A DNA stretch of 63,223 nucleotides, counting the filler. It is 4 parts of 4 records of this genome, joined end to end, with 100 filler letters (N's around TTAATTAATTAA, not from the genome) between each part and the next. Parts side by side here need not be neighbours in the genome. Positions count along the whole stretch, not along the records: positions 51,756 to 63,223 come from SRR31147125_17334; 3 more parts are not named here. The stretch is one strand, 5' to 3'. Position numbers and translations under genes: made by a program. Below are positions 1 through 63,223 of the stretch, piece after piece (the first letter of the stretch is position 1; the number at the start of each line of letters is the position of its first letter). The notes below the pieces were generated by a model, which ran no database searches, had not been told where the DNA came from, and saw nothing but the letters and a program-made list of their open reading frames with translations.

Positions 1-903
1 AAAAATCAAAGAGAGAAATACAATCAATGTCGACAAACCAAGTCCGCGCCCCATCACTCTTGGCTCAAGAATGCTTCCAGCAACCGTATTAACAACCAAG
101 TAACCAAGTGCCGCTAACGCAGCTGAGCCCAACCCCAATTGAATTATAGCGAAAAGAACAGCAGGAATTGCCGCTATTATAGAACCGATATTTGGAATAA
201 AGTTAAGAAGAAAAGCTAACACTCCCCAGAGAAGAGGATAGTCAATCCCTAAAATCCACAACCATAAAGCAATCAATGCTCCAGTTGAAAAACTAAAAAT
301 AGTCTTGATAGCCATGTAGTGATTAATACTTTCAGTTATCTTTCCGAGTCTCTTCATCGATCCTTCAGGGTCATTTAGAGTCGCAGCCAATTTATCAGGA
401 AACGAAGCTGCTTCAAAGAGCATAAAAGCAACAATAAGAATTATCACAAAAATATTTGAGACCATTCCACTTAGTCCAGTGAGTGTGCTAGCAGCGATAT
501 TCATTATAGAACCGGGGTTAAATGACGATTTAATCTTATCATCTGAAACATCAATTCCCACACTTCTTAGCCAAGCAAAAAGTTCACTCGTTTTATGAGT
601 CAGACTTTCCTGGTACTTTGGCAAGTTTTCTGAAAAGGAACTAATCGAACTACCTATTATTGTCACAAAGAGAAGCCCCACGACTACTATTCCTAGAAAC
701 ACTATTAAAATTGCCAAGAAATTAGGGATTTTCTTCTTTCTTAACCAAACAAGAAATGGAGTACAGATTGTTGCAATAAATAATGCTAATAGAAAAGGAA
801 CCAACAGACTATGAGCTGCCTTCATACCAGCAATTACAATAACCAGCGCCGCCAAGGTTATAACCCAATTAGAACAGCCAAATATTTTAGACTTTTCTTT
901 CAT
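1..903 (-). CDS. AI-2E family transporter (TqsA/YhhT-like), 3' end runs off the window
   Basis: Not in the ORF track because it has no stop. Hand translation from ATG 903 gives MKEKSKIFGCSNWVITLAALVIVIAGMKAAHSLLVPFLLALFIA...LNFIPNIGSIIAAIPA...EPRVMGRGLGLSTLIVFLSLIF, typical AI-2E motifs. Confidence 0.9.
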   Translation of the reverse strand, partial: MKEKSKIFGCSNWVITLAALVIVIAGMKAAHSLLVPFLLALFIATICTPFLVWLRKKKIPNFLAILIVFLGIVVVGLLFVTIIGSSISSFSENLPKYQESLTHKTSELFAWLRSVGIDVSDDKIKSSFNPGSIMNIAASTLTGLSGMVSNIFVIILIVAFMLFEAASFPDKLAATLNDPEGSMKRLGKITESINHYMAIKTIFSFSTGALIALWLWILGIDYPLLWGVLAFLLNFIPNIGSIIAAIPAVLFAIIQLGLGSAALAALGYLVVNTVAGSILEPRVMGRGLGLSTLIVFLSLIF

Positions 904-1078
904 ACATCTCCCCCACTCGACACAAAACATTAATAGACTAAAATAGACTAACGAAAGCTACTTATACTATTTTTCGATCAATTTGTCTCGCCTCATTTTG
1001 TCATCCACGGGCTGCATTCCAGAGAGCTCTAAATAAATAACCCTTTTGGCTTCATAAAATCTATGATACCCTCCTCGA

Positions 1079-1678
1079 ATGAAAAAATTAGTATTCTACA
1101 TAATTGTCTTACTTTTTCTCATGACCTGCTCAAATGCCCAAGCCGCAACATCTAACAAGTCAATTCGTGCATTTCTCAACACTGTTGAAGAGACCTTATT
1201 AACTAAAACAAAAGCCAAGTCTCTATTTACCAGAGAATTTCTATGGTGGAACATACATTATGAGTGGAATTTGCATGACAAGAAATGGAATCTTAAGTGG
1301 TCCAATATCTCAACTGACTCGACATCAAGATCAACTCTGAAAAAGATTTTTGACCCAACCAATCTAAATGCTGAGCTTGAAACGATCAACATTCTACCGA
1401 CCACTGAGACATACAAAACCTCGTGTGAAATCCCTCGCAAATGGAAAAACAAATGGCTCATATGGAATGGAAATTATCAAATTGACGAGCTGAAAAAGAT
1501 TGGATTTGAGATCTCTCAAAATGAAGAGATCTCAAAACATAAAAACAAGATCATCAGTGGAGCTCTAACTATTCTCTACTTCAACTCCAAGGGACAAGAT
1601 CTCATTATTAATCTAGTCAGCAAGGGTGGTCTACTCAAAATCAACTATGGCGGCTTTAGACAAGAATGCGACACTTAA
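1079..1678 (+). CDS. Hypothetical secreted protein
   Basis: 199-aa ORF with signal peptide ending AQA; no recognisable domain. Confidence 0.6.
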   Translation: MKKLVFYIIVLLFLMTCSNAQAATSNKSIRAFLNTVEETLLTKTKAKSLFTREFLWWNIHYEWNLHDKKWNLKWSNISTDSTSRSTLKKIFDPTNLNAELETINILPTTETYKTSCEIPRKWKNKWLIWNGNYQIDELKKIGFEISQNEEISKHKNKIISGALTILYFNSKGQDLIINLVSKGGLLKINYGGFRQECDT

Positions 1679-1752
1679 CGCTTTATTCTATTGCATATAC
1701 GCTACTTATCATATAAAAACCTGCAAAACTTTAAACACTTGAGAGGTAGATT

Positions 1753-2070
1753 ATGGCATGGTTACTACTATTAGGCGCAGGGGTTCTTGAAGTTGCTTGG
1801 CCCATTGGTTTTAAATATTCAAACGGATTCACAAAGATCCTTCCAACAATACCAACAGCTCTAGCTTTAATGCTAAGCTTCTTTCTAATGTCGGTATCCG
1901 CCAAAACTCTTCCTATAGGAACAGTCTACGCAGTATGGACTGGAATTGGTGTCCTTGGCACAGCACTTTGCGGGATAATACTATTCCAAGAATCATATAG
2001 CGTATTCCGTCTGCTTTGTATCTTTCTAATTTTTGTAGGAATTGCAGGTCTTAAATTTACTACAAAGTAA
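1753..2070 (+). CDS. sugE: SMR family transporter, Gdx/SugE-like
   Basis: 105 aa, four TM segments, MAW...GVLEVAW (membrane Glu), LPIGTVYAVWTGIG; RBS GAGAGG. Confidence 0.85.
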   Translation: MAWLLLLGAGVLEVAWPIGFKYSNGFTKILPTIPTALALMLSFFLMSVSAKTLPIGTVYAVWTGIGVLGTALCGIILFQESYSVFRLLCIFLIFVGIAGLKFTTK

Positions 2071-2072
2071 AT

Positions 2073-3245
2073 TTAATCTCTGACAAGCTTATCCTTAGTA
2101 CCTATCGGCGTTGTATAACTGAGGACAACAACGTAACTCGATACTATTATCGTTACAATTGTTGTTAATTGAATCAACTGCGATGCTTCTGCTGAAATAT
2201 GCCCAAGTTCAAAGGCAAGCAACGCAATCAAAAGAGAAAACTCACTTAACTGTCCTAATCTTATACCAGCCTCTTTTGCAAAAGGAGTTTTTTCCTTAAC
2301 AATTCTAAAAAAGACTCTAAATAATAGAGGCTTAATAACAAGTAATATTGCACCGAGAATTAAAGCCGGAAGAAGAATAGATTTCATCACTAGGAAATCA
2401 AGCTTGGCTCCCAAGGTAAAAAAGAAGAGAACCAAAAAGAAATCCCTGATTGGTTTTAATTTTTCTGAAAGGAATAAAGAAATTGGCTGACGCGCCAAGG
2501 CAACACCGGCAAAAAACGCTCCTGTTTCAAAGAAAAGACCTATCGAGTATGATATTCCGGCTATTCCAAAACACCAAGCGAGCCCTAAGATAAAGACTAA
2601 CTCATGAAACTTATCAATCTTGAAAATAAGCTTTCTAAGTACATATCTTTCTACAATCATAAGAACAACTATCAACGCAATCAATTTAACCATTAAGAGA
2701 AGAAAACTGAATGCAACATTGTCCGTATTGCTTAAACTTCGTATGAGAGCTAGGATTAGAATCGCCATAATATCTTGAAATATTAAAATAGCGATGCACG
2801 TGGCCCCCATTCTTTCGTGATGCAATGTTGTCGTCGGCATCAGTTTAACAAGAAGAATCGTACTGGAAAACATAAGGGCAGAGGCAATAATTATACAATC
2901 TAGAAGGCTAAAACTAAATAACTTCACAAAAATAAATACAATTACAAACGATATAGAACAATTACTCAACGTAATTATTGCAGTCTTTTTAAAAAGGCGT
3001 ACAAGCTGTTCTGGATGCAGACATAGTCCGGCTAAAAACAGTAATAGAGTTATCCCTAAATGAGAAATCACTTCAACTGATTCAGGACTCTTTATCAAAC
3101 CCATCCCCCACGGCCCAATCAAAGCACCGCACGCTATGTAGGCGATAATAATTGGCTGTTTAAAGAGAAACGCTAGGATAGATAAAACTGCGGCGACAAC
3201 AACAATAATGCTTATATCAAAAATAAAACTCTCCATAGGATTCAT
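2073..3245 (-). CDS. CPA2 cation:proton antiporter (Kef-like, no C-terminal TrkA domain)
   Basis: Polytopic protein with LLLFLAGL, FSSTI, ILIFQD, GAFFAG, LGQLSEFS motifs. Confidence 0.9.
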   Translation of the reverse strand: MNPMESFIFDISIIVVVAAVLSILAFLFKQPIIIAYIACGALIGPWGMGLIKSPESVEVISHLGITLLLFLAGLCLHPEQLVRLFKKTAIITLSNCSISFVIVFIFVKLFSFSLLDCIIIASALMFSSTILLVKLMPTTTLHHERMGATCIAILIFQDIMAILILALIRSLSNTDNVAFSFLLLMVKLIALIVVLMIVERYVLRKLIFKIDKFHELVFILGLAWCFGIAGISYSIGLFFETGAFFAGVALARQPISLFLSEKLKPIRDFFLVLFFFTLGAKLDFLVMKSILLPALILGAILLVIKPLLFRVFFRIVKEKTPFAKEAGIRLGQLSEFSLLIALLAFELGHISAEASQLIQLTTIVTIIVSSYVVVLSYTTPIGTKDKLVRD

Positions 3246-3299
3246 GTTTTACCACAGATTTTATAAGTTATGAAGGGATATATTTTGAAGTTACTACTC

Positions 3300-3328
3300 A
3301 AAAAAAGGCTGGAATATATATTCCAGCC
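3300..3328 (-). terminator. Intrinsic terminator after the hydratase-like gene
   Basis: GGCTGGAAT/ATTCCAGCC stem with T7 tail on the minus strand. Confidence 0.75.
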
Positions 3329-3352
3329 CCTCAAAACAGTATGTTTAACAGC

Positions 3353-4174
3353 TTATTTTACACTAAACTTTATCTCTCCTAATGGACCAAAATTAGCAAC
3401 ATAACTTCCCGGTTTACCTGGAAGCATTTTTCCTAATGAACCTGTAATCAGAAGTTCACCGGGCTTAACTACCCAACCATTTTTTATTGTATTATTAACA
3501 AGCCAAAGTAATGCTTTCCACTGGTCACCTAGCGCATCTGATCCTTTACCAACGTTGATTAGAGCATCATTCCATCTTAGAGTAACATCAATTGAATTAA
3601 CATCTGTATCCTTATTAAATTCTGGGCCCATAATGTAGTGAGAAGAAGCCACATTTGCTGCGATTAAATCTATACCTTGTATTTTTTTTACATCCTCGAA
3701 ACCAATATCAGGCATTTCAATTACAGGGACAACAGCTTTGATCAGGCCCTTCAACTCTTCCACATCTTTGACCGGTTTTTTAATTACCTTCTCAGCAATA
3801 AAACCAATCTCTGTTTCAAGCATTAACTTTCCAATTTTTGAGCTATCAACTGTCCCACCAGGCTTAATCATGCCTTTCTCAAAAAGTACACCACTTGCAG
3901 GTTCAGTTACAGCAAACTTCTTTTGACTAGCTGTGGAAGTAAGCCCCGCTTTGAAACCTAGAATCTTGCACTTCTTCAGACGTTTTTTGACATAGGCTGT
4001 TTGGACATCATAAGCCATCTTTTCATTAAAATCAGGTCGAGTCTCAGAAATCAGAGGGATAGGTTTTCCACCCTCGTATGCCTTATAAATAATATTTGCA
4101 TCTTTTGACTTATCACTACAGGAGACCATCGCGGTCATTAGAAGAACTAGAAAAATACCAACTATACGTTTCAT
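3353..4174 (-). CDS. FAH-superfamily 2-keto-4-pentenoate hydratase-like protein with lipoprotein signal
   Basis: AYDVQ, GFKAGLTS, ETEIGF, ITGSLG motifs; start reset to 4174 (GGAGG RBS; MKRIVGIFLVLLMTAMVS-C). Confidence 0.8.
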   Translation of the reverse strand: MKRIVGIFLVLLMTAMVSCSDKSKDANIIYKAYEGGKPIPLISETRPDFNEKMAYDVQTAYVKKRLKKCKILGFKAGLTSTASQKKFAVTEPASGVLFEKGMIKPGGTVDSSKIGKLMLETEIGFIAEKVIKKPVKDVEELKGLIKAVVPVIEMPDIGFEDVKKIQGIDLIAANVASSHYIMGPEFNKDTDVNSIDVTLRWNDALINVGKGSDALGDQWKALLWLVNNTIKNGWVVKPGELLITGSLGKMLPGKPGSYVANFGPLGEIKFSVK

Positions 4175-4453
4175 AAAACAACCTCCCTGATTAGTTTCCA
4201 TCATTTCTACTATTCAAGGAGGAATTGTCAATAGATTGTTGTTTGTTTGGGACTTCTACTCACCCTCAGCTGCCTCAGGAAGCTCCTTAAGCCAGACGAT
4301 TGGCATTCCGCTTCACTTCTCATACTATTACCGGCTCTAAAAAACAGACAATATTGCTAATTTAGAAAGGTAAAGCAATGAATTAACACCACCGATTTTT
4401 CTTGTAATATCAGATATTTATGCTATAAGCGCTCCAAAAAGGGGGACAATTCT

Positions 4454-5932
4454 ATGAAGTTTTTTTCCGTATTTTTTTCTCTACTTCTTCTAAGCCTAGC
4501 GGCGTGCTCAAACCCATCAATTCCACTAACAGCTCCGAGACTAACAAATAATCCGAGTCAGGATGTTATTGTCACTAGCGCAAAACCGCTCTTCTCTTTT
4601 TTCAATGCCAAAGGTGGAAACGGAGATAGAACATACGAAATTGAAATCGATACGACTTCGACTTTTAACAGCAATGAAATTATTAAGATCAAAGATGTAC
4701 CAGAAAAAAACAAGCACATCTCTAGCAAACTGATCGAGAACGAGGCAATCAAGTTTCAAGATGGCAAAAGATACTATTGGCGAGTTCGTGCTGTTGACTC
4801 GAAGGGCAACAAAGGCCCGTGGAGCTCATCGCGATTCTATTTTGATAGCAAAGCGGATGACAGTTTCATGAATTTGGTTCGTGTTAACGTTGATGAAATT
4901 CAAGTATCAAGTGGCTATAACAAGAAAAACATAATTGATCTTGATGATCCTGGACAATCGACTTTTTGGCAATCAACACCACCAGGAAGCGACAATCAGT
5001 GGGTCTATTTTGATCTTGGTCGCACTCAAAATATCTCAAGAATTTGGATGCTGTCAAATCCATCTAGCGCAGATGGATGGTTAAAAGATTTTGTATGGCA
5101 AATGAGCCATGATGGGAAGAGCTGGAAAGATATTTCGGGAACTGAGATTAGCAATAACGACACGTTCCGAAACATCATAAACTTTTCCCCTGTCTCAACA
5201 AGATATCTAAGACTCTTCATAAAAGACTGGCATGGTTATGCAGTACAAATAAATGCAATAACAATCTACTCTCCTGGTAAACCTCCTGTACCAGAAGCTC
5301 CAGAGGGCAACTACGTTCTAGTCGTAGGAGATCAGCAAAATGGCTACACTTTTACAGAACTTTCACAATTTATTGAGGGTTTAGATCTTAGACTAAAGAC
5401 ATTAACAGTCCCCCACTATGAAATTTCCTTAGACATGGTTAACAAGTTGAAGAACAAACCCGTTGCAATTATATTAAGTGGAAACAACGCAAACTATCCG
5501 AACTTACCAATGTATGAGTACAACGGTGTCTACGAGTTAATTAGAGAATCCGACATTCCAATCCTAGGAATCTGCTGCGGCCACCAACAACTGGCAATGG
5601 CATATGGCTACACATACGCACACTCAATGGGCTGGGACGACATAACCGCGATGGATAAACTTAGAACAATGACAGAGATTAAGATTCTTAAAGACGATCC
5701 TGTCTTCGAAGGAATCTCTAATCCATTTATCGCAGTTGAGATACATGGATGGGCAGTTGCAAATACGGCAGGGATTTATGACGTGCTTGCAAAATCGACA
5801 TATATTCAGTCGATGAAAAACAAAACAAAGGATATATACGGTGAACAGTTTCATGCTGAAATCAAGGTCCCATACAATAAAGGAACACCTTATCTAGTAA
5901 ATTTTTTAAAAATGGCTTTAAACAAGAAATAA
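4454..5932 (+). CDS. Lipoprotein: FN3-like + F5/8 type C (discoidin) + class I glutamine amidotransferase domain
   Basis: Lipobox LAA-C; YYWRVRAVD..GPWS (FN3-like); QWVYFDLG..SHDGKSW..TRYLRL (discoidin); PILGICCGHQ and QFHAE (Cys-His-Glu triad). Confidence 0.85.
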   Translation: MKFFSVFFSLLLLSLAACSNPSIPLTAPRLTNNPSQDVIVTSAKPLFSFFNAKGGNGDRTYEIEIDTTSTFNSNEIIKIKDVPEKNKHISSKLIENEAIKFQDGKRYYWRVRAVDSKGNKGPWSSSRFYFDSKADDSFMNLVRVNVDEIQVSSGYNKKNIIDLDDPGQSTFWQSTPPGSDNQWVYFDLGRTQNISRIWMLSNPSSADGWLKDFVWQMSHDGKSWKDISGTEISNNDTFRNIINFSPVSTRYLRLFIKDWHGYAVQINAITIYSPGKPPVPEAPEGNYVLVVGDQQNGYTFTELSQFIEGLDLRLKTLTVPHYEISLDMVNKLKNKPVAIILSGNNANYPNLPMYEYNGVYELIRESDIPILGICCGHQQLAMAYGYTYAHSMGWDDITAMDKLRTMTEIKILKDDPVFEGISNPFIAVEIHGWAVANTAGIYDVLAKSTYIQSMKNKTKDIYGEQFHAEIKVPYNKGTPYLVNFLKMALNKK

Positions 5933-5950
5933 TTACAATCGGGGGAAAAC

Positions 5951-7356
5951 ATGAACGGTAAACCTAAGCACTATCTTTCAGTCTTTGTTCTCGCAATGAT
6001 GAATGTAGCTGTAGTTATGAGCCTTCGCGGTCTACCCATCATGGCCAAAGAAGGTCTTCCAATGATCTTCTTTCTACTATTCGCATCTCTTCTATTTTTG
6101 GTTCCTGTGTCACTTGTCTCTGCAGAACTTGCAACAGGATGGCCTGAAGATGGTGGAGTCTATCGTTGGATAAAGGAAGCCTTCGGTTCAAACTGGGGCT
6201 TTACAGCAATCTGGCTGCAGTGGATTCAAAACGTAATATGGTATCCAACTGTTCTGGCCTTTGCCGCCGGTGCCCTCTCCTACCTCTTCATAGATCCATC
6301 ATTGGCAAACAGTAAGCTTTTCAATGTCACAACAATACTTATCGTCTACTGGGGGGCAACCTTTCTCAACTTCAGAGGAATGAAGACTTCAGGAAGACTC
6401 ACAACAGCGGGAGTTCTAGCCGGAACCATTTTCCCAGGCATTCTTATCATTGGACTTGGCGTTGCTTGGGTAGTTATGGGTAAGCCTATTGCGTTCGAAG
6501 CAACATCAACAAGTTGGCTCCCAGATTTTAGTAATTTTAGCTCAATCGCATTTCTTGCTGGAGTAGTTCTACTTTTTGCAGGAATGGAAGTTGGTGCAGT
6601 TCATGTTCAAGAACTGAAGAACCCAAAGGGTCAGTTCCCAAAGGCCGTTTTTCTTTCAATGTTTATTATTATTCTTGTCTTTACATTTGGCTCTTTGGCA
6701 ATCGCATCAGTACTCCCAGCAGATCAAATCAGTCTTAATGCTGGTATAATGCAAGCTTTCAAGGACATGCTTCACCTCTACAACCTAGACTTCTTACTAC
6801 CTATCCTTGGACTGCTTGCTGCATTTGGTGCAATTGGTGGTGTTGTTGCTTGGATTGCAGGACCTTCCAAAGGTCTTCTAGCAACAGCAAAATGTGGAGA
6901 CCTTCCACCACTTCTTCAAAAGGTTAATAAGAACGGTGTCCAAACTCACATACTTTGGATCCAAGGAATTATTGTAACCATAATTTCACTTTTATTTCTA
7001 CTAATGCCAAATGTAAGTAGTGCATATTTCCTTCTTACTGCACTAACAGCAATTCTATATCTAATTATGTATATAATGCTCTATCTCGCGGCAATCGTAC
7101 TCAGATTTAAAAAACCAGATGTTCACAGATCATACAAAGTCCCTGGTGGAAAGCTTGGGATGTGTCTTGTTGCCGGCCTAGGTATTGCCGCAGCTGTCTT
7201 TGCAATAGTTGTAGGATTTTTCCACCTTCGCAACTTAAAATTGGAAGCCCTGCATTTTATATTATCTTCCTAGCGGTAGGTATTATAATTTTCGTGGGAG
7301 CACCTTTAATAATTCATGAATTCAAAAAACCAAGCTGGATACCGAAAGATCAATAA
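5951..7356 (+). CDS. gadC: Glutamate/GABA antiporter (APC family), 1-nt frameshift near 7221
   Basis: VMSLRGLP, SAELAT, GGVYRW, FAGMEV, IAGPSKGLL motifs; C-terminus PPSQLKIGSPAFYIIFL...DQ lies in another frame; directly upstream of gadB. Confidence 0.88.
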
Positions 7357-7366
7357 AGGAGGATCT

Positions 7367-8767
7367 ATGTTACACAAAAAACATAATTTGAAAGATTTTA
7401 CAGATAGAGAACTACTATTATCACCAACCTTTGGTTCTAGGGCCTTACAAAACAAAGTCCCAAAGTTTAAAATACCTAAAGGCGAAATGATGCCCAGGAA
7501 TGCATATCAAATTGTTCATGACGAACTGATGCTTGATGGAAATGCCAGGCTTAACCTGGCAACATTTGTCACAACATGGATGGAACCCGAAGCTAAAAAA
7601 TTGATGTCTGAAACTTTTGATAAAAACATGATCGACAAGGATGAGTACCCACAAACAGCAGAACTTGAAATGCGTTGTGTTAACATTCTTTCAGACCTCT
7701 ATCATGCCCCAGACGGAGAAGCCTGTGGTTGTTCAACAACAGGGTCTAGCGAAGCTGTTATGCTTGGCGGAATGGCTTTAAAGTGGAAATGGAAAGAACG
7801 AATGAAAGCCAAGGGAAAACCAACAAACAAGCCAAACCTAGTTCTCGGAGTAGATGTTCAAGTCTGTTGGGATAAATTTTGTAGATATTGGGAAGTTGAG
7901 CCAAGATTTATCCCTATGAAAAAAGGTAAATATGGGATTACTCCAGAAGAAGTAATAGAGCTTTGCGACGAAAATACAATTGGCGTTTGTGCCATTCTAG
8001 GAACTACATTTACTGGCGAATATGAACCTATTAAAGAAATCAACAACGCACTGGATAAGTTCAACAAAAAGACAGGTTTTGAGATTCCAATCCATGTAGA
8101 TGCAGCAAGCGGTGGATTCATCGCTCCATTTCTGCAGCCAAAGTTAGAATGGGATTTCAGACTTAAATGGGTAAAATCAATAAATGTCTCAGGCCACAAA
8201 TTTGGGCTCGTCTATCCCGGTGTTGGCTGGGCTATATGGCGCGACTGGGATGAGCTCCCAGAAGATCTAGTTTTTCATGTTAATTATTTAGGTGGTGATA
8301 TGCCAACATTTGCCCTTAATTTTTCAAGACCAGGAAGCCAGATCGTTGCTCAGTATTATAACTTCTTAAGATTAGGATTTGATGGTTATTACAGAATTCA
8401 AAAAGCATGTCAGGACGTTGCACTCTACTTGTCTGACAAGTTAGAAAAAACAGGCATCTTTGAATGTCTTACCAAAGGCAAGGATATTCCTGTCTTTGCA
8501 TTTAAAATTAGAGATGATGCTGATGTAAATTTTTCGGTTTTTGATGTCTCTGAGATGCTTCGACATAGAGGATGGCTACTTCCCGCATACACCCTTCCTG
8601 AAAATTGTGAAGATATTGCAGTATTAAGAATTGTTGTAAAAGAGGGGTTTAGTCATGATCTTGCAGACCTTCTTTTAGAAGATATTGATAGAGTTATAAA
8701 GCATTTTGAAACACAACCGGGGCATAAAGCCAGAACTCAAAAAGGAAAAGGCAAACTGCGCTGTTAA
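7367..8767 (+). CDS. gadB: Glutamate decarboxylase (PLP-dependent)
   Basis: NLATFVTTWMEPEA, KNMIDKDEYPQTAE, HVDAASGGF, SGHK (PLP Lys); start reset to ATG 7367 after AGGAGG. Confidence 0.97.
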   Translation: MLHKKHNLKDFTDRELLLSPTFGSRALQNKVPKFKIPKGEMMPRNAYQIVHDELMLDGNARLNLATFVTTWMEPEAKKLMSETFDKNMIDKDEYPQTAELEMRCVNILSDLYHAPDGEACGCSTTGSSEAVMLGGMALKWKWKERMKAKGKPTNKPNLVLGVDVQVCWDKFCRYWEVEPRFIPMKKGKYGITPEEVIELCDENTIGVCAILGTTFTGEYEPIKEINNALDKFNKKTGFEIPIHVDAASGGFIAPFLQPKLEWDFRLKWVKSINVSGHKFGLVYPGVGWAIWRDWDELPEDLVFHVNYLGGDMPTFALNFSRPGSQIVAQYYNFLRLGFDGYYRIQKACQDVALYLSDKLEKTGIFECLTKGKDIPVFAFKIRDDADVNFSVFDVSEMLRHRGWLLPAYTLPENCEDIAVLRIVVKEGFSHDLADLLLEDIDRVIKHFETQPGHKARTQKGKGKLRC

Positions 8768-8791
8768 TTTTTTGAAAAGATTTTTAAAGAG

Positions 8792-8823
8792 GCCCTACAC
8801 CATAAATGATGTAGGGCTTTTTT
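8792..8823 (+). terminator. Intrinsic terminator of the gad operon
   Basis: GCCCTACA/TGTAGGGC stem followed by T6. Confidence 0.75.
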
Positions 8824-8991
8824 ATAAATATTATCTGACATATATTACACTCCAAAGTCCAAGAATCACATTAGTCGCAAGAAGAGATATAAACCTATAA
8901 TATCCTATAGTTAGATTGTCCTAAAATATAAACACCTATCCCCCTATTACTTAATCTGATAAAATATCTTTTATATATCTGGGGGTGGTTA

Positions 8992-10260
8992 ATGAAATTA
9001 AAAAGCTGTTATCTCATATTGTTCATAATATCCTTTTTTATAGCATGCGGTGGAAGCTCAAATTCAGTAAATGACGCTGATGGCGAATTATCCGGTGCTG
9101 AATTCAGAGCAATTACAAATACTGCAGAGATCTTGGCCGGAATAGAATCTGATGGAGCATCAGGCACTCTTATTTTGGTGAATAATTCTAACTCCTCAAT
9201 AGAATCACCAACACTCTCTTTCTATGACTTAGAATCAGGAGAGGCCACAGATGTAGAAACTAGCAGCTCATCATTAGCAGCCGGCGAATCAGAGACATAT
9301 GAAATAGATTTTCCAGACAACTCTGCACCTGAAGACACGGATTTAATAGGTCTATCACTGGGTGATGATGAGGCTGCTATATTTATGACAAGCAGCGCCT
9401 ACTCAGAACTATCTCCTGCAATAACAGATCCTGATATTAGTGCTTCATTTTCAACAGCTCTTGTACCGCTTTCAGGTACTTGGAATTTTGAGATGGATCT
9501 GGCCACTTCTTATCTATCAGGGAGTAATTGTCCCAGCGAAGCCTTAAGCTTAACATCAAGTGGCAGCTCTTCATTGTATGTATCTCCGAATGGAAATACG
9601 GCATCATGGATTATTGAAACAAATGGATTATCGCTAAGCCGGACACCATTTCAAAACACATATACAACCCCTACATATACTTTCGAAGTTGAAACTGAAG
9701 ATGAAAGCATAGCCTTTGGGACCAATTATTGGGAACTAACACCAAGTTCTTCTACAGCAATGTCTGGAACCTTAGAATGGGATAACAATCAAGGCTGTTC
9801 AGCTTCATACCCTGTCACCATGACTCGCCAAGCAACCGCTAGCCCATTAATTTTCGAACTCTGCGAAGGGATGTGGTCTATTAATTACTCAATATCAACA
9901 TGTGGAGGATCCCCAGTCGTACCTGAAGCTCTCGGTGCTATGCCCAGTGGAAGCGGAATACTAGAAATAGTGAATAACCCTATAACTGATGAACCCATGC
10001 ACCTCTCTTTCGATACGTTGTCTGGATACCAAATACTGCCTCGTATAGGAAATACAAACATATATGGAACAGGTATTTCAAATATGTCGCTCGGTTATAC
10101 CTACGATGTTTTTGCGAATCCAATAAACCTAATAGGTGGATATCAGATGACTGCCATATCAGAATCTATGATTGTGGGAACAGTCAACATCCAAGGATTT
10201 GGAATCATACCATGTAATGGAATCGCTATTTTTACAATGGAATCTCTCTCTGGATGTTAA
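8992..10260 (+). CDS. Hypothetical acidic Ser/Thr-rich lipoprotein
   Basis: Lipobox-like FIA-CGGS; 422 aa, beta-rich, several Cys. Confidence 0.7.
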   Translation: MKLKSCYLILFIISFFIACGGSSNSVNDADGELSGAEFRAITNTAEILAGIESDGASGTLILVNNSNSSIESPTLSFYDLESGEATDVETSSSSLAAGESETYEIDFPDNSAPEDTDLIGLSLGDDEAAIFMTSSAYSELSPAITDPDISASFSTALVPLSGTWNFEMDLATSYLSGSNCPSEALSLTSSGSSSLYVSPNGNTASWIIETNGLSLSRTPFQNTYTTPTYTFEVETEDESIAFGTNYWELTPSSSTAMSGTLEWDNNQGCSASYPVTMTRQATASPLIFELCEGMWSINYSISTCGGSPVVPEALGAMPSGSGILEIVNNPITDEPMHLSFDTLSGYQILPRIGNTNIYGTGISNMSLGYTYDVFANPINLIGGYQMTAISESMIVGTVNIQGFGIIPCNGIAIFTMESLSGC

Positions 10261-10487
10261 TCTGAATCGCCTTTTGCCTTTTCAGCAATCTTACCAATCC
10301 AAACAGTTGCAACAACAGCTATAACTGTAACTATCAAGGCATATGTAAGCATTGCTTGAATACCGCTCTGCTCTCCAAAATATTTTTTAAATATAGCCTG
10401 AATCGCACTATTCCAAGCTAATGCAGCAACAAGTCCAAAAGATGCTGTTATAAGCGTGGATAGTTTTTCAATAATTGCCGATTTCAT
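10257..10487 (-). CDS. DUF5654-like small membrane protein
   Basis: LITASFGLVAALAWNSAIQ...YALIVTVIAV motif; start reset to 10487 after GGGGG RBS. Confidence 0.8.
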   Translation of the reverse strand: MKSAIIEKLSTLITASFGLVAALAWNSAIQAIFKKYFGEQSGIQAMLTYALIVTVIAVVATVWIGKIAEKAKGDSD

Positions 10488-10593
10488 AAAATCCCCCTTT
10501 TGCATAAGTCAAAATGAGGTCAGATTAGTCCCATATTTTTTGACTTTTGTCTATATAGATGGTAACTATGTCAAATCAAAAAAAGGGGGAAGT

Positions 10594-11127
10594 ATGAAAA
10601 AGTTAAGTTTAGCAGTAGTTCTTTTCTTTGCGTTGGGAATGATTGCATCCTGTGGAGGAAGCAGTGGAAGTGGTGGCGGTGGAAGCACATGTGGCCATTC
10701 AGACACGACCAGTCCATTCGATGACTTAAGCGGAACCTGGAATCTCTATATGACCATGTCGGAAATTGATTGCCCAATTACGCCCAGCTGGATCAGTTGC
10801 ACACTCACATTTGTTCAAGCAGCAGGTTCAAATGAGATTAGCGTATCTGGAACATGTACTAGCGATCTAACTTCCGGCATCACTGTCAACAACATGCCAG
10901 CATGGCTTGCTGGATCAACCCTGTACTGGGAAGGAGTTGTTGCATTTTCTGACGGTACATATAGCGAATCAGATACTATCCCATGCTCAAATGTAAACAT
11001 GACTTCTAGTTCACAATCTGCAACGTTTTCAGGCATTACAATTTCCGTATCATATAACAATGATGGAACGGTTGGCACCTGCTCATCTTATGTTTCGAGT
11101 GGCGATTTCACAAAAACAAGCAGCTAA
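10594..11127 (+). CDS. Hypothetical Ser/Thr-rich lipoprotein
   Basis: Start reset to ATG 10594 (GGGGGA RBS); MKKLSLAVVLFFALGMIAS-CGGSSGSGGGG. Confidence 0.75.
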   Translation: MKKLSLAVVLFFALGMIASCGGSSGSGGGGSTCGHSDTTSPFDDLSGTWNLYMTMSEIDCPITPSWISCTLTFVQAAGSNEISVSGTCTSDLTSGITVNNMPAWLAGSTLYWEGVVAFSDGTYSESDTIPCSNVNMTSSSQSATFSGITISVSYNNDGTVGTCSSYVSSGDFTKTSS

Positions 11128-11147
11128 ACTTATTAAATTTCGCTATC

Positions 11148-11182
11148 AAGGCATCCTCTCTTCCTGAGGGGATGCCTTTTTT
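11148..11182 (+). terminator. Intrinsic terminator
   Basis: AAGGCATCCTCTC/GAGGGGATGCCTT stem plus T run. Confidence 0.8.
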
Positions 11183-11240
11183 ATATATGCTTTACAAGAG
11201 ATCCTGTCTTATGGTTTTAGATAAGGTAATGAATATAGCG

Positions 11241-11924
11241 ATGAAAAAAAATAAAGTTACCATGTCATCGATGTTTAACGCCATTGCCTCAGGGTACGAC
11301 AAAGCTAACACCTTCATGTCTCTTGGACTTGATAGATACTGGCGAAGAGAGCTCATCAATAAAATTCATAAAGATGAATCTCTTAAAATTCTAGATATTG
11401 CTACGGGAACTGGTGAAATACCTAAGCTAATTCTAAAAGAGAGGCCTAAGTCAAAAGTTTACGGAATTGATATCAGTGAGGAAATGATCCTAATTGCCAA
11501 AAAGAAAACCCCTGCTACTTACATACTATCTAGTGCCGAAGAGCTACCATTTAGTGACAACAGCTTTGACTATGCCCTATGCTCATATACCCTTCGAAAC
11601 ATTGAAGACTTAAACATCCTTCTAAAAGAGGTTAAGCGAGTTCTAAAACCCAGTGGATCTTTTATAGCCCTTGATTTAACAGTACCAAAACACCCAATAT
11701 TTCGCCTTTTTCATAGAATATACATAGACAAAATCATTCCTTTCATTGGAAGATTCATTAGCAATAATAAAGCTGCCTATAGCTATCTATCTAACTCGAT
11801 TAAATCATTTGGTTGTGGTAAAAATGTAGTTCAAGCAATGCAATATAATAATTTTAGTGAAATAAATACAAAGAGGCTCTCATTCGGAAGTGCAACAATT
11901 TTTTTAGCGCGTAAACCATTATAA
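11241..11924 (+). CDS. ubiE: Ubiquinone/menaquinone biosynthesis C-methyltransferase (UbiE/MenG family)
   Basis: MFNAIASGYD..N..MSLGLDRYWR, LDIATGTG, LPFSDNSFD, AYSYLSNSI. Confidence 0.88.
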   Translation: MKKNKVTMSSMFNAIASGYDKANTFMSLGLDRYWRRELINKIHKDESLKILDIATGTGEIPKLILKERPKSKVYGIDISEEMILIAKKKTPATYILSSAEELPFSDNSFDYALCSYTLRNIEDLNILLKEVKRVLKPSGSFIALDLTVPKHPIFRLFHRIYIDKIIPFIGRFISNNKAAYSYLSNSIKSFGCGKNVVQAMQYNNFSEINTKRLSFGSATIFLARKPL

Positions 11925-11936
11925 ATTGGAGATTGT

Positions 11937-12446
11937 ATGGTTACAATTCGAAGAGAAAAACTAGCGGATATAGAAGAAATCAGAAAGGTAAATACTGTAG
12001 CATTTGAAAGACCAGGTGAAGCTGATGCTGTCGATAAGATTAGAGAAGCTGGAGGATGTCTCATATCTCTAGTTGCTGAAGTTGATGGCAAAATTGTGGG
12101 ACACATTCTCTTTTCACCGGTGATCATAAAACACGAAGACAATATCTTTAATGCTATGGGTCTTGCTCCAATGGCTGTTCTCCCAGAATTTCAAAGGCAA
12201 GGCATAGGATCAGAGCTAGTCAGGCATGGTTTAGATGAGTGTAGAAAACTAGGCGAACATGCAATTTTGGTAGTTGGCTACCCTGAATATTATCCACGCT
12301 TTGGGTTTAAGCCAGCTTCAAACTTTGGAATCAAGTATGAAGGAGAGGTCCCAAATGAAGCATTCATGGGGTTAGAACTCTCCCATGGCGCCTTTGATAA
12401 CATTGAAGGAACAGCCTACTTTAGACCAGAATTCAAGGGATTATAG
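11937..12446 (+). CDS. GNAT N-acetyltransferase (YhbS-like)
   Basis: VGHILFSP, GLAPMAVLPEFQRQGIGSELV, YYPRFGF. Confidence 0.9.
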   Translation: MVTIRREKLADIEEIRKVNTVAFERPGEADAVDKIREAGGCLISLVAEVDGKIVGHILFSPVIIKHEDNIFNAMGLAPMAVLPEFQRQGIGSELVRHGLDECRKLGEHAILVVGYPEYYPRFGFKPASNFGIKYEGEVPNEAFMGLELSHGAFDNIEGTAYFRPEFKGL

Positions 12447-12497
12447 TCACAGTCCTCTTCGGATCAAACCCTCTAATGCAAGATTAGAAAAAATTTT

Positions 12498-12522
12498 GTC
12501 ATTGCGAACCCTTTAGGGTGAA
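12498..12522. repeat. Truncated REP-like palindromic element at the contig end
   Basis: GTCATTGCGAACCCTTTAGGGTGAA resembles the start of GTCATTGCGA...GAAGCAATC type repeats; cut by the contig break. Confidence 0.45.
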
Positions 12523-12622
12523 NNNNNNNNNNNNNNNNNNNNNNNNNNNNNNNNNNNNNNNNNNNNTTAATTAATTAANNNNNNNNNNNNNNNNNNNNNN
12601 NNNNNNNNNNNNNNNNNNNNNN
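12523..12622. other. Artificial contig linker
   Basis: N44-TTAATTAATTAA-N44 (stops in all six frames). Confidence 0.99.
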
Positions 12623-12652
12623 AAAAAAGCTGGTAAATTTACCAGCTTTTTT
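12623..12652. terminator. Bidirectional terminator downstream of mrp
   Basis: AAAAAAGCTGGTAAATTTACCAGCTTTTTT is a perfect palindrome. Confidence 0.8.
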
Positions 12653-12656
12653 CATA

Positions 12657-13655
12657 CTAAATATTTAAATCTTTCATCACTTCTATTGCAATTTCATCAT
12701 ATGCCTTCGCAATAGGTTCACTACCTTTAAAAATATAACTTTGATCTTTTGGTTGACCGATTGGGATTTGACCCATCACAGGTACACCTAATTTTTTACC
12801 AACAGCTTCTCCGCCACCTTGACCGAAAATATATTCACGTTTTTCATTACATGCATTAAAATAATAACTCATGTTTTCAACAACACCAATCACTTCATGA
12901 CCAATGTTTTGTGCTCCAATACCCGCTTTAACTGCGACATTTGCAGCATTTTTGTGTGGTGTAGTCACAACCATCACTTTACTCTTTGGTACATATTGCT
13001 TAACATCTAATGCGACATCACCAGTTCCTGGTGGAAGGTCAATTAAAATCACATCAATGTCATCTTGCCATTTTGTACCATTAAAGAAATGAATAAGCAT
13101 TTTACCTAACATTGGTCCACGCCACATCAGTGGTTTTTCAGCAGGCATAAAAAATTCTGTTGAAATCACTTCAATACCATCTTTTTGAAGTGGTATCATC
13201 ATTTCATCTTTTGTTGCTGTCAATGGTTTAACTGGTAATTCTAAAACATAAGGAATACTAGCTCCATATACATCAGCATCAATAATACCCACTTTTTTTC
13301 CTTGTCTAATAAGTGCAGCTGCTAAGTTTGCTGTGACAGTTGACTTACCAACACCACCTTTACCAGATGCAATCGCTAAATATTTAATTTGTTTTTCGCC
13401 TTCAGGAACAAAATCGGATTCAAAAAACTCGACTTTAATACCTGGAAAACCTGCAGTGATTTTGACTAATCTAATGATTTCAATTTTAACTTTTTGCTCA
13501 TTTTTTGTTTTATCTTTTAGATTAATTTGTAATTCTACAACACCAGTTGGTCCAATCACAAGTTTTTTAATCCCGCCTACTTCTTTAAACGGTTTATCAA
13601 AACCTGGATCGATCACTTCACCTAACTGTGCTTTTAACTCATCATATGTTAACAT
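12657..13655 (-). CDS. mrp: Mrp/ApbC (NBP35 family) P-loop Fe-S carrier ATPase
   Basis: ASGKGGVGKST, DADVYG, MWRGPML, DLPPGTGD, GVVENMS. Confidence 0.92.
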   Translation of the reverse strand: MLTYDELKAQLGEVIDPGFDKPFKEVGGIKKLVIGPTGVVELQINLKDKTKNEQKVKIEIIRLVKITAGFPGIKVEFFESDFVPEGEKQIKYLAIASGKGGVGKSTVTANLAAALIRQGKKVGIIDADVYGASIPYVLELPVKPLTATKDEMMIPLQKDGIEVISTEFFMPAEKPLMWRGPMLGKMLIHFFNGTKWQDDIDVILIDLPPGTGDVALDVKQYVPKSKVMVVTTPHKNAANVAVKAGIGAQNIGHEVIGVVENMSYYFNACNEKREYIFGQGGGEAVGKKLGVPVMGQIPIGQPKDQSYIFKGSEPIAKAYDEIAIEVMKDLNI

Positions 13656-13799
13656 ATCGTATTCACCTCATATCTATTATAACAAATTTATAGGCACTTA
13701 TTAACTATTATTACGTGAAAAATTAATATTTTTTAATAAATATTATAGGTCAATTTATAAAACAATGGTAAAATATAAACACAATCAAGGAGTGAGGAT

Positions 13800-15494
13800 A
13801 TGCTTAAAGGTACAGTCGTAAGTCAAGGATATGCAATTGAGAAAGTTTTCAAGTATGAAGAGACTCCAATTGTTGTTAAATTATCATATACCGAAGATAT
13901 TAACCAAGAAATTAATCACTATCTAGAAATCATGGATCAAAGTGTCCAACAATTAAATATACTTAAAAAAAATTATCAGGATAAAATAGATGCTGATTTA
14001 ATAGAAATATTTGACGCTCACATTCAAATGATCACAGATATTGAGTTTATTGATGAAGTTAAATCAATGATTAAGAATAATCGTTTTTCGCTTGACTATG
14101 CGATTCAACAAATTAGCAAAAAATATCTTGAAATGTTTAATGCATTAGATGATGACTATTTGAAATCTCGTGCTTTAGATGTGAAGGATGTTACTACCCG
14201 ATTGTTAAAAAATTATTATCAAATGCCTATTTTAGATCTATCCGCAATTGATCACCCTGTGATATTAGCAGTTGCTGAGTTAAGTCCATCATCTGCGATG
14301 CAACTTAATCCAACATATATTAAAGGTTTCATCACTGAAAATGGTGGTATTACTTCACATAGTGCAATTATTGCTAAACTTTTTAATATACCTGCAATAT
14401 TTGGAATCAAAGATCTTATGAAACATATTCATCATCAAGATATCCTTATACTTGATGGAATCAAAGGACTCGTATATACAAATCCTCATAAAACATTGAT
14501 ACATACATATCAAAATTTGTTAACAACATATCATGAACAAATTGAAAAAATTAAGATATTTGAGAAAAAACCTCTTTTGACACGTGATGGATATAAGCAC
14601 AAAATCATGGTTAATTTAGGAGCAGAAAAAGAACTTGAATCTATCAATACTTCTTTTGTTGATGGTATTGGTTTATTTAGAACTGAGATGCTTTTCTTAA
14701 ATCAAAGTCATATGCCATCATTTGAAGAACAATTAAAATTATATTCAAATCTTATTAAAACATTTGAATCTAAACCTGTCACCATTCGTACACTTGATAT
14801 CGGTGGTGATAAACCACTTCCCTATTTTCAACATGATGTAGAAGCTAATCCTGCTTTAGGTCTAAGAGGTATTCGTTTAACTTTTGAAGAAAAAGATATG
14901 TTTGAAACACAAATTAAAGCCATCCTTACTGCAAGTCAGTTTGGCTTAGTAAAAATCATGTTTCCTATGATTTCAACTTTAGAAGAGTTTTTAAAAGCAA
15001 AAAAAATTACAGAAGACATTGCAAAAAACTTAACATTACAAGGTATCAAACCTAACTATCAATTAGGCGTGATGATTGAAGTACCATCAGCAGTGATGAT
15101 TGCTGATGAACTTGCGCAAGTATGCGACTTCTTCTCAATTGGATCAAATGATCTTGTTCAATATACTTTTGCATCTGATCGTCTCAATGAAAAATTGTCA
15201 CATTTATATATGCCATGCCATCCTGCTATATTAAAAATGATAGCTATGACAGTCAAAGCCGCGCATCATCATAACATAGAGGTTAGTGTTTGTGGTGAAA
15301 TGGCTGGTATACCGAAATCAAGTTTATTGCTACTTGGTCTAGGCGTTGATACGCTGTCAATGTCCATGCAACAAATCTTATCAATTAAAGCCATAGTCAA
15401 TCAATATGATTTAGACACACTTAAGCAATTGGCAAAACAAGCACTACAACAAAAAAATGAAAAAGATGTACTAAAACTTATCTCCTTAACTTAA
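13800..15494 (+). CDS. ptsI: PTS enzyme I
   Basis: GGITSHSAI (phospho-His), GIGLFRTE, RTLDIGGDK, NPALGLRGIR, SIGSNDL, VCGEMAG. Confidence 0.96.
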   Translation: MLKGTVVSQGYAIEKVFKYEETPIVVKLSYTEDINQEINHYLEIMDQSVQQLNILKKNYQDKIDADLIEIFDAHIQMITDIEFIDEVKSMIKNNRFSLDYAIQQISKKYLEMFNALDDDYLKSRALDVKDVTTRLLKNYYQMPILDLSAIDHPVILAVAELSPSSAMQLNPTYIKGFITENGGITSHSAIIAKLFNIPAIFGIKDLMKHIHHQDILILDGIKGLVYTNPHKTLIHTYQNLLTTYHEQIEKIKIFEKKPLLTRDGYKHKIMVNLGAEKELESINTSFVDGIGLFRTEMLFLNQSHMPSFEEQLKLYSNLIKTFESKPVTIRTLDIGGDKPLPYFQHDVEANPALGLRGIRLTFEEKDMFETQIKAILTASQFGLVKIMFPMISTLEEFLKAKKITEDIAKNLTLQGIKPNYQLGVMIEVPSAVMIADELAQVCDFFSIGSNDLVQYTFASDRLNEKLSHLYMPCHPAILKMIAMTVKAAHHHNIEVSVCGEMAGIPKSSLLLLGLGVDTLSMSMQQILSIKAIVNQYDLDTLKQLAKQALQQKNEKDVLKLISLT

Positions 15495-15503
15495 TCAAAA
15501 AAT

Positions 15504-15553
15504 AAAACACTTCAGAACTAGATGAATCATGCCAGATCTTGAAGTGTTTTTTT
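15504..15553. terminator. Bidirectional terminator between ptsI and the convergent GH43 operon
   Basis: AAAACACTTCA...TGAAGTGTTTT inverted repeat with A/T tails. Confidence 0.65.
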
Positions 15554-15555
15554 AT

Positions 15556-16794
15556 TTAATTAAATATAGGTCCTTCTTGAGGTTGATATGTAGGCATCAA
15601 ATTTCTAATAGATGGCCAACCGTCATCTGACCATATAAGTGGATCCATCATCACTTGTCTTCCTTGATGTGTTATACCATCAATCGTTTTATACGCATGA
15701 TAAATCATCCAGTATGTACCTGCATCATCAATAATGATTGAGTTATGTCCAGGACCTATCATTCTAGAAGAACTTTGAATAACTATTTTCCCACGATAAC
15801 CTGACAAAACATCTTGACCTTGATCATCGATATATGGGCCTAAAGGATTTTGTGATCTTGACACTCGAACATGATAATTACTGTTCAACCCTTCACAACA
15901 ACTGCCACTTGATAAAAATAAATAATAATACCCATCTTTAAATATGACATATTGTCCTTCATATGTATCACCGGCCCATGGTGTAGATGTATCATAACCT
16001 GCAATATGCACTTTATGTTCAACTGCATAGCTTAAACCATTTAATAATTGAAGCCCGTCTTCAGAAAGTTCAACACCATAGTTTCCTCGCATCGAACCCC
16101 ATATCATATAAACATGATTATCTTGTCCTATAAATACGGTAGGATCAATTGAATTATTGACGCCAATTTCTTCCGAATTAAACAATTTCCCATGATCTGT
16201 CCATGGTCCTTCAGGATGGTCGGCAGATGCTATACCTATACCGGGATTAGGATCACCCCAAGTTGATAGAGAATAATAAAGCAAAAACTTATCATTGATT
16301 TTTACAATATCTGGTGCCCAAATGTTTGCATTCAGTGTTCCCCAAGTGGGTTTATCAATGACAGTCCCTAAATTTTCCCAAGAAATCATATCATTAGATT
16401 TTAGTAAAACACCACCTGTAACATAAATATAAAATGCATCTTCATACTGAATAATATGAGGGTCCGCACCAGTTCCACCTTCATAGATAGGATTTGTATA
16501 TAACGCTACATCTAAAGACCATTTAGCATATAATGTCATTTGATCATTTATGATTGAATCCTCTGTAAGCACTTCTTGCAATGATGCATCCAAATACCAT
16601 CCCCTAAATGTGTGTCCTTCATATGTTGGTGTCGACAAATATTCAAGAACATGATGTTTGTCAACATTTATATTTTCAATGCCACTTCCTCCATTTAATT
16701 CAAAATAAATGGTAACATTATTATTTTCAGTCTGGCAACCCTGTAAAGTTGTTATTGACATAGCGATTAAAATTAAACACATTATTTTTTTCAT
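15556..16794 (-). CDS. GH43 glycosidase lipoprotein with N-terminal InlB B-repeat-like domain
   Basis: Start reset to MKKIMCL (LQG-C lipobox); FELNGG..PTYEGHTFRGWY..LYAKW repeat; ADP, WAPD, SIDP, YEG, GPGHNS. Confidence 0.9.
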   Translation of the reverse strand: MKKIMCLILIAMSITTLQGCQTENNNVTIYFELNGGSGIENINVDKHHVLEYLSTPTYEGHTFRGWYLDASLQEVLTEDSIINDQMTLYAKWSLDVALYTNPIYEGGTGADPHIIQYEDAFYIYVTGGVLLKSNDMISWENLGTVIDKPTWGTLNANIWAPDIVKINDKFLLYYSLSTWGDPNPGIGIASADHPEGPWTDHGKLFNSEEIGVNNSIDPTVFIGQDNHVYMIWGSMRGNYGVELSEDGLQLLNGLSYAVEHKVHIAGYDTSTPWAGDTYEGQYVIFKDGYYYLFLSSGSCCEGLNSNYHVRVSRSQNPLGPYIDDQGQDVLSGYRGKIVIQSSSRMIGPGHNSIIIDDAGTYWMIYHAYKTIDGITHQGRQVMMDPLIWSDDGWPSIRNLMPTYQPQEGPIFN

Positions 16795-16798
16795 TAAA

Positions 16799-17722
16799 TT
16801 ATCCTTTGAATGAAGCATCGCCAATGACAATCTTTTGATTCTTAATATACATCTTATCAATGACAAGTTGTCGATCTTCACTAGGATCTTTCATATTTGA
16901 ATGAATATGATAAGCTATATAAAGTTGTCCCTTGCCATCAGTAAATACACTATTATGTCCAGGACCCGAAATGACTTGATCAATTGATTTTAATATAGGA
17001 TTTTGTTCATATTTCACAAAAGGTCCCATAGGTGATTGGCTCACCGCATATCCTATAGCATAAGTAGTTGCTGCATAAAAACCTGAAGAATACATCATGT
17101 AATATAGATCATCTTGTTTAATCACAAATGCCCCTTCCGTCCATCTCCATGGCCCTGTAATACTCTCCCATGCTTGCTCGGGTTTAATGACTAATTTAGG
17201 TTCTCCAATTAAACGCGTTAATGTTTTGTCAATTTCAACAGCATATATATGACTCTCATGTCGTTCTTCATACACATTTTCTGAGCAATCTTTTGAATAA
17301 TAAAAGTATATTTTCCCATCTTGATCAAAAAATACATGTCCGTCAATCACAGCGAACCCAAAATCAAACATAGGTTTTTTATCAAAGACATCAATAAATG
17401 GTCCCTCTGGGTGATCAGCATATGCAACACCAATACGTAAACTATTATTTTCTTTTAATCTCGCTGAATAGTGCATGATATATTTGCCTTGGTGATAAAC
17501 GACTTCTGGTGCCCAATAATCCGTTTCCCCAAAACTTTTATGATTTTTTTTATATGCTTGACTGACTAGTTCCCATTGTTTCATATCTTTAGATTTCCAA
17601 CAATTAAAGCCTTCAATTGTTCCACCTGTTTGTTTAAATGATGTTGCATATAAATAATAACTATCTTTAAATCTTATGATATAAGGATCACCGATTTTTT
17701 TTAATCCTACTACATGTCTCAT
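16799..17722 (-). CDS. GH43 glycosidase, cytoplasmic
   Basis: GDPY, YWAPEV, VIDGH, TEGAF, GPGHNS; no signal peptide. Confidence 0.92.
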   Translation of the reverse strand: MRHVVGLKKIGDPYIIRFKDSYYLYATSFKQTGGTIEGFNCWKSKDMKQWELVSQAYKKNHKSFGETDYWAPEVVYHQGKYIMHYSARLKENNSLRIGVAYADHPEGPFIDVFDKKPMFDFGFAVIDGHVFFDQDGKIYFYYSKDCSENVYEERHESHIYAVEIDKTLTRLIGEPKLVIKPEQAWESITGPWRWTEGAFVIKQDDLYYMMYSSGFYAATTYAIGYAVSQSPMGPFVKYEQNPILKSIDQVISGPGHNSVFTDGKGQLYIAYHIHSNMKDPSEDRQLVIDKMYIKNQKIVIGDASFKG

Positions 17723-17759
17723 AATTTTCCTCCGTGTAAATGTTGTTTGAAATTCTTAC

Positions 17760-18602
17760 TTATTTAATACCTGTTCTTGATACACCTTCTATGATGTGAT
17801 TTTGAAGTATAAAGTATATGATCATGACAGGAATGATTGATACAATTGCTGCACTCATCGATAAACCATAATCATAATTATACGTACCTAAAATAGTTGA
17901 TAATCCATAAGGGAGTGTCCACTTGCTTGGTTCGCTACCTGCTAAAATAATTTGTGGCCATAAATAATCATTGTAATTACCTATAAATGCGAATAATCCT
18001 GCGACAATTACTGCTGATTTAGATAATGGTAATACAACTCTAAAATATATCCCAAAATTACCCAAGCCATCTATTTTAGCCGCTTCTATTAAGTCTTTGG
18101 GTACGTCATTAAAAAACTGTCTCATTAAAAATAAGCCAAAAACACCACCGAGACCAGGAATGATTAGCGCGAGCCATGAATTAAACCATCCAAAATCTAT
18201 AACCATTGTTAATAATGGTACAAGATTAATGACCGCTGGAATCATTGTTGTCCCAATTAAAAACCAAAATATAATATTTCTACCTTTAAACTTTAATATT
18301 GAAAACGCATATGCTGCAAAAGATGCTACGACTAAATAAAGAAGGGTATGAATACTTGCAATGAAAAAACTATTCCATAACCAACGCAATACCGGCGTAT
18401 CTGCGCGTTCAAATAATACTTTATAATTTTCTATGGTAAATGCTTTTGGAATCAGACCAATCGGATTATCTGAAATCTCAGTCATTGATTTTAATGATGT
18501 TGCGAGTCCCCAAATAATAGGCATCATCCATAAAATAGAAATTACACATAAAATGATAAAACTGATTGTTTTTTTATTTTTGAATATTGTCTTCATGCGC
18601 AT
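17760..18602 (-). CDS. Carbohydrate ABC transporter permease (MalG-like)
   Basis: LMRQFF..VPKDLIEAAKIDG EAA loop. Confidence 0.95.
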   Translation of the reverse strand: MRMKTIFKNKKTISFIILCVISILWMMPIIWGLATSLKSMTEISDNPIGLIPKAFTIENYKVLFERADTPVLRWLWNSFFIASIHTLLYLVVASFAAYAFSILKFKGRNIIFWFLIGTTMIPAVINLVPLLTMVIDFGWFNSWLALIIPGLGGVFGLFLMRQFFNDVPKDLIEAAKIDGLGNFGIYFRVVLPLSKSAVIVAGLFAFIGNYNDYLWPQIILAGSEPSKWTLPYGLSTILGTYNYDYGLSMSAAIVSIIPVMIIYFILQNHIIEGVSRTGIK

Positions 18603-18606
18603 GGTC

Positions 18607-19530
18607 TTAGTCCTTCTTCCTTAAGATTATTGATTGTCCAATAGAAATTGCAATCATGATTAATCCTAACAACAATGACATTGTTGTTGCAATACCAGGT
18701 TGTGCATTACTGCCAGCTGCAAATTGTCTAATGTACATCATAATAACTGTGGTTGATTTATCCGGACCACCTTGCGTTAATAAATCTGGTTGACCATAAA
18801 TATTAAATGATGCTAATAATGTCATAATACCAACAATTAATAACTGTGGCGCTAACATCGGTATTGTGACACGCATAAATATTTGAGTGCTATTTGCACC
18901 ATCAATTCTTGCTGCTTCATATAATGTGCGATCAATATTTTTCATGCCCGCACCAAGAATCACCATGTTCGTACCCATGGTCCACCAAATTGTGACAACA
19001 ATAATAGAAATCCATGCCCATGGTTGTGTCTGTAAAAATGCGATTTCATCTATGCCAAAATGGACAAGTAAGCTATTTATAAATCCACCATTTGTATAAA
19101 ACTGCCAACGCCAAATTAATATGACAGCAGAAATTGATAAAACAGTGGGTAAAAAAAGTATTGTTCTAAATATTTTATATCCAATAGGTTCCATATCTAT
19201 GAGTTTAGCGATAATCAATGGGATACCTATAAGTAAAGGCACTGCAAAAACAACAAATATCACAGTATTTTTTAAACCACTCCAAAAATATATGTAATAT
19301 ATACTATCTTGATTGAATAAAACATTAATATAGTTTTCAAAACCTACAAATCTTGTCAATTGTGGTTGAAACATGTTCCAATCAAAAAAACTAATTAATA
19401 TGCCATAAAAGAACGGAATGATAAAAAACACTGTAAATGCCGTGATAAATGGGGCTAGAAAAACCCATGCGGATAAATTATCCTTTAATATTCTTTTTCT
19501 TTTTTGTTTTGATACAAGTTGTTTTGACAT
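18607..19530 (-). CDS. Carbohydrate ABC transporter permease (MalF-like)
   Basis: FVGFENY, LYEAARIDGA. Confidence 0.95.
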   Translation of the reverse strand: MSKQLVSKQKRKRILKDNLSAWVFLAPFITAFTVFFIIPFFYGILISFFDWNMFQPQLTRFVGFENYINVLFNQDSIYYIYFWSGLKNTVIFVVFAVPLLIGIPLIIAKLIDMEPIGYKIFRTILFLPTVLSISAVILIWRWQFYTNGGFINSLLVHFGIDEIAFLQTQPWAWISIIVVTIWWTMGTNMVILGAGMKNIDRTLYEAARIDGANSTQIFMRVTIPMLAPQLLIVGIMTLLASFNIYGQPDLLTQGGPDKSTTVIMMYIRQFAAGSNAQPGIATTMSLLLGLIMIAISIGQSIILRKKD

Positions 19531-19548
19531 CGCACTAAAGTCTCCTTT

Positions 19549-20889
19549 TTATCCTTTAACTGATGCTACAAGTAATGCAGCTTCATCCACAGCATCATTC
19601 AATAAATTCATTAATTTTTCATCTGTATAATCTTCATTCACATTTGAAGGTGAAATTGACAATGCTTGTGTGACATATGCATAAGAAACTCCGAAAACTT
19701 CTTGATAATATGGTGTTTGTGCACTCATTCTAAAGTTTGAAGTATCCCCAAAATCATGAATATATGGAAGATCAATATAATTTTGATTTTCTCTGGCGAT
19801 ATTACTTGCTGGTATTTGACCTGCTGTCGCCCATTCATAACTATGATCACCCATCCATTTTACAAACGTCATCATTGCTTCTTGTTTCGCTTCTGATGGG
19901 ATTTTTTGTGTTTTTGGAAAAACAAATGTATGAGAACGTGCATATATCTCATTTTTATTTTCTGTATCTTCATCTGTAAACATCGCACTCATAGGGATAA
20001 CACCAAATGAATTACCTACACTAGAGTCCATAATTGCATTTAGCATCCATGACCCTTGAACATGAAATAATGCATTACCTTGTTGAAATGCAAATAAATC
20101 TTGGTCAACACTCATTGTATTTGGCGATAATTGGTATGTATGTATTAAATCTGCAACAGCTTTAAGTGCAGCTACACCAGCATCATTATTAAAGCTAGGT
20201 GTTTCTGCATCAGAAATTTCATTTCCACCATTTTGATACAATGCTGTCGTAAATAACCATTCAGATGGCCATGCTGTTGAAATAGGAAAACCATAAAAAT
20301 TCGCATTGTTTTCACCATCTTGCACAGTAGTTGCTGCTTGAATAAGCTCTTGACGTGTTGTTGGTACATCTAAATTATATTTTTCAAGTAGGTCTGAATT
20401 ATAATATATACCTACTGTATGAAGATCAAAAGGGATACCATAAATATCATCATCTATGATTAATGATTCCATAACACTATCAACATAATCATCTGTAGAT
20501 ATATCTGAATTTGAGATATAGTCATCAATTGATATCACTAGATCTTTTTCAACATAACCAGGTACACGATGTGAATGCATAATTGCTATATCTGGCCCTC
20601 TACCCATTGGTACTAATAAGTCAATGTTTTGATAGTGTGTTGTTTCATTGACATATGTTTCTGAAACTTGAATTTCGCCTTCATATTCTTCATTGAAATC
20701 TCTAATTAAACTGCGCATTTCAACACCATCAGCACCAGTTATTGGGTTCCAAAATGTAATTGGAATTACTTCACCTTCTTCTGGTTCTGGTTCTACAATT
20801 GGATCTGGATCTGACTGACTAAAGCGACTACATCCTACCAATAAAGTCAGTGTGATCATTAATACAGTTACACTTAATAACTTTTTCAT
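19549..20889 (-). CDS. Sugar ABC transporter substrate-binding lipoprotein
   Basis: LVG-C lipobox; ITFWNPITGADG, PDIAIMH, YGIPFD, YYNSDLLEK. Confidence 0.92.
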   Translation of the reverse strand: MKKLLSVTVLMITLTLLVGCSRFSQSDPDPIVEPEPEEGEVIPITFWNPITGADGVEMRSLIRDFNEEYEGEIQVSETYVNETTHYQNIDLLVPMGRGPDIAIMHSHRVPGYVEKDLVISIDDYISNSDISTDDYVDSVMESLIIDDDIYGIPFDLHTVGIYYNSDLLEKYNLDVPTTRQELIQAATTVQDGENNANFYGFPISTAWPSEWLFTTALYQNGGNEISDAETPSFNNDAGVAALKAVADLIHTYQLSPNTMSVDQDLFAFQQGNALFHVQGSWMLNAIMDSSVGNSFGVIPMSAMFTDEDTENKNEIYARSHTFVFPKTQKIPSEAKQEAMMTFVKWMGDHSYEWATAGQIPASNIARENQNYIDLPYIHDFGDTSNFRMSAQTPYYQEVFGVSYAYVTQALSISPSNVNEDYTDEKLMNLLNDAVDEAALLVASVKG

Positions 20890-20901
20890 TTCTTTTCTCC
20901 T

Positions 20902-22178
20902 TTAGTTGAATATTGTTGGTTTTTCTGCTGAGCCATTTGAGGTTGATAGTCCTTCAACTGATGGCCATCCATTATCATCCCAAATCAATTTATCAATTAA
21001 TAAACTTCTCCGATTTGAATTACCAACTTTATCTGGCTGTGATAAATCATATCCATGATAGACTAGCCAATAATCACCAGCATCATCTATGGCAATACTA
21101 TTGTGTCCAACGCCTGTAAACTGGCTACTAGGCATCACAACTTGATAGCCAACTTGGCTTTGTGTCATTGAATTTCCTGCATGATCCACATATGGACCTA
21201 GCGGACTAGTCGATCTTCCAACGACAACATTATATGTTGAGTTCACACCACTACAACATGATCCAGATGATAAAAACATATAATAATATCCATCTTTATA
21301 AATCACATATGCGCCTTCGTATGTATTAATATTAAACGGTAGACTTGTATCTTCACCAGCAAGTAATACTTTATCACTTGCAGCTTGTGCAATGTCACCT
21401 GCTAAACTTAATCCATCGCTGGCAAGTTCAATACCATAAATACCTCTAAAACTTCCCCAGACCATATATACTTTGCCATCCTGACCAGTAAATACAGCAG
21501 GATCAATAGAATTATTGACACCTATTTCACTTGATAAAAATAACTTGCCTTGATCTGTCCATGGTCCTGCTGGATGATCTGCCGTTGCAAAACCAATACC
21601 TGGATTTTCATCACCCCATAGAGATAATGAATAATATAAAATAAATGTATCATTAATTTTTACAATATCAGGGGCCCATAGACCAGCATTTAATGTTCCC
21701 CATGCCGGTCTATTCACACCTGTAAAAACGCTGCCTGTATATGTCCAATCTATCAAATTTGTTGATTGAATAATCGGACCATATTTTACACCAAACTCAT
21801 CATCCCATACACCATCATCTTGTGTACCATAAGCATAATATATGCCATCGTGACGAATAATGGAAGGATCAGCTAAAATAGGTTCCCAAACTGGATTATC
21901 ATATACTTGGCTTCCCCATACAGCTTTTAGAATAAATGCTTCATTAATCGGCGTGTCAAAATCAAAAGTTTCTCCATTATATTGCCACTCAACAAATACA
22001 TAACCATCTCTGATTGGAATTTCTGGAATGTCTAATATTTCATTTTCTTTGATGTTTTGTGATGCTACCGGTGAACCACCATTTGCATCAAATACCACTT
22101 TGTAAATTGTCTTTTGTCCACAAGCCATTAAAAGAAAGCTTGTGATGACGATTGTGACAACTAAATAAACTTTTTCAT
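20902..22178 (-). CDS. GH43 glycosidase lipoprotein with InlB B-repeat-like domain; 1-nt frameshift just after the start
   Basis: GGAGG RBS then ATG 22178; one extra A in the A5 run (22171-22175) gives MKKVYLVVTIVITSFLLMA-C; ADP, WAPD, SIDP, YEG motifs. Confidence 0.88.
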
Positions 22179-22192
22179 GAACTACCTCCGTT

Positions 22193-24661
22193 TTATGATG
22201 ATAAATCAGTGATGTCGCTGACAATAAAATAATCAATATCAACATTATGTGCATCAACACCTTCGCCTGCTGCACCTAACATAACAACTAATTTAGCGTT
22301 TGTTGTATCTATAGCATCAGTCACTTCAATCGTATATGTAATGACTGTCCAAGTATCAGCTTCTAATTGACTTTCTGTTCTTCCATCAGTTGCAATACCT
22401 GAGTATCCATTTGCTGCATCTTCAATCCATGCTCGAATTGTTCTTGCAACAGATGATTTAACACGTACATCTATTTGATATGTATGTCCTGCTTCTAATG
22501 TAATGCCTGAATTTTGATATAATTGATGATCCCAAGGATTACCACCAGGTGCTGCATCAAATGTCACTGTAACAACTCCATCAGTAATGCTTGCATCTAT
22601 GCGATCATATACCCATGAGCCTTGTTGATCAAAATTTTCTTCTTCAGCTTTAAATCTTGGACCAACAACTACAGTTCTTGTTTGCATATATACAGTACCA
22701 TTTGCATTTTCTGCAGCATATACAACTTCATAACTACCTGTTGTATAAATATCAAATCCATCATTATCATTAATGATTAAACTACTTGATATATCTTCTC
22801 CTAAACTATCTAATACAACAACATCTGTCAATAAATCAAATGTTGAATCACTATGTAAGACTGTCACACTTTCCATACCACTCCATACGAATGCATCATC
22901 GGCTGCTTCATTCACAGTCACAGTGATTGTTTTTTCTGCTTCATTGCCCGCTAAATCAATCGCTGAATAAGTAAGTGTGTATTCACCTGGTGTATTTAAG
23001 TCAACTAAGTTTTCTTTTACTGTAACATTTACTTCTTTTGAAATATCATCAGTTGCATATACATCTGCTAACCAATTAGGTTCTGCATCACCAGCTGTCA
23101 ACTCAAGATCTAGAGCACCTTCAATAGTTGGCACTTGATTATCTTCATAAAGATAGACTTGGAATGTATCAACTGTAACTGTTATATCATTTGCTGACGA
23201 TCCGTTTTTACCAAGTAACACCGCTACTTTTGCAGTTAAATCACTGTCTGCAGTAAATATGAGTTCAAACTCTTGATATTCAGTTGTAAGCAATGGATTG
23301 ATAGGATCTACAAGATTTCTAAATCCTGCACTCGGTTGATTGACTTCAATAGTCACTGTTCTTTCAGCTGAAGCTTTAATTCTAATAAATACACGATATG
23401 TTTGTCCAGCAGTTAATTCTGAAGATTCTTGTTGCAATTGAATATGCCATCCTGCTGTACTTTCGTTTGTTACTAAGATAGAAACAGTCCCATCACCATT
23501 ATCCGTGAAACTTGCTTCACCAGTCCCATCAGTTTGATTGACATCTGCAACCCAGCCTAACATACCACCATCGAAATCACCATTAACAGTGCTATGTGGT
23601 CCTTCTTTTGCAATATAATAATCAAATATTCTATTTTCTATCGATACATGACCATTTTCGTGTACGTATACATATTGAATGATTGCATTGGCACCAGCAT
23701 CTCTTACTTCTTTTGGAATTGCACCTAATATCATGAGATCATCAGTCACATCAGTTTCGCCTAATGTAGCTGAGACATCTTCAGTCAAATCAAGTGTATA
23801 AGACCCACTAGCTGCTGATACAACTTCATCAAGACCACTAAATGTAACACTTTGATCAATATTAACTTCTTCAATATAAATATCTTCTATGCTTACCATA
23901 TGAGGTTCTTCACTATTGACTACTAAGTCACCATCTTGTTGATAACCTAAATATATCACAACTTTAACATTACTATAATTTTTATCCGCTGTATAATACA
24001 ACTCATATGTCGAACCTTCTGCTGACAACGGCATACTTAGTGTACCCGGCATTAACATACTAAATCCATCATTTGGATCTTCAAAACCAACTGATAACGC
24101 ATGGCCTTGTGGACTTGATGCATTCACAGTCACTTTGTATGTCGTATTTTCTTTAAGAATAATATTACTTTGATATAACTGTAATGCCCACCATGCAGAG
24201 CCTGAATTTGAAATCGATACATTTGCTTTACCGTCTTCAAAACTTACATCAAAATCGCCACCTGGTTCATCGATTGTCCAGCCATAAGTATTATTCATCT
24301 CAAAATCATTGTTTGCAAGATTGTGCCCAATAGTGACTGAAAATGATTTTGTTTGTTCTTCAGTGACACCCGTTGAATTTTCAACTTGATATGTTACTGT
24401 ATAAACATCTGAAAAATGAGTGCTGAATCCACCGTCATCAGTGATTTCGATTTCACTTGTTAAATCACCATCAATGGAATCAGTAACCATCACACCTTCT
24501 AGTAAATCAACAACGTCCCCACGTACAATGGACTCATCTTCTAAACCTGACCAAGTTAACTCGCCATCATCAGATGGTTCAGGTTCTACAATTTCACTTC
24601 CGCAAGCTACTAATAGTGTAGCAAGTGCTAAAAACGCGAACATCATAAATATTTTTTTCAT
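22193..24661 (-). CDS. Surface lipoprotein with about three CBM4/9-like and about three DUF5011/Ig-like modules, no evident catalytic domain
   Basis: LVA-C lipobox; CBM-like WWALQLYQ, GWHIQLQQ, PWDHQLYQ; Ig-like DLLEGV..TDSIDGDLT and PGEYTLTYSAIDLAGN. Confidence 0.8.
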   Translation of the reverse strand: MKKIFMMFAFLALATLLVACGSEIVEPEPSDDGELTWSGLEDESIVRGDVVDLLEGVMVTDSIDGDLTSEIEITDDGGFSTHFSDVYTVTYQVENSTGVTEEQTKSFSVTIGHNLANNDFEMNNTYGWTIDEPGGDFDVSFEDGKANVSISNSGSAWWALQLYQSNIILKENTTYKVTVNASSPQGHALSVGFEDPNDGFSMLMPGTLSMPLSAEGSTYELYYTADKNYSNVKVVIYLGYQQDGDLVVNSEEPHMVSIEDIYIEEVNIDQSVTFSGLDEVVSAASGSYTLDLTEDVSATLGETDVTDDLMILGAIPKEVRDAGANAIIQYVYVHENGHVSIENRIFDYYIAKEGPHSTVNGDFDGGMLGWVADVNQTDGTGEASFTDNGDGTVSILVTNESTAGWHIQLQQESSELTAGQTYRVFIRIKASAERTVTIEVNQPSAGFRNLVDPINPLLTTEYQEFELIFTADSDLTAKVAVLLGKNGSSANDITVTVDTFQVYLYEDNQVPTIEGALDLELTAGDAEPNWLADVYATDDISKEVNVTVKENLVDLNTPGEYTLTYSAIDLAGNEAEKTITVTVNEAADDAFVWSGMESVTVLHSDSTFDLLTDVVVLDSLGEDISSSLIINDNDGFDIYTTGSYEVVYAAENANGTVYMQTRTVVVGPRFKAEEENFDQQGSWVYDRIDASITDGVVTVTFDAAPGGNPWDHQLYQNSGITLEAGHTYQIDVRVKSSVARTIRAWIEDAANGYSGIATDGRTESQLEADTWTVITYTIEVTDAIDTTNAKLVVMLGAAGEGVDAHNVDIDYFIVSDITDLSS

Positions 24662-24701
24662 TTATTTTTCTCCTTATATTTTACCCATGATTTGGGTTAT
24701 T

Positions 24702-24719
24702 TACTTTAACGTTAATGTA
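24702..24719. promoter_or_regulatory. Predicted LacI-family operator upstream of the glycan operon
   Basis: TACTTTAACGTTAATGTA, near-perfect palindrome with central CG; related copy at 25773. Confidence 0.7.
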
Positions 24720-24760
24720 TAATAATTTTACTAGGACTACTTTTAGTATATTGTGTAGTC

Positions 24761-25749
24761 CTATGTAGTTTTTCTGACCATCAATTTTGGTTCAAATATT
24801 TGAACTTTTAATGGTGTATCATATTGATATATTCTTGCCAATAAAAACTGTACTGCTTTTCTTGTGATTGCTTCATTCCCATTATGGATAGTTGTAAGTT
24901 GTGTTGGAATACTGAGTCTATGTTCAATGTCATCATAGCCAACAACTGCAATATCATGAGGGACATTTAGCCCGAGGTTTTCTATGGTTGTAATTGCTTC
25001 ATATGCCATGACATCATTAAAACAAAATATTGCTGTAACTTTATTTTGAACACATGATTTTACAAGATGAGCAATATCATCTTTGCGATGCTCTAAAAAT
25101 TTAATGTTTCCATCTTTCAACGCAACGCCATGATTTAAGCAACTTTTTTTAATCCTTCAAGCCTTTTTGTTGAACATTTGATATCACTTGGTGCACCAAT
25201 ATATGCAATATTCGTGTGGCCTTTATCAATAAGATGCTCTCCCACTAAATAACCACCTTTAACATCATTTGTAAACACTGAATCAATACCTAAGTCATCA
25301 CTTTCTCTACCAACAGTAACCATAGGGATTTGAATTTTTTTTGCATAATCAGCCACTTCTTTTGTTGGTTTTAAAAATGTGATGATACCATCAATTCTTC
25401 GTGATATCAACCGATTAAGTGCTTCCAAATCAAATTGTGCACGATCATTCGATCCTGTAAAAATCATAATGTCGAAGTTCTCTTCATTAAGAACCTTGTG
25501 AATGACCTCTGTCATAATCATGAAATATGGATTGGCTATATTGTCAAAAACAACACCTATCGTCTTTGTATATCCATTCCGTAAACTTTGCGCTACAAAA
25601 TCTGGGACATATCCCATATCTTTGGCTAATTGATTAATATATGCTTTTGTCGATTCTGATATGTCATCTTTGTCTTTTAATGCACGTGAGACTGTATTAA
25701 TAGACATACCAGCTTTTTTAGCAATATCCTTTAATAGTACTTTCGCCAT
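24761..25749 (-). CDS. LacI family transcriptional regulator, 1-nt frameshift at 25144-25150
   Basis: LKDIAKKAGMSINTVSRAL HTH; C-terminal AIFCFND and VVGYDD in another frame; one more A joins them (GLKKSCLNHG). Confidence 0.9.
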
Positions 25750-25761
25750 TTTTCACCATCC

Positions 25762-25790
25762 TGTAAACGCTTTACATTAACGTTAATATT
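25762..25790. promoter_or_regulatory. Overlapping palindromes upstream of the LacI gene (cre-like site plus predicted auto-operator)
   Basis: TGTAAACGCTTTACA (25762-25776) overlaps TACATTAACGTTAATATT (25773-25790). Confidence 0.65.
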
Positions 25791-25830
25791 ATAGTATAAA
25801 GAAAACCCAATGTCAACACATAAAATTATT

Positions 25831-26412
25831 TTATGCATTGAATTGGATATTTTTATGATATCGATACATATAGATAAACATAAGTGAAAAGAAATTTAGT
25901 ACAACCGCTATACTTAACACCGATAACCCTAAGTTTTCTACAGGCGTCAGTGCATGTTCAGTGATTCCTCTAACCACTGCAATGAGTCTCATTGAGTTTG
26001 AAAAGCTTCTAAACATGATTAATACTGTTGTTAGAATAACGAAAATATACATTGAATCTTCATGTTTTGGATGATGCAAATAATAAATATAACTGATCAA
26101 CCACACACCATTAAAACCAATGGTGAAAATGATTTGTTCTGTGTTACTAAACGCAATCGGATAATTGATAAAATTGATTAATACCAACAAACCATAGGTA
26201 ATCATATAAGCTGTTAATGTCATCAAAATACGTTTATGATGATGCGTTGTGACTGGTTTTAATAAATCAAAACATAGTAAACCTAAAATAAGCATTTGAA
26301 CAAGATAGACAATTTGCCCATATCCTTGTTGAATGATCATTTGCAAAAACGCAAGTAGAAAAAAGGATATTGATAATATCTTAATATATATACCATCATG
26401 TTTTATGACCAT
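25831..26412 (-). CDS. Hypothetical membrane protein
   Basis: 193 aa, about six hydrophobic segments; follows the ABC exporter genes. Confidence 0.65.
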   Translation of the reverse strand: MVIKHDGIYIKILSISFFLLAFLQMIIQQGYGQIVYLVQMLILGLLCFDLLKPVTTHHHKRILMTLTAYMITYGLLVLINFINYPIAFSNTEQIIFTIGFNGVWLISYIYYLHHPKHEDSMYIFVILTTVLIMFRSFSNSMRLIAVVRGITEHALTPVENLGLSVLSIAVVLNFFSLMFIYMYRYHKNIQFNA

Positions 26413-26427
26413 ATGCTCACCTTTATG

Positions 26428-28005
26428 TTAGAGTTTTTGGAAAATACCTTCTGATTTTCCCTTAATGATATCATAAAATGGTAAGATGAGTAAACCATTT
26501 ATCACACTAATGAGTAAGAACAATATTGCTTCTGTCATATAAGCATCTAACCATACAAATAATAATACATTTGTCGCAATGACAGTCAATCCTGCGATCA
26601 TTGCTAAAAAAGCTCCAAGGCTTTGTTTAACTACTTCTACTTCATTCTTAAAATCCATTTTTGGAAAATAAAGATTAATCACACCATCAATAAATGATAT
26701 GAGTACCAATGCAGAAGTTGAAAACATAATTAGACTCATCACGTGCATGAATGCTAATGAGACTGAAAAATAAAATAATATAATACTTATAAAAATAACA
26801 GGTAATCCTAAAATCACATTAAACCATATTTTAGATAACATCACTTGTTCAGCTTTAATCGGTAAACTTTTAATCACCCAAAAGTTTTTACCTTCTAGCG
26901 ATAATGAAATACCTGGTGTATACAGTAGGTTTATGATAAATCCTAAAATCATCGCAATCACTAAATAAATGTCTAGATTTAATGCTTGAAATACTTGCAA
27001 GTATTCACTAAGATCTACAAAAAATGATGCGATTGCTAAACCAATTAATAACACAAGACCAAAACCTGCATTTAAAACATATATTGGAATACTAAAGAAT
27101 TTATTAAATTCTTTTTTTATTAGAATATAAGATAAACTTCTTTGTGTCATTGAAGATACTTTTTTTGTATGACTAAGGTGTTTTTGTACACCTCGTCGAT
27201 TTAAATATTCAGAAACTCTACCAGCACTTAAGACAAAACCTGTAAAAATAATGACATGAGATAAGACTAAATATAATAAACTTAAGAGATTGTGATCATA
27301 AATTGCTTCTACAAACCATGTGATTGGTAAGTATTGATCGATTAATCCACTCACACCATCAATTTGTCCTACCAGTGGATTATCAGTGCTATTCATATTA
27401 AATTGAAGTATGAGAATACCGAAAAATACAGCAAATAATAAAATGATTTGTAACATCTTCCCAAAATTGAATTTAGTCGCAATATAACCGATAAGTAGTG
27501 ATATAAATGTCATCAGTACAATCGGAATCAAAGGAAATACGATTGCAGCTGGGATAAACATAAGAAATCCTATGATATCAAAACCTAAAAAATAGAAATA
27601 TGAAAATAATAGAGGTATGGTAAAGACTAAACTAAATGCATACATCCATAAAATCATCACAAACAATTTCGCGCTAAAAACAACATGAGATTTAATTGGA
27701 AGCGGCGCAACGATATCATAATCTTTATAAAAGAATAATGTCCCACTTGCACGAAACAACGTCATCATAATAGGTATAAACAACGAATACAATCCTAGAA
27801 ATCCAATTAACACATGTAGGCTATTAATTTGTGATAAAACTTCAGCTAAGTTAAAAAACATATAGCCTAATGTACCAAAAATAGTGACTGCAGCATAAAC
27901 TAATAAAACACCAATAAGTATTTTTTTAGTTTTAGAGCCACTGACTTGTAACATCTTACCTAATGAATAATCTTTTAGATAAACACGACACAATTTTAAA
28001 AACAT
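26428..28005 (-). CDS. ABC-2 type exporter permease
   Basis: Multi-TM; KDYDIVAPLPI, SLSLEGKNFWVIKSLPI, VVKQS; TAATG-coupled to the ATPase gene. Confidence 0.88.
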   Translation of the reverse strand: MFLKLCRVYLKDYSLGKMLQVSGSKTKKILIGVLLVYAAVTIFGTLGYMFFNLAEVLSQINSLHVLIGFLGLYSLFIPIMMTLFRASGTLFFYKDYDIVAPLPIKSHVVFSAKLFVMILWMYAFSLVFTIPLLFSYFYFLGFDIIGFLMFIPAAIVFPLIPIVLMTFISLLIGYIATKFNFGKMLQIILLFAVFFGILILQFNMNSTDNPLVGQIDGVSGLIDQYLPITWFVEAIYDHNLLSLLYLVLSHVIIFTGFVLSAGRVSEYLNRRGVQKHLSHTKKVSSMTQRSLSYILIKKEFNKFFSIPIYVLNAGFGLVLLIGLAIASFFVDLSEYLQVFQALNLDIYLVIAMILGFIINLLYTPGISLSLEGKNFWVIKSLPIKAEQVMLSKIWFNVILGLPVIFISIILFYFSVSLAFMHVMSLIMFSTSALVLISFIDGVINLYFPKMDFKNEVEVVKQSLGAFLAMIAGLTVIATNVLLFVWLDAYMTEAILFLLISVINGLLILPFYDIIKGKSEGIFQKL

Positions 28006-28724
28006 TATGCTTCACGCTCGATTTCCATAAATACAGATTCTAACGATTGACTTGAAATAATATCTTCTGTTTTACCAGATGCTAATAGTTTACCTTGTTT
28101 AATAATCGCAACCTTATTACAAAGTTTTTCAACAACTTCTAAAACATGTGTTGAAAAAAAGATAGATACACCAGTTTCACAAAGAGCTTTAAATTCTTCT
28201 TTTAATAAAAAACTCGCTTTTGGATCTAATCCAACAAATGGTTCATCAAGTAATAATACGCGGGGACGGTGAATAAGGGCGCCAATAATAACAATTTTTT
28301 GTTTCATCCCATGTGAATATGCACTTATTCTTTGTCCAAGAACATCTTCTAATTGAAATAATGCAGCATATTTTTTGATTGATTCACTGCGATCATTTGT
28401 AGAGATGTCAAAAACATCTGCCATAAAATTTAAGTATTCCATACCAGTTAATGTTTCATAAACATCAGGGTTATCTGGAATATATGCAAGTTGTTTTTTA
28501 ACATCTATTGGTCGATCTTTGACAGATATGCCGTTAACAACAATTTCACCTTCATCAAAGTTAATAATACCTGCAATTGACTTTAATAAAGTTGTTTTAC
28601 CTGCACCATTGTGTCCTATAAACCCATAAATATCACCATTCTCAATGGTTAGTGATACATGATCACATGCTAATTTTTTGCCATCATATGATTTAGACAC
28701 TTGTTTAATTTCTAACATTTTCAT
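28005..28724 (-). CDS. ABC transporter ATP-binding protein
   Basis: GHNGAGKTT, YSHGMKQK, LLLDEPFVGLDP, FFSTH. Confidence 0.95.
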   Translation of the reverse strand: MKMLEIKQVSKSYDGKKLACDHVSLTIENGDIYGFIGHNGAGKTTLLKSIAGIINFDEGEIVVNGISVKDRPIDVKKQLAYIPDNPDVYETLTGMEYLNFMADVFDISTNDRSESIKKYAALFQLEDVLGQRISAYSHGMKQKIVIIGALIHRPRVLLLDEPFVGLDPKASFLLKEEFKALCETGVSIFFSTHVLEVVEKLCNKVAIIKQGKLLASGKTEDIISSQSLESVFMEIEREA

Positions 28725-28737
28725 CCCTCTTTTCTAT

Positions 28738-28762
28738 AAAAAAAACCCTAAATAGGGTTTTT
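28738..28762 (-). terminator. Terminator hairpin between thrS and the ABC exporter (possible attenuator)
   Basis: AAAAACCCT/AGGGTTTTT stem with T8 on the minus strand, about 14 nt before the ATPase start. Confidence 0.6.
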
Positions 28763-28856
28763 CTTTATCGTTTTTGATATATATCCCTATTATGTATAAA
28801 CAAATTGTTAAAACATTATACGTCTATTATATCACATTATAAAAAATTATTGTACA

Positions 28857-30776
28857 TTATTTTTTAAACTTTTCAATCATTTCCACAAATTCATCAAGCG
28901 ATACAGTCACTTGTTTCTGTGAACCGTATGCACGATATGTGACAAGTTTTTCATCTCGCTCTTTATCACCTAATACTAAAGAATACGGAATTTTTTGCGA
29001 TTGAACTTCTCTAATTTTATATCCAAGTTTTTCATCTCTAAAGTCTACTTCTACACGATGCCCTTTAAGCATAAGCATCTCATGAATCTCTTTCGCATAA
29101 GCTTCATGATATGTTGTATGTACAGGAAGTATTCTAAGTTGAACCGGTGCTAGCCAATATGGGAAAGCGCCTTTATATTCTTCAGTTAAATATGCGACAA
29201 ATCTTTCCATTGTTGATACGATACCGCGATGGATAACTACTGGTCGATGATCATTTTTACCGTCTTCACCAACATATGTTAAATCAAATCTTTCAGGTAA
29301 TAAGAAATCTAATTGAATGGTTGATAGTGTTTCTTGCATACCAAGTGCAGTTTTCACTTGAACATCTAATTTTGGACCATAAAAAGCTGCTTCTCCGATT
29401 GCTTCAAAATATGGCATACCTATTTCGTCCATTGCATCTTTTAGCATTTTCTCAGCACGATTCCACATCTCATCATTTGGATAATACTTTTCTTTATCAG
29501 CTTTATCTCTATAACTTAGTCTAAATTGATAATCTGTAATGTCAAAGTCTTTATACACTTCTAACATTAATGCAACCGTACGTTTAAACTCATCTTTAAT
29601 TTGATCAGGGCTTACAAAAATATGTGCATCATTTAAAGTCATTTGACGAACACGTTGTAATCCAGATAATGCACCACTTTTTTCATAACGATGCATCATA
29701 CCAAGTTCTGCAATACGAAGTGGTAATTCTTTATAACTATGAATATCATTTTTATAAACTAACATATGATGAGGACAGTTCATCGGTCTAACAACCAACA
29801 TCTCACCATCACCCATGTCCATTGGAGGAAACATAGAGTCTTGATAATGATCCCAATGTCCAGATGTTTCATAAAGTGTTTTACTACCTAAAATTGGTGT
29901 ATAAACATGAAGATAGCCTAAACTAATTTCTTTATCTGTTATATACCTTTCAATCACACGACGAATGGTTGCTCCTTTTGGTAACCAAAAAGGTAGACCT
30001 TGTCCTGCATCTTTGTTTAAAAAGAATAAATCTAGTTCTTTCCCTAATTTACGATGATCTCTTTCTTTTCTTTCTTCTAATAACTTTAGATAATCATCTA
30101 AATCTTTTTGTGAGAAAAAACTTGTTCCATATATTCTTTGTAGCATTTTATTATTTGAATTACCGCGCCAATAAGCACCAGCTAAACTTAATAATTTAAA
30201 AAACTTAATCGCTCTTGTGTTTTCAACATGCCCGCCACGGCATAAATCAACAAAATCGCCTTGTCTATAGACTGACAATTGATCATTTTTATAATCTTCA
30301 ATAATTTCTAATTTATAAGGATCATTTTTAAAGATTTCTTTTGCTTCTTCATATGATACATTTTCTCTCATAATGACATCACCGATACTAGCAAGTCTTT
30401 TCATTTCTTTTTCAATCTTTAATAAATCTTCGTCATTGACTTTAACATCTCCAAAATCAACATCATAATAAAAACCTTCGTCAATGTATGGCCCAACACC
30501 AAAACAAGCACCTGGATATAAATTTGTAATCGCTTGTGCCATTAAATGTGCTGTTGAATGTCTTAAGACATTCAATGTTTTATCATCTTTTTTTGTCAAT
30601 ATTGAAAGACGACCATCTTCTTCTAATGGTCTTGATAATTCGATATAGTCATCATTAAACGTTGCTGCAATAGCTTTTTTTGCTAAACTTATCGCAATCG
30701 ATTGTGCGACTTCTCTCGCAGTAATACCTTTTTCGTATTGTTTTTGACTACCATCTGGAAATGTAATATTAATCAT
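28857..30776 (-). CDS. thrS: Threonyl-tRNA synthetase
   Basis: TGS domain, [43 protein letters not shown] 30776 after AAGGAG. Confidence 0.98.
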
Positions 30777-30797
30777 TTGTCTCACTCCTTATTTTAA

Positions 30798-31005
30798 TAA
30801 AAAAACGTCCTTAGAAAATCTAAGGACGAATAAATTCGCGGTACCACCTTAGTTCTAGATAATTTATCTAGCCCTCAATGCTTTTAACGCAAGCATACGG
30901 ACAATGTTTTCATTGCCAACTCCAAGGTAGTCATAATCATCAATCGTAGCTTACACCGTCCTACGTCGCTTCATGGGATGTTATGTTGTCCTCTTCTTTG
31001 TTTTC
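30798..31005 (-). promoter_or_regulatory. T-box riboswitch (Thr) in the thrS leader
   Basis: Minus strand T-box AAGGTGGTACCGCG (30837-30850), terminator CGTCCTTAG/CTAAGGACG + T7, probable specifier ACC (30926-30928). Confidence 0.93.
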
Positions 31006-31045
31006 ATTTTATATTATATCACTTATTCATAAAAATACAATGATA

Positions 31046-31858
31046 TTAATGTTTAAATGGTTTTTCACTCAATTTGATATAGATCATTAAATCTTTTAAC
31101 CGTTGAATGAGTCTTCCTGCTTTAGATCTTCCGGATTCATCTTTAGTTAACGTCATCATATTTAATATTTGTAAAAATGTATAATTACTAGACATAAACA
31201 CAGGTAGTTTTGCAGATAATCGATATTGAAGTACGGGAATTAAAATCTCATCTCTAAACCATCCGCTGACATTTTCGCCTCCGAAATCATCCATCATTAA
31301 AACATCTGCTTGTTTTAAGCGATTAATTCTTTGTTCAAGATTACCCTCATTCATACCTTGTTTTAAACTTCTTGTTAAATCTGGCATATAGACAAATAAA
31401 ACAGTTATCCCTCTATTGGCAAGTTCTTGAGCTATCGCTGATAATAAATAGGATTTACCCGTACCATAATGCCCATAGATATACATGCCTTTTTCATATT
31501 GATCTATACGATAACGATCAAGGAAATTTTGTGCAACATCATAAGCTTTGACACGCTCTTCATTAAAACAATCAAATGCTTGAAGAGATGCATCTTGAAT
31601 ATAGACTTCACTGTCATAAAATTTTAAATGTTCACGCATACGTATCTTTCTATTTTCAATAGCTTTTTCACGTGTAGGTCGATAATATATTTCGATATAT
31701 GGATCAGTTTTTAACATGATTTCATACCCATCTTTAACCGGCATATCTTGTTTTTGAATAATATATTGATATACCTTGTTGACATCAACATCATTGATCA
31801 CAATATCTTTTGTTTCATCAAAATTTTTAATGGCTTTTCGCATGTTTTCTAATGTCAT
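31046..31858 (-). CDS. dnaI: Primosomal helicase loader DnaI
   Basis: GMYIYGHYGTGKSYL, LMMDDFGGE, WFRDEIL..LQYR; Bacilli-type dnaB-dnaI-thrS order. Confidence 0.9.
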   Translation of the reverse strand: MTLENMRKAIKNFDETKDIVINDVDVNKVYQYIIQKQDMPVKDGYEIMLKTDPYIEIYYRPTREKAIENRKIRMREHLKFYDSEVYIQDASLQAFDCFNEERVKAYDVAQNFLDRYRIDQYEKGMYIYGHYGTGKSYLLSAIAQELANRGITVLFVYMPDLTRSLKQGMNEGNLEQRINRLKQADVLMMDDFGGENVSGWFRDEILIPVLQYRLSAKLPVFMSSNYTFLQILNMMTLTKDESGRSKAGRLIQRLKDLMIYIKLSEKPFKH

Positions 31859-31861
31859 TGA

Positions 31862-32125
31862 CTAACCCTCCATCTCTGCAATTTCTTTGACGTAATCGTC
31901 CATCCAATCAGGTTCAGCTGTTTTCGTCACCTTTTTGTTTTTCGGTGTAAAACTATGTTCTAACTCTGATGCATGTGCAATAGCATCCTCAGTTGTTTGA
32001 ACACCCCGATTTAACCAATCATTTAAAACTTTTTCTAAATAATTGATATGAGGTAGTATACCATCTTTATGCTTTAATACTAAAATTAAAATGACATTAA
32101 TAATACCTGGTTCTACCTGATTTCT
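31862..32125 (-). CDS. dnaB: Replication initiation/membrane attachment protein DnaB (Bacillus-type), C-terminal fragment
   Basis: Hand translation RNQVEPGIINVILILVLKHKDGILPHINYLEKVLNDWLNRGVQTTEDA...EPDWMDD; directly upstream of dnaI. Confidence 0.8.
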   Translation of the reverse strand, partial: RNQVEPGIINVILILVLKHKDGILPHINYLEKVLNDWLNRGVQTTEDAIAHASELEHSFTPKNKKVTKTAEPDWMDDYVKEIAEMEG

Positions 32126-32225
32126 NNNNNNNNNNNNNNNNNNNNNNNNNNNNNNNNNNNNNNNNNNNNTTAATTAATTAANNNNNNNNNNNNNNNNNNN
32201 NNNNNNNNNNNNNNNNNNNNNNNNN
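32126..32225. other. Artificial contig linker
   Basis: N44-TTAATTAATTAA-N44. Confidence 0.99.
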
Positions 32226-32592
32226 TTTAGCTTTATCTGCTGCATGTATAATATTTTCTAAATATCCGCCTTTACCAGATATAATTTTTTTAAGAGATTT
32301 ATGCGATTATAAAAAATGGGATATTGGAAAAGCAAAACAGATACAGGATGCTATATTTTGCTCAATAACACTCACCTTATCGCTGGTGTTTTTAAAAAGG
32401 ATATTTGGCATAGGGTTACTTACTGTAATAAGCGCTTATGCAGTTGGGAAAATAGTGGGATTTTTAAAAAAATATTTTGAAAAAACTATTGATTTGACGT
32501 TTATGATGGGCAAAGAGAAGTTTGATAAAATAATGGAACGAAATATTTTTGGCGCGAAGAATAAGGATATAGAGGCTGATATCGATATATAA
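32226..32592 (+). CDS. 3' fragment of a YczE/DUF6198-like membrane protein
   Basis: The frame of ORF 32386 extends upstream as WDIGKAKQIQDAIFCSITLTLSLVFLKRIFGIGLLTVISAYAVGKIVG; apparent indels near the contig edge. Confidence 0.55.
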
Positions 32593-32628
32593 ATAAGCAA
32601 AGCTACTCGCTTATATCTTTTGATAACT

Positions 32629-33270
32629 CTATAAATTCTCTATTGAATCAATATCAATATCATAAAGGCTATCCACGATTAAATCCGCCTTTGAATAATC
32701 GGCATTATAATCGTTTTTATGTGCTATACATATTGCACCTGCTGCTTTAGCGGCACTTATTCCGTTAGCAGAATCTTCGATAATAACACAAGATTCAATC
32801 GGAACACTGAGGTTTTGGGCAACTTTAAGATAGATATCTGGAAAAGGCTTTGAATTTTCTACATCACTTGATGTTACTATTGTGCCTAGCATTTCAGAAA
32901 ATCCAAACTTATCTACAATAATTTTGGTCTCTTTGCCTTGAGAGGCTGTACCAAGCCCAAGTTTGTAGCCGTTATTATATAATTTTGACATTAGTTCATA
33001 AGAACCATCAATTCTTTTAATGTGTCCTCGATCTAATCTTTTAAGATACATATTGCGTTCTTTTTCCATCATATGTTCAACTTCATAATCAAAGCCGTGT
33101 TCCTCTTTTATCTGTGTCCAAAGCTTAACCATGCTTGTGCCAACAAAGCTTTTCTTAAGCTCCAAATCAAGCTCTAAACCAAGGCTTACAAATAGTTCTT
33201 CCTCTATTTCTTGATACACATGTTCACTGTCAATCAAAACTCCATCCATATCAAATATTACAGTCTTCAT
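32629..33270 (-). CDS. HAD family phosphatase (beta-phosphoglucomutase-like)
   Basis: IFDMDGVLIDSE, KPFPDIY, IEDSANG; start reset to MKTVIF. Confidence 0.92.
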   Translation of the reverse strand: MKTVIFDMDGVLIDSEHVYQEIEEELFVSLGLELDLELKKSFVGTSMVKLWTQIKEEHGFDYEVEHMMEKERNMYLKRLDRGHIKRIDGSYELMSKLYNNGYKLGLGTASQGKETKIIVDKFGFSEMLGTIVTSSDVENSKPFPDIYLKVAQNLSVPIESCVIIEDSANGISAAKAAGAICIAHKNDYNADYSKADLIVDSLYDIDIDSIENL

Positions 33271-33402
33271 AGATGCTCCTTTAAAATAATTTGAAAAGCA
33301 ATTTCGATTATAGCACAATATATCCGTAAATTAAAAGAGCTATACTCTTATATTTTTAATAATAAGAATACAGCCCAAATACGAATGTACTAAATTCTAA
33401 TT

Positions 33403-34509
33403 TTAGTTTGTGATAACAGCTTCAGTTTCAGCATCAAAGATATGAATCTTCTCTGAGTTGAATTGGAACCAGATATCAGAATCTGTTTTTGCTTGTGTAT
33501 TTGTATCAAATTTAGCGATTACCTTTTCATCGCAGAAGTAGAAATAAACAAGAACTTCGCTACCCATCATTTCAGAAAGGTCAACTTTAGCTTCAAAAGC
33601 ATTTTCACATTTTCCTTCAACTTCTAAAACGTCTTCAGGTCTTACACCAAACTTAACTGTTTTACCAACATAAGAATCAAGTTTTCCATCTTTGTTCTTA
33701 GAAGCAGGAAGCGTGATTTCTCCTTGTTTTGTACTAATAGCAAATGCATCGCCTTTTTTAGTGATTTCGCCATCAAAGATGTTCATTCTTGGAGAACCGA
33801 TGAAACCAGCAACAAATAGGTTGCAAGGATAGTGGTATAGGTTAGAAGGATTATCAACTTGTTGGATGAGTCCATCTTTCATAACTACAATTCTATCAGC
33901 CATTGTCATAGCTTCTGTTTGGTCATGAGTAACATAAATGAATGTTGTTCCAAGACGTTTATGTAATTTAGTAATCTCTGAACGCATTTGAGTTCTAAGT
34001 TTTGCATCAAGGTTAGATAACGGTTCATCCAAAAGGAAAACCTGTGGGTCACGAACCATTGCACGACCAAGAGCTACACGCTGACGTTGTCCACCAGAAA
34101 GTGCTTTTGGTTTTCTCTTTAAAAGATGTTCAATATCCAAAACTTTAGCTGCTAATTCAACTTTGAGTTGGATATCATCCTTAGGAATTTTTCTTAATGT
34201 AAGACCAAAAGCCATGTTTTCATAAACAGTCATATGAGGGTATAACGCATAGTTTTGGAAAACCATCGCGATATCTCTATCTTTTGGTGCTACGTCATTA
34301 ACAACCTTGTCACCAATCTTCAACTCACCTTCAGTAATCTCTTCAAGACCAGCAATCATTCTTAGGGTTGTTGATTTTCCGCAACCAGAAGGACCAACTA
34401 GGATAACGAACTCTTTATCTTCGATTTCTAAGTTGCAATCTTGAACAGCAACAAATTGCTCTTTGCCTGGATAAATTTTCTTAATGTTTTTAAGTGAAAT
34501 ACTTGCCAT
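33403..34509 (-). CDS. msmX: Multiple-sugar ABC transporter ATPase (MsmX/UgpC-like)
   Basis: GPSGCGKST, VFQNYALYPHM, LSGGQRQRVALGR, DEPLSNLDAKLR; stand-alone gene. Confidence 0.92.
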   Translation of the reverse strand: MASISLKNIKKIYPGKEQFVAVQDCNLEIEDKEFVILVGPSGCGKSTTLRMIAGLEEITEGELKIGDKVVNDVAPKDRDIAMVFQNYALYPHMTVYENMAFGLTLRKIPKDDIQLKVELAAKVLDIEHLLKRKPKALSGGQRQRVALGRAMVRDPQVFLLDEPLSNLDAKLRTQMRSEITKLHKRLGTTFIYVTHDQTEAMTMADRIVVMKDGLIQQVDNPSNLYHYPCNLFVAGFIGSPRMNIFDGEITKKGDAFAISTKQGEITLPASKNKDGKLDSYVGKTVKFGVRPEDVLEVEGKCENAFEAKVDLSEMMGSEVLVYFYFCDEKVIAKFDTNTQAKTDSDIWFQFNSEKIHIFDAETEAVITN

Positions 34510-34644
34510 AAATAATCTCCTTGTTATAGTAAAATATTGAACTGTTGCACAGTGTGAATAATTAATATATACTCTTATTAAAATATATTATAACAGATAA
34601 ATTGATGCATTTCGTGGTAAAATATCGGATGAAAGGGTAAAATA

Positions 34645-35445
34645 TTGAATATAAAAGAAAATATAATATTTGAGCAGGTGGATATAGGGCTAGTGAGTGC
34701 TAAAGATAAGCATTTTGCGTGTAATATAGACGATTGTTTTTATATTGTTGCGATAAAGAACAAAAATGAAATTATTAAAATAGATGGCGAATATATCAGC
34801 CTAGACTGCGATAGTATATATGTTTTAAAAGATGTTGGAAGGCTTGGATTTTCTGAAGATTTAATTGTGATAATGATTAAGGGTGAACTTTGCGATAAAT
34901 ATATAAAGAACGATGTTTTGGATTCTGTTTTAAAATTTTCTGCTCATACAAAAATAATGCGTTTGATAAACGATTTTATAGATCACAAGGTAAAACTTGG
35001 TGATATAGAAGAAAAGAAAAAATTCAGTATGGCTATGGACATGATGATTGATATTGTGTTTTATAATCCTATTAAAAGCAAAAAAACCAATAAAATTGTA
35101 AATGATGCTCTTTATTATATACACGAATACTATTACGAAATATACGGTATAGATCAACTATGCGATAGGTTAAACGTTAGTAAATCGTATTTAATAAGAA
35201 TGTTTAAAATACAGATGGATATAACCCCTCTTAACTATATTCAACAGTTTAAGACCGCCAAAGCAAAGCGATTTTTACTTGAAGAATCTTTAGACATCAA
35301 GACGATAGCCAACCTTTGCGGATATTCCTGTGCAAATTATTTCAGCAAGGTTTTTAAAAAAGAATCTGGTGTTTCTCCTTGTGAATTTCGCAAGTTAAAT
35401 CAGGACAAAAAGGACGATAGCTTGCCAGATGAATTTTATCTATAA
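34645..35445 (+). CDS. AraC family transcriptional regulator
   Basis: C-terminal double HTH: SKSYLIRMFK, IANLCGY..NYFSKVFKKESGVSP..FR. Confidence 0.9.
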   Translation: MNIKENIIFEQVDIGLVSAKDKHFACNIDDCFYIVAIKNKNEIIKIDGEYISLDCDSIYVLKDVGRLGFSEDLIVIMIKGELCDKYIKNDVLDSVLKFSAHTKIMRLINDFIDHKVKLGDIEEKKKFSMAMDMMIDIVFYNPIKSKKTNKIVNDALYYIHEYYYEIYGIDQLCDRLNVSKSYLIRMFKIQMDITPLNYIQQFKTAKAKRFLLEESLDIKTIANLCGYSCANYFSKVFKKESGVSPCEFRKLNQDKKDDSLPDEFYL

Positions 35446-35468
35446 AAACGATCTGCAATGAATTTAAC

Positions 35469-35497
35469 TTGAAGAATGATATTTGAATTGGTATAAT
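35469..35497 (+). promoter_or_regulatory. Sigma-A type promoter upstream of buk
   Basis: TTGAAG-17 nt-TATAAT with extended TG. Confidence 0.6.
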
Positions 35498-35610
35498 TAC
35501 TAAGCGGATAATACCGACCGAAATACGGACACAAATTTTGATGTGCGTATTTTACACTGAGTCGTTATTCGAAAAATCATACTAGAGAGCATAGTCTTGT
35601 GGAGGATAAA

Positions 35611-36677
35611 GTGGAATATATTTTGGTGATAAACCCAGGAAGCACATCTACAAAAATAGCATTATACGATAATGTAAACGAGATGTTTTCTAAAAACATT
35701 CAACATAGCACCGATGAAATAGACAGCTTCGATAGCATAGCAGGTCAATATTCTTACAGAAAAAAAGAAATAGAAAGGTTTTTAAACCAAAAGAAAATTG
35801 ATATAAAATCGTTAAAGATAATAATGGGCAGAGGTGGTGCTGGTTTAAAGCCAGTTAGTGCCGGAGGATACTTAGTTAACCAAGAAATGATAACAAGACT
35901 AAAGGATAAACCACTTATCCAACACGCATCAAATCTTGGTGCGCTAATTGCAAAAGATTTAGCTGATAGTGCAGGTGCGAAAGCATATATATATGACCCT
36001 ATAGTTACAGATGAGCTTGCAGATATAGCGAGAATAAGCGGGTTAAAAGAAGTTGAAAGAGTAAGTGCTTGGCACGCGTTAAACTGCCGAGCTATGGCTA
36101 TGATGTATGCGGATGAGAATGGCAAGAATCTTGAGGATTTAAATATTATAGTTTCTCACATTGGAGGAGGGATTTCTTGCTGTGCCTTACAAAAAGGAAA
36201 AGCAATTGATATAGTAAGTGATGACGAGGGACCTTTTTCTCCACAAAGATCAGGTGGTATTCCTAGTGCTAAATTAGTTGAGCTTTGTTTTAAAGGCGGA
36301 CATGATTATAAAACTATGCAAAAAAAATACGTGGAAATGGCGGAATAAAAGATTATCTGCAGACTACTGATCTGCCGAAAATCATTGAAAATATTAAAAA
36401 CGGCGATGAATATGCAAAGCTGATTATTGATGCTATGGTGCTTCAGATAAGTAAAGCAATCGCATCGCTTTCTGCTTCGCTTTGTGGTGATGTCGATTAT
36501 ATTATCTTAACTGGAGGCGTTGCTAAAAGTGATTATATTATCAGCGAAATAAAAAAGCGCGTAGAGTTTTTGTCGAAAGTTATTGTTAAACCTGGCGAGA
36601 ACGAAATGCTAGCTTTGGCGCTTGCTGGCAACAGACTTTTAAAAGGTCAAGAATGTGCAAAAGAATATTTTGAATAA
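35611..36677 (+). CDS. buk: Butyrate kinase, 1-nt frameshift at the A8 run 36320-36327
   Basis: INPGSTSTK, HASNLG, HALN, HIGGGIS, GPFSPQRSG; second frame IILTGG and PGENEM; one more A gives MQKKIRGNGG. Confidence 0.93.
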
Positions 36678-36809
36678 GCTAGAAGAGTTACTTTGTAACG
36701 GAAAAACTGGAAATCATAGCTTTTGACAAAATAATATGTATTAATGTATAATCTAGCTAACTGTAAAAAATTCGTTTTTAACAGATAAAATAAAAGTATG
36801 GAATAATAT

Positions 36810-37499
36810 ATGAATGATATAGAAGTTTCGAATTCTATTTTTGAAAAAGATTTTATAATAGATATGCACGAAAAAAAGAAAACTTATCCCTTTTATAATA
36901 AAGGATACTATCCTTTTTTTAAGCGTGTAGCTGATATTGGTGTTTCAACTATGGCACTAATTGTGTTGATAATAGTCTTTCCGTTTGTTGCTATTGCAAT
37001 AAAGCTGGATTCAAAAGGGCCTATTTTTTTTGCGCAACAAAGAATAGGGTTGTATGGGCAAAGGATAAAGATATATAAACTAAGAACCATGTGCGAAAAC
37101 GCAGAAAACATGGTTGATCATAATACCATGACCGAAAAAGGCAAACCTTTTGTGCAAAACAAGGATGATAAAAGAGTTACAAGAGTGGGGGCTTTTTTAA
37201 GAAAGTTTAGTATAGATGAATTGCCACAATTGTTTTGTGTTTTTAAAGGTGATATGAGTTTTATTGGTCCAAGACCATATATAGAAAAAGAAGTTTTACT
37301 GCTTTTAGATAACCATCAGTATAGGCATATGCTAAAACCAGGCCTTACTGGACTTGCACAAGTTAGTGGAAGAAACGATTTGGATTCTGAGCAAAGATTT
37401 GCAAAAGAAGAGGAGTACATGCAAAAAATGTCGGCGTGGCTTGACATAAAGATATTATGGCTTACTATAGTGAGTGTTGTTTTTTCAAAAGGAATTTAA
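36810..37499 (+). CDS. Bacterial sugar transferase (priming phosphoglycosyl transferase)
   Basis: KRVADI, YKLRTM, DKRVTRVGAFLRKFSIDELPQ, GPRP, KPGLTGLAQVSGRN. Confidence 0.92.
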   Translation: MNDIEVSNSIFEKDFIIDMHEKKKTYPFYNKGYYPFFKRVADIGVSTMALIVLIIVFPFVAIAIKLDSKGPIFFAQQRIGLYGQRIKIYKLRTMCENAENMVDHNTMTEKGKPFVQNKDDKRVTRVGAFLRKFSIDELPQLFCVFKGDMSFIGPRPYIEKEVLLLLDNHQYRHMLKPGLTGLAQVSGRNDLDSEQRFAKEEEYMQKMSAWLDIKILWLTIVSVVFSKGI

Positions 37500-37528
37500 C
37501 GCGAAGGGAATAGGGTTTAATATAAAAT

Positions 37529-38377
37529 ATGTTAGTAAAGGTAAACGCAAAGCTTAATTTTTGCTTAAACATAACAAATATAAGAAGTGACGGTTATCAT
37601 GAGATAGATTCTGTATTTCAAAATATCCGTCTTTTTGATTTGCTTATTGTAGAAAAAGATAAAGGTATCAGTATAAAATGCTCTGATCCGCATGTCCCAA
37701 AAGATAGTGGCAATACGTGCTATAAAATGGCGGATATTATGATAAAAGAATATGGGATAGACGGCGTATCTATTGATATTAAAAAAAATATTCCTTCGTG
37801 TGCAGGGCTAGGTGGAGCTAGTGCAGATGCTGCTGGCGTTTTATATTGTATTAATCAGTTATATAATTTAAATATTGAAGAGGAAAAACTTATTGATATA
37901 TGTATGCGCGTTGGCGCAGATGTTTCTTTTTTTATAAAAGGCGGATGTCAAAGAGCGACCGGTATTGGAGAAAAGCTTGAAACTTTAGAAAATCCATTTG
38001 ACTTTGATATTGTTGTTATAAAACCGTTTGGTGGTGTTTCTACTCCAAAAGCGTATGGTTATTTTGATGCAAATAATGTTGTGTATAATGACGAAAACAA
38101 GATGCTAAAAGCTATTAAAAACAAAGAGGAACAGCAGTTTATAGATTCGATGCGAAATGACTTAGAACAAGCCGCAGTAAATTTGCAACCCAATTGCAAA
38201 ATAGCTAAGCAAGCTTTGATAAAAGCAGGAGCAAAAAAGGCCATGGTAACTGGTAGTGGTTCTTGTGTATTTGGCTTGTTTAAAGATGCTAGTGATATTT
38301 ACAATAAAATTGACAAAACACAGTTTGAACATGTGTTTTTAACTAAGGCTGCCCAAACTGGAATAGATAACATATAA
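37529..38377 (+). CDS. ispE: 4-diphosphocytidyl-2-C-methyl-D-erythritol kinase
   Basis: AKLN, DGYHEI, KNIPSCAGLGGASADAA, GADV, TGSGS. Confidence 0.95.
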   Translation: MLVKVNAKLNFCLNITNIRSDGYHEIDSVFQNIRLFDLLIVEKDKGISIKCSDPHVPKDSGNTCYKMADIMIKEYGIDGVSIDIKKNIPSCAGLGGASADAAGVLYCINQLYNLNIEEEKLIDICMRVGADVSFFIKGGCQRATGIGEKLETLENPFDFDIVVIKPFGGVSTPKAYGYFDANNVVYNDENKMLKAIKNKEEQQFIDSMRNDLEQAAVNLQPNCKIAKQALIKAGAKKAMVTGSGSCVFGLFKDASDIYNKIDKTQFEHVFLTKAAQTGIDNI

Positions 38378-38405
38378 GGTTAAAATGAAAAAGATGGTTT
38401 AAGTT

Positions 38406-39110
38406 TTAATAGGACATTTGATTTTTGATTTTATATTCGTACATATCGCCTCTATACACCGCACTTTCAATGTATATTAGCTTTCCCTTAGCACAAAAAT
38501 ACTGAGAAATAATTTCTAAAACAGCGGAAACTTTAGGGATTTTTAAAAAAACTATATCAGAATCATTTGCAAGTCTTGCGCTGACATTAAAATCACATCT
38601 AACGGGATGCAAGTTATACTTTTCACTTAAAAGAGAATGAAGAGAGCCTTTTAGCATATCGCGCTTTAAATTTGGACAATTATCAAAAGGAATATATATT
38701 TTTTCAACAGCTATAGGTGTTTGATCAGCAAATCTTGTTCTTTTGGATACATAATACCTTTTATCCATAAAATCAAAATTCATATTGGGTTCGCATTCAA
38801 TATCTCTGCTTTCAAATGATTCAACTATGGTGTTTGGTGTTTTTCCTTTTTTAGAAATAGCTTGAGTAAAGCTCATAACGCTGTTTTGTGAGTATTTGTT
38901 TGTAGATACAAAAGTGCCTTTGCCTTGGATTTTGTAAAGAACTCCAGAAGATACAAGGTCAGAAATTGCATGTCTAACGGTCATTCTTGAACAATTATAT
39001 ATCTTTGAAAGCTCTCTTTCGGAAGGGATAGGCATAGATTCTAAAAATTCGCCACTCGCTATTTTATCTAAAACAGTGTTTTTGATGGATATATACTTAT
39101 AATCAGACAT
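38406..39110 (-). CDS. GntR family regulator (HutC/UTRA type)
   Basis: IPSERELS..SRMTVRHAI..QGKGTFV; UTRA-like C-terminus. Confidence 0.92.
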   Translation of the reverse strand: MSDYKYISIKNTVLDKIASGEFLESMPIPSERELSKIYNCSRMTVRHAISDLVSSGVLYKIQGKGTFVSTNKYSQNSVMSFTQAISKKGKTPNTIVESFESRDIECEPNMNFDFMDKRYYVSKRTRFADQTPIAVEKIYIPFDNCPNLKRDMLKGSLHSLLSEKYNLHPVRCDFNVSARLANDSDIVFLKIPKVSAVLEIISQYFCAKGKLIYIESAVYRGDMYEYKIKNQMSY

Positions 39111-39180
39111 AATACTTTTACCTTTACTTTGTTATATAAAAAGGCCGCCTAGAAAAAAATGAAAAAGGCGACCTTGGGAA

Positions 39181-39881
39181 TTATCTTATTAAAATTTGTG
39201 GATGCTTTTTAAAACAATCCAATATACTTGAAGTAATCAGTTTATGTCCGCTTTCGTTTGGATGTATGCCATCCGAACAAACATACTTTCTAAAATCTGG
39301 TGTTTTTAGAAAATATCCTCTTGCTTCTACAACAGGCAACCCAAACTCACATGCTACCATATTGACACGTATAGAGTATCTTTCGTGCCACCAATAAATT
39401 TTTGAAACATCACCAAGCCACTTTAATATGTTCTCGCACTTCATGCTGTCTCCACCAGTAAACCACTCAAAATATTTGTTGGCATTAAGCGGCGGCAAAG
39501 TCATAAGAACAGGTGTAGCCCCAAAATCCAAAACAGTAGTTATCATGGACTTTAAATGTGCCTCAAAATCGTCAATCGGTGTCTTAGGTAAATGATCGCT
39601 ATAGGGGTCGTTTGCAATCTCGTTCCATAAAAAATCACAATCGTTTCCACCATACTCAATAAGGACAACATTAGGGCTGTGCTTATCAAGCCTTTCGCCA
39701 AGCTTTTGGATACCGTGTTTTACAGTAGTTCCAAACTTTGCAGAATTAACTACATCCACATCCAAAGCCTGCGAGAGATTATTTGCAAAAGAGTTTTTTA
39801 GAAAAAGTATCTTTTCTTTTCCTCATTCAGCGAAACACCTTTGCAAAGTGAATCTCCCAAAATAAGAATTTTTTTATTCAT
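39181..39881 (-). CDS. SGNH/GDSL hydrolase, 1-nt frameshift at 39802-39806
   Basis: ATG 39881 after AGGAGG gives MNKKILILGDSLCKG; downstream frame has EYGGND and DGIHPN. Confidence 0.88.
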
Positions 39882-40163
39882 AGTTTTCCTCCTAAAAATG
39901 ATAATAATTATATAATATATAATTCCAAATATACCAGAAAGAAAGCTAACAAAATAATCCTCAAGTATTAAATTTTATAAACAAATAATAACATAGCAAA
40001 AAAACAAAAGCAATAATATAATGTAAATTAAATTTTAACAAATTGATAATAAATGAAATATAATTTTATAAATTACACTTTGGTGATATAATCTATGTAA
40101 ATTGGCAAAAAAAGTTTATTAATTTAAAATACTAACTTGTTTAAAATAGATATAGGACTGTTT

Positions 40164-41068
40164 ATGAAAAAAAGAAGATAAAATATTCGATAAAGCCAAA
40201 ACTGAGAGCCGCTGAATATAGTGATATTAATAAAAAGTTGATATTGTTCTTAAGCTTTTTAGCAATAGTTGCATTAGTGGTTGTAATTGTTTTAATAACT
40301 GACGCAGTAAAACCGCCGAATGTTTCGCTTGCTTCGAAAGAGATTTTTGAAAAAGGCATGATTATTGTTGGCGTAAGAGATGACCTTGGGTCTTTTTGTA
40401 CCTATAATGAAGAAAAAGAGATATATGAGGGGTTTGAGGTAGACGTTTGTGAAGAAGCCTTTAAGCGAATATTCCAAGATCAGGTAGTCATTAGGTATGA
40501 ACAAATTTATACCACAACAAAACTATCGAAGCTATATAGAAGAGAAATAGATGTGTGCGTAGGGGCGTTTGTTCCTAATTCCTCTATCAATATTCCAATA
40601 AACTATACGGATGGCTTTTTTGTTGATAAATCTGCAATTGTAGTTAAAAAAGACCAAAGAATAAATGTTTTAAACGCAAACAAGGTGTTAATTGGGGTTA
40701 TTAACAATAGCTATACACATAAAAATATAGAAGATTATCTTGCAAGAGTTACCGAAGCTAAGCCAGAAGATGACCGTCAAGAATATGAGATTATAACTTT
40801 TGCATCGTATCAAGATTTGTTTGAAGCTGTAAGTACTTATAAAGTGGATGCTATTTCTGGTAGTATGCTGTTTATAAGTTTGTTTATGCAAGATGATTTA
40901 GTTGTTTTGCCAGATAGATTTTTATACCATGAATATTGCATTGCACTAAATGCATATGATGATGAGCTTACAAAGGTTTTTAACGAAGCGATATACGCTA
41001 TGAAGGTTGATGGAACTATAGAAAAGCTTAAAAATAAATGGGATGTAAATTCGATATTTGGTGAGTAA
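40164..41068 (+). CDS. Family 3 (polar amino acid) solute-binding protein with N-terminal TM anchor; 1-nt frameshift in the A7 run after the ATG
   Basis: IVGVRDD, EGFEVDV, DGTIEKLKNKW; ATG 40164 joins the ORF if the run 40167-40173 is A8. Confidence 0.8.
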
Positions 41069-41184
41069 AAAGATAGTAATAAATATTCGTAAGAAGCTAC
41101 TTTCGTTGTAAGTGGTTTAGATATATGTTAGAATATCTTTGTTAATTTAAAAGTACCTTTTTTAAATAAGGGGAGATATTTTTC

Positions 41185-42180
41185 ATGGGGCAACAAAGCG
41201 AGATAAAGATATTTACAGGAACATACGGAAAAAAATTTGCTAAAAGAATGTGTAAATATCTTGGAATAGAGCTTGGAAAATCGGAAGTAAAACATTTTTC
41301 GGAAGGCAATATATTTGTAAAAATTCAAGAAAAGGTTCGTGGGCTTGATGTTTATTTTGTAGAATCCATGGGTCTTGATCCAAATAACTCCTTTACAGAA
41401 ATACTTTTTTGGATGGATGCTTTTAAAAGAGCAAGTGCAAAATCGGTAACTTGCATTATGCCGTATTTTTCTTATGCAAAGGGCGATAAAAAAGATGAGC
41501 CAAGGGTTTCGCTTAGAGCAAGAGTATGTGCAGAATGTTTGGAGCTTGCAGGAGCTGACAGGCTTATTATGATGGATTTGCACAGTCCGCAGGTGCAAGG
41601 CTTTTTTAAAGTTCCGTTAGATCATATTAATGCGATGCCTATTTTATGTGAGTATGCAAAAAAGCAAGATATCATTAAAAAGGACACTGTAATTGTTTCT
41701 CCTGATGCTGGGTTTGCTAAGAGTGCAAGAAAGTACTGTGAATATTTGAACCTAAGCTTTGCATTAGGTGAAAAGATTAGAACTAATCATGAAGAAGAAG
41801 CAAAGTGTATCAATATATTTGGCGATGTTGATGGCAGAGACTGTATAATTGTAGATGACTTTTCGCTTTCGGGTAGAACGCTGCAAGAGGTTGCTATTGC
41901 TTTAAAGAAAAAAGGAGCTAAAGATATTCATGTTTTTTTATCACATATAGCACTAAGTGCCGATGGTGCACAGATTTTGCAGCAAGAACCAGCTATAAAA
42001 AAAGTGATTGGAACTGATAGCATAATAAATAAAAACAGCAAAGACTGCGACAAAATTGAAGTAATATCGGTAGCTCCCATTTTTGCGGAGGCGATTTACA
42101 GAATACACAATCAGCGTTCGTTAGGTGCTATATTTGAAAGAATACCTTCTAAAGTTTTAAAAGAGATAGATAAAATATGA
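41185..42180 (+). CDS. prs: Ribose-phosphate pyrophosphokinase
   Basis: FSEGNI, PYFSYA, MDLHSPQVQGFF, VSPDAG, IIVDDF..SGRT. Confidence 0.93.
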   Translation: MGQQSEIKIFTGTYGKKFAKRMCKYLGIELGKSEVKHFSEGNIFVKIQEKVRGLDVYFVESMGLDPNNSFTEILFWMDAFKRASAKSVTCIMPYFSYAKGDKKDEPRVSLRARVCAECLELAGADRLIMMDLHSPQVQGFFKVPLDHINAMPILCEYAKKQDIIKKDTVIVSPDAGFAKSARKYCEYLNLSFALGEKIRTNHEEEAKCINIFGDVDGRDCIIVDDFSLSGRTLQEVAIALKKKGAKDIHVFLSHIALSADGAQILQQEPAIKKVIGTDSIINKNSKDCDKIEVISVAPIFAEAIYRIHNQRSLGAIFERIPSKVLKEIDKI

Positions 42181-42202
42181 TTTAATATAAGGAGTAATAT
42201 TT

Positions 42203-42880
42203 ATGAGTTATGAAAAAGAAATTAACACATTTATAGACCACACTGTTCTAAAGCCAGATGTTGGAATCGATGTGGTGAAAAAAGTTTGTAATGAGGCAAA
42301 AGAGTATAAGTTTGCAAGTGTTTGCGTAAATTCATGCCATGCAAAAACAGTGACTGATATGCTTAAAGGATCAGGGGTTTTAACCTGTTGTGTTGTGGGT
42401 TTTCCTTTAGGGGCCAGCTTAACTGATGTAAAAGCTTTTGAAACAAAAGCAAGCATAGAGCAAGGTGCTAATGAAATTGATATGGTTATAAATGTTGGTG
42501 CGGCTAAAGACGGAAATTGGGATTATGTTGAGGACGATATTAAAGCTGTGGTTATGGCTGCGGATAAAAAAGCTATAGTAAAAGTAATTTTGGAAACGTG
42601 CCTTTTAACGGATGTCGAGATTGAAAAAGCTTGTATATGTGCTAAAAATGCAGGGGCAGATTTTGTAAAAACTTCGACTGGATTCTCGACTGCTGGGGCT
42701 ACAAAAGAGCATGTAGCACTTATGAGAAAAACAGTAGGACAAGAAATGGGCGTTAAGGCTTCTGGTGGCGTTAGAACGCTAGAAGATGCGAAGGCGATGA
42801 TTGAAAGTGGTGCAAGCAGATTGGGTGTAAGTTCGGGTGTTGCGATTATGAACGGACTAAAAAGCGATTCGGATTACTAA
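42203..42880 (+). CDS. deoC: Deoxyribose-phosphate aldolase
   Basis: [44 protein letters not shown]. Confidence 0.97.
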
Positions 42881-42921
42881 TTGATATTATATAATTATTT
42901 GGGATTGGGAAGTAAGGTTAT

Positions 42922-43944
42922 ATGAAAAAAATAATTTCTATACTGTTTTATGTATTGCTGGCGGTTTTATTGATAGTAAATGCCTTTACTTTAAGTATGA
43001 AAAGTGATGTGATTAAATCCTCTGTTGTAAATAGGCTTATTGACAGCAGTGGTGTTTATAACACCATATATCAAGAATTTGAGAAAGAAGGAAGAAAGAA
43101 AGCAGAACTTGTAGTAGCGGATAATGGGCTGAATCCAGAGCTCAGTGAATGGATGTGGAACAATATAAGTGAGGTTTTCACTCAAAACTATGTTGAGAAT
43201 TTAACTAGAATAAATATGGAAGCTATAGTGGGTTATGTTTTGGGCGAAAGAGATGAGCTTGCAACCTTTAATCTTATACCAAAGTATGCAGAACTTATGG
43301 ACGTAACAGCAGATAATCTTGATTCGGATGTTATAGCTGAAGTGCTTGAAATTAGCGATGAAAACCTAATAAAAGCTTTGGATCTGCTTGATGAGAAGGC
43401 TGGATATGAAAAAATAAAAAAGCAGGCTGTTAAAATTATTTTTGAGAGCACGGATAAGATTAAAGCTCCGTTTTTAGCGACAACAACAGAACAATTGCTG
43501 GGGGTTGTTGGGCAAGAAAAACAGCTAGAAAACATACATGATGCAAGATTAGAGGTTCAAAAGTTTAGAAGATATGTCTCTGGTCTTTTGATTGTTACAA
43601 TTGTGCTTTTACTGGCTCTGCTTATTTCGGGTATAACTAAAATAAATAGATCTTTAAACAGACTTTGGGTCACATTTGCAATTTCTGGCACAATAGTATT
43701 AATTTCTGGCTTAGCTATCGGTTTTTTTGAAATAAACGTTATACAATTTATTAATGAAAACATCATGAATATAGGACTTAAAAGCAATCAGTCAGCAATT
43801 GCGGATGTTTTGTATATTGTAGCTTATAGCAGTATGAAGATTGGCGTTGTGTATATTCTAATAGCAGCGGTTTTCTTGATAGCCACATTTGTATTTAAAA
43901 AAGAAAACAAAAAGATATATAGTAACAAAGGCTTCTATAATTAA
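42922..43944 (+). CDS. Hypothetical membrane protein
   Basis: N-terminal TM, large soluble domain, three C-terminal TMs. Confidence 0.65.
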   Translation: MKKIISILFYVLLAVLLIVNAFTLSMKSDVIKSSVVNRLIDSSGVYNTIYQEFEKEGRKKAELVVADNGLNPELSEWMWNNISEVFTQNYVENLTRINMEAIVGYVLGERDELATFNLIPKYAELMDVTADNLDSDVIAEVLEISDENLIKALDLLDEKAGYEKIKKQAVKIIFESTDKIKAPFLATTTEQLLGVVGQEKQLENIHDARLEVQKFRRYVSGLLIVTIVLLLALLISGITKINRSLNRLWVTFAISGTIVLISGLAIGFFEINVIQFINENIMNIGLKSNQSAIADVLYIVAYSSMKIGVVYILIAAVFLIATFVFKKENKKIYSNKGFYN

Positions 43945-43952
43945 AAACTATT

Positions 43953-43987
43953 AGTCATGCTACTTGTTTATGTAGCATGACTTTTTT
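43953..43987 (+). terminator. Intrinsic terminator
   Basis: AGTCATGCTAC/GTAGCATGACT stem plus T run between convergent genes. Confidence 0.8.
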
Positions 43988-43995
43988 GTATATAA

Positions 43996-44787
43996 CTATT
44001 CGCAAGGTTTTGCGTGGACAAAGAGGCGACCATTATCGTAACTATAATCACATGTTATAAGCGTCAAGATGCAATTTACATCTTTAACATCGGTGTCCAT
44101 ATTGACTTTGCTTTTTTCCACAAGCTGTTCTAGATATTTGTCAAATCCATCTGGATATTGCGTATCGTTTCCTATACAGCCATTGCTTGCATCTTCGGTA
44201 TATACAGAAAAAACTTCCCACTTTAAATCTTCGGCTAAAGTATCAAACTCTATGATATTATGCTCCTTTGCATAATCTTCTTTTACGTAGTACCTTAAAT
44301 TATGAAACATAGTACCCGCTTTCATATTATGACCGTATAAAACGATGTTTCCCTCAAGTTTATCAGAAAGCTTTTTTGCATCACTATCTTTATCCATAAA
44401 AATTGCGCCGCTCTTGGATTCTTTCTTGTCATAATCTTTATCAAGATAAAAATCATTATCTTCTGCTTGAACAACAAGATAATCTATATTTGTATCATCT
44501 ATCTTAACTTTTCCAACCACATCAGGATACTCTTTTAAAATATCATCATATTTCTGCGATATTTCAAATTTCTTTTGCTGCGGTAAAGCTGTAGGTGTAG
44601 TTATTATAGGAACTATTTCCTCTTCTTTTTCTTCTATTTTATAGGTGAGTTCTTTAGCTGTTGCTTCCTCGGCTTTTCGCTCTTGCAGGCCTTTAAAATA
44701 TGGTATAATATTAGTGGTTAATCCAATTACTACGATAATACAATATGCCATTATTGCAATTAGTATTGCTGTTTTTTTCCTTGTCAT
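43996..44787 (-). CDS. srtB: Class B sortase
   Basis: DNDFYL, GAIFMD, LYGHNM..GTMF, LTLITC, GRLFVHA; N-terminal TM. Confidence 0.9.
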   Translation of the reverse strand: MTRKKTAILIAIMAYCIIVVIGLTTNIIPYFKGLQERKAEEATAKELTYKIEEKEEEIVPIITTPTALPQQKKFEISQKYDDILKEYPDVVGKVKIDDTNIDYLVVQAEDNDFYLDKDYDKKESKSGAIFMDKDSDAKKLSDKLEGNIVLYGHNMKAGTMFHNLRYYVKEDYAKEHNIIEFDTLAEDLKWEVFSVYTEDASNGCIGNDTQYPDGFDKYLEQLVEKSKVNMDTDVKDVNCILTLITCDYSYDNGRLFVHAKPCE

Positions 44788-44977
44788 TTGGTTATTTCTC
44801 CTTCGAAATTATAATTTACAGTATTGATTATTTCACTTGTTGTAAAATTTAAACAAATATTTGTTGTATATATTTATATATTCATTTGACTTAAGAGCCT
44901 ATTAATAATAATATAGATTAAAGTGGGTTGATATGCGCATTTTATTAATAAAAAAAGGACAAAGGATTTTAAATATA

Positions 44978-45289
44978 ATGGATAAAGAATACTTTGACAT
45001 CGCTTCAAATGTAAAAATGATAGAGATATTAAAATCAGAGATGTTGAATTCTTGTTCGGATGTTTTTAGTGGGTTGATCTATAATGAGGATAAAGATGAG
45101 CTTACATCTAGCTTTTCATCACTAATTCTACTTTCATATATTTTAGCTAAAAGATGTGGAATCCCTTTTTCGGATATTGATAATGGGATTATTGAAAAGG
45201 CAAAACTAGGAATAATAGATGAACATAAATTAGAAAAAGTATATAAGGATTTATCCAGCATTAAGAAGTACATTGGAGAGAGGAAATAG
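44978..45289 (+). CDS. MazG-like family protein
   Basis: FDIASNVKMIEILKSEML..SYILAKRCG..HKLE; sits upstream of DUF2232-gdpP-rplI as in Clostridia. Confidence 0.7.
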   Translation: MDKEYFDIASNVKMIEILKSEMLNSCSDVFSGLIYNEDKDELTSSFSSLILLSYILAKRCGIPFSDIDNGIIEKAKLGIIDEHKLEKVYKDLSSIKKYIGERK

Positions 45290-45298
45290 AAAAATAAA

Positions 45299-46302
45299 AT
45301 GAAACAAAGTAATAATAAAGGACTTGTTATAAGTCTTGTTACACTAGCGATTACCGGAGTTATTAGCGCGATAATACCTATGGCAATTGTGCTTGTACCA
45401 ATAACAGTTTCGATTCTATATATTAGATACGATTTAAAATGGGCAATTGCAGGATATTTGATTTTTTTGATCTTTTGTGTGTTGCTTGCAAATCAATTTA
45501 TCGCAGTGTTATTTGTATGCTTAACCTTACCAGTAAGTATATGTACCGCATACTTTATTAAAACAAAAGTAAGAATGAAAACCAGCGTTATTGCAAGTAT
45601 GGGAAGCGTATTTTTAGGCTTTGTTATATATATTGTGTTTATATCGGTTACTCAAGGAATGAATATTACACAATTTATTTTAAGCATTTTAAACGAATTT
45701 ATGGCGCTAGAAGACAGAATTGCGCAGGATATATATATATTGATTAGTGATGCAAATGCATATTTAGAATATTATATAAGTGGAGTTCTTCCAGAAGCGT
45801 ATATGGACGTAAGTATTGAATCTATGAGGAATTATATATCCGATACGGCGTTTAATGCAATAAATGCAGGTTTACCAAGTGTTATAGTTGTTTACTCTTT
45901 GCTTGGTGGCTTTTTAAGCTATTATTTTGCTTGTGCAAGATTAAAAAAGCATGGTGAAGATGTTGTACAAATGCAACCTTTTGAAATGCTTGTTATTCCA
46001 AGATCAGAGATCAATGCGATATTTATTATGGCTCTTGTATCAATAATATTCTCGTTTATGGGATTAGAAATATTTGGATACGCTTCAAATGTTTTTTTAG
46101 CAGCCTTCATGGTGGTGTTTGGAATTCAAGGTTATAGTGTCATATACTTTTACTACAAGAAAAAGTATACCCGATGATTGTATGTATTTTACTCTTAATT
46201 GCTGCGACATTAGCAGGGTTTGCTTATTGGGTTGGCTTTTTTGATAATATCTTTAAACTAAGAATGCGTTATATCATTGGAAATTCAAAGGGTGGTGAGT
46301 GA
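45299..46302 (+). CDS. DUF2232/YybS-like membrane protein, 1-nt frameshift at 46160-46164
   Basis: Polytopic; IQGYSVI; C-terminal GFFDNIFKLR in another frame, ending in a GTGA overlap with gdpP. Confidence 0.78.
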
Positions 46303-48247
46303 AATTGAAGAAAAGATTATTGAATAAAGCTATTATACATAAAATCTTTTTAATAATGATTACGGCTGGTATTTGCGCCGCAATAATTAAGTATTACGAT
46401 TATATATATGCGCTTTATATTATAATTGCAATTGCTCTTTTGGCGTTGGTATCGTATCTTTTTAATATATACAACACAGAAAGATGGTTGTTTATATCTA
46501 ATAAAGTTTTAAAAAATCTAGATACAGAGCTTTCTACTTACGTTGATACATTTAATATACCTACAGCAATTACTAACAAAAATGGTGTTATAAAATGGCA
46601 AAGTCCAAGCTTTGTTAGTGCTTTAAATAGAAGCGCAACTAATATGAAGATATCCTCTGTTATCAAAAATATTGATAAGCCAGTTAAAGATAGGCTGGTT
46701 GCTATTGGGGATAAAGAGTATACTAAAGAGGTTTATTCGCAAAATTTAGATGGAAGAATATATAAAGTATATAGACTTGTTGATAAAAAAACTAACGTTG
46801 TAACATCAGATATATACAGACAGCATTTATGCGTTGTTGGTATCATTCAAGTGGATAATTTTTATGATATATCATCTATTAAAGGTAGTATATCAAAAGC
46901 AGAAGTTACACTTAGCATAGAAAAAGAATTAAATGAATATATTGCGCCTATTAATGGATTTTTACAAAAGACTGATGCAGATAAATATTTGGTTGTTTTT
47001 GAAAGAAGATATTTAGCAGGGCTTATACATTCTAAATTCAGTATATTGGATAAAGTTTCTAGCATTGATATTGATGGAGCTAAACCTACGATAAGTATAG
47101 CTATTGGTGTAAGTGACAGCGTCGACCAATCTTACACTTCGGCGCAAAAGGCGATGGAGTTTGCTATTGGTCGTGGCGGTAACCAAGCGGTAGTTAAAAG
47201 AAAAGATAAACTGAGCTTTTTGGAGGACCAAAGGGCAACATAGTTAGATCCACGAAAGTAAAGTCGAGAATAGTAGCAAAGAACTTAAGAACCTTAATGC
47301 AGCAAAGTGACAAAGTTATCATTATGGGGCATAAAACTCCTGACTTTGATTGTTTAGGCTCTGCTCTTGGTATTGCATGTTGTGCAAGGTCGCTTCACAA
47401 AAAGACTTATCTTGTTATAGAACCTCCAACAGCTTCGTTGGATGATTTTATCCAAGAAACAAGGAACAAAGAAGAGTATAGAGATGTTATCGTTTCTTCA
47501 AGCGATGCACTTATGCATATAACACCTTCTTCTCTTGTAATTGTAGTAGATACGCAAGTAGAAACCTTAGCAGCTTCTACCGAAATTGTTAAACTTTCGG
47601 AAAACACAGTGGTAATAGATCATCATTTAAGGGGAAGAAACAACATAAAAGATGCTACGCTATATTATCATGAACCGTTTGCATCTTCTACATCAGAACT
47701 TGTAGCAGAGATAATACAATATTTTGGAGACACAACAAGCCTTTTACAGATAGAGGCTGAAGCTCTTTTATCTGGTATAATAGTTGATACCAAAAACTTT
47801 TCGTTTAAGACAGGTGTTAGAACTTTTGAAGCGGCATCGTTTTTAAGAAAGTATGGGGCAGACACAACGGTTGTTAAAAAGCACTTTAAGGATGATTATA
47901 CTACATTTATTGCGAAAGCTGATGTTGTTAAGAGCAGACAGATAATATTTGATGATATTGCTTTGGCAATATGTCAAAAAGGAATGGATAATGCAAGGTT
48001 AGTTGCTGCTCAATCTGCGGATGCTTTGGTTACTATTAAAGGTATCAATACGTCGTACGTTTTCTCTTATTTAGGAGATGATATATTAATAAGCGGAAGA
48101 AGCATAGAAGGGCAAAACGTTCAGCTTGTGCTTGAAAGAATCGGAGGAGGAGGCCATTCTACTATTGCTGCGGCAAGGCTGAGTGGTATGAGCTTTGATC
48201 AAGCAAAAGAGAAGCTCATTGAATCTATAAAAAAAGAATTAGATTAG
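46299..48247 (+). CDS. gdpP: c-di-AMP phosphodiesterase GdpP (TM, degenerate GGDEF, DHH/DHHA1), 1-nt frameshift at 47217-47221
   Basis: GRGGNQAVV, MGHKTPDFD, IDHH, TGVRTFEAA, GGGGH; one more T gives FFGG..TKVKSR. Confidence 0.92.
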
Positions 48248-48333
48248 AATGCTATAAAGATTATTACGTTGCTTGTTAATTAGATAATACGCAAGTTCGA
48301 TAATCAAATTTTCGAAAGGATGGATAAGTAAAA

Positions 48334-48780
48334 GTGAAAGTTATATTATTAAAAGATGTTAAAACAAAAGGAAAAAAAGGGGATATAATAAATGTATCCG
48401 ATGGATATGCTAATAACTTTTTGTTGAAAAAAGGTTTAGCAAAGTTTGCAACGCCTGAGAGTATAGAAGAAGTTGAAAAGATAAAAGAAGAGGAAGCAAA
48501 GAAAAAACAAGAGGAATTAGATGAGGCAAAAGCTCTTGCTAAAGATATGGAAGGTAAAACAGTAAAAATCTCTGTTAAAACTGGAGAGAATAACAAGCTG
48601 TTTGGATCCATAACATCAAAAGAGATTGCTAAAAGCTTAAAAGATGAGCACGGATATGATATTGACAAAAAGAAAATTGTTTTAAAAGAGAGCATAAAAG
48701 AATTAGGAACATATAATGCACAAGTAAAAGTGTATCCAAATATTAGCTCAGAGATTTTTGTTATAGTGAGTCCTAAATAA
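48334..48780 (+). CDS. rplI: 50S ribosomal protein L9
   Basis: [29 protein letters not shown]. Confidence 0.97.
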
Positions 48781-48797
48781 TATAATTTGAGGGAAAA

Positions 48798-50163
48798 ATG
48801 GCAGTTGAAAACATAGGAAAAACACCGCCTCATAGCATTGAAGCCGAGAGGGCGGTTATTGGTTGTATACTTTTAAACGAAAAGGCTGCATATGTTTGCT
48901 TAGAAGAATTACAATCATCAGATTTTTACAGACCTAACCATGCACTTATTTTTGAATGCATAGGTGAGCTTATTGTTGAATCAAGTCCTGTGGATTTGAT
49001 TTCTGTTACCGATAAATTAAACGTAAAAAACAAATATAATAACACAGAAGACATTAGATACTTGTCAGAGATGACACATATTATTCCAACAGTTGAGAAT
49101 TTGCAGTCATATATCGATATTATTAAACAAAAAAGTATTTTAAGGCAGCTAGCAGAGGCTTCTTATAATATTATACATGACGTTTATGATGGAGATGAGG
49201 TTGCGGTTGAAACAATACTCAATAAAGCAGGAGATATGGTTTATCAGATTGCAACGGATGAGAGCAATAATGGTCTTGAACATGTTTCTAAGCTTTTGGA
49301 GCAAAGCTATAAGGTTTTGGCAGACCAAGCCGAAAACAAAGGCGGACTCTTGGGTGTTTCTGCGGGTTTTACTAAAATGGACAATATGCTTTCGGGTTTA
49401 CAAAAGGACCAGCTAATCATTGTTGCTGGAAGGCCTGGTATGGGTAAAACCAGTTTTGGCTTAAATGTAGTACAACACGTAGCACTTTCAGAACAAAAGA
49501 CAGTTGCTGTTTTTTCTCTTGAAATGAGCAAAGAACAGCTTATTACAAGGATGATGTGCGCAGAAGCCAAAGTTGATTCTCAAAATGCGAGAACAGGAAA
49601 CTTAACACCTGATGATTTCATGAAGCTTGCTGATGCTGCTGAAAGATTAAATGATGCTAAGTTATATGTTGATGATACTCCGGGAATAAATATGGTTGAG
49701 ATTATGGCAAAACTTAGACGTATGAAGCTGGAGCATGGACTTGCTTTGGTTATGATAGATTATTTACAACTGATGCACTCTGCAAAGCGTATTGACAACA
49801 GACAACAAGAGGTATCGGAGATTACAAGAAGCGTTAAGCTTTTTGGCAAAAGAACTCAGTGTCCCTGTTATACTTTTGTCTCAGCTTTCTCGTGCGTCCG
49901 AAAAACGGAATAAAGATGAAAAAATGCCAATGCTTTCAGATTTGCGTGAATCTGGATCTATCGAGCAAGATGCCGATGTAGTATTGTTTATTCATAGAGA
50001 TTCATATTATGATGAAACCGCAAACGAAAGTACTGCGATAGTTAAAATTGCGAAACAGAGAAGTGGACCTACTGGCAATATAGATATGATTTGGAATGGA
50101 GAGTATACTAGGTTTGAAGAGGACACAGGTGCAGCTCCTATTTCTGAATATGATGGTGGCTAA
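48798..50163 (+). CDS. dnaB: Replicative DNA helicase (DnaB family), 1-nt frameshift at 49840-49844
   Basis: PPHSIEAE, AGRPGMGKT, FSLEMS, IDYLQLM; second frame LSQLSR, SDLRESGSIEQDAD, AKQRSGP. Confidence 0.95.
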
Positions 50164-50243
50164 GCAAATTTAGTGGATTTGTATTATGTTTTTTGCGCTT
50201 TAAATATAAAGTTTATTACTTTGAAAGGATTTATCTAAAATAT

Positions 50244-50705
50244 ATGGTTACAAACAAATGGATTGAAAATGGCGAAGATTATTCTGAAGCTCTAGATATA
50301 CGCGAAAAAGTGTTTATTAAAGAGCAAGGATGCTCAGAGGATATAGAAAGAGATGAATATGACAAAACAGCTATTCATCTTGTTTTATATGATGAGGATG
50401 CTCCAGTTGGGTGCGGAAGAATTGTTAATATGGGCGATTATTTTAAGATTGGAAGAATTGCTGTTTTAAAGGAGCAAAGAGGGAAATATTTTGGAGACCT
50501 TATAGTTAGGCTTTTGCTATTTAAATCTTTTAGTATGTCAGCACCAGAGGTAAAGCTTGGGGCTCAAGTTCAGGCAATTGATTTTTATAAGAAGTTTGGG
50601 TTCGAAAGCTATGGTGAAAATTATTTTGAGGCGGGAATAGAGCACACGCCAATGCATGTTTTTGTAGAGACTGTAAAATACCCAAGTGGTTGTGGGTGTA
50701 AATAA
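50244..50705 (+). CDS. GNAT N-acetyltransferase (ElaA/YjcF-like)
   Basis: IREKVFIKEQG, KIGRIAVLKEQRG, AQVQAIDFYKKFGF, EAGIEH. Confidence 0.88.
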   Translation: MVTNKWIENGEDYSEALDIREKVFIKEQGCSEDIERDEYDKTAIHLVLYDEDAPVGCGRIVNMGDYFKIGRIAVLKEQRGKYFGDLIVRLLLFKSFSMSAPEVKLGAQVQAIDFYKKFGFESYGENYFEAGIEHTPMHVFVETVKYPSGCGCK

Positions 50706-50718
50706 GGGGAGGTAAGCT

Positions 50719-51294
50719 TTGAAGATACTAAAAGATAGGATTAGAAAAGATGGTAAGGCACTTTCGGATAAAGTTTTGAAAGTGGATTCGTTTGTTAATC
50801 ACCAAATTGATGCCGGTTTGATGAATGAGATTGGTAAAGAGTTTGCGCAGTATTTTAAGGACAAAGGCTGTACTAAAATCTTGACAATAGAAGCATCGGG
50901 TATAGCTATGGCGGTTATGACGGGTTTTCATATGAAATTACCAGTTATATTTGCAAAAAAGCATGAGGCGCTAAATTTAGAAGGAGATTTATACACATCA
51001 AAAGTGTTTTCTTTTACTAAAAACAAAGAATATATAATAAAAGTTTCGAAATCTTATATCAATAAAGAAGATAAAGTTTTGATCATAGATGATTTTTTGG
51101 CTAATGGAAAAGCTGCTATGGGGCTTTGTGACATAGTAAATGAGGCGGGAGCGGAAGTTTCTGGTATCGGTATAGTGATCGAAAAAGATTTCCAAGAGGG
51201 TGGGGATCTTTTAAGAGGCAAAGGTTATGATGTTAACTCTTTAGCAATAATAAAAAGCCTTAAAGAGGGCGTTGTTGAGTTTAAAGAGGTTTAA
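50719..51294 (+). CDS. xpt: Xanthine phosphoribosyltransferase
   Basis: LKVDSFVNHQID, TIEASGI, IIDDFLANG, IEKDFQ. Confidence 0.95.
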   Translation: MKILKDRIRKDGKALSDKVLKVDSFVNHQIDAGLMNEIGKEFAQYFKDKGCTKILTIEASGIAMAVMTGFHMKLPVIFAKKHEALNLEGDLYTSKVFSFTKNKEYIIKVSKSYINKEDKVLIIDDFLANGKAAMGLCDIVNEAGAEVSGIGIVIEKDFQEGGDLLRGKGYDVNSLAIIKSLKEGVVEFKEV

Positions 51295-51305
51295 TAGAGA
51301 ATAAG

Positions 51306-51385
51306 CATTGTAAAAATAATTTACAATGTAAAAATTAACACGAGAAATGTAAAATTTACACTTGATAATTTACAATGTAAATTAT
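51306..51385. promoter_or_regulatory. Cluster of TTTACA/TGTAAA palindromes over the trmL promoter
   Basis: ATAATTTACAATGTAAA at 51316 and 51365, TGTAAAATTTACA at 51348; TATAAT at 51385-51390. Confidence 0.5.
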
Positions 51386-51423
51386 ATAATCGTTCTGTTG
51401 AGCAAAGAATTAGGGGGAACGCT

Positions 51424-51655
51424 ATGAGTTTTAATGTTGTTTTGGTTGAACCAGAGATACCACAAAACACTGGTAATATAGCTAGAACATGTGTAGTTAC
51501 CGGAGCTAAGCTTCACCTAATAAAGCCGCTAGGATTCGATCTTGATGAAAAGGCGGCAAGACGAGCTGGCATGGATTATTGGAAGCATGCTGATGTTAAA
51601 GTATATGAGAATCTTGATGAGTTTTTTGAAATAAACAAGAATCCCAGATTCTTTT
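51424..51655 (+). CDS. trmL: tRNA (cytidine(34)-2'-O)-methyltransferase, 3' truncated
   Basis: [35 protein letters not shown]. Confidence 0.93.
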
Positions 51656-51755
51656 NNNNNNNNNNNNNNNNNNNNNNNNNNNNNNNNNNNNNNNNNNNNT
51701 TAATTAATTAANNNNNNNNNNNNNNNNNNNNNNNNNNNNNNNNNNNNNNNNNNNN
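51656..51755. other. Artificial contig linker
   Basis: N44-TTAATTAATTAA-N44. Confidence 0.99.
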
Positions 51756-51872
51756 CCTGAAAAGATCCTAAATCCCGAGGGTGAAATCTTTGGTGTAACG
51801 CCTGTTGAACTTGAGGTGTTGCCTGGGAAGATTGAGATATTTTATTGCCTGTCAGCCGGAGCCTCGGCGTAG
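51756..51872 (+). CDS. C-terminal fragment of a diacylglycerol/lipid kinase family protein
   Basis: PEKILNPEGEIFGVTPVELEVLPGKIEIF resembles the DGE..G.TP...V.P tail of YegS/DAGK proteins. Confidence 0.55.
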   Translation, partial: PEKILNPEGEIFGVTPVELEVLPGKIEIFYCLSAGASA

Positions 51873-51960
51873 GTTGATGAGACGGAATGACAAAATCTGA
51901 CTGGATAACAGGATGTCATAGATAATATTTAGACAGGATAACACGATAGATAAAGATACA

Positions 51961-52125
51961 ATATTGGACTGCTACGCAGTCCTTTTGTTTTTGAGATAAT
52001 TCTTACCAAATTGGACTACGACGTAGTCTGATAAAAAGCGATCAAGTCTACTATATTGGACTCTAAGGAGTCCAATATAGTAGATAATATCATTTGATAA
52101 ATCAACTCTGTAGGAGTTGAATATT
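51961..52125. repeat. Cluster of four related REP-like hairpins
   Basis: GGACTGCTACGCAGTCC, GACTACGACGTAGTC, CTACTATATTGGACTCTAAGGAGTCCAATATAGTAG, TCAACTCTGTAGGAGTTGA. Confidence 0.75.
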
Positions 52126-52132
52126 ATATTGT

Positions 52133-54556
52133 TCAATGAGACAGTTTGATAATAATATCGATCATATTCGAATCAATTTCGCCCACATCCAATCTATTTC
52201 CCTCTAGCTCTACCCCATTTACGATCATGGATTTTACACCTGAATTCAAATGATCGGGATTTTGGATTGTGATATTCAGTGTTTTTCCCCGGAACTTACG
52301 TTTAATGCTGAAGCCTTCCCATTTTGATGGGATCTTAGGATCAATGATAAGACCTTTGTAATCGGCACGTATTCCGAGTAAATAAGACATGCCAATATAA
52401 TGCATCCAAACAGCAGAACCTGTCAACCATGAGTGAGACGCCTGCCCCATCGTTTCATGATCTGGAGACGTGACGTATTCACTATAAACGTAAGGTTCTG
52501 TTTCGTAACGGTCTATTCCGGCTTCTTCAGATGAATTTAATGGCATCATTTTGGAATAAAGCCTATTGGCATCTTCAATATTATCGTTCATTAAGGCTGC
52601 CATGATATACCAGGATGATGCGTGATTAAATATAGCACCATTCTCTTTTTTACCCGGAACGCAACGTGAAATCAAACCAACTGTATCATCTATTTCTGTA
52701 TATGATGGCCAGCAGATCTGCATACCAAGGGGTGTTTCGAGGTATTTTTTGCAGGCTTCAAGCGATCTTTGCGATCTTTCCTCATCTGCAACACCTGAAA
52801 TAACCGACCAGGTCTGTGCGTTCAGGAATAATTTGCCTTGTTCATCTTTGGCTGAGCCCACTGGAATACCATTATCACGATATGCACGTAAGTACCAGTC
52901 ACCATCCCAAGCTATGCTATTGATCGTATGCTTTAATTTTTGATATTCTTGTCTGAGTTCTTGTGCTTGATCATATTCTTTAACGAATTCAAGTAAATCA
53001 GCGGTTTCTTTAAGTGTATATGCCAGAAAAAATGCACCCCAAACCGTTTCTCCTTTTCCATCTGAACCGATATGATCCAGAGTGTCGTTCCAGTCGCCGT
53101 TCATGATCTTGGGCAAACCGTGTTCACCTGTCTCGGATAAAGCATATTTTATTGCCATAACGCAGTGATCAAGAACTCTTGCTTCACTTTCATCGTAGAA
53201 AGTTACCACTTCATCAAGAATGCCGGTATCGCCTGTTTCTTTGATATAGGACGAAACACCCAAGGGAATCCATAACGGTGTATCGGAATGGTGGGTCCTT
53301 TCTCCTGTTTTGACCAATTTAAAGTAGTTGTGAAGCGTGGAACCGTTCTTAAATTGGTATTGCATGGCGTTTAAGAGACGATCCCTGACTCGCCGGGGAT
53401 CAGACAGCAAAACACCGAAGATATCCTGAAATTGATCTCTCATCCCGGTTCCGAACAATAAACCGCCGTGATAAAATCCGGCATTTCGTGCCATATCAAA
53501 AGTAACGTGCGTTTGATAATAATTCCATGTTCCCAGCATGGTGTTCAAAGCTTCATCGGGTGTTTTGATCTCAATGTTTGAATAAATATCATCCCATTTG
53601 GCTTTAAGTGCGGCAAATTCCTTTGCAGCATAGCAGCTTTTTCGAATATCTTTGATATTCTTTCCGCCAATAATATCAAATTCATTACCGCTTTCTTTAT
53701 CAGAAAGCATCATCATGGTTGAAAAGGACTTAGATTCATACGCTTTTAGGGTTAATTCGGATTGCAGAGCTGCACAAGGTTCTCCGGCAGTGATCTCGGT
53801 ATTGTCCATTTTGCTGTTCTCGATGGCTTGCGGATCCGCTTCTGAACGCCATTTACCAATAAAGTGGTCTAAGGACGCATCAAAACCTTTTACCGGAAGG
53901 GTTGTCGTAAATAATACATGGTACTGCCAGTCGATATTCGGTTGTTTTACGCTGACACCTTTGTTTAGAACCCAATATCTGCGTGTTGCAACCAGGCTCT
54001 GATTTTCTTTATTAAAGTGAATATCGGTAAAATGTTTGTCATTCGGTTGATTGATCAAATCGTTCAGAGCATTTCCCATGAGCAATTCGGTGTAAGAGTA
54101 GACTTCCAATTTTCTCTCTTTGCCAGTAAGGTCTTTGATTTCCACATGCCATATCTCACCGGCATCCTTCAGCGGAACGAAATAGGTCAAAACAGCTTGA
54201 ATGCCCTTATATTCTGTTGTGATCTTTGAATATCCGCTGCCATGACGACATTCATACTTGTCATATTCAATATTAAGGGTGGGCGCCCAGGAAAGTGACC
54301 AGAACTCACCGGATTCAATATCTTTCAAATAGATGTAACGTCCGGGACGATCCCAAGGCAAGGAATTATAGCGCATGCGTGTAATGCGATTATCACGCGC
54401 AGATTGGTAATAGGAGAAGCCACCACCGGTATGAGATAAAAGTCCGGCGTAATTCTCATTCCAGATATAATTAAACCAGGGACGAGGCGTTCTTGGGTCA
54501 GTGATCACATATTCGCGCGCTTTATTGTCTACATAAGCATATTTATTCTTTAGCAT
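52133..54556 (-). CDS. GH94 glycoside phosphorylase, substrate unknown
   Basis: TPRPWFNY, DRPGRYIYLKD, YECRHG, GMRDQFQD, GDWND (catalytic Asp), GKKENGAIFNH, SWLTGSA. Confidence 0.92.
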   Translation of the reverse strand: MLKNKYAYVDNKAREYVITDPRTPRPWFNYIWNENYAGLLSHTGGGFSYYQSARDNRITRMRYNSLPWDRPGRYIYLKDIESGEFWSLSWAPTLNIEYDKYECRHGSGYSKITTEYKGIQAVLTYFVPLKDAGEIWHVEIKDLTGKERKLEVYSYTELLMGNALNDLINQPNDKHFTDIHFNKENQSLVATRRYWVLNKGVSVKQPNIDWQYHVLFTTTLPVKGFDASLDHFIGKWRSEADPQAIENSKMDNTEITAGEPCAALQSELTLKAYESKSFSTMMMLSDKESGNEFDIIGGKNIKDIRKSCYAAKEFAALKAKWDDIYSNIEIKTPDEALNTMLGTWNYYQTHVTFDMARNAGFYHGGLLFGTGMRDQFQDIFGVLLSDPRRVRDRLLNAMQYQFKNGSTLHNYFKLVKTGERTHHSDTPLWIPLGVSSYIKETGDTGILDEVVTFYDESEARVLDHCVMAIKYALSETGEHGLPKIMNGDWNDTLDHIGSDGKGETVWGAFFLAYTLKETADLLEFVKEYDQAQELRQEYQKLKHTINSIAWDGDWYLRAYRDNGIPVGSAKDEQGKLFLNAQTWSVISGVADEERSQRSLEACKKYLETPLGMQICWPSYTEIDDTVGLISRCVPGKKENGAIFNHASSWYIMAALMNDNIEDANRLYSKMMPLNSSEEAGIDRYETEPYVYSEYVTSPDHETMGQASHSWLTGSAVWMHYIGMSYLLGIRADYKGLIIDPKIPSKWEGFSIKRKFRGKTLNITIQNPDHLNSGVKSMIVNGVELEGNRLDVGEIDSNMIDIIIKLSH

Positions 54557-54563
54557 TCTTTCC

Positions 54564-57314
54564 TCAAATACTCAATTTTAATGTTTTGATCTTTTTAGGT
54601 GTCATTTCGATCTTATTCAGGTTTATATCCCCTATAAGCAGCTCTTCCATAGAGGTTTCCACGGCTTCTTTGATCTTGAATACACTCTTCAATTCTGTGA
54701 TCTGCATCACAGATGTCGGATTATACAGGCGCAAGACGTACGCGTTCTTTTCGCGATCTTGCGATTCTTTAATGCAGGATATGACAATTTGATCATTGCT
54801 TAATTCAAAGAATGATCTTCCGGACTTGATCTCCCCGCTTGTATTACCATGTTCCACAATGCGAAGCGATGTATTGTAGTTTAAGGCTGTTTCATAGAGT
54901 TTATCGACTTCTTCCATATTAAAAGGATAGAATGCAAAGCGTGCTTTTTGTTTTCCCATGCATTGCGAACCCTTTTGTTCACTATAATCTTGCTTTGAAC
55001 TGGGTTGAATAATGTAGCGAAAAGCCCTGAAAAGCGTGATAGCCAGCGTACTTTTATCCGGCAATACTTCGTATTCCTTTAAACCGTCCAGAAGCAATGC
55101 ACAAGCTTTTGTATCATCGTTTATGCTCATGAAATGATAAACCGGTTGATCATATTGGGGCTGTTCGACCCAGTCTGACGTGTCAGGACGGTCTGTAGAT
55201 CTCTCCACCACATCAAATTGTCCTTGTGCTTTTGAAGTTTCAGAAATGACATCCGTATCAAAGATCATTCTTAAACGATGATCTTCTGATGGATTATCAA
55301 TAAGTGATTCATATTCAATATATTGTGACGTCTTTCTCAGCGTGATGATCGTCTCGATCTTCATGTTTTTTGAAGCGATTCCTTGTTTTCTTTCCTCAAG
55401 GTTTTTCGCAATGGGAAGTCGATGGATCAACTTGATCTGTTGCATTAAGTCATTGTTAACAAGGACGTGAACAAAAGACGGAAGATCTTTAGGGGTAAAT
55501 ACCGGTTCCACTTTTTCGTGCGTCCAGGCATGACCGGATTCACCTTCATCTTCATAATAGCCGGTATTCTCTATCTTACGTCCGGAAGCTTTATGCAGAA
55601 TATTCAAAGTGCCGTCCATGTTCACATTGACTGAAAGATGTTCGTTTTCCAGTTTTGCGCCCTGCACAATAGCTTTTTGTTTAATTTCGGGAGTTCCTTC
55701 GACCGGATTTACCTTAAATGTGTTCAGACTAAGTCCCGGAAGTTTCTCAACAGCCATCAAAACATGGTAGCGTTTCATTCTAAAGTACATGGGACGGTCG
55801 ATCAGCTGCTCAAGTACCGGTTCTTCATCTTTGATCGACAGAATTTCCATCGAAATGGTGTTCCCATCCTTATCAAAGATCTCAACATTGCCTTTATCCA
55901 GGTTTTGTGGTATATCAGTATGTGCTTCAATGATCTCTGAACGTTCATATTGGGTCGTATTGATCACAGTTAAATGAATATCTTCAGGATTTTTCCCCGG
56001 ACAATTTATATTCTTTATAAGATACTTTGTCGCTTTCGAAAAAACGCTTTCAGCGATCTCGTTGATCTGTTTGTATCGATTGACCATATCTTCATGAATG
56101 GCATCCAGGGAACAACCGCCAATGGAATCATGTGCGGCATTTTCGATGAGCATGCGCCAGGCGATCCTCAAACTTTGATCGGAGATATCAAGTCCAAACA
56201 TACCCGCTATGGTATACAGAGGTTCGGCATATCTTTCCAACCATCTCTCAGCATCCGCGTTCATTTGTTTCAAATACATGCGTGCCGAAGTGATATAACC
56301 GTATAAATTACCGCTACGGTGGTCGTATTGCGCCGATCTGCGTTCGCCCGTGACTTTGCTCAGTTTCGTGCGATCGACGTCCTGAGCAAGGAATTTGGCG
56401 TAGTCTTCTAAAGTTGAATGACGAACATCCACATCCGGCATTAAGCGCTTGATATCTTTGATAATTCTTGTTGTTTTTGCATTTGGGCCACTGCTATCAT
56501 GACCTTCCATCCAAATAACGTGAGGCGAAGTAAAATCATCCACTTGTTCGTCGATCAGTTTACTCGTCCATTCTTTGACATTCTCTTCGTAGTAAGTATC
56601 ATTGGCATCGGCTAAGGAATAATCTTCATTAAACTGTTTTTTATCGGCCAGATGAATAGGCGATCCTCCCCTTTTCCAGTCATATTCTACGTCATGTGGT
56701 GTTTCATTGAAAATAAGCGGCCGATACAGAAAGAAATAGAAGTTATAGCGTGGCATTGTTGAAAATCGCGATGCAAGGGCTTCTGTTCCATCAGCTCCGG
56801 TCCAAAGGAATTCAGCCTTTTTACTATCCAGTGAATTCATTCCTCTGTAGAACATGATCAGATCGATATCGAATCCTTTGTACAATTGCGGCAATTGTGA
56901 GATCTGACCCCAGGAAAAAGGCGAATAACCGATCTTAGATACTTTCCCGAATTCTTTACAGGTTTCGTGACCTAAAAGCAGATTGCGAATAAGATTTTCA
57001 CCCGAGATCATAAATTCGTCCGGAAGAATATACCAGGGACCGATGAATAGACGGTCTTCTTTGACGTATTTTTCAATTATCGTTTTCTTTTCAGGTCTGA
57101 TTTCAAGGTAATCACGCAGGACAATGGATTGAGAATCCAGGTGAAAGGCCCTGTAATCGGGATCATTCTCAAGAATTTCCAGAACAGAATCGATCATTTC
57201 GACCAGATGTTGGCGATTTTTCTGGAATGGGAAACGCCATTCGCGATCCCAGTGTGTGTTGGAAATAACGTGAAATACTTTATCTTTATATTCTTTGGGC
57301 ATATATTTTCTCAC
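54564..57314 (-). CDS. GH38 alpha-mannosidase-fold protein, atypical (nucleophile Asp replaced by Phe)
   Basis: SNTHWDREW, FHLDSQ, IGPWYILPDEF, ENLIRNLLLG, AHDSIGGC, DHRLR; GYSPFSWGQ in place of GYxPDxFG. Confidence 0.9.
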   Translation of the reverse strand: MRKYMPKEYKDKVFHVISNTHWDREWRFPFQKNRQHLVEMIDSVLEILENDPDYRAFHLDSQSIVLRDYLEIRPEKKTIIEKYVKEDRLFIGPWYILPDEFMISGENLIRNLLLGHETCKEFGKVSKIGYSPFSWGQISQLPQLYKGFDIDLIMFYRGMNSLDSKKAEFLWTGADGTEALASRFSTMPRYNFYFFLYRPLIFNETPHDVEYDWKRGGSPIHLADKKQFNEDYSLADANDTYYEENVKEWTSKLIDEQVDDFTSPHVIWMEGHDSSGPNAKTTRIIKDIKRLMPDVDVRHSTLEDYAKFLAQDVDRTKLSKVTGERRSAQYDHRSGNLYGYITSARMYLKQMNADAERWLERYAEPLYTIAGMFGLDISDQSLRIAWRMLIENAAHDSIGGCSLDAIHEDMVNRYKQINEIAESVFSKATKYLIKNINCPGKNPEDIHLTVINTTQYERSEIIEAHTDIPQNLDKGNVEIFDKDGNTISMEILSIKDEEPVLEQLIDRPMYFRMKRYHVLMAVEKLPGLSLNTFKVNPVEGTPEIKQKAIVQGAKLENEHLSVNVNMDGTLNILHKASGRKIENTGYYEDEGESGHAWTHEKVEPVFTPKDLPSFVHVLVNNDLMQQIKLIHRLPIAKNLEERKQGIASKNMKIETIITLRKTSQYIEYESLIDNPSEDHRLRMIFDTDVISETSKAQGQFDVVERSTDRPDTSDWVEQPQYDQPVYHFMSINDDTKACALLLDGLKEYEVLPDKSTLAITLFRAFRYIIQPSSKQDYSEQKGSQCMGKQKARFAFYPFNMEEVDKLYETALNYNTSLRIVEHGNTSGEIKSGRSFFELSNDQIVISCIKESQDREKNAYVLRLYNPTSVMQITELKSVFKIKEAVETSMEELLIGDINLNKIEMTPKKIKTLKLSI

Positions 57315-58609
57315 TTCTTCATGAATAGATGATGTTTTAACAGGACTTCCGGCAATCCGCCCTGCACGATATGTGATGCTGCAGACAGATCATGACCTGA
57401 TGTCTCTGCAAATGGTAAGGCGATGGCACAAGGAATTCCCGCTGCTCTAATGGCAATGGTTCCGCTTTCGCTGTCTTCAAATCCCATGACTTTATCCATA
57501 TCGTTAAGATCAATATGCAAAGTGTTCAAAGCAATGCTATACAAATCACGATGTGGTTTAAGTCTGATCTCGTGTGAATCATTGGCTGTTACAAAAGCGT
57601 CGTAAACGCGATGGTAATCGGAAAAAGCCCAATCCAATTCCCGTTTTTTAGTTGCTTTTAGCGGCCAGGCGCTGATCTCTTTCTTTATAGCTTCGAATAC
57701 CTGTTTGATCACAATATCCGCCTCATAAAAGATAGATGATGTAACCAAAGCCAATTTCACGGGATCTTGTTTAAAATATTCAGCTAAAGCATTAAGATCG
57801 GTATCATTATCAAATTCCAATCCGGTTTTTATCAAGTAATCTTCCATCAATATTGGTGTAAGGTACTTAAGGTCATCAGCCGACAACCAGCCTTTGATAA
57901 GTGAGATAAATATTGCAACACCGGGCATGGGTTCGATCAGGTTATCCATGCTCATGTCGTGGATCAATTCATTCATGGGAATTGTTTCATTCTTATCTAT
58001 TGCCATCAGAATTTCGTGGTATCGCTGGTAATATATGTCGATGGAAGCTCTGACGATCTTGCTTTTTGAATCTATCAGACAAGATTTTTTGTATTTTCGA
58101 AACAATTCTTTATTTGAAAGCTCAACATCGTTCTCAATGCCTTCACAATTCAATATTTTACAGGAAATCTTAACTTCTTTCACTCTTGAAGGATCTTTCC
58201 CAAAACGAAAAAACCAGGCTGCCGATTCAATAAATGCTTTTCTAATAGCTTTTTCATCAATATTAAATCGATAGGTATCAATAAGGTATTCGACATGTCT
58301 TGTTGTGCTGTTGCCGATGATATGCGGATAATCTTTTTCTTCATCCAATCCGGGCCAAGCAGAAAGATCCATGCGATCCGATATTTTACGTATCATAAAT
58401 TCTAAAGAATGAATGCAAAGATTTTCAGTTGTGGTTGTGGTACCGTCCATATCGCAAACAATGGTTTGAATATCTTTCAGTTCTTTCTTTTTCTTTGCTA
58501 AAGGAGCGTATTCATAACGTGGGAATACACCTTCGGGGTTTTTAATACAGGCAAATTCCCCTTTGGGCAGTTTATCAATGGTTGTTTTATGTGAAACGAT
58601 CTTCTTCAT
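57311..58609 (-). CDS. HAD family phosphatase/mutase with a large inserted cap
   Basis: DMDGT, LVTSS, LKPHRDLY, GFEDSESG; 432 aa. Confidence 0.85.
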   Translation of the reverse strand: MKKIVSHKTTIDKLPKGEFACIKNPEGVFPRYEYAPLAKKKKELKDIQTIVCDMDGTTTTTENLCIHSLEFMIRKISDRMDLSAWPGLDEEKDYPHIIGNSTTRHVEYLIDTYRFNIDEKAIRKAFIESAAWFFRFGKDPSRVKEVKISCKILNCEGIENDVELSNKELFRKYKKSCLIDSKSKIVRASIDIYYQRYHEILMAIDKNETIPMNELIHDMSMDNLIEPMPGVAIFISLIKGWLSADDLKYLTPILMEDYLIKTGLEFDNDTDLNALAEYFKQDPVKLALVTSSIFYEADIVIKQVFEAIKKEISAWPLKATKKRELDWAFSDYHRVYDAFVTANDSHEIRLKPHRDLYSIALNTLHIDLNDMDKVMGFEDSESGTIAIRAAGIPCAIALPFAETSGHDLSAASHIVQGGLPEVLLKHHLFMKK

Positions 58610-58610
58610 G

Positions 58611-60044
58611 TTACTCCGATATCAATGTAATGCCTTTTTCAAGAAAAAGTGCAACTTCTTCCTCGCTTTGCCCTTCAGCATAAATTCGCATCAGGGGTTC
58701 GGTTTCAGATGCTCTCAGCAATAACCATCTGCAGGAACCTTCCAGACGGAATTTCAGTCCGTTAACAATACCGCGTGAACTGTTAAAAGCTTCGATATCC
58801 AGGATTTTCAATCCTGCAAATGTCGTTAATTTCTTATCATAAAGCGTCGGAAGGATCGATATCCTGTCCGGTCGGTCGAATTTATGGTCTATGCGATCAT
58901 AATAAATCTTTCCAAATTGTTTTCTTTTTGCTTCAACAAATTTGGATAGCTTTTTATAACCTGATTTTGCCAACATTTCAAGAAAAAGCAATGCGGAAAA
59001 TATTCCATCTCTTTCCGGCATATGAAAACTGTAGCCGAAACCGCCGCTTTCCTCGCAACCGATGGCTGCCCATGTCTTTAACATCTGTTCACAAATGTAC
59101 TTGAATCCGACTTGAACTTCATATAAAGGATGTTCTTCGGAAGCAAGTTGACTTATTTTATCGGTAACCGAGGATGTTTTAACAATACATCCTTCTTCCT
59201 TCCTGACATTGATCACATAATCTGTCAAATATAGAATGGTTTCCTGTGCGCTTAGCCATTCACCGTTTTCCATCATCACGCCAAGTCTGTCCGCATCCCC
59301 ATCGGTAGCAAACCCGCAACAATATTCGTTGCTTGCTTTCAGTGCCGCAGCGAGCGGTTTTAAATTCTTTTCAATCGGCTCGGCATAACGTCCGGAAAAA
59401 TCTTGAGTTGCATCACCATAGATAGTTTTACATGGGATGTCATATTGGAAAAGATATTCATCAATAAAAGTCTGTCCTGCACCTCCCATTGAATCTATTA
59501 AAGGCATAATTTCGGCATAATAAATAGCATTAAAATCAATGTGACTGTGAATAATTCTATGATATTCATCCAACTCATCAATTATCATACCAATACATCC
59601 ATGAAAAAATGTATCAGTAAGTAATGATTCAACTTTTCTGGTCTCCTCGGTCATAAAGGGACCACCATAATTAGCTTTGAATTTAACACCATTATATTGA
59701 GGTGGATTATGTGAGGCCGTAATCATGACCCCGGCAGTATAATTAAACCAACGTGTTAGATAAGATATCATTGGAGTGGCGACGATACCATCTTGTACAA
59801 AAGAGTCAATTCTTAACCCCTTCAATACAAGATTAAAGGTATTGGCAAGTTCTTTAGATCCTTTTCGTCCATCATATCCAATAATACAACTTGCTTTTTC
59901 TTTTTTATTCTTTAAATAACGACCAAAAGCTGATGCAACCAAAGCAACACTTTGACTATTTACTTCTTTTTCAATTAATCCTCTCCAACCATCTGTACCA
60001 AAGATGATCTTTGGAGGGTTCTTTACTGTAATTATCGGATTCAT
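58611..60044 (-). CDS. Alpha-D-phosphohexomutase (PGM/PMM family)
   Basis: FGTDGWRG, TASHNP (phospho-Ser), DGDADR, VGFKY, EESGG, RASETEP. Confidence 0.95.
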   Translation of the reverse strand: MNPIITVKNPPKIIFGTDGWRGLIEKEVNSQSVALVASAFGRYLKNKKEKASCIIGYDGRKGSKELANTFNLVLKGLRIDSFVQDGIVATPMISYLTRWFNYTAGVMITASHNPPQYNGVKFKANYGGPFMTEETRKVESLLTDTFFHGCIGMIIDELDEYHRIIHSHIDFNAIYYAEIMPLIDSMGGAGQTFIDEYLFQYDIPCKTIYGDATQDFSGRYAEPIEKNLKPLAAALKASNEYCCGFATDGDADRLGVMMENGEWLSAQETILYLTDYVINVRKEEGCIVKTSSVTDKISQLASEEHPLYEVQVGFKYICEQMLKTWAAIGCEESGGFGYSFHMPERDGIFSALLFLEMLAKSGYKKLSKFVEAKRKQFGKIYYDRIDHKFDRPDRISILPTLYDKKLTTFAGLKILDIEAFNSSRGIVNGLKFRLEGSCRWLLLRASETEPLMRIYAEGQSEEEVALFLEKGITLISE

Positions 60045-61288
60045 ACTTCCCTGATCGTGATCTTTTTGTTTATCGCTTTAGCGGCAATTCTACCGGCTGC
60101 TTCACCTGTTGCAGCGCATGTGGGCATAATGCGCAGAGCTGCTTGTCCCTCTCTGGTAGATGAAATACATCTACCGGCCGCTTGTAGATTTGAGACACCT
60201 TTTACGAATAAAGCCCATTTAGGTATATCGTAATATTCGCCTTCCGGCAGTTCTTCCATGATATTCTCATCTTCTTTTTGACCGTGGATATCGATCCCGT
60301 AGCATGCTTTTGCGATCGCGAAATCAAACTTACGGCCTTCCCTGATATCAGAAGTCGACATTACATAATCACCGACAGCTCTACGGGTTTCACGGACTCC
60401 TACCCTGTCCGCAACTTGTGCCAATTCCGCCTGTTCAAATCCGGGAAGTTCTTTCAGTATTTTGACAATATCAGCGATCTGTGTTCGCCCTTCAAGATAA
60501 GCATCTTCAAGGTTTTTTGCTGAAGTTCCATCGTATCCCAGCAGATTTGTGCAATTGAATGAAGCTGTTCCCAGCTCAGGTAAAGTGCAGTAAAAAATGT
60601 ATTGAACAGAATTTGAAAGCCTTTTTTCTTTTCTAGCCATCAAAATATGAGAAAAATAACCCGCCACGGATGAAATATGTTTTGGATCGTAAGCTTTTGT
60701 TGACCATGGAAAGAAATCTTCAGGATTTTCCTGTACGTAAGCTATTGCTTTTTCAAGATCAATATTTTTCATTTTGAAAAAAAGCGTCATAGCTTGTTGA
60801 TCCTGGGATATTTCAAAAGGTGCATCCGCTAACCAGGTTAAAACCGCATCACCGCTTGTATCGATGAATTGTTCTGCTTTTACTTTGATCGTTGCATCAT
60901 CTGAGCTCAGGATCAATTCTTTTATACGTGTAACATCTCTTTCAACTTCTATCAAGGATGTATTGAGTAATAATTCTACGCTACTCTTTTGTAGCATCTC
61001 CATAGCAACTTCCCTGAAAACAGCGGCCGAAAAACCGTTATCCAGCATACCGCCCTTTTCCCTCATTTCATCTTGAAGTTCTTTGAAAACACCTTCAACA
61101 AGTGCCTTACCGTCAATTTCATGTTTCATGAATGGTGAAACAAGTCCACCCGTGGCCATTCCGCCAATATATGAAAAAGATTCGACCAAAAGGACCTTAG
61201 CACCAGTCCGGGCTGCAGAAACGGCAGCGCAGATACCGGCGATGCCGGCTCCAACGATAGCAATATCCGTTTTGATCGTTCTTGACAT
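60041..61288 (-). CDS. FAD-dependent oxidoreductase (FAD_oxidored-like family, function unknown)
   Basis: VGAGIAG, GGMATGGLV, IDTSGDA, GVRETRR, YDIP, AGRCIS, ALRIMPTC..TGEAAG. Confidence 0.88.
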   Translation of the reverse strand: MSRTIKTDIAIVGAGIAGICAAVSAARTGAKVLLVESFSYIGGMATGGLVSPFMKHEIDGKALVEGVFKELQDEMREKGGMLDNGFSAAVFREVAMEMLQKSSVELLLNTSLIEVERDVTRIKELILSSDDATIKVKAEQFIDTSGDAVLTWLADAPFEISQDQQAMTLFFKMKNIDLEKAIAYVQENPEDFFPWSTKAYDPKHISSVAGYFSHILMARKEKRLSNSVQYIFYCTLPELGTASFNCTNLLGYDGTSAKNLEDAYLEGRTQIADIVKILKELPGFEQAELAQVADRVGVRETRRAVGDYVMSTSDIREGRKFDFAIAKACYGIDIHGQKEDENIMEELPEGEYYDIPKWALFVKGVSNLQAAGRCISSTREGQAALRIMPTCAATGEAAGRIAAKAINKKITIREV

Positions 61289-61289
61289 C

Positions 61290-61979
61290 TTAATCTTTCA
61301 TCTTTTCTACATATTTCATGGTCATGATCCTCGGACGTGTGATCACAGTACCGACGACCACCGCATAAGCGCCTGCGTTAAGTGCCGCTTTGGCATCCTC
61401 CGGAGAGGATATACGTCCCTCAGCAATGATGGGAATATCCACTTTTTCAGATAATTCTTTTATCAATTTTAGATTCGGTTTTCCATCCTTATCAGCTTCG
61501 GTTTCGGCTGTATACCCGTTCAAAGTTGATGACAAGCAATCCGCACCTGCTTCAGCACAAGCAAGTGCATCTTTCAAGCAGGAAATATCGGCCATGATGG
61601 GTTTTTGATATGTTTCTTTCATCTTTGCAATGAATTCCGGACCGGTCAAGCCATCCCAGAATCGCAGTGTCCCATCAATGGCCACCATATCGCAGCCAAT
61701 TTTATAGAGTTTTTCAACATCTTCCGGTGAACGTGTGATCTTTACGTATCCATCATTAAATTCAGCTTTTGTGATCCCGATCACAGGAAGTGCAATATTC
61801 TGAATTATATGATCTGTTTTTCTTATCCCACAGGAACGAATCGCTGCTGCACCGCCCATTTCAGCCGCTCGTGCGAACAGGGTTACACCATCCGGTGTAT
61901 TGAATGGATCGTTATCTTCCGCTTGACAGGAGACGATCAAGCCCTTTTTAAGTTTGGCAAATAGTTCTTTTGCGGACAT
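61290..61979 (-). CDS. nanE: N-acetylmannosamine-6-phosphate 2-epimerase
   Basis: GLIVSCQA, GGAAAIR, PVIGITK (catalytic Lys), IMADIS, TLNGYT, IAEGRI, VVVGTVITRP. Confidence 0.93.
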   Translation of the reverse strand: MSAKELFAKLKKGLIVSCQAEDNDPFNTPDGVTLFARAAEMGGAAAIRSCGIRKTDHIIQNIALPVIGITKAEFNDGYVKITRSPEDVEKLYKIGCDMVAIDGTLRFWDGLTGPEFIAKMKETYQKPIMADISCLKDALACAEAGADCLSSTLNGYTAETEADKDGKPNLKLIKELSEKVDIPIIAEGRISSPEDAKAALNAGAYAVVVGTVITRPRIMTMKYVEKMKD

Positions 61980-63221
61980 CTATGTTCTCCAGAAGAGTTT
62001 TTTTCGTGTAAAAAAGCTAACGATCAATGCCAAAATCAGCGTTTGAGCGCAAGCTAAAGCAAGTCCCCACCAATTACTGGAAGCAGAGATCTCTTTCAAC
62101 CATGGGAAAATGTGGGTTAAATATAGAATGGGAATGACAAGGTTATACATCCCCACATATGCGATCATGGGGTTTTGGCCATTGCTGATCAAAAGACCGA
62201 ATAGTTGTTTCTTTTTCAGAATATCGATCCAGATGCTGAAGAATACCAGCATGTAATAGGCTAAACCGCTTGTCAGAAAATAATATGAAAGCGTTGAGTT
62301 ATCTTTCTTGATACCGCCGCCAAAGGGCTCAAAAATCAATCCGAGTATGATCCACAAAGAACCCCAAACAACAAGATTCTTAAGAAGTTTTTCATCCTGA
62401 TTCATAGGTTTACGAACCTGTAGCCATGCAACAAAACATAGAATGAGCATTACAATGGTCGTTGCATTTAAAACTCGGGTGTACAATCCTACCAGGGATA
62501 CGGCAACCATCGCCAATGCGTAGATAGATAATACAACTAACCTTGGTGTATCGGGTTCATTGGCATCCTCTCTTCTGGTTTCCATCCAGTTCTTGATAGC
62601 ATCTCCAGCCATGGTTCCGGGAAGAACAATGAGCAAGTACTTTAACCATGAGAAGTTATAAAGCCATGTCAAAGGTGAAAAATTCCAAATTTTATCGATC
62701 CAGGAATAATCCACACCATTGAATAAGTGTTGAACATAAGGAATATATTTTATCGATTCCTGTCCACCGATGGCCGTTGCAATATCAAGTTGCATATGCA
62801 CAAGCCGCATTCCGATAAAAACCGCCATTACGGCCAGCCTGGCCATAGGATTCTTTCGAGTAAGTAAATAGATGATCGATCCAAAGAACATCATATTTGC
62901 TAAAAGCATAATGATAATATCCATTCTTTGGAACTTGAATCCCGAATCATCAGGATATTTCATGAATATCAAAAAGCTCAAAGCACCTGCCCAACCCAGG
63001 ACTTTCAATAAAACTTTCAACCATCCAGGCCAATTCTTCGGTGCCCTCAGGTAGATCATAAATAAGATGGCAAAACCGGCTAGGCCAAGTGCCCATGCAC
63101 CGTAAGCTATTTCGGGGCCCCAGATATTGTCTGTAAGCCTGTAGGGACGTATGTGTTGGATAAAGATCGCAAAGAAGACCAACAGGACTGTCCTTTCAAG
63201 AATATGCCCTGAAAGCGCCCA
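61980..63221 (-). CDS. DUF5009 / HGSNAT(NagX)-like membrane acyltransferase, 5' end runs off the window
   Basis: Polytopic; DIIIMLLAN, LKYLLIVLPGTMAG, EPFGGGIKKD..TLSYYF.TSG, NGQNPMIAY; frame open to the window edge. Confidence 0.8.
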   Translation of the reverse strand, partial: WALSGHILERTVLLVFFAIFIQHIRPYRLTDNIWGPEIAYGAWALGLAGFAILFMIYLRAPKNWPGWLKVLLKVLGWAGALSFLIFMKYPDDSGFKFQRMDIIIMLLANMMFFGSIIYLLTRKNPMARLAVMAVFIGMRLVHMQLDIATAIGGQESIKYIPYVQHLFNGVDYSWIDKIWNFSPLTWLYNFSWLKYLLIVLPGTMAGDAIKNWMETRREDANEPDTPRLVVLSIYALAMVAVSLVGLYTRVLNATTIVMLILCFVAWLQVRKPMNQDEKLLKNLVVWGSLWIILGLIFEPFGGGIKKDNSTLSYYFLTSGLAYYMLVFFSIWIDILKKKQLFGLLISNGQNPMIAYVGMYNLVIPILYLTHIFPWLKEISASSNWWGLALACAQTLILALIVSFFTRKKLFWRT

Positions 63222-63223
63222 AA

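Follow-up and report, generated by a model that had tools for sequence, protein, structure and literature searches.

A lipoprotein-type class I amidotransferase protein encoded beside gadC and gadB as a candidate extracytoplasmic glutamate supplier of a Gad system

The Gad system, a textbook module for acid resistance and energy conservation, has the cytoplasmic serine glutaminase GlsA/YbaS as the only glutamine entry point that we know of. PMC6250119 describes the combination of GlsA/YbaS with GadC, and with GadB, as AR2_Q in E. coli, Brucella microti and L. reuteri, gives five arrangements of glsA around gadBC, and states that E. coli GadC imports glutamine itself. Glutamate may also be released before uptake, as in C. 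jejuni, where a periplasmic GGT converts glutamine or glutathione to glutamate that is then imported by a transporter (PMC4456614). The locus described here resembles both arrangements in part. The window, that is the whole stretch of 63,223 nucleotides analysed (filler included), carries on its + strand three co-directional ORFs that by ORF calling we judge to be real genes, here called X, gadC and gadB, with the following features:

4454..5932, + strand: gene X, first gene of the operon, lipoprotein-type three-domain protein of 492 aa (ORF, translation, Pfam, relatives, AlphaFold2)
4454..4507, + strand: signal peptide and lipobox L-A-A-C of X, residues 1-18, Cys18 being the predicted lipidated residue (translation, pattern)
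4535..4849, + strand: Ig-like / FN3-like domain, residues 28-132 (Pfam Ig_Rha78A_N, model)
4871..5278, + strand: discoidin / CBM32 domain, residues 140-275 (Pfam F5_F8_type_C, VIA-align)
5312..5920, + strand: class I glutamine amidotransferase (GATase) domain, residues 287-489 (Pfam GATase, triad, fold)
5573-5575, 5852-5854 and 5858-5860, + strand: catalytic triad of X, Cys374, His467 and Glu469
5951..7356, + strand: gadC-type amino-acid antiporter, frame-broken at the T-run 7217-7221 (Pfam AA_permease_2, TIGR03813)
7367..8767, + strand: gadB, glutamate decarboxylase, likely start ATG 7367 (TIGR01788)
8780..8829, + strand: intrinsic terminator hairpin followed by a U-run (RNA fold)

X and gadC are separated by exactly 18 nt (5933-5950), and adjacent co-directional antiporter and decarboxylase genes with a single terminator behind gadB make the locus a Gad operon. 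The terminator hairpin folds at -22.8 kcal/mol (z -5.0), which none of 200 shuffles equalled; a simple consensus terminator scan missed it because of that scan's loop rule of 3-8 nt. The gadB product scores 709.5 bits with the GadB equivalog TIGR01788 (cut-off 380.4). The first in-frame ATG of its longer ORF is at 7316, alignments with relatives begin at about residue 11-19 of that ORF, and an AGGAGG at 7357-7362 lies upstream of the ATG at 7367. In the window as given gadC frame 1 ends after 440 aa at a stop at 7271-7273, and the conserved last helix and tail sit in the +1 frame, which closes at 7354-7356; relatives read uninterrupted across this position. Independent assembly of a public run (depth 17.9, possibly the source sample) gave a contig in which an additional T behind 7216 restores the frame, and since three further genes, dnaB among them, are split in like manner, we consider the break to be probably an assembly error. 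The preliminary description, which gave three co-directional genes with 18- and 10-nt gaps and one terminator, holds for the genes, the first gap and the terminator, but it took gadC for an intact gene and overlooked the break at the five-T run; the 10-nt gap (7357-7366, with the AGGAGG inside it) exists only when gadC is read through the break and gadB starts at 7367 rather than at 7316, and not in the window as given.

The gadC product matches Pfam AA_permease_2 at 207 bits, and the best NCBIfam match of the frame-1 product is the GadC model TIGR03813, at 487.6 bits and below the cut-off of 650; an intact close relative (L059) likewise reaches 546.2 bits, and the clade of the window's GadC stays under all three GadC equivalog cut-offs (TIGR03813, NF053662 and TIGR00910). 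As GadC models match best, outranking the tyrosine/tyramine antiporter model (340 bits), the protein is by its sequence matches a GadC-like APC antiporter, with a putative substrate taken from the adjoining gadB.

X begins with M-K and a hydrophobic run that ends in the lipobox (L-A-A-C, Cys18), which is the bacterial lipoprotein pattern of a positively charged start, a hydrophobic core and a lipobox [LVI][ASTVI][GAS]C. Its three domains all lie above their Pfam cut-offs, with 31.5 bits for Ig_Rha78A_N at residues 36-126 (cut-off 27.4), 68.1 bits for F5_F8_type_C at 152-262 (28.2) and 60.6 bits for the class I family GATase (PF00117) at 314-484 (22.8), the last overlapping a weaker match to Peptidase_C26 (PF07722, 22.5 bits, cut-off 20.5). 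The triad residues lie in the motifs GICCGHQ (372-378) and QFHAE (465-469) and are invariant in 30 of 30 aligned family members; nucleophile and His/Glu motifs are present in 55/60 loci and 115/120 proteins, and of the five loci lacking them four are truncated, in three cases at the end of a contig, and in the fifth (L058) the His/Glu motif as searched is absent. Family-specific invariant stretches such as S-G-N-N also occur, as does an 8-residue insertion past the nucleophile helix. In the AlphaFold2 model of X (pLDDT 91.3, pTM 0.88) the Ig-like domain is all-beta, and the discoidin domain is a beta-sandwich that superposes on the CBM32 of 4a41 over 127 residues (VIA-align, Z 18.9, rmsd 1.6 A). 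The GATase domain lies closest to the GATase subunit of M. jannaschii GMP synthetase (8gr1_A; Z 23.5, rmsd 2.1 A, 182/188 residues, 26% identity) and in general to the glutaminase subunits of GMP synthetase, TrpG and PabA (Z 21.6-23.5, 22-28% identity), and less so to the gamma-glutamyl-polyamine hydrolase SpuA (Z 18.3, 17-18%); that its nearest structural relatives are amidotransferase subunits is a point counted against the explanation favoured below. By NCBIfam X falls far short of amidotransferase equivalog cut-offs (e.g. PRK00758, 74 bits vs 198). The preliminary description had read X as a lipoprotein with FN3-like, F5/8 type C and class I amidotransferase domains, an intact Cys-His-Glu triad and no synthase partner, and this reading is borne out throughout, predicted folds included: Pfam finds no synthase domain in X, in its window neighbours or among the genes next to the homologue in 20 further loci.

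X shares fold and triad with amidotransferase subunits (GMP synthetase subunit A, TrpG, PabA), but these work in the cytoplasm, handing NH3 to a synthase partner that is also their activator and without which they hydrolyse glutamine poorly, whereas X has an export signal and no partner. The lack of a fused or partnered synthase sets X apart from the amidotransferase holoenzymes (GuaA, TrpEG, PabAB, CarAB and others). X is no member of the GlsA/YbaS family either, there being no PF04960 match in it at E <= 0.01, but it may play a similar role. In PuuD/SpuA and eukaryotic gamma-glutamyl hydrolase (peptidase C26; the eukaryotic enzyme is secreted or lysosomal) the GATase fold serves for hydrolysis alone, although the C26 match of X is marginal and its structural similarity to SpuA lower, and we know of no such hydrolase with Ig and CBM32 modules or inside a Gad operon.

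A search returned 272 relatives. X belongs to a compact and uncharacterised family, with 52-72% identity across phyla. Hydrophobic N-termini were found by pattern in 95 of 121 family proteins, 36 with a lipobox and 59 without; three Patescibacteria copies have a membrane anchor in place of the signal peptide, and six others look cytoplasmic, because an in-frame stop lies 9-45 nt upstream of the start and the hydrophobic segment is absent. Within Saccharibacteria, export signals are absent from some copies. In seven Omnitrophota loci an OprB-family porin gene sits directly upstream on the same strand. As predicted from these N-termini and domains, X is probably a membrane-anchored, outward-facing enzyme.

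Additional evidence comes from the neighbours of X. Among 60 full-length species-representative loci from many phyla, gadC and/or gadB adjoin X in 40 (gadC in 39, gadB in 29), in at least four gene orders (X-C-B, X-B-C, C-B-X and divergent C<>X) and with two deeply split GadC subtypes, against a background of GAD in 4/201 sampled Bacteroidota genomes, the seed included. No major clade of the X tree is without Gad-linked members, and linkage labels change 9 times on this tree compared with a shuffled mean of 16.9 (0/500 shuffles as low), and pairwise identities of X and GadC are correlated (r = 0.52; 0/2000 permutations as high). Moreover, where Patescibacteria genomes carry X-gadC and no local gadB, GAD was found elsewhere in 4/5. 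The possibility raised at the outset, that homologues might not be linked to decarboxylase or antiporter genes, is therefore not what we observe. The expected co-occurrence with gadBC is nevertheless incomplete: 20/60 loci have no gad gene nearby (in flanks of at most 8 kb, less where the contig is shorter, and very short ones in four loci), and GAD was absent genome-wide from 2/5 unlinked-X genomes tested. In these loci the gene after X encodes an MFS transporter (L012, L013, L017) or a DASS/CitMHS transporter (L045), and otherwise nothing telling. The supposed exclusion of glsA agrees with what we found in a small sample, PF04960 being absent from all 12 X+gad genomes searched (mostly incomplete, phylogenetically clustered MAGs) and present in 1/3 X-less GAD+ Bacteroidota genomes and 2/4 GAD+ named control genomes. 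A literature search found no description of this X/gad architecture, as had been surmised.

The host is Acholeplasmataceae-like and has a single membrane, so the placement of X "outside the inner membrane" in the preliminary description has to be corrected to the outer face of the single cell membrane. Since its five closest Acholeplasmataceae genomes have neither X nor GAD, the X-gadC-gadB cassette was acquired horizontally; X and GadC of the window both fall into groups with Pseudomonadota, Myxococcota and Bdellovibrionota MAG copies.

With AR2_Q (PMC6250119) the cassette shares the antiporter and decarboxylase families, a gene for a glutamine-hydrolysing enzyme that may precede, separate or follow gadB and gadC, and its predicted overall reaction, Gln -> Glu + NH3 -> GABA + CO2. 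It differs in that the class I Cys-His-Glu fold of X is non-homologous to the serine-dependent PF04960 fold of GlsA, in the sub-cut-off scores of the GadC clade noted above, and in the export signals and Ig and CBM32 modules of X, from which it follows that deamidation would take place outside the membrane and the substrate imported by GadC would be glutamate, not glutamine. Precedent for this logic is given by the GGT of C. jejuni and H. pylori, which, according to PMC4456614, releases glutamate outside the cytoplasm for a dedicated importer and produces NH3 that helps in acid. GGT is however an autoprocessed Ntn hydrolase unrelated to X, its gene is not found with gadBC, and uptake in the account given there is through PEB1 or GltS, with no decarboxylation-coupled antiporter.

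An outward-facing glutamine-splitting domain beside gadC and gadB in many unrelated bacteria suggests that X probably makes glutamate outside the cell. We infer an activity, a substrate and a hand-over of glutamate to GadC, as well as roles for the Ig-like and CBM32 domains, and find it reasonably likely, from sequence and predicted structure, that X is an ecto-glutaminase or gamma-glutamyl hydrolase supplying GadC/GadB, so that the glutamine-dependent Gad system would here exist in a form with its first step outside. The class I GATase domain of this exported, membrane-anchored amidohydrolase would act stand-alone, turning glutamine or a gamma-glutamyl compound into glutamate and NH3 or an amine at the outer face of the cell membrane (in the periplasm of diderm carriers); GadC would take up the glutamate in exchange for GABA, and cytoplasmic decarboxylation by GadB would use up a proton. 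The three genes would then form one mobile cassette giving pH relief and/or proton-motive force, with X in the slot held elsewhere by the unrelated cytoplasmic GlsA/YbaS. The original proposal of an exported Glu-releasing enzyme feeding GadC/GadB is upheld in part, by the linkage, the export signals and the absence of glsA, and is weakened by the 20 unlinked loci and the six cytoplasmic-looking Patescibacteria copies. A Cys-His-Glu triad is expected to lose activity when the external pH is very low, whereas YbaS is activated by acid. Moreover, as E. coli GadC is stated to import glutamine (PMC6250119), deamidation outside is not obviously needed.

It is also conceivable, if unlikely, that X is a gamma-glutamyl hydrolase whose substrate, instead of free glutamine, is a conjugate or a polymer, with glutathione, poly-gamma-glutamate, a gamma-glutamyl amine or peptide, or a gamma-glutamyl compound attached to a glycan as candidates. 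Recognition of the carrier moiety would then fall to the CBM32 and Ig domains, and the glutamate would still go to the transporter. The weak Peptidase_C26 match and the SpuA similarity are in line with this, as are the 'carbohydrate-selective' OprB-family porin of the seven Omnitrophota loci and the mean pairwise identities within the family, by which the CBM32 (59%) and Ig (54%) domains are conserved like the catalytic domain (65%), suggesting a part in substrate recognition. However, the C26 match lies beneath the stronger GATase match, the domain is structurally nearer to glutamine-using subunits than to SpuA, and conservation this high over phyla and habitats is easier to reconcile with a small substrate present everywhere than with a conjugate that varies.

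The neighbours of X bear on two further readings. That X mainly makes ammonia to buffer the surroundings of the cell, as periplasmic GGT/asparaginase or urease do, with gadBC adjacent through shared acid-stress regulation, would accord with its presence in genomes without GAD and with the H. pylori periplasmic ammonia-generating GGT/AnsA cycle, reported in PMC4456614 to aid acid resistance. We think this improbable, since the most constant neighbour is the antiporter gene gadC rather than a regulator or gadB, and gad-less loci again have an MFS or DASS transporter beside X; transporter neighbours in both kinds of locus indicate uptake of an organic product. X might instead be unrelated to Gad, trimming or modifying cell-surface glycoconjugates or proteins and merely co-travelling with gadBC, in keeping with the evident mobility of the cassette (its affinity to copies from distant phyla, its absence from the nearest relatives of the host) and with CBM32 and Ig modules being typical of glycan-active enzymes. 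This we regard as very improbable, because hitch-hiking explains neither linkage across at least four gene orders and two GadC subtypes, nor co-occurrence where the genes lie apart, nor the absence of glsA.

A more specific version of the favoured glutamate-supply explanation is a long shot taken as a whole: a rigid Ig-CBM32 platform might replace the synthase partner and hold the GATase permanently on at the outer mouth of the GadC-type APC antiporter, giving X the part of an ecto-subunit, as SLC3 heavy chains play it beside the SLC7 transporters of eukaryotes; glutamate from external glutamine might thereby pass directly to a proton pump driven by decarboxylation, and the cassette might be a portable 'glutamine battery' of host-dependent bacteria with small genomes (Acholeplasmataceae, Saccharibacteria, Omnitrophota, Chlamydiota).

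Should X be a glutaminase that faces outward, it would be the first bacterial class I amidotransferase domain to work as an exported stand-alone hydrolase and a clear non-homologous replacement in a well-studied pathway, and it would define a horizontally mobile three-gene cassette (four-gene with the porin) common to Omnitrophota, Patescibacteria, Chlamydiota, Bacteroidota, sulfate reducers and an Acholeplasmataceae-like host. In non-respiring bacteria with tiny genomes, the conversion of external glutamine to membrane potential, NH3 and GABA could make up a significant share of the energy and pH economy, and the X family offers a naturally occurring test of what keeps a GATase domain active without a synthase.

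Our ORF scan places three genes one after another on the plus strand at 4454-8767, the first coding for a protein with Ig-like, CBM32 and glutamine amidotransferase (GATase) domains, hereafter X, and the other two for GadC and GadB, followed by a hairpin and two further ORFs.

Features of the operon and of X (Pfam domains all above cut-off)
4454-5932, plus strand: X, ORF of 492 aa
X residues 36-126: Ig-like domain (Pfam)
X residues 152-262: F5/8 type C (CBM32) domain (Pfam)
X residues 314-484: class I glutamine amidotransferase domain (Pfam)
5951-7356, plus strand: gadC, start ATG 5951, 18 nt after X, end 7356 once its frame is restored
7367-8767, plus strand: gadB, start ATG 7367, TIGR01788 at 709.5 bits against a cut-off of 380.4
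within 8780-8829: terminator hairpin then U-run, RNA fold -22.8 kcal/mol, z -5.0
8992-10260, plus strand: ORF of 422 aa past the terminator, no Pfam or NCBIfam match
10456-11127, plus strand: ORF of 223 aa past the terminator, no Pfam or NCBIfam match

In translation X opens with a short, charged N-terminus, then a hydrophobic stretch leading to the lipobox L-A-A-C, which ends in Cys18. The domain set and Cys-His-Glu motifs claimed in the preliminary description are borne out by the Pfam matches and by GICCGHQ at residues 372-378 and QFHAE at 465-469; a Peptidase_C26 match is marginal and stands beneath the GATase match. The terminator claimed after the gad genes was likewise found, as a hairpin that a simple consensus scan did not pick up. 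An Rfam scan of 4100-9100 gave no leader or riboswitch at gathering score, the best match being Thr_leader on the terminator (27.7 bits against 55), and a consensus promoter scan (16 sites against 13.3 expected, not informative) includes a TTAACA-16-TAATAT site at 4383-4410, 44 nt before X. By its sequence match, the gadB product is unambiguously assigned as a glutamate decarboxylase, and AGGAGG lies at 7357-7362, ahead of its ATG.

As given, the window does not hold gadC as a single ORF: frame 1 ends at 7273, and the last transmembrane helix and the tail, both conserved, lie in the +1 frame, with a stop at 7354-7356. Seven relatives read straight through the motif G-F-F-P-P-S-Q-L, where the window is one base short at the T-run 7217-7221; an independent Logan contig has one T more in this run, restoring the frame, and the public run behind it, with 99% of the operon's sampled words at a depth of 17.9, may be the source sample. 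No RNA data set was listed as carrying the operon, which says nothing on its expression. Three further genes of the window are broken in the same way, each into a pair of overlapping frames that continue one Pfam family.

Other split genes in the window
24764-25749, minus strand: LacI-type regulator
35599-36674, plus strand: butyrate kinase
48798-50160, plus strand: dnaB, the essential replicative helicase

Because the independent contig has the extra T and three other genes are split alike, we consider the gadC break to be probably an assembly indel and reject a real pseudogene or a programmed frameshift; together the four genes point to scattered single-base indel errors in the assembly. The 10-nt gap earlier read between gadC and gadB stands once the frame is restored, and fails for the window as given, in which gadC is broken.

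A search of 5.8 billion clustered proteins returned 272 relatives of X, the best 120 of which are 52-72% identical to it across 78-100% of its length; all 120 carry discoidin and GATase domains, and their existing names are only 'discoidin domain-containing protein' or 'GMP synthase-like amidotransferase'. When the library is clustered at 50% identity the three-domain form comes to about a dozen representatives, the remaining strong matches being fragments or giant Ig-repeat proteins. From species-representative genomes we gathered 82 loci and kept the 60 with at least 60% coverage of and at least 40% identity to X; the 22 left out are distant GATase-only matches or partial copies, two of which (L061 and L063) are gad-linked. 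The catalytic triad is unchanged in all 30 aligned sequences, and its motifs occur in 55/60 loci and 115/120 proteins; four of the five motif-less loci are truncated, a contig end being the cause in three, and the fifth, L058, has no His/Glu motif as searched. One copy, L015, lies on a 2.2-kb contig binned as a Borrarchaeota archaeon; it is sister to the Aerophobetes bacterial copy L014 on short branches (SH-aLRT 100), and a binning error is more likely than an archaeal carrier.

The preliminary description had expected X to co-occur with gadBC, and this is true of two thirds of these loci: gadC is found in 39, gadB in 29 and at least one of the two in 40 of the 60 loci, leaving 20 with no gad gene within flanks of up to 8 kb where the contig allows (four have very short flanks). 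The orders seen are X-gadC-gadB, X-gadB-gadC, gadC-gadB-X and divergent gadC<>X, and no major clade of the X tree is without gad-linked copies (Omnitrophota, Chlamydiota, Patescibacteria, Bacteroidota, Thermodesulfobacteriota, Planctomycetota, Ignavibacteriota and the window's own clade). Mapped on this tree linkage changes label 9 times against a shuffled mean of 16.9, with 0/500 shuffles as low. Moreover, pairwise identities of X and GadC correlate at r = 0.52 (0/2000 permutations as high), to which shared ancestry contributes. The GadC partner of Bacteroidota X is of a deeply separate E. coli type (branch length 1.51, best model TIGR00910), and the non-Bacteroidota partners are TIGR03813-like. 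Where Patescibacteria have X-gadC and no local gadB, GAD is found elsewhere in 4/5 genomes.

Additional support comes from glsA, the cytoplasmic serine glutaminase (PF04960) of glutamine-dependent Gad systems, which X had been expected to exclude. PF04960 was found in 0/12 genomes with X and gad, in 1/3 GAD-positive Bacteroidota genomes lacking X and in 2/4 named control genomes with GAD, and no glutaminase was seen among the 58 ORFs scanned within the window. A naive Fisher test of 0/12 against 3/7 gives p ~0.04, and since the genomes are mostly incomplete MAGs and non-independent we regard this as modest support for exclusion. A sample of 201 Bacteroidota genomes, with GAD in 4 and X in 1 (the seed genome counted in both), offers too few carriers for X-versus-glsA statistics within the phylum. 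According to PMC6250119, glsA sits variably around gadBC, in five arrangements; X likewise varies in place around these genes.

The ThrS encoded in the window shares 88% identity with its counterpart in a cultured Mycoplasmatota strain and 79-85% with those of Acholeplasmataceae MAGs, and the window also codes for DnaI, a class B sortase (43996-44787, minus strand; TIGR03064, 161.4 bits against a cut-off of 153.75) and butyrate kinase; from these markers we place the host as a monoderm relative of Mollicutes. The sortase is unexpected among Acholeplasmataceae (by ThrS) should the organism lack a wall, as cultured Mollicutes do. Neither X nor GAD is present in the five closest genomes, where X finds only weak matches in frames of 515-526 aa, taken to be GMP synthase; flank genes at 3353-4204 and 8992-10260 were also not found in these Acholeplasmataceae genomes. 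The operon has a slightly higher GC content (0.39-0.43) than the sequence around it (0.35-0.38). In trees, copies from Pseudomonadota, Myxococcota and Bdellovibrionota MAGs group with the X of the window (SH-aLRT 97), and Myxococcota and Bdellovibrionota copies group with its GadC (100/100). The X-gadC-gadB cassette was gained horizontally as a unit, and the two ORFs at 8992-10260 and 10456-11127 may be part of the same acquired region. Elsewhere the window carries a sugar-utilisation cluster (15556-24661, minus strand) with three GH43 arabinanase-like genes, of which one has a Listeria-Bacteroides repeat, the binding protein and both permeases of an ABC sugar transporter, and an ORF of 822 aa without family match.

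In such a monoderm host the predicted lipoprotein is expected to sit on the outside of the cell's only membrane, beside GadC. Across the family 95 of 121 proteins have a hydrophobic N-terminus, with a lipobox in 36 of those 95; among the remaining 26, roughly half are clearly truncated. Of the Patescibacteria/Saccharibacteria loci checked, six copies (L021, L022, L032, L037, L041 and L060) look cytoplasmic, because their start codon is preceded by an in-frame stop at a distance of 9-45 nt and they lack a hydrophobic segment, and three sister copies, in loci L030, L040 and L062, have an N-terminal membrane anchor; members of the family may be active on either face of the membrane in this phylum. 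In seven Omnitrophota loci (L001, L007, L009, L010, L016, L023 and L042) X is immediately preceded, on the same strand, by a gene for an OprB-family porin (55-67% identical to the L023 porin), which gives these diderm carriers a four-gene cassette of porin, X and gad genes.

Taken together, we think it probable that X acts outside the cell as a hydrolase of glutamine or a gamma-glutamyl compound and supplies GadC/GadB; for X we infer the activity, the substrate, the passing of its product to GadC and the part played by the Ig-CBM32 platform. Hydrolysis would take place at the outer face of the membrane, GadC would swap the resulting glutamate for GABA, GadB would use one proton per turnover, and the NH3 set free would add local buffering. 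Periplasmic GGT of Campylobacter and Helicobacter (PMC4456614) is the nearest functional precedent for deamidating outside and importing glutamate. The GATase domain compares best with the glutaminase subunit of M. jannaschii GMP synthetase (Z 23.5, rmsd 2.1 A over 182/188 residues, 26% identity), then with TrpG and PabA (Z 21.7-22.3), and less closely with the gamma-glutamyl-polyamine hydrolase SpuA (Z 18.3); that X is instead a conjugate-specific gamma-glutamyl hydrolase seems unlikely to us. We regard as quite improbable that X generates ammonia at the surface and shares no more than its regulation with Gad, and as still harder to credit that it is a surface enzyme of unrelated function carried along by the cassette.

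The unlinked copies bear on the same question. GAD is encoded elsewhere in 3 of five such genomes and absent from 2, those of L012 and L045, and a transporter lies directly 3' of X in four loci.

Transporter genes directly 3' of X
L012:9529-10824: MFS transporter, Thermodesulfobacteriota-type locus
L013:9594-10847: MFS transporter, Thermodesulfobacteriota-type locus
L017:9495-10769: MFS transporter, Thermodesulfobacteriota-type locus
L045:9637-12069: DASS/CitMHS transporter with TrkA-C domains

A membrane transporter is thus a recurring neighbour of X, which fits an enzyme making an importable product outside the cell. Folate-polyglutamate scavenging, considered for locus L019 where X lies between dcd and thyX, was rejected, this context being found at no other of the 60 loci. 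One 'Alcaligenaceae' MAG has, near X, an IMP dehydrogenase gene (L051:3715-6369) that carries an intein with Hint and intein-splicing domains.

The AlphaFold2 model of X is confident over the whole protein (pLDDT 91.3, pTM 0.88), which suggests one rigid unit, and its CBM32 domain resembles galactose-binding CBM32 modules (Z 18.9). A complex prediction of GadC with mature X (the L059 pair, alignments A3 and A2) returned no answer, its score of 0.00 against a mark of 0.32 speaking neither way on binding. Mean pairwise identities of 54% for the Ig, 59% for the CBM32 and 65% for the GATase domain indicate that the three are similarly constrained, and this high conservation suggests for the Ig-CBM32 platform a role beyond that of a variable glycan anchor; it may replace the synthase partner by which glutaminase domains of this kind are normally activated. 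Full-text literature searches found no paper on this architecture. It would represent a Gad system with an exported glutaminase-like component non-homologous to the known one.

Follow-up and report, generated by a model that had tools for sequence, protein, structure and literature searches.

Seven minus-strand genes in the 63,223-nt stretch of DNA analysed here (the window) belong to a glycan-utilisation locus conserved in Marinisomatota and Ignavibacteria, of which they form the 3′ end. One of them encodes a GH38-fold protein without its catalytic nucleophile (the variant GH38), whose residue changes correspond in alignment to the swap described between GH65 hydrolases and phosphorylases, and whose fixed partner is an HAD enzyme, a role that the preliminary description of this DNA had left unassigned. 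We propose, at what we consider an even chance, that the seven genes would form the cytoplasmic end of a locus scavenging ManNAc-containing envelope glycans of other bacteria, with two phosphorylase–mutase pairs. The activities and substrates suggested below are read from gene content, linkage, residue changes and folds.

Gene layout and recurrence of the locus

Within the window, N-TTAATTAATTAA-N linkers connect four contigs, the last of which (51756-63223, GC 40.7%) carries the gene set, so that sequence left of 51656 provides no context for the seven genes. The tight array reported in the preliminary description was recovered in full: seven open reading frames lie where it had placed them, profile matches confirmed their families (DUF5009, NanE, FAD_oxidored PF12831, PGM/PMM, HAD, GH38 and GH94), and the gaps between neighbours are 0, 1, -4, 1, -4 and 7 nt (Table 1). 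Close homologues of the GH38 protein begin four codons later (912 aa), so Met5 at 57302 may be where translation really begins, in which case an 8-nt gap would replace the 4-nt overlap. Conservation of the linkage, put forward in that description as a check, was also found; the same gene order recurs in most of 80 related loci and is therefore not due to chance.

Table 1. Features of the gene set and positions within the window
Feature	Position	Strand	Basis or remark
Artificial contig join, N44-TTAATTAATTAA-N44	51656..51755	.	left limit of the gene set's contig
GH94 inverting beta-glycoside phosphorylase (predicted), uncharacterised clade	52133..54556	-	Pfam domains, alignment
GH38-fold enzyme without catalytic nucleophile; proposed inverting alpha-mannoside/ManNAc phosphorylase	54564..57314	-	domains, alignment, model
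Asp273 codon, kept general acid (SpGH38 D232)	56496..56498	-	alignment
R183 ... R189-Y190, two clade-specific Arg beside Tyr; proposed phosphate site	56745..56768	-	alignment
Phe133 codon, at place of GH38 nucleophile Asp (SpGH38 D125)	56916..56918	-	ungapped alignment
HAD-IA enzyme (DxDGT, TSS, KP, EDS), enlarged cap; proposed beta-phosphomutase	57311..58609	-	motifs, model
Alpha-D-phosphohexomutase (TASHNP, DGDADR, GCEESGG)	58611..60044	-	phosphoserine, metal, sugar loops
PF12831 flavoprotein, accessory	60041..61288	-	profile match
NanE, ManNAc-6-phosphate 2-epimerase	61290..61979	-	profile match, alignment to solved NanE
DUF5009 membrane protein, putative acyltransferase, accessory; 5′ part cut by window end	61980..63221	-	profile match

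The variant GH38 and its HAD partner

The variant GH38 contains four Pfam GH38 domains, and its predicted model (pLDDT 87.9; Foldseek TM 0.82-0.84 to 5KBP/2WYI) keeps the whole five-domain mannosidase architecture (TM 0.84). It shares with SpGH38 (2WYI), E. faecalis 5KBP and E. coli MngB the fold, the zinc His-Asp-His set, the acid Asp, W26, R157 and Y190, and differs from those mannosidases in the nucleophile (replaced by Phe, Thr or Asn), in two new arginines, in the His two before the zinc His, which is mostly Asn, and in its HAD partner. In SpGH38 the nucleophile D125 also binds zinc and D232 is the general acid (PMC2815779). The variant keeps zinc ligands H21, D23 and H395 and general acid D273, and has lost the fourth ligand, the nucleophile Asp; H21, D23, H395, R157, Y190 and D273 are invariant among 121 close homologues. 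The preliminary description was right to call this protein atypical, as Phe133 stands in place of the nucleophile and is Phe in 54/54 and 121/121 close homologues, although its reading as a hydrolase of alpha-ManNAc links is unsupported because the nucleophile is gone.

Non-Asp GH38 proteins form one broad clade, also present in Planctomycetota and Bacillota, in which W26, D396, R157 (sugar contacts) and D273 are invariant over a span of ~30% identity. Among the rows of 80 metagenome loci that cover each site, Arg occurs at 183 in 41/46 non-Asp versus 1/32 Asp proteins and at 189 in 45/46 versus 0/32; Ser or Gly is found at 134 in 48/48 of the non-Asp class, and Asp at 273 in 43/43 rows covering the position. 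At position 133, 10/48 members have Thr or Asn, and a search of the class for a conserved replacement carboxylate found none (E270 occurs in 10/43). R183 and R189 flank Tyr190, the equivalent of SpGH38 Y192, which hydrogen-bonds the nucleophile (roles: PMC2815779). In GH65, phosphorylases differ from hydrolases by exchange of the second carboxylate for basic or hydroxyl residues, with the Tyr retained (PMC11442529), a pattern, with one acid kept and Arg/Lys, Ser, His and Tyr in place of the other, that the variant GH38 sequence appears to reproduce. In the predicted model the replaced and gained positions lie where strands end and where a helix begins. Residues 134-136 have pLDDT <50 and Phe133 is bulky, both of which tell against the proposal.

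The HAD protein of the window gives a weak profile match, below the Pfam cut-off; its DxD, T/S, K and ED motifs are invariant in 53/53 homologues and its fold is C1-capped. In structure comparison the model is as near to the phosphatase CbbY (Z 19.8, the top match) as to beta-PGM (Z 18.0; 17-18 for L. lactis beta-PGM), and the best sequence matches are also phosphatases. With the beta-PGM model TIGR01990 it scores 17.2 against a cut-off of 189.4 bits; this and the rank of CbbY lower the case that it is a beta-PGM, not that it works like one, and it could be a plain phosphatase.

This HAD neighbours 18/48 non-Asp and 0/32 canonical Asp GH38 genes (Fisher p 2e-5, which overstates independence because the non-Asp clade has a single origin), or 13/22 versus 0/14 where both flanks reach >=1.5 kb. 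The pairing occurs in five sub-clades, and also in Planctomycetota and Bacillota; the HAD gene lies directly upstream of the variant GH38 gene in 52/52 genome loci with enough flank. Both genes are absent from G043, G380 and G414, in line with a fixed pair. Counting against the proposal, G378 carries the HAD but no GH38, and no such HAD was seen in 30/48 non-Asp loci, among them L180, L182, L196, L206 and L226, which have 10 kb on both sides; L226 has a PfkB gene beside the GH38, and L199 a NagK-like kinase. In one locus, from Robinsoniella peoriensis, the pair occurs with manA (mannose-6-phosphate isomerase) and no kinase was seen. Outside the phylum of the window locus, clade neighbours are manA, GH92, GH130 and a weak GH99 match, not nanE.

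GH65 phosphorylases pair with beta-phosphoglucomutase in maltose, kojibiose and trehalose systems. The GH38–HAD pair would parallel these in acting on an alpha-glycoside with one acid and passing a beta-1-phosphate to an HAD mutase, while differing in its fold, its metal dependence, its origin in a retaining family and its manno rather than gluco configuration. It is an evenly balanced proposition that the clade comprises a new class of zinc-dependent inverting phosphorylases that form beta-Man(NAc)-1-phosphate from alpha-manno-configured glycosides, with the linked HAD family as their dedicated beta-phosphomannomutase, in a GH65/beta-PGM-like pathway that arose from a retaining mannosidase and is now shared by several phyla.

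The variant GH38 might instead be a hydrolase of another mechanism, using zinc-activated water with inversion or cleaving the P–O bond of a glycosyl-1-phosphodiester, which we regard as unlikely. The new arginines would then hold a substrate-borne phosphate, as with the 6-phospho-mannoside of MngB, and the HAD would be a phosphatase trimming terminal phosphates, in keeping with its top structural and sequence matches. The closest named family is indeed MngB (mannosylglycerate hydrolase; 468 bits), though at 467.7 bits PRK09819 remains below its cut-off of 1138, and NAGPA phosphodiesterases are encoded in the locus, directly upstream of the variant GH38 in L180 and L182, where no HAD was seen. 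Inverting hydrolases normally need a base, however, and none is conserved; the arginines lie next to the Tyr that formerly contacted the nucleophile rather than forming a distant subsite, canonical MngB-type neighbours have this HAD in 0/32 cases, and the manA gene adjoining the pair in L215 is consistent with formation of a 6-phosphate.

Distinctly improbable, in our estimate, is a reading built on the preliminary description, in which the protein would be a substrate-assisted alpha-N-acetylmannosaminidase whose lost nucleophile is replaced by the acetamido group, its methyl cradled by Phe133, with GH94 and the alpha-mutase feeding NanE and DUF5009 first re-acetylating the substrate. An axial acetamido trans to an alpha leaving group permits participation, Phe133 is invariant in this sub-clade, nanE is in the operon, and an HAD–nanE pair stands alone in G025 (L092). 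Against this, 133 is Thr or Asn in some members, no extra carboxylate is conserved for oxazoline polarisation, clade members outside the phylum sit beside the genes named above and not nanE, and the HAD and arginines are left unexplained. Its re-acetylation step is not core, because DUF5009 is in the operon in only 3/56 long loci.

There is a slight chance that the variant GH38 no longer cleaves glycosides and is a zinc de-N-acetylase or amidase, or a non-catalytic sugar-phosphate-binding protein. Three remaining zinc ligands would leave a free site, and the barrel is related to GH57 and to CE4 deacetylases; however, the whole five-domain architecture is kept, and the acid D273 is invariant across the clade together with W26, D396 and R157.

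GH94, NanE and the upstream module

The GH94 protein, with <40% identity to any solved GH94, resembles VpChBP and the cellobiose and acholetin phosphorylases in its catalytic Asp, phosphate His and R/RD motif (D491, H645, R357/R373/D374), and is very probably phosphorolytic. Its +1 site is like that of chitobiose phosphorylase (R631, C632), matching ChbP at the R630/V631/K636/E637 positions. Unlike VpChBP and CBP, it lacks the arginine of CgCBP R362/VpChBP R343 (L367-F368 there) and the +1-site Tyr of CBP (C632 there) (roles: PMC5309861, PMC7896129), and it has Glu693 where ChbP/CBP has Gln; a sister clade, with GH130, GH125 and GH3 neighbours, keeps both Arg and Gln. GlcNAc and ManNAc are equally plausible donors, each short of an even chance, and assignment as a ManNAc-beta-1,4-GlcNAc phosphorylase is less likely than not. 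We know of no characterised GH94 that uses a manno donor. Man-1-P inhibits a cellodextrin phosphorylase (PMC5667895). The alpha-mutase, which reached no named sub-family cut-off, stays with GH94 where the locus splits, and it is possible that the two feed NanE, as previously suggested.

NanE scores 231 bits against an NCBIfam cut-off of 189 and its alignment with solved NanE spans the full length, with the catalytic Lys, Lys62, kept. Its gene accompanies the locus in 50/50 genomes, which supports ManNAc as the end point, and is found in 14/14 genomes with the GH94 clade versus 12/387 others. The visible part contains no nanA, nanK or sialidase gene, as first described. The 25 nanA-model matches in the 50 genomes all fall below the cut-off; of the 24 inspected, 23 either are dapA or have dapA as their best-scoring model (that in G033 is ambiguous). 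The three closest relatives, together with two genomes that each form a single contig, gave no DHDPS-family gene (5/5; MAGs incomplete). Neither nanA nor nanK lies upstream in the three closest relatives; in G001 and G003, 20 kb of upstream sequence yielded only a ROK repressor, and in the search for sialidase BNR_2 was found in 0/3 closest genomes and 2/5 overall. The G291 locus carries an AGE ManNAc epimerase, and that genome has no nanE match. Together, nanE in 50/50, the lack of nanA and the upstream locus genes support well the earlier claim of ManNAc catabolism independent of sialic acid. The ordinary case, of nanE from sialic acid catabolism beside glycosidases of common gluco/manno substrates (cellobiose, N-glycans), could draw on the unseen 5′ end of the contig, the incomplete MAGs, the BNR-repeat proteins and the neighbours of the sister GH94 clade, but is largely refuted by the nanA, DHDPS and G291 results and retains only a marginal probability. 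The label 'kinase-free' proved unsupported, because a hydantoinase-like ATPase is encoded <=2 genes from nanE in 36/36 loci and unlinked ROK kinases are present in 5/5 genomes tested.

Upstream, relatives encode a transporter, this ATPase, secreted GHL10 and NAGPA enzymes (T9SS-tagged) and a TonB receptor. The ATPase (716 aa) shares the ATP-binding Hydantoinase_A domains of 5-oxoprolinase, N-methylhydantoinase A and the acetone carboxylase beta subunit, but differs from oxoprolinases in matching only to residue ~340, in having its own C-terminal part and in being paired with transporter, flavoprotein and nanE; no metal-dependent B subunit of the hydantoinase/oxoprolinase type was recognised among annotated recurring neighbours. 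Seven sister loci share the transporter–ATPase module (in one of them gene calling missed the transporter frame) and carry DUF4855 and mostly canonical GH38 in place of the window-type genes; the four with nanE have a fused ROK kinase. The PF12831 flavoprotein is present in 31/56 long loci, and solved relatives match only in the FAD-binding motif. The DUF5009 protein, missing ~85 residues relative to its relatives, matches DUF5009 alone in Pfam and an HGSNAT_cat protein weakly at the N-terminus (E 6e-4, pairwise).

Proposed pathway and its significance

Judging from relatives, secreted GHL10 and NAGPA would cut the polymer and the TonB receptor would import the pieces. In the first pair, inorganic phosphate bound to the zinc and positioned by R157/R183/R189/Y190 and the S131-S134 loop would let the variant GH38 break an alpha-mannosyl or alpha-ManNAc linkage with inversion, and the HAD would move phosphate from the resulting beta-1-phosphate to O6. 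We give this pair an even chance or slightly better; for its sugar we lean marginally towards Man, with ManNAc a lesser candidate. In the second, GH94 would split a beta-linked HexNAc disaccharide, releasing an alpha-1-phosphate whose phosphate the alpha-mutase would shift to O6, and NanE would convert ManNAc-6-P to GlcNAc-6-P. The transporter and ATPase, often with PF12831 flavoproteins, may process a substituted ManNAc monomer at the expense of ATP, with free sugars phosphorylated by an unlinked ROK kinase; that this module strips a pyruvate ketal from ManNAc is rather unlikely. That the GH38–HAD pair, a ManNAc-beta-1,4-GlcNAc phosphorylase and ketal removal all hold together is very improbable.

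The wider locus recalls the nan sialic acid cluster (nanA, nanK, nanE, nanT) in its NanE and ROK-family repressor, but has no linked nanA or sialidase and, in this locus type, no nanK. Like Bacteroidota polysaccharide utilisation loci, for instance those for xanthan in which GH38 and GH94 occur with a flavoprotein, it combines TonB receptor, secreted hydrolases, cytoplasmic GH38/GH94 and a regulator; it differs in its apparent ManNAc glycan targets, T9SS-tagged GHL10/NAGPA, variant GH38, two putative mutases and hydantoinase-like ATPase.

Glycoside phosphorylases are few and prized as synthesis tools, and we found no report in the open-licence literature of a GH38 phosphorylase, or of any phosphorylase acting on alpha-mannosides via a beta-1-phosphate. 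Proteins of the variant type are currently labelled alpha-mannosidase or mannosylglycerate hydrolase despite the missing nucleophile. If the proposal is true, they would make alpha-mannosides or alpha-ManNAc glycosides accessible to synthesis and would be a case of a retaining metallo-glycosidase turned inverting phosphorylase, and the locus offers a testable gene set for microbial breakdown of ManNAc wall polymers and removal of their substituents, e.g. pyruvate ketals.

The operon and its relatives

The seven minus-strand genes of the preliminary description are all present, at the positions and in the families it gave them, and lie 0, 1, -4, 1, -4 and 7 nt apart. The window joins four unrelated contigs (GC 38.6, 32.7, 33.2 and 40.7%) through artificial linkers, and the operon lies on the last contig, 51756-63223; the sequence left of 51656, considered as operon context, was discarded as foreign, coming as it does from separate contigs, and genome-level statements rest on relatives' genomes. 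The repeats and hairpin downstream of GH94 are possibly a terminator or a REP-like element.

Features around the operon (window positions) and in homologous loci (L numbers)
Feature	Position	Remark
Decarboxylase and antiporter	5951-8767	Contig 1; translations judged by eye
Artificial linker	12523-12622	N44-TTAATTAATTAA-N44
Glycosidases, ABC sugar transporter, LacI regulator	15556-25749	Contig 2; translations judged by eye
Artificial linker	32126-32225	N44-TTAATTAATTAA-N44
Artificial linker	51656-51755	N44-TTAATTAATTAA-N44
Apparent 3' end of plus-strand gene	51756-51870	Converges on operon; may resemble lipid kinases
Three 25-nt repeats	51899-52131	Downstream of GH94; spacing 47 and 45 nt
Perfect 17-bp hairpin	52047-52084	Last 25-nt repeat 3' of GH94
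PF02522 gene	L029:12418-13227	Close to GH94
Lone HAD, then directly UDP-GlcNAc 2-epimerase and GT2 gene	L151:9301-12113	Genome G378
DUF4855-ROK kinase fusion	L137:2991-5075	Sister locus

Homologous loci were taken as the best 80 of 137 GH94 matches, among which the nearest relatives (80-83% identity) include a Neomarinimicrobiota MAG and most of the remainder (50-63%) carry Ignavibacteria or Bacteroidota labels. Linkage is conserved, as had been proposed: in the 56 of these loci whose sequence extends 9 kb or more beyond GH94 on the upstream side, GH38 and the HAD gene each occur in 49, the alpha-phosphohexomutase in 46, a hydantoinase-like ATPase in 37, nanE in 36, the PF12831 flavoprotein in 31 and DUF5009 in three. 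Where loci split, the alpha-mutase stays with GH94 (L060, L136) and the ATPase with nanE and the transporter. Beyond the position of the window's cut end, G001 and G003, the closest relatives, continue upstream with the ATPase and a transporter that has no Pfam match; then with a T9SS protein of 1500 residues, a NAGPA-type protein and a NagC-like ROK repressor; and farthest out with T9SS-tailed GHL10 enzymes, outer-membrane barrels, PorV and a TonB receptor.

A PF02522 aminoglycoside 3-N-acetyltransferase-like gene is close to GH94 in 13 of the loci L001-L080, often with an aldose 1-epimerase also nearby. Two loci titled Synechococcus (L014) and Acidobacteriota (L011) share their gene order with the Ignavibacteria loci, at an identity of about 60%, and these labels may be wrong. 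In genome G390 (L146, L159; C25) the ATPase, GH94 and GH38 genes carry one internal stop each, whereas the nanE and HAD genes have no such damage but are scattered, reflecting either a locus in decay or assembly errors.

A GH38 clade lacking the nucleophile, and its HAD partner

The zinc ligands of SpGH38 are H13, D15, D125 and H351; D125, contacted by R149 and Y192, also serves as nucleophile and D232 as acid/base (PMC2815779, in excerpt). The window GH38 has the complete fold and retains H21, D23, H395, D273, R157 and Y190, but in a gap-free alignment the counterpart of D125 is Phe133, which is Phe in 121/121 homologues. A metagenome scan, in which one of the two search patterns favours this clade, was assessed on its best 80 of 580 loci (27-70% identity): position 133 lacks Asp in 48 (Phe 38, Thr 8, Asn 2) and keeps it in 32. 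Among these 80, Arg183 is found in 41/46 covering non-Asp rows versus 1/32 Asp rows and Arg189 in 45/46 versus 0/32; Ser or Gly occupies position 134 in all 48 non-Asp loci, the general acid is kept in 43/43 covering rows, and no replacement conserved carboxylate was seen in the non-Asp rows. The model places R183 at the end of a barrel strand and R189 just before a helix. In a quick tree built from 72 rows, which omits 10 short loci, the non-Asp proteins form one clade (SH-aLRT 100).

Comparable changes are known in GH65, where phosphorylases differ from hydrolases in keeping the acid while the second carboxylate is replaced by Lys/Arg, Ser and His, and a Tyr can bind either one (PMC11442529, in excerpt). 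Judged by sequence, the swap in the GH38 clade would be the same as that from GH65 hydrolase to phosphorylase.

The HAD gene lies directly upstream of GH38 in 52/52 genome loci with enough flank. Among the best 80 of 580 scan loci, relatives found with the HAD profile accompany 18/48 non-Asp and 0/32 Asp loci (p 2e-5), or 13/22 and 0/14 where both flanks reach at least 1.5 kb, and they occur in five sub-clades, as well as in Planctomycetota, Oscillospiraceae and Robinsoniella peoriensis. GH38 and HAD are both absent from G043, G380 and G414, which keep GH94 and nanE, and G378 has HAD without GH38. Plasmid searches with both HAD forms gave no match. The R. peoriensis locus (L215), the best cultured test case, comprises an ABC transporter, the non-Asp GH38, HAD, manA and two GH141-like beta-helix proteins; up to about 10 kb from the pair, no kinase was seen.

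We lean, if only slightly, towards a GH38 phosphorylase acting with a HAD beta-mutase, and give the scheme as a whole an even chance. Against phosphorylase and mutase stand the 30/48 non-Asp loci without HAD among the best 80 of 580, the single origin of the clade, the kinases adjoining some of its members, the poorly modelled GH38 loop 134-136, and a HAD fold equally near phosphatases and beta-PGM, so that the fold search did not separate mutase from phosphatase. Other non-Asp members adjoin GH92 or GH130 genes, and one abuts a GH65 gene.

Seven sister loci with the ATPase have DUF4855, six of them beside an Asp-keeping GH38. In their genomes neither this HAD nor this GH94 clade finds a match, nor, in the five tested, does this GH38, and the contrast would be one of hydrolase plus kinase in the sister loci against phosphorylase plus mutase in the window type. 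DUF4855 is fused to a ROK kinase in four (L137, L138, L144, L145), all with nanE, and unfused in L140, L142 and L143, without nanE; one nanE-less sister locus has an AGE epimerase. As the fusion occurs only where nanE is present, release of ManNAc by DUF4855, which has a single mention in the open-licence literature, is a lead.

Possible sugar specificity of GH94 and of the GH38-HAD pair

The catalytic and phosphate residues of the window GH94 are intact and its +1 site matches that of chitobiose phosphorylase, with a Cys in the position of a cellobiose phosphorylase Tyr whose change to Val widens use towards GlcNAc and mannose (PMC7896129, in excerpt). Unlike cellobiose and chitobiose phosphorylases, it lacks the Arg that contacts their -1/+1 sugars (PMC5309861, in excerpt) and has Glu693 in place of Gln. 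A sister GH94 clade, which occurs with GH130, GH125 and GH3, keeps both this Arg and this Gln. Cellodextrin phosphorylase uses an Arg and a Gln to bind the donor's equatorial O2 (PMC5667895, in excerpt). From residue spacing rather than alignment, we tentatively take the two positions changed in the window GH94 to be this O2-binding pair. If the acceptor site is still one for GlcNAc and the donor site has changed, ManNAc-beta-1,4-GlcNAc, the substrate named in the preliminary description, would fit, although GlcNAc is as likely a donor as ManNAc, and GH94 is not known to use a manno donor (PMC9052796, in excerpt; its 18 screened GH94s could include this clade).

In L162-L165 the sister GH94 (38-41% identity to the window's) adjoins GH130, and three of these loci also carry GH125 and GH3-like genes. 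The arrangement resembles an N-glycan core locus, in which the GH94 may be a new chitobiose-type phosphorylase.

Neighbours of the GH38-HAD pair outside this phylum point to mannose, whereas within it nanE shares the pair's operon, and a lone HAD-nanE pair occurs in G025. As some type of phosphomannose isomerase is present in 5/5 tested genomes, mannose stays a candidate for the pair's sugar.

nanE, sialic acid and the ATPase module

Sialic acid as the origin of nanE was rejected: nanA exceeded its cut-off in 0/50 searched genomes, although absence from MAGs is not proof, and no DHDPS-family gene was found in five genomes, namely those of the three nearest relatives and two that consist of a single contig. 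The 50, picked from 80 for long flanks, all hold a true nanE. Weaker nanA-model matches fell in 25 places in 20 genomes; of the 24 inspected, four lie within dapB-dapA-dapD operons (two scanned), 11 exceed the dapA cut-off, eight fall below it and score best as dapA, and only that in G033 scores best as NanA, with 153 of 281 bits. Neither nanA nor nanK was found in the G001/G003 region upstream of the cut end. Among 401 genomes sampled evenly from the phylum to which G005 belongs, five being shared with the 50, this GH94 clade (at least 54% identity) occurs in 14; nanE is present in 14/14 of these versus 12/387 others and the ATPase in 14/14 versus 7/387, the genomes being related and the counts not independent. 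The locus is very probably real, conserved, ManNAc-directed and independent of sialic acid.

The suggestion that the route is kinase-free did not hold, as the ATPase lies at most two genes from nanE in 36/36 loci and unlinked ROK kinases occur in 5/5 tested genomes. The ATPase as ManNAc kinase is itself weakened, both by 3/21 ATPase genomes without a nanE match, one of which has in the locus an AGE epimerase acting on free ManNAc, and by sister loci with nanE bringing their own ROK kinase.

On plasmids of Selenomonas, Halostagnicola and Haladaptatus (L125, L126, L127), transporter, ATPase and PF12831 flavoprotein occur together without nanE, in L126 close to an AGE epimerase; this co-occurrence on bacterial and haloarchaeal plasmids points to an independent module. 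Its substrate could, at a guess, be an acidic, substituted ManNAc, for instance the 4,6-pyruvate ketal, a form carried by secondary wall polymers (PMC6030368, in excerpt). No enzyme for the ketal step appears in the available parts of PMC6801904, PMC10881899, PMC12827396 and bioRxiv 2021.06.02.446819 and 2026.04.20.719765, and the accessible xanthan literature names none for pyruvate removal and does not mention hydantoinase. No solved structural relative of the flavoprotein was found. A third nanE context (L153, L155, L160, L168, L169, L097) has a TonB receptor, DUF5074 and a PGI-like protein, sometimes joined by two PF12831 flavoproteins, the transporter and a canonical MngB-type GH38.

In the open-licence literature, with subscription papers and CAZy outside its scope, no description was found of this locus, a nucleophile-less GH38 or a GH38 phosphorylase, and 'GH38' does not occur, by term search, in a 2022 phosphorylase review (PMC8950772). 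The system as a whole is a variant of the glycan utilisation locus type, and the GH38-HAD activity, if true, would constitute a new enzyme class.

Follow-up and report, generated by a model that had tools for sequence, protein, structure and literature searches.

GH38 is a textbook retaining family, which includes Golgi mannosidase II and the lysosomal mannosidase, and is defined by an Asp that serves as both nucleophile and Zn ligand. GH65 comprises inverting alpha-glucoside phosphorylases that are paired with a HAD-type beta-phosphoglucomutase, and GH18, GH20, GH84 and GH85 are substrate-assisted N-acetylhexosaminidases acting on beta-gluco/galacto substrates. In chitobiose operons, a GH94 cellobiose/chitobiose phosphorylase and a phosphohexomutase occur together. 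We know of no natural GH38 phosphorylase, and of no phosphorylase that arose by loss of a retaining nucleophile. Here, we analysed a GH38-like gene in a stretch of DNA of 63,223 nucleotides (the window), for which the original prediction had proposed substrate-assisted cleavage of alpha-ManNAc glycosides.

Fold and active site of the GH38-like protein

The GH38-like gene (P0001; 54564..57314, minus strand) is an intact open frame of 916 aa from a GTG, as originally described; the GTG shares bases with the stop codon that ends the HAD gene upstream (GTGA). The real start is probably the ATG at 57302, and most homologues have the resulting length of 912 aa. The protein has no signal peptide, and its catalytic HWD motif begins at residue 21. 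All four GH38 domains (PF01074, PF09261, PF07748 and PF17677) scored above the Pfam cut-offs, with a barrel at the N terminus, a helical domain in the middle and beta domains at the C terminus, and the AF2 model (pLDDT 94.8) matched SpGH38 (2WYI) with a TM-score of 0.85 in Foldseek. P0001 is a four-domain GH38 protein by sequence family and fold. The best NCBIfam model was NF007331 (MngB), with 467.7 bits (E 6e-140) against a curated cut-off of 1138, which places P0001 outside the MngB equivalog.

The active site was mapped by phmmer against PDB chains, with residue roles taken from PMC2815779 and a chain numbering offset of +22. The GYSPFSWG motif of P0001 aligned with GYFPDTFG of the Enterococcus (3LVT/5KBP) and S. 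pyogenes (2WYH) GH38 enzymes, so that Phe133 occupies the site of SpGH38 D125, the nucleophile and fourth Zn ligand. The Phe133 codon, TTT (56916..56918, minus strand, read 56918-56916), is two changes away from GAT/GAC, in agreement with the register first proposed. The other metal ligands are kept: H21-W22-D23 (57246..57254, minus strand) supplies the equivalents of SpGH38 H13 and D15, and H395-D396 (56127..56132, minus strand) supplies the third ligand, H395 (SpGH38 H351), followed by D396, which corresponds to D352; in SpGH38, this Asp makes the contacts to hydroxyls of the sugar. The E270-G-H272-D273 loop (56496..56507, minus strand) retains the acid/base D273 (SpGH38 D232). Its MEGHD aligned with MNGVD/MNGCD of the solved enzymes, and in 57 Asp-type relatives the loop has N in 44, G in 56, any residue at the third place and D in 56, which bears out the claim that EGHD replaces the usual NGxD; both E270 and H272 are specific to the window's clade. 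Compared with a catalytic GH38 (retaining, with an Asp nucleophile), P0001 has the metal ligands and the acid/base and lacks the nucleophile.

Several residues around the vacant position were also located. R157 (56844..56846, minus strand; SpGH38 R149) is kept although its partner, the nucleophile carboxylate, is gone, and W135 aligned with SpGH38 F127. R189 (56748..56750, minus strand) adjoins Y190, the equivalent of SpGH38 Y192, which hydrogen-bonds the nucleophile. An insertion of ~45 residues (~194-240; 56595..56735, minus strand), confined to GH38 sequences without the Asp, follows directly on the residue in contact with the SpGH38 nucleophile and holds R198, H221 and D224.

Loss of the nucleophile across a large GH38 branch

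GYSPFSWG was identical in P0001 and its 120 best matches (121/121; 50-87% identity), which indicates that the Asp was lost neither by chance nor through damage and disposes of the private inactivating change that had been raised as a counter-explanation. Among 148 aligned GH38 sequences, 91 lacked the nucleophile Asp and carried F, T, C, S, A or N in its place; all 57 Asp forms fell in one clade, with the 91 Asp-less sequences outside it. The Asp was likewise missing from 85 of the 142 closest full-length representatives of 50%-identity clusters. This Asp-less branch is far larger and older than the window's clade, and its other clades have no nanE link, contrary to the idea that the Asp was lost as an adaptation to ManNAc. 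No characterised member was found, the 10 representatives looked up being metagenome sequences, uncultured-organism assemblies or nameless entries, and the databases annotate Asp-less sequences as alpha-mannosidase, mannosylglycerate hydrolase or hypothetical protein. A second, apparent "Asp to Gly" variant (GYSAGYFG; L007, L009, L010 and L012) was a regular-expression artefact, the motif lying elsewhere in the protein; the nucleophile motif of L007 is GYIPDQFA, with the Asp kept.

H21, D23, H395, D396 and D273 were each kept in 88-89 of the 91 Asp-less sequences (88 for both H21 and D23), and residue 157 was R or K in 84. As judged from the alignment, the Asp-less active site is an intact site minus its nucleophile. 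We considered whether another carboxylate has moved into the nucleophile's place in an otherwise ordinary retaining GH38. The candidates would be D224, in the insertion that begins just past the nucleophile-contact residue, and E270, which were present in 119 and 120 of the 121 clade members, respectively. However, D224 occurred in 64/91 and E270 in 12/91 Asp-less sequences, so neither serves the whole branch, and no carboxylate gained across the branch appeared in the alignment of the 91. E270 is also part of the acid/base loop, which presumably puts it at the opposite face of the sugar, and the HAD link described below would stay unexplained, which makes a moved carboxylate very unlikely.

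The Asp-less branch differed from the Asp-type clade in its basic residues. Position 189 was R/K in 90/91 Asp-less sequences and Gly in 37/57 Asp-type sequences, and in the metagenome set R/K189 was found in 42/42 Asp-less genes versus 0/39 Asp-type genes. Position 27 was R in 61/91 Asp-less sequences and Tyr in 52/57 Asp-type sequences, and the insertion, missing from the Asp-type, carried R198 in 55/91 and H, R or K at 221 in 85/91. Among the nucleophile helpers, Y190 was present in 55/57 Asp-type versus 27/91 Asp-less sequences, H137 was replaced by Gln in 82/91 of the latter, and H274 was also lost or relaxed. These comparisons point to a net gain of positive charge with loss of the Tyr and His that served the nucleophile; R27, R189, R198 and H221 would lie near C1, given the known active-site residues that neighbour them in sequence.

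The missing nucleophile and a pocket rich in Arg and His could also belong to a protein that cleaves no glycoside, being either a sugar-binding pseudoenzyme or a catalyst of metal chemistry on a C2 substituent or phosphate ester (a CE4-like His-Asp-His N-deacetylase or a phosphoesterase). The H-D-H triad and the E270/H272/D273 loop resemble deacetylase sites, which occur in the same 7-stranded barrel superfamily. Nevertheless, we consider this improbable: the acid/base and the hydroxyl-binding Asp are strictly kept across ~90 diverged representatives, the gene is placed where sugar-uptake cassettes need a glycosidase, and deacetylation would oppose NanE and the presumed acetyltransferase role of DUF5009 in the same operon.

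P0001 most likely still cleaves an alpha-manno-configured glycoside. We tentatively favour the reading that P0001 is a cytoplasmic metal-dependent enzyme without an enzymic nucleophile, a putative phosphorylase in which phosphate replaces the Asp. D273 would protonate the leaving group. Inorganic phosphate, bound by R157, R189 and basic residues nearby, and possibly also at the vacant coordination site of the metal, would attack C1 from the beta face and so release a beta-sugar 1-phosphate. The retention of the site minus its Asp, the gained basic residues, the specificity of the HAD partner and the kinase-free cassettes and operon count for this reading, whereas a bulky, non-polar Phe beside a phosphate site counts against it. 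Literature searches, mostly outside subscription journals, returned nothing relevant on an alpha-mannoside phosphorylase or beta-mannose 1-phosphate, and likewise no paper on an alpha-ManNAc-ase or on GH38 enzymes without the Asp.

The HAD partner and the nanE operon

Directly upstream of P0001, with overlapping stop and start, lies a HAD-superfamily gene (P0122, 432 aa; 57311..58609, minus strand). Its product has the motifs DxDGT, TSS, KPH and EDSxSG and an enlarged cap; the subfamily (330-450 aa, within the beta-phosphoglucomutase superfamily) has an N-terminal extension, a large cap and weak similarity to beta-PGM. Loci were taken from a single-protein contig scan (14 loci), with wider context from genome searches and one metagenome scan. 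The subfamily gene was present in 18/42 Asp-less loci (14 within 400 bp) and 0/39 Asp-type loci (Fisher p = 9e-7), after removal of the second Asp-less copy of L096 (3828-6713) and the weak partial GH38s of L098 (3-2963) and L144 (426-3644). In a phylum sample of 301 genomes, centred on a relative's genome, the Asp-less GH38 form was found in 29, the HAD gene in 30 and both in 25, and in four of the five apparent HAD-only genomes a GH38 copy in fact adjoins the HAD gene. Across 12 loci, the short HAD proteins had a mean identity of 63.7%, compared with 34.3% for their GH38 partners, and the HAD protein was the more conserved in 66/66 pairs, which would fit action on a product that the GH38 partners share. 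One PGM-HAD fusion (P0411) was seen as a single sequence on a single contig and may be a read-through of adjoining genes.

Under the favoured phosphorylase reading, the HAD enzyme would convert the beta-sugar 1-phosphate to the 6-phosphate. Minimal kinase-free cassettes, in which a regulator and a Na+/solute symporter accompany the HAD and GH38 genes, were found at L060, L084 and L086. The ROK family, which includes sugar kinases, was represented in 5/5 genomes tested, and sugar kinases were present in some loci of other Asp-less clades (L061 and L062); these genes count against a phosphorylase, and the ROK genes would fit a hydrolytic as well as a phosphorolytic route. The nearest folds of P0122, from PDB sequence search and from AF2 with Foldseek, were a mixture of sugar-phosphate phosphatases (CbbY, the MtlD phosphatase domain and YniC) and beta-PGM, and neither these comparisons nor the protein atlas told mutase from phosphatase. 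The HAD protein may be a phosphatase, and such mixed neighbours count against a phosphorylase paired with a mutase.

A phosphatase would suit a nucleophile-free hydrolase, in which water on the freed metal site attacks C1 (inverting) or a metal-activated 2-OH yields a 1,2-anhydro sugar, the substrate's phosphate being bound by the basic residues and removed by the HAD protein. Consistent with this are the kept metal site and acid/base, the gained basic residues and the sugar-phosphate phosphatases among the HAD fold neighbours. The top NCBIfam model, though far under its cut-off, is likewise a 6-phospho-mannosylglycerate hydrolase. Secreted NAGPA-like phosphodiester glycosidases lie beside the window's clade at six distinct loci (L056-L059, L079 and L080); the bound anion could thus be the substrate's own phosphate, a point against the phosphorylase. 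The water route would parallel that of GH47 and GH92, which are Ca-dependent inverting mannosidases, and the 1,2-anhydro sugar route would parallel one proposed for GH99. However, the Na+/solute symporter cassettes suggest uncharged substrates, a phosphatase in a kinase-free catabolic cassette would leave the sugar unphosphorylated, and a HAD protein far more conserved than its GH38 would be odd if it tracked diverse phosphorylated substrates. We regard this hydrolase as unlikely.

In the window, the minus-strand run continues on both sides of the pair. A GH94 disaccharide phosphorylase (52133..54556), about equally near cellobiose and chitobiose phosphorylases, is directly downstream of P0001. 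Beyond the HAD gene, profile matches identified an alpha-D-phosphohexomutase of the PGM/PMM/GlmM type (58611..60044), a FAD-dependent oxidoreductase (PF12831; 60041..61288), for which no informative solved relative was found, and the ManNAc-6-phosphate 2-epimerase NanE (61290..61979; NF002231, 231 bits, cut-off 189). Within the limits of the window, the run opens with a gene for a DUF5009 membrane protein (61980..63182), which may be an HGSNAT-like acetyltransferase. In all, the operon encodes NanE and two each of phosphorylase-like and mutase-like proteins, and profile searches detected no kinase gene in it. As the original prediction had it, nanE shares the operon and strand of P0001, four genes upstream, and the expected tracking of nanE with the PFSWG clade was borne out: among the 301 genomes, NanE was present in 22/25 with the window's clade and in 0/5 holding only other Asp-less GH38 clades, with four NanE genomes lacking the clade. 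At locus level, NanE was found in 16 of the 27 loci of this clade examined.

The P0001 clade probably acts on HexNAc oligosaccharides taken up by the cell, from which it would remove an alpha-ManNAc-type residue. Following the phosphorylase and the HAD step, NanE would convert ManNAc-6-P to GlcNAc-6-P, and GH94 with the alpha-phosphohexomutase would handle the leftover beta-linked disaccharide, likewise without a kinase. The loss of the Asp, the kept metal site and acid/base, the gained basic residues and the gene linkages are observed, whereas free phosphate as the anion, a mutase function of the HAD protein and the identity of the sugar are inferred. It is conceivable, if doubtful, that the Asp-less half of bacterial GH38 consists of alpha-manno-glycoside phosphorylases with a dedicated HAD beta-phosphomutase, the window's clade having been re-tooled (E270, H272, H595 and the enlarged HAD cap) to pass alpha-ManNAc through beta-ManNAc 1-phosphate and ManNAc-6-P to NanE.

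The nanE link also fits the mechanism originally proposed, a retaining alpha-N-acetylmannosaminidase in which the 2-acetamido oxygen attacks C1 to give a beta-face oxazoline. As elaborated here, D273 would be the acid/base, the amide would be polarised by E270 or D396, and the methyl group would be enclosed by F133, W135 and W268. The mechanism requires that no enzymic nucleophile be present, as in P0001, and the clade shows little or no variation at E270, H272, W268 and F133. PMC3326621 describes ManNAc oxazoline as opening chemically to alpha-glycosides, which also favours this route. DUF5009, if HGSNAT-like, would fit the need for N-acetylation, and the term N-acetylmannosaminidase did not occur in the literature searched, mostly outside subscription journals. 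Of the amide-polarising candidates, as read from sequence alone, D396 is invariant and E270 clade-specific; across the Asp-less branch, H272 was found in 27/91. Other evidence is adverse: the Asp loss predates the clade and is common to clades without a nanE link, the gained Arg/His residues and the Asp-less-specific HAD partner go unexplained, and free ManNAc would require a kinase, none of which was detected in the operon. GH94 and the phosphohexomutase, acting on a beta-ManNAc disaccharide, could account for the nanE link in place of P0001. Furthermore, GH38 Zn binds O2/O3 of the -1 sugar (PMC2815779) and would tie up the acetamido oxygen, so a free 2-acetamido nucleophile sits awkwardly there. 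Overall, we find the oxazoline route rather unlikely, though still a serious rival of the phosphorylase.

Significance and comparison with known systems

Enzymes of the Asp-less branch probably cleave sugars in a way that has yet to be described, and annotation of its genes as alpha-mannosidases is unsafe whether the phosphate or the oxazoline reading holds. If phosphate is used, the branch would represent a new origin of glycoside phosphorylases, a natural "chemical rescue" of a lost nucleophile. Its product, a beta-manno 1-phosphate, would be a new metabolite, the HAD protein would be a new mutase, and alpha-mannosides could be prepared with the cleaving enzyme; phosphorolysis of alpha-ManNAc glycosides would be without precedent, as no enzyme of any kind is known to cleave them. 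If the oxazoline model holds, alpha-N-acetylmannosaminidase activity would be seen for the first time in P0001; a chromogenic substrate for such an enzyme was made in 2012, when, according to PMC3326621, no alpha-ManNAc glycosidase was known. Either outcome bears on amino-sugar glycan use by Marinimicrobia, Ignavibacteria and KSB1 bacteria.

Among solved bacterial GH38 alpha-mannosidases, P0001 is related at phmmer E-values of 1e-87 to 1e-96 with 24-26% identity, and shares the four-domain architecture and fold of SpGH38 (2WYH/2WYI) and E. faecalis GH38 (3LVT/5KBP; Foldseek TM 0.83-0.85), the HWD and HD metal ligands, the Asp that serves as acid/base and the Arg next to the nucleophile position. 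It differs in having Phe for the Asp that is nucleophile and fourth Zn ligand, in an unconstrained nucleophile-bonding Tyr, in the changes G189 to Arg, H137 to Gln and Y597 to Trp, and in the ~45-residue insertion with R198, H221 and D224. E. coli MngB, the 2-O-(6-phospho-alpha-mannosyl)-D-glycerate hydrolase and best model match, is a GH38 enzyme of the cytoplasm whose substrate is a small anionic mannoside; unlike MngB, P0001 has neither a PTS context nor the nucleophile.

Like the GH65 system, the Asp-less loci combine an alpha-glycoside cleaver that has no carboxylate on the attacking side with an adjoining small HAD-IA gene and a transporter, without a kinase, and the HAD protein is much the better conserved of the two; the fold is unrelated, however, the HAD protein is of a distinct subfamily, and both activities are here predicted. 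With GH18/20/84/85, P0001 shares the absence of an enzymic nucleophile, a possible 1,2-trans 2-acetamido substrate and a link to amino-sugar catabolism (NanE), whereas its fold is different, it has a metal at the C2/C3 side, and the Asp-less state extends beyond the amino-sugar-linked clade. The window's GH94 (52133-54556) and phosphohexomutase (58611-60044) fit the module of chitobiose operons, and GH38 and GH94 are reportedly also paired in xanthan-degrading loci. In contrast to both modules, the window adds NanE, HAD, PF12831, DUF5009 and a nucleophile-less GH38.

Active site of the GH38-like protein and spread of the Asp loss

The GH38-like ORF at 54564-57314 (minus strand) reads through without interruption and, counted from a GTG overlapping the stop of the gene upstream, is 916 residues long; starting instead at an ATG at 57302, twelve bases inward, would give 912 residues, the length of most homologues. 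Residue numbers refer to the 916-aa form. All four GH38 domains were detected with Pfam, and no signal peptide was found in the protein. An AlphaFold2 model from an 80-sequence alignment had a mean pLDDT of 94.8, and its superposition gave TM values of 0.83-0.85 against the GH38 structures of S. pyogenes and E. faecalis. In a phmmer comparison with PDB chains, GYSPFSWG paired gap-free with GYFPDTFG. As described in passages of PMC2815779, the S. pyogenes enzyme (SpGH38) holds zinc with H13, D15, D125 and H351 and uses D125 as nucleophile and D232 as acid/base, while R149 and Y192 tune D125, Y192 by a hydrogen bond. With the PDB-chain numbering offset of +22 taken into account, the zinc ligands H13, D15 and H351 correspond to H21, D23 and H395 of the window protein, the acid/base D232 to D273, and R149 and Y192 to R157 and Y190. 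The nucleophile and zinc ligand D125 corresponds to F133, whose codon is TTT (56918-56916, minus strand). The original prediction of a GH38 protein without its nucleophile was thus right in every element observed. Judged from the sequence, the classical double-displacement mechanism is excluded.

The 120 best matches in a 5.8-billion-protein collection were 50-87% identical to the window protein and came, where a source was named, from Marinimicrobia, Ignavibacteria, KSB1, Acidobacteriota, Bacteroidota and Bacillota. GYSPFSWG was present in 121/121 sequences (query plus these matches), which refutes a private inactivating change. An exhaustive search of 50%-identity representatives yielded 8075 relatives. 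The 148 sequences that we aligned were, of the best 150, the 142 longer than 800 aa, together with six close relatives and the query's kin. The nucleophile column held Asp in 57 and another residue in 91 (F 49, T 18, C 8, S 6, A 5, N 3, R 1, L 1), a ratio uninformative on GH38 as a whole because the best 150 are those nearest an Asp-less query. A further, apparent Asp-to-Gly form was a pattern-matching artefact. In a FastTree phylogeny (midpoint-rooted, without support values), all Asp forms fell in one clade and every Asp-less form outside it; on this topology, the Asp loss is much older than the window's clade, the close homologues carrying GYSPFSWG.

Among the 91 Asp-less sequences, H21, D23 and D273 were each kept in 88, H395 and D396 each in 89, and position 157 was basic (R or K) in 84. 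A non-glycosidase or non-catalytic role might be supposed for a protein lacking its nucleophile, but the strict retention of metal site, acid/base and sugar-binding Asp across so deeply diverged a branch argues against a dead protein, and we regard such a role as improbable.

Residue changes accompanying the Asp loss

Column-by-column comparison of Asp-type (n = 57) and Asp-less (n = 91) sequences indicates that the nucleophile side was remodelled in a coherent way. Position 189 was Gly in 37/57 Asp-type sequences, whereas Asp-less sequences had Arg (85/91) or Lys (5/91). Tyr190, the equivalent of SpGH38 Y192, was present in 55/57 Asp-type compared to 27/91 Asp-less sequences. Similarly, His at 137 (46/57) gave way to Gln (82/91), Tyr at 27, after the stacking Trp, (52/57) to Arg (61/91), and Tyr at 597 (52/57), aligned with the Tyr in the NEY motif of SpGH38, to Trp (70/91), while His274 (53/57) was lost. 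The Asp-less branch also carries an insertion of about 45 residues (residues ~194-240) with R198 in 55/91, a basic residue at 221 in 85/91 and D224 in 64/91. In 80 independent metagenome loci, R/K189 was found in 42/42 Asp-less and 0/39 Asp-type genes. With one negative charge lost and several positive charges gained, the pattern speaks for an anionic ligand in the place formerly taken by the carboxylate.

Within the window's clade (n = 121), R27, F133, W135, Q137, Y156, R157, R189, Y190, R198, H221, W268, H272, D273, H395, D396 and W597 were invariant, and E270, D224 and H595 were present in 120, 119 and 118 sequences, respectively. E270 and H272, singled out earlier, are therefore real features of the clade (120/121 and 121/121); both are nevertheless clade-specific. 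Position 270 across the 91 Asp-less sequences was E in only 12, D in 26, Q in 21, N in 13 and H in 11. No acidic residue was gained branch-wide in the column comparison (91 vs 57), and a relocated carboxylate acting as nucleophile, for which such near-invariant residues as E270 and D224 might be considered within the clade, is very improbable.

Gene neighbourhood, NanE and the HAD partner

The window holds a run of seven genes, all on one strand and each overlapping or abutting the next, in the order DUF5009 membrane protein, NanE, PF12831 flavoprotein, alpha-phosphohexomutase, 432-aa HAD protein (motifs DxDGT, TSS, KPH and EDSxSG), GH38-like gene and GH94 disaccharide phosphorylase; no kinase was found in this run. 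We examined 27 loci of the clade, which include one duplicate pair (L057/L081) and many loci cut by contig ends. The phosphohexomutase was present in 19/27, the long HAD and GH94 in 18/27 each, NanE in 16/27, PF12831 in 15/27, DUF5009 in 10/27 and a ~1700-aa T9SS protein in 9/27, and one locus (L006) holds an ABC sugar importer. A 920-aa protein (P0411, from a single contig) has phosphohexomutase domains fused to the long HAD in the order of the adjacent window genes; this may represent a true fusion or reflect a lost stop codon. Another locus (L073, G130:C4:104000-121200) contains the whole operon, with PGM, GH38 and GH94 each matching in several frameshift-like pieces, reflecting either assembly error or decay. 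GHL10 (PF02638) recurs (L048 14291-15400; L091 13661-15817), lying between the mutase and flavoprotein genes in one Marinimicrobia lineage and, in L091, forming a fusion with Golvesin_C domains. Elsewhere in the window, a separate glycan locus occupies 15556-24661 (minus strand). It encodes an ABC sugar transporter made up of one binding protein and two permeases, an 822-aa surface protein of CBM4_9/Ig-like type, and two GH43 proteins that contain Listeria-Bacteroides repeats. At 48798-50163 (plus strand), a 371-aa DnaB helicase ORF ends inside its C-terminal domain (172/255 profile positions) and is followed by an overlapping 123-aa ORF in another frame; a frameshift, a split gene or the remnant of an intein could explain the break.

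In 7/27 clade loci (6 distinct), a secreted NAGPA-like phosphodiester glycosidase with a T9SS tail was present. Its gene (PF09992 + Golvesin_C + T9SS tail) lies immediately upstream of the Asp-less GH38 in several loci (L057 5468-7126, L059 5627-7291, L080 5226-6992; also L056, L058 and L079 by tblastn), often with the ~1700-aa T9SS protein downstream, which hints at a sugar-1-phosphate-linked glycan as the extracellular substrate. Three genomes carry a 416-425-aa ROK-family protein ~10-13 kb from the operon (G059:C2:24632-25573, G034:C1:1632909-1633832, G010:C13:11910-12851), longer than the products of ROK genes elsewhere in these genomes (303-363 aa); judged by its length, it may be a regulator of the NagC type and not a kinase.

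In an even sample of 301 genomes from the phylum to which a close relative belongs, the clade was present in 25 (24 at >=49% identity, fragments included, plus one with a copy broken into pieces), and NanE in 26. Both occurred in 22 genomes, the clade only in 3, NanE only in 4 and neither in 272, a Fisher association (P = 2e-26) that overstates independence because the sampled genomes are related. The expected tracking of the clade with nanE was thus borne out in 22 of 25 clade genomes. In the same sample, NanE was found in 0/5 genomes holding only other Asp-less clades. The NanE link, however, belongs to the module; GH94 and the phosphohexomutase alone could yield ManNAc-6-P from a beta-ManNAc disaccharide.

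The HAD partner is the strongest new result of the analysis. With an HMM built from the HAD-subfamily alignment, the gene was found in 18/42 Asp-less metagenome GH38 loci, 14 of them within 400 bp, and in 0/39 Asp-type loci (P = 9e-7). Across the 301 genomes, Asp-less GH38 (E of 1e-150 or better) occurred in 29 and HAD in 30, with 25 shared; four of the five HAD-only genomes have a weaker, partial or frameshifted GH38 copy beside HAD, and the fifth is a contig fragment. The pairing extends over the window's clade, a 37-38% clade and 29-35% clades, and over F-, T- and S-type sequences. A long HAD (430-460 aa, enlarged cap) goes with the window's clade and a short one (about 330 aa) with the other Asp-less clades, the two being only 25-32% identical over 80-138 aligned residues. 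In 12 loci, short HADs averaged 63.7% identity (53-76%) compared to 34.3% (27-65%) for their GH38 partners, and HAD was the more conserved in 66/66 pairs. L060, L084 and L086 contain minimal cassettes, in which HAD and GH38 are accompanied by a regulator and an Na+/solute symporter. In L063 (7785-8735 and 11663-12298) and L064, the genes flanking a T-type Asp-less GH38 encode a DUF4185 protein, a B12-binding protein and a methyltransferase of URO-D-like (MtaA) type; such a locus may demethylate and cleave methylated sugars.

Novelty and candidate mechanism

Ten Asp-less representatives checked carried no cultured-organism name, coming from metagenome or uncultured assemblies or having a blank organism field, and were named "hypothetical", "alpha-mannosidase" or "mannosylglycerate hydrolase"; a few clade members come from named species (Algivirga pacifica, GH38 protein; Sediminitomix flava, HAD). 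A passage in a 2012 paper states that no glycosidase was known for alpha- or beta-ManNAc (PMC3326621). The literature covered, with most subscription journals outside it, held nothing on Asp-less GH38, its HAD partner, an alpha-mannoside phosphorylase or an alpha-ManNAc-ase. What makes the finding highly interesting is that a large natural branch lacks a catalytic residue by which a textbook family is defined.

We tentatively favour a phosphorylase, at somewhat under even chances, as accounting for most observations. Phosphate would be held by retained and newly gained basic residues in place of the lost Asp and would attack C1 from the beta face; the common product would be a beta-manno-configured sugar 1-phosphate, handled by the conserved HAD enzyme. 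Against this, Phe is an odd neighbour for phosphate, no precedent was found within that literature coverage, and the HAD fold occurs among both phosphatases and mutases. The NAGPA-like neighbours moreover suggest phosphorylated substrates, and ROK-family genes, of a family including sugar kinases, lie elsewhere in the genomes; a hydrolase acting on phosphorylated substrates with metal-bound water or the 2-OH is nonetheless rather unlikely. The oxazoline hydrolase originally proposed is also unlikely, slightly more so. Under the phosphorylase model, the NanE link, the re-tooled HAD and the residues specific to the window's clade would be consistent with a switch of sugar to ManNAc in that clade; the substrate originally proposed would then stay and the mechanism would change. 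For the favoured phosphorylase, the gene logic of the GH38/HAD pair can be likened to that of GH65 phosphorylases with beta-phosphoglucomutase.
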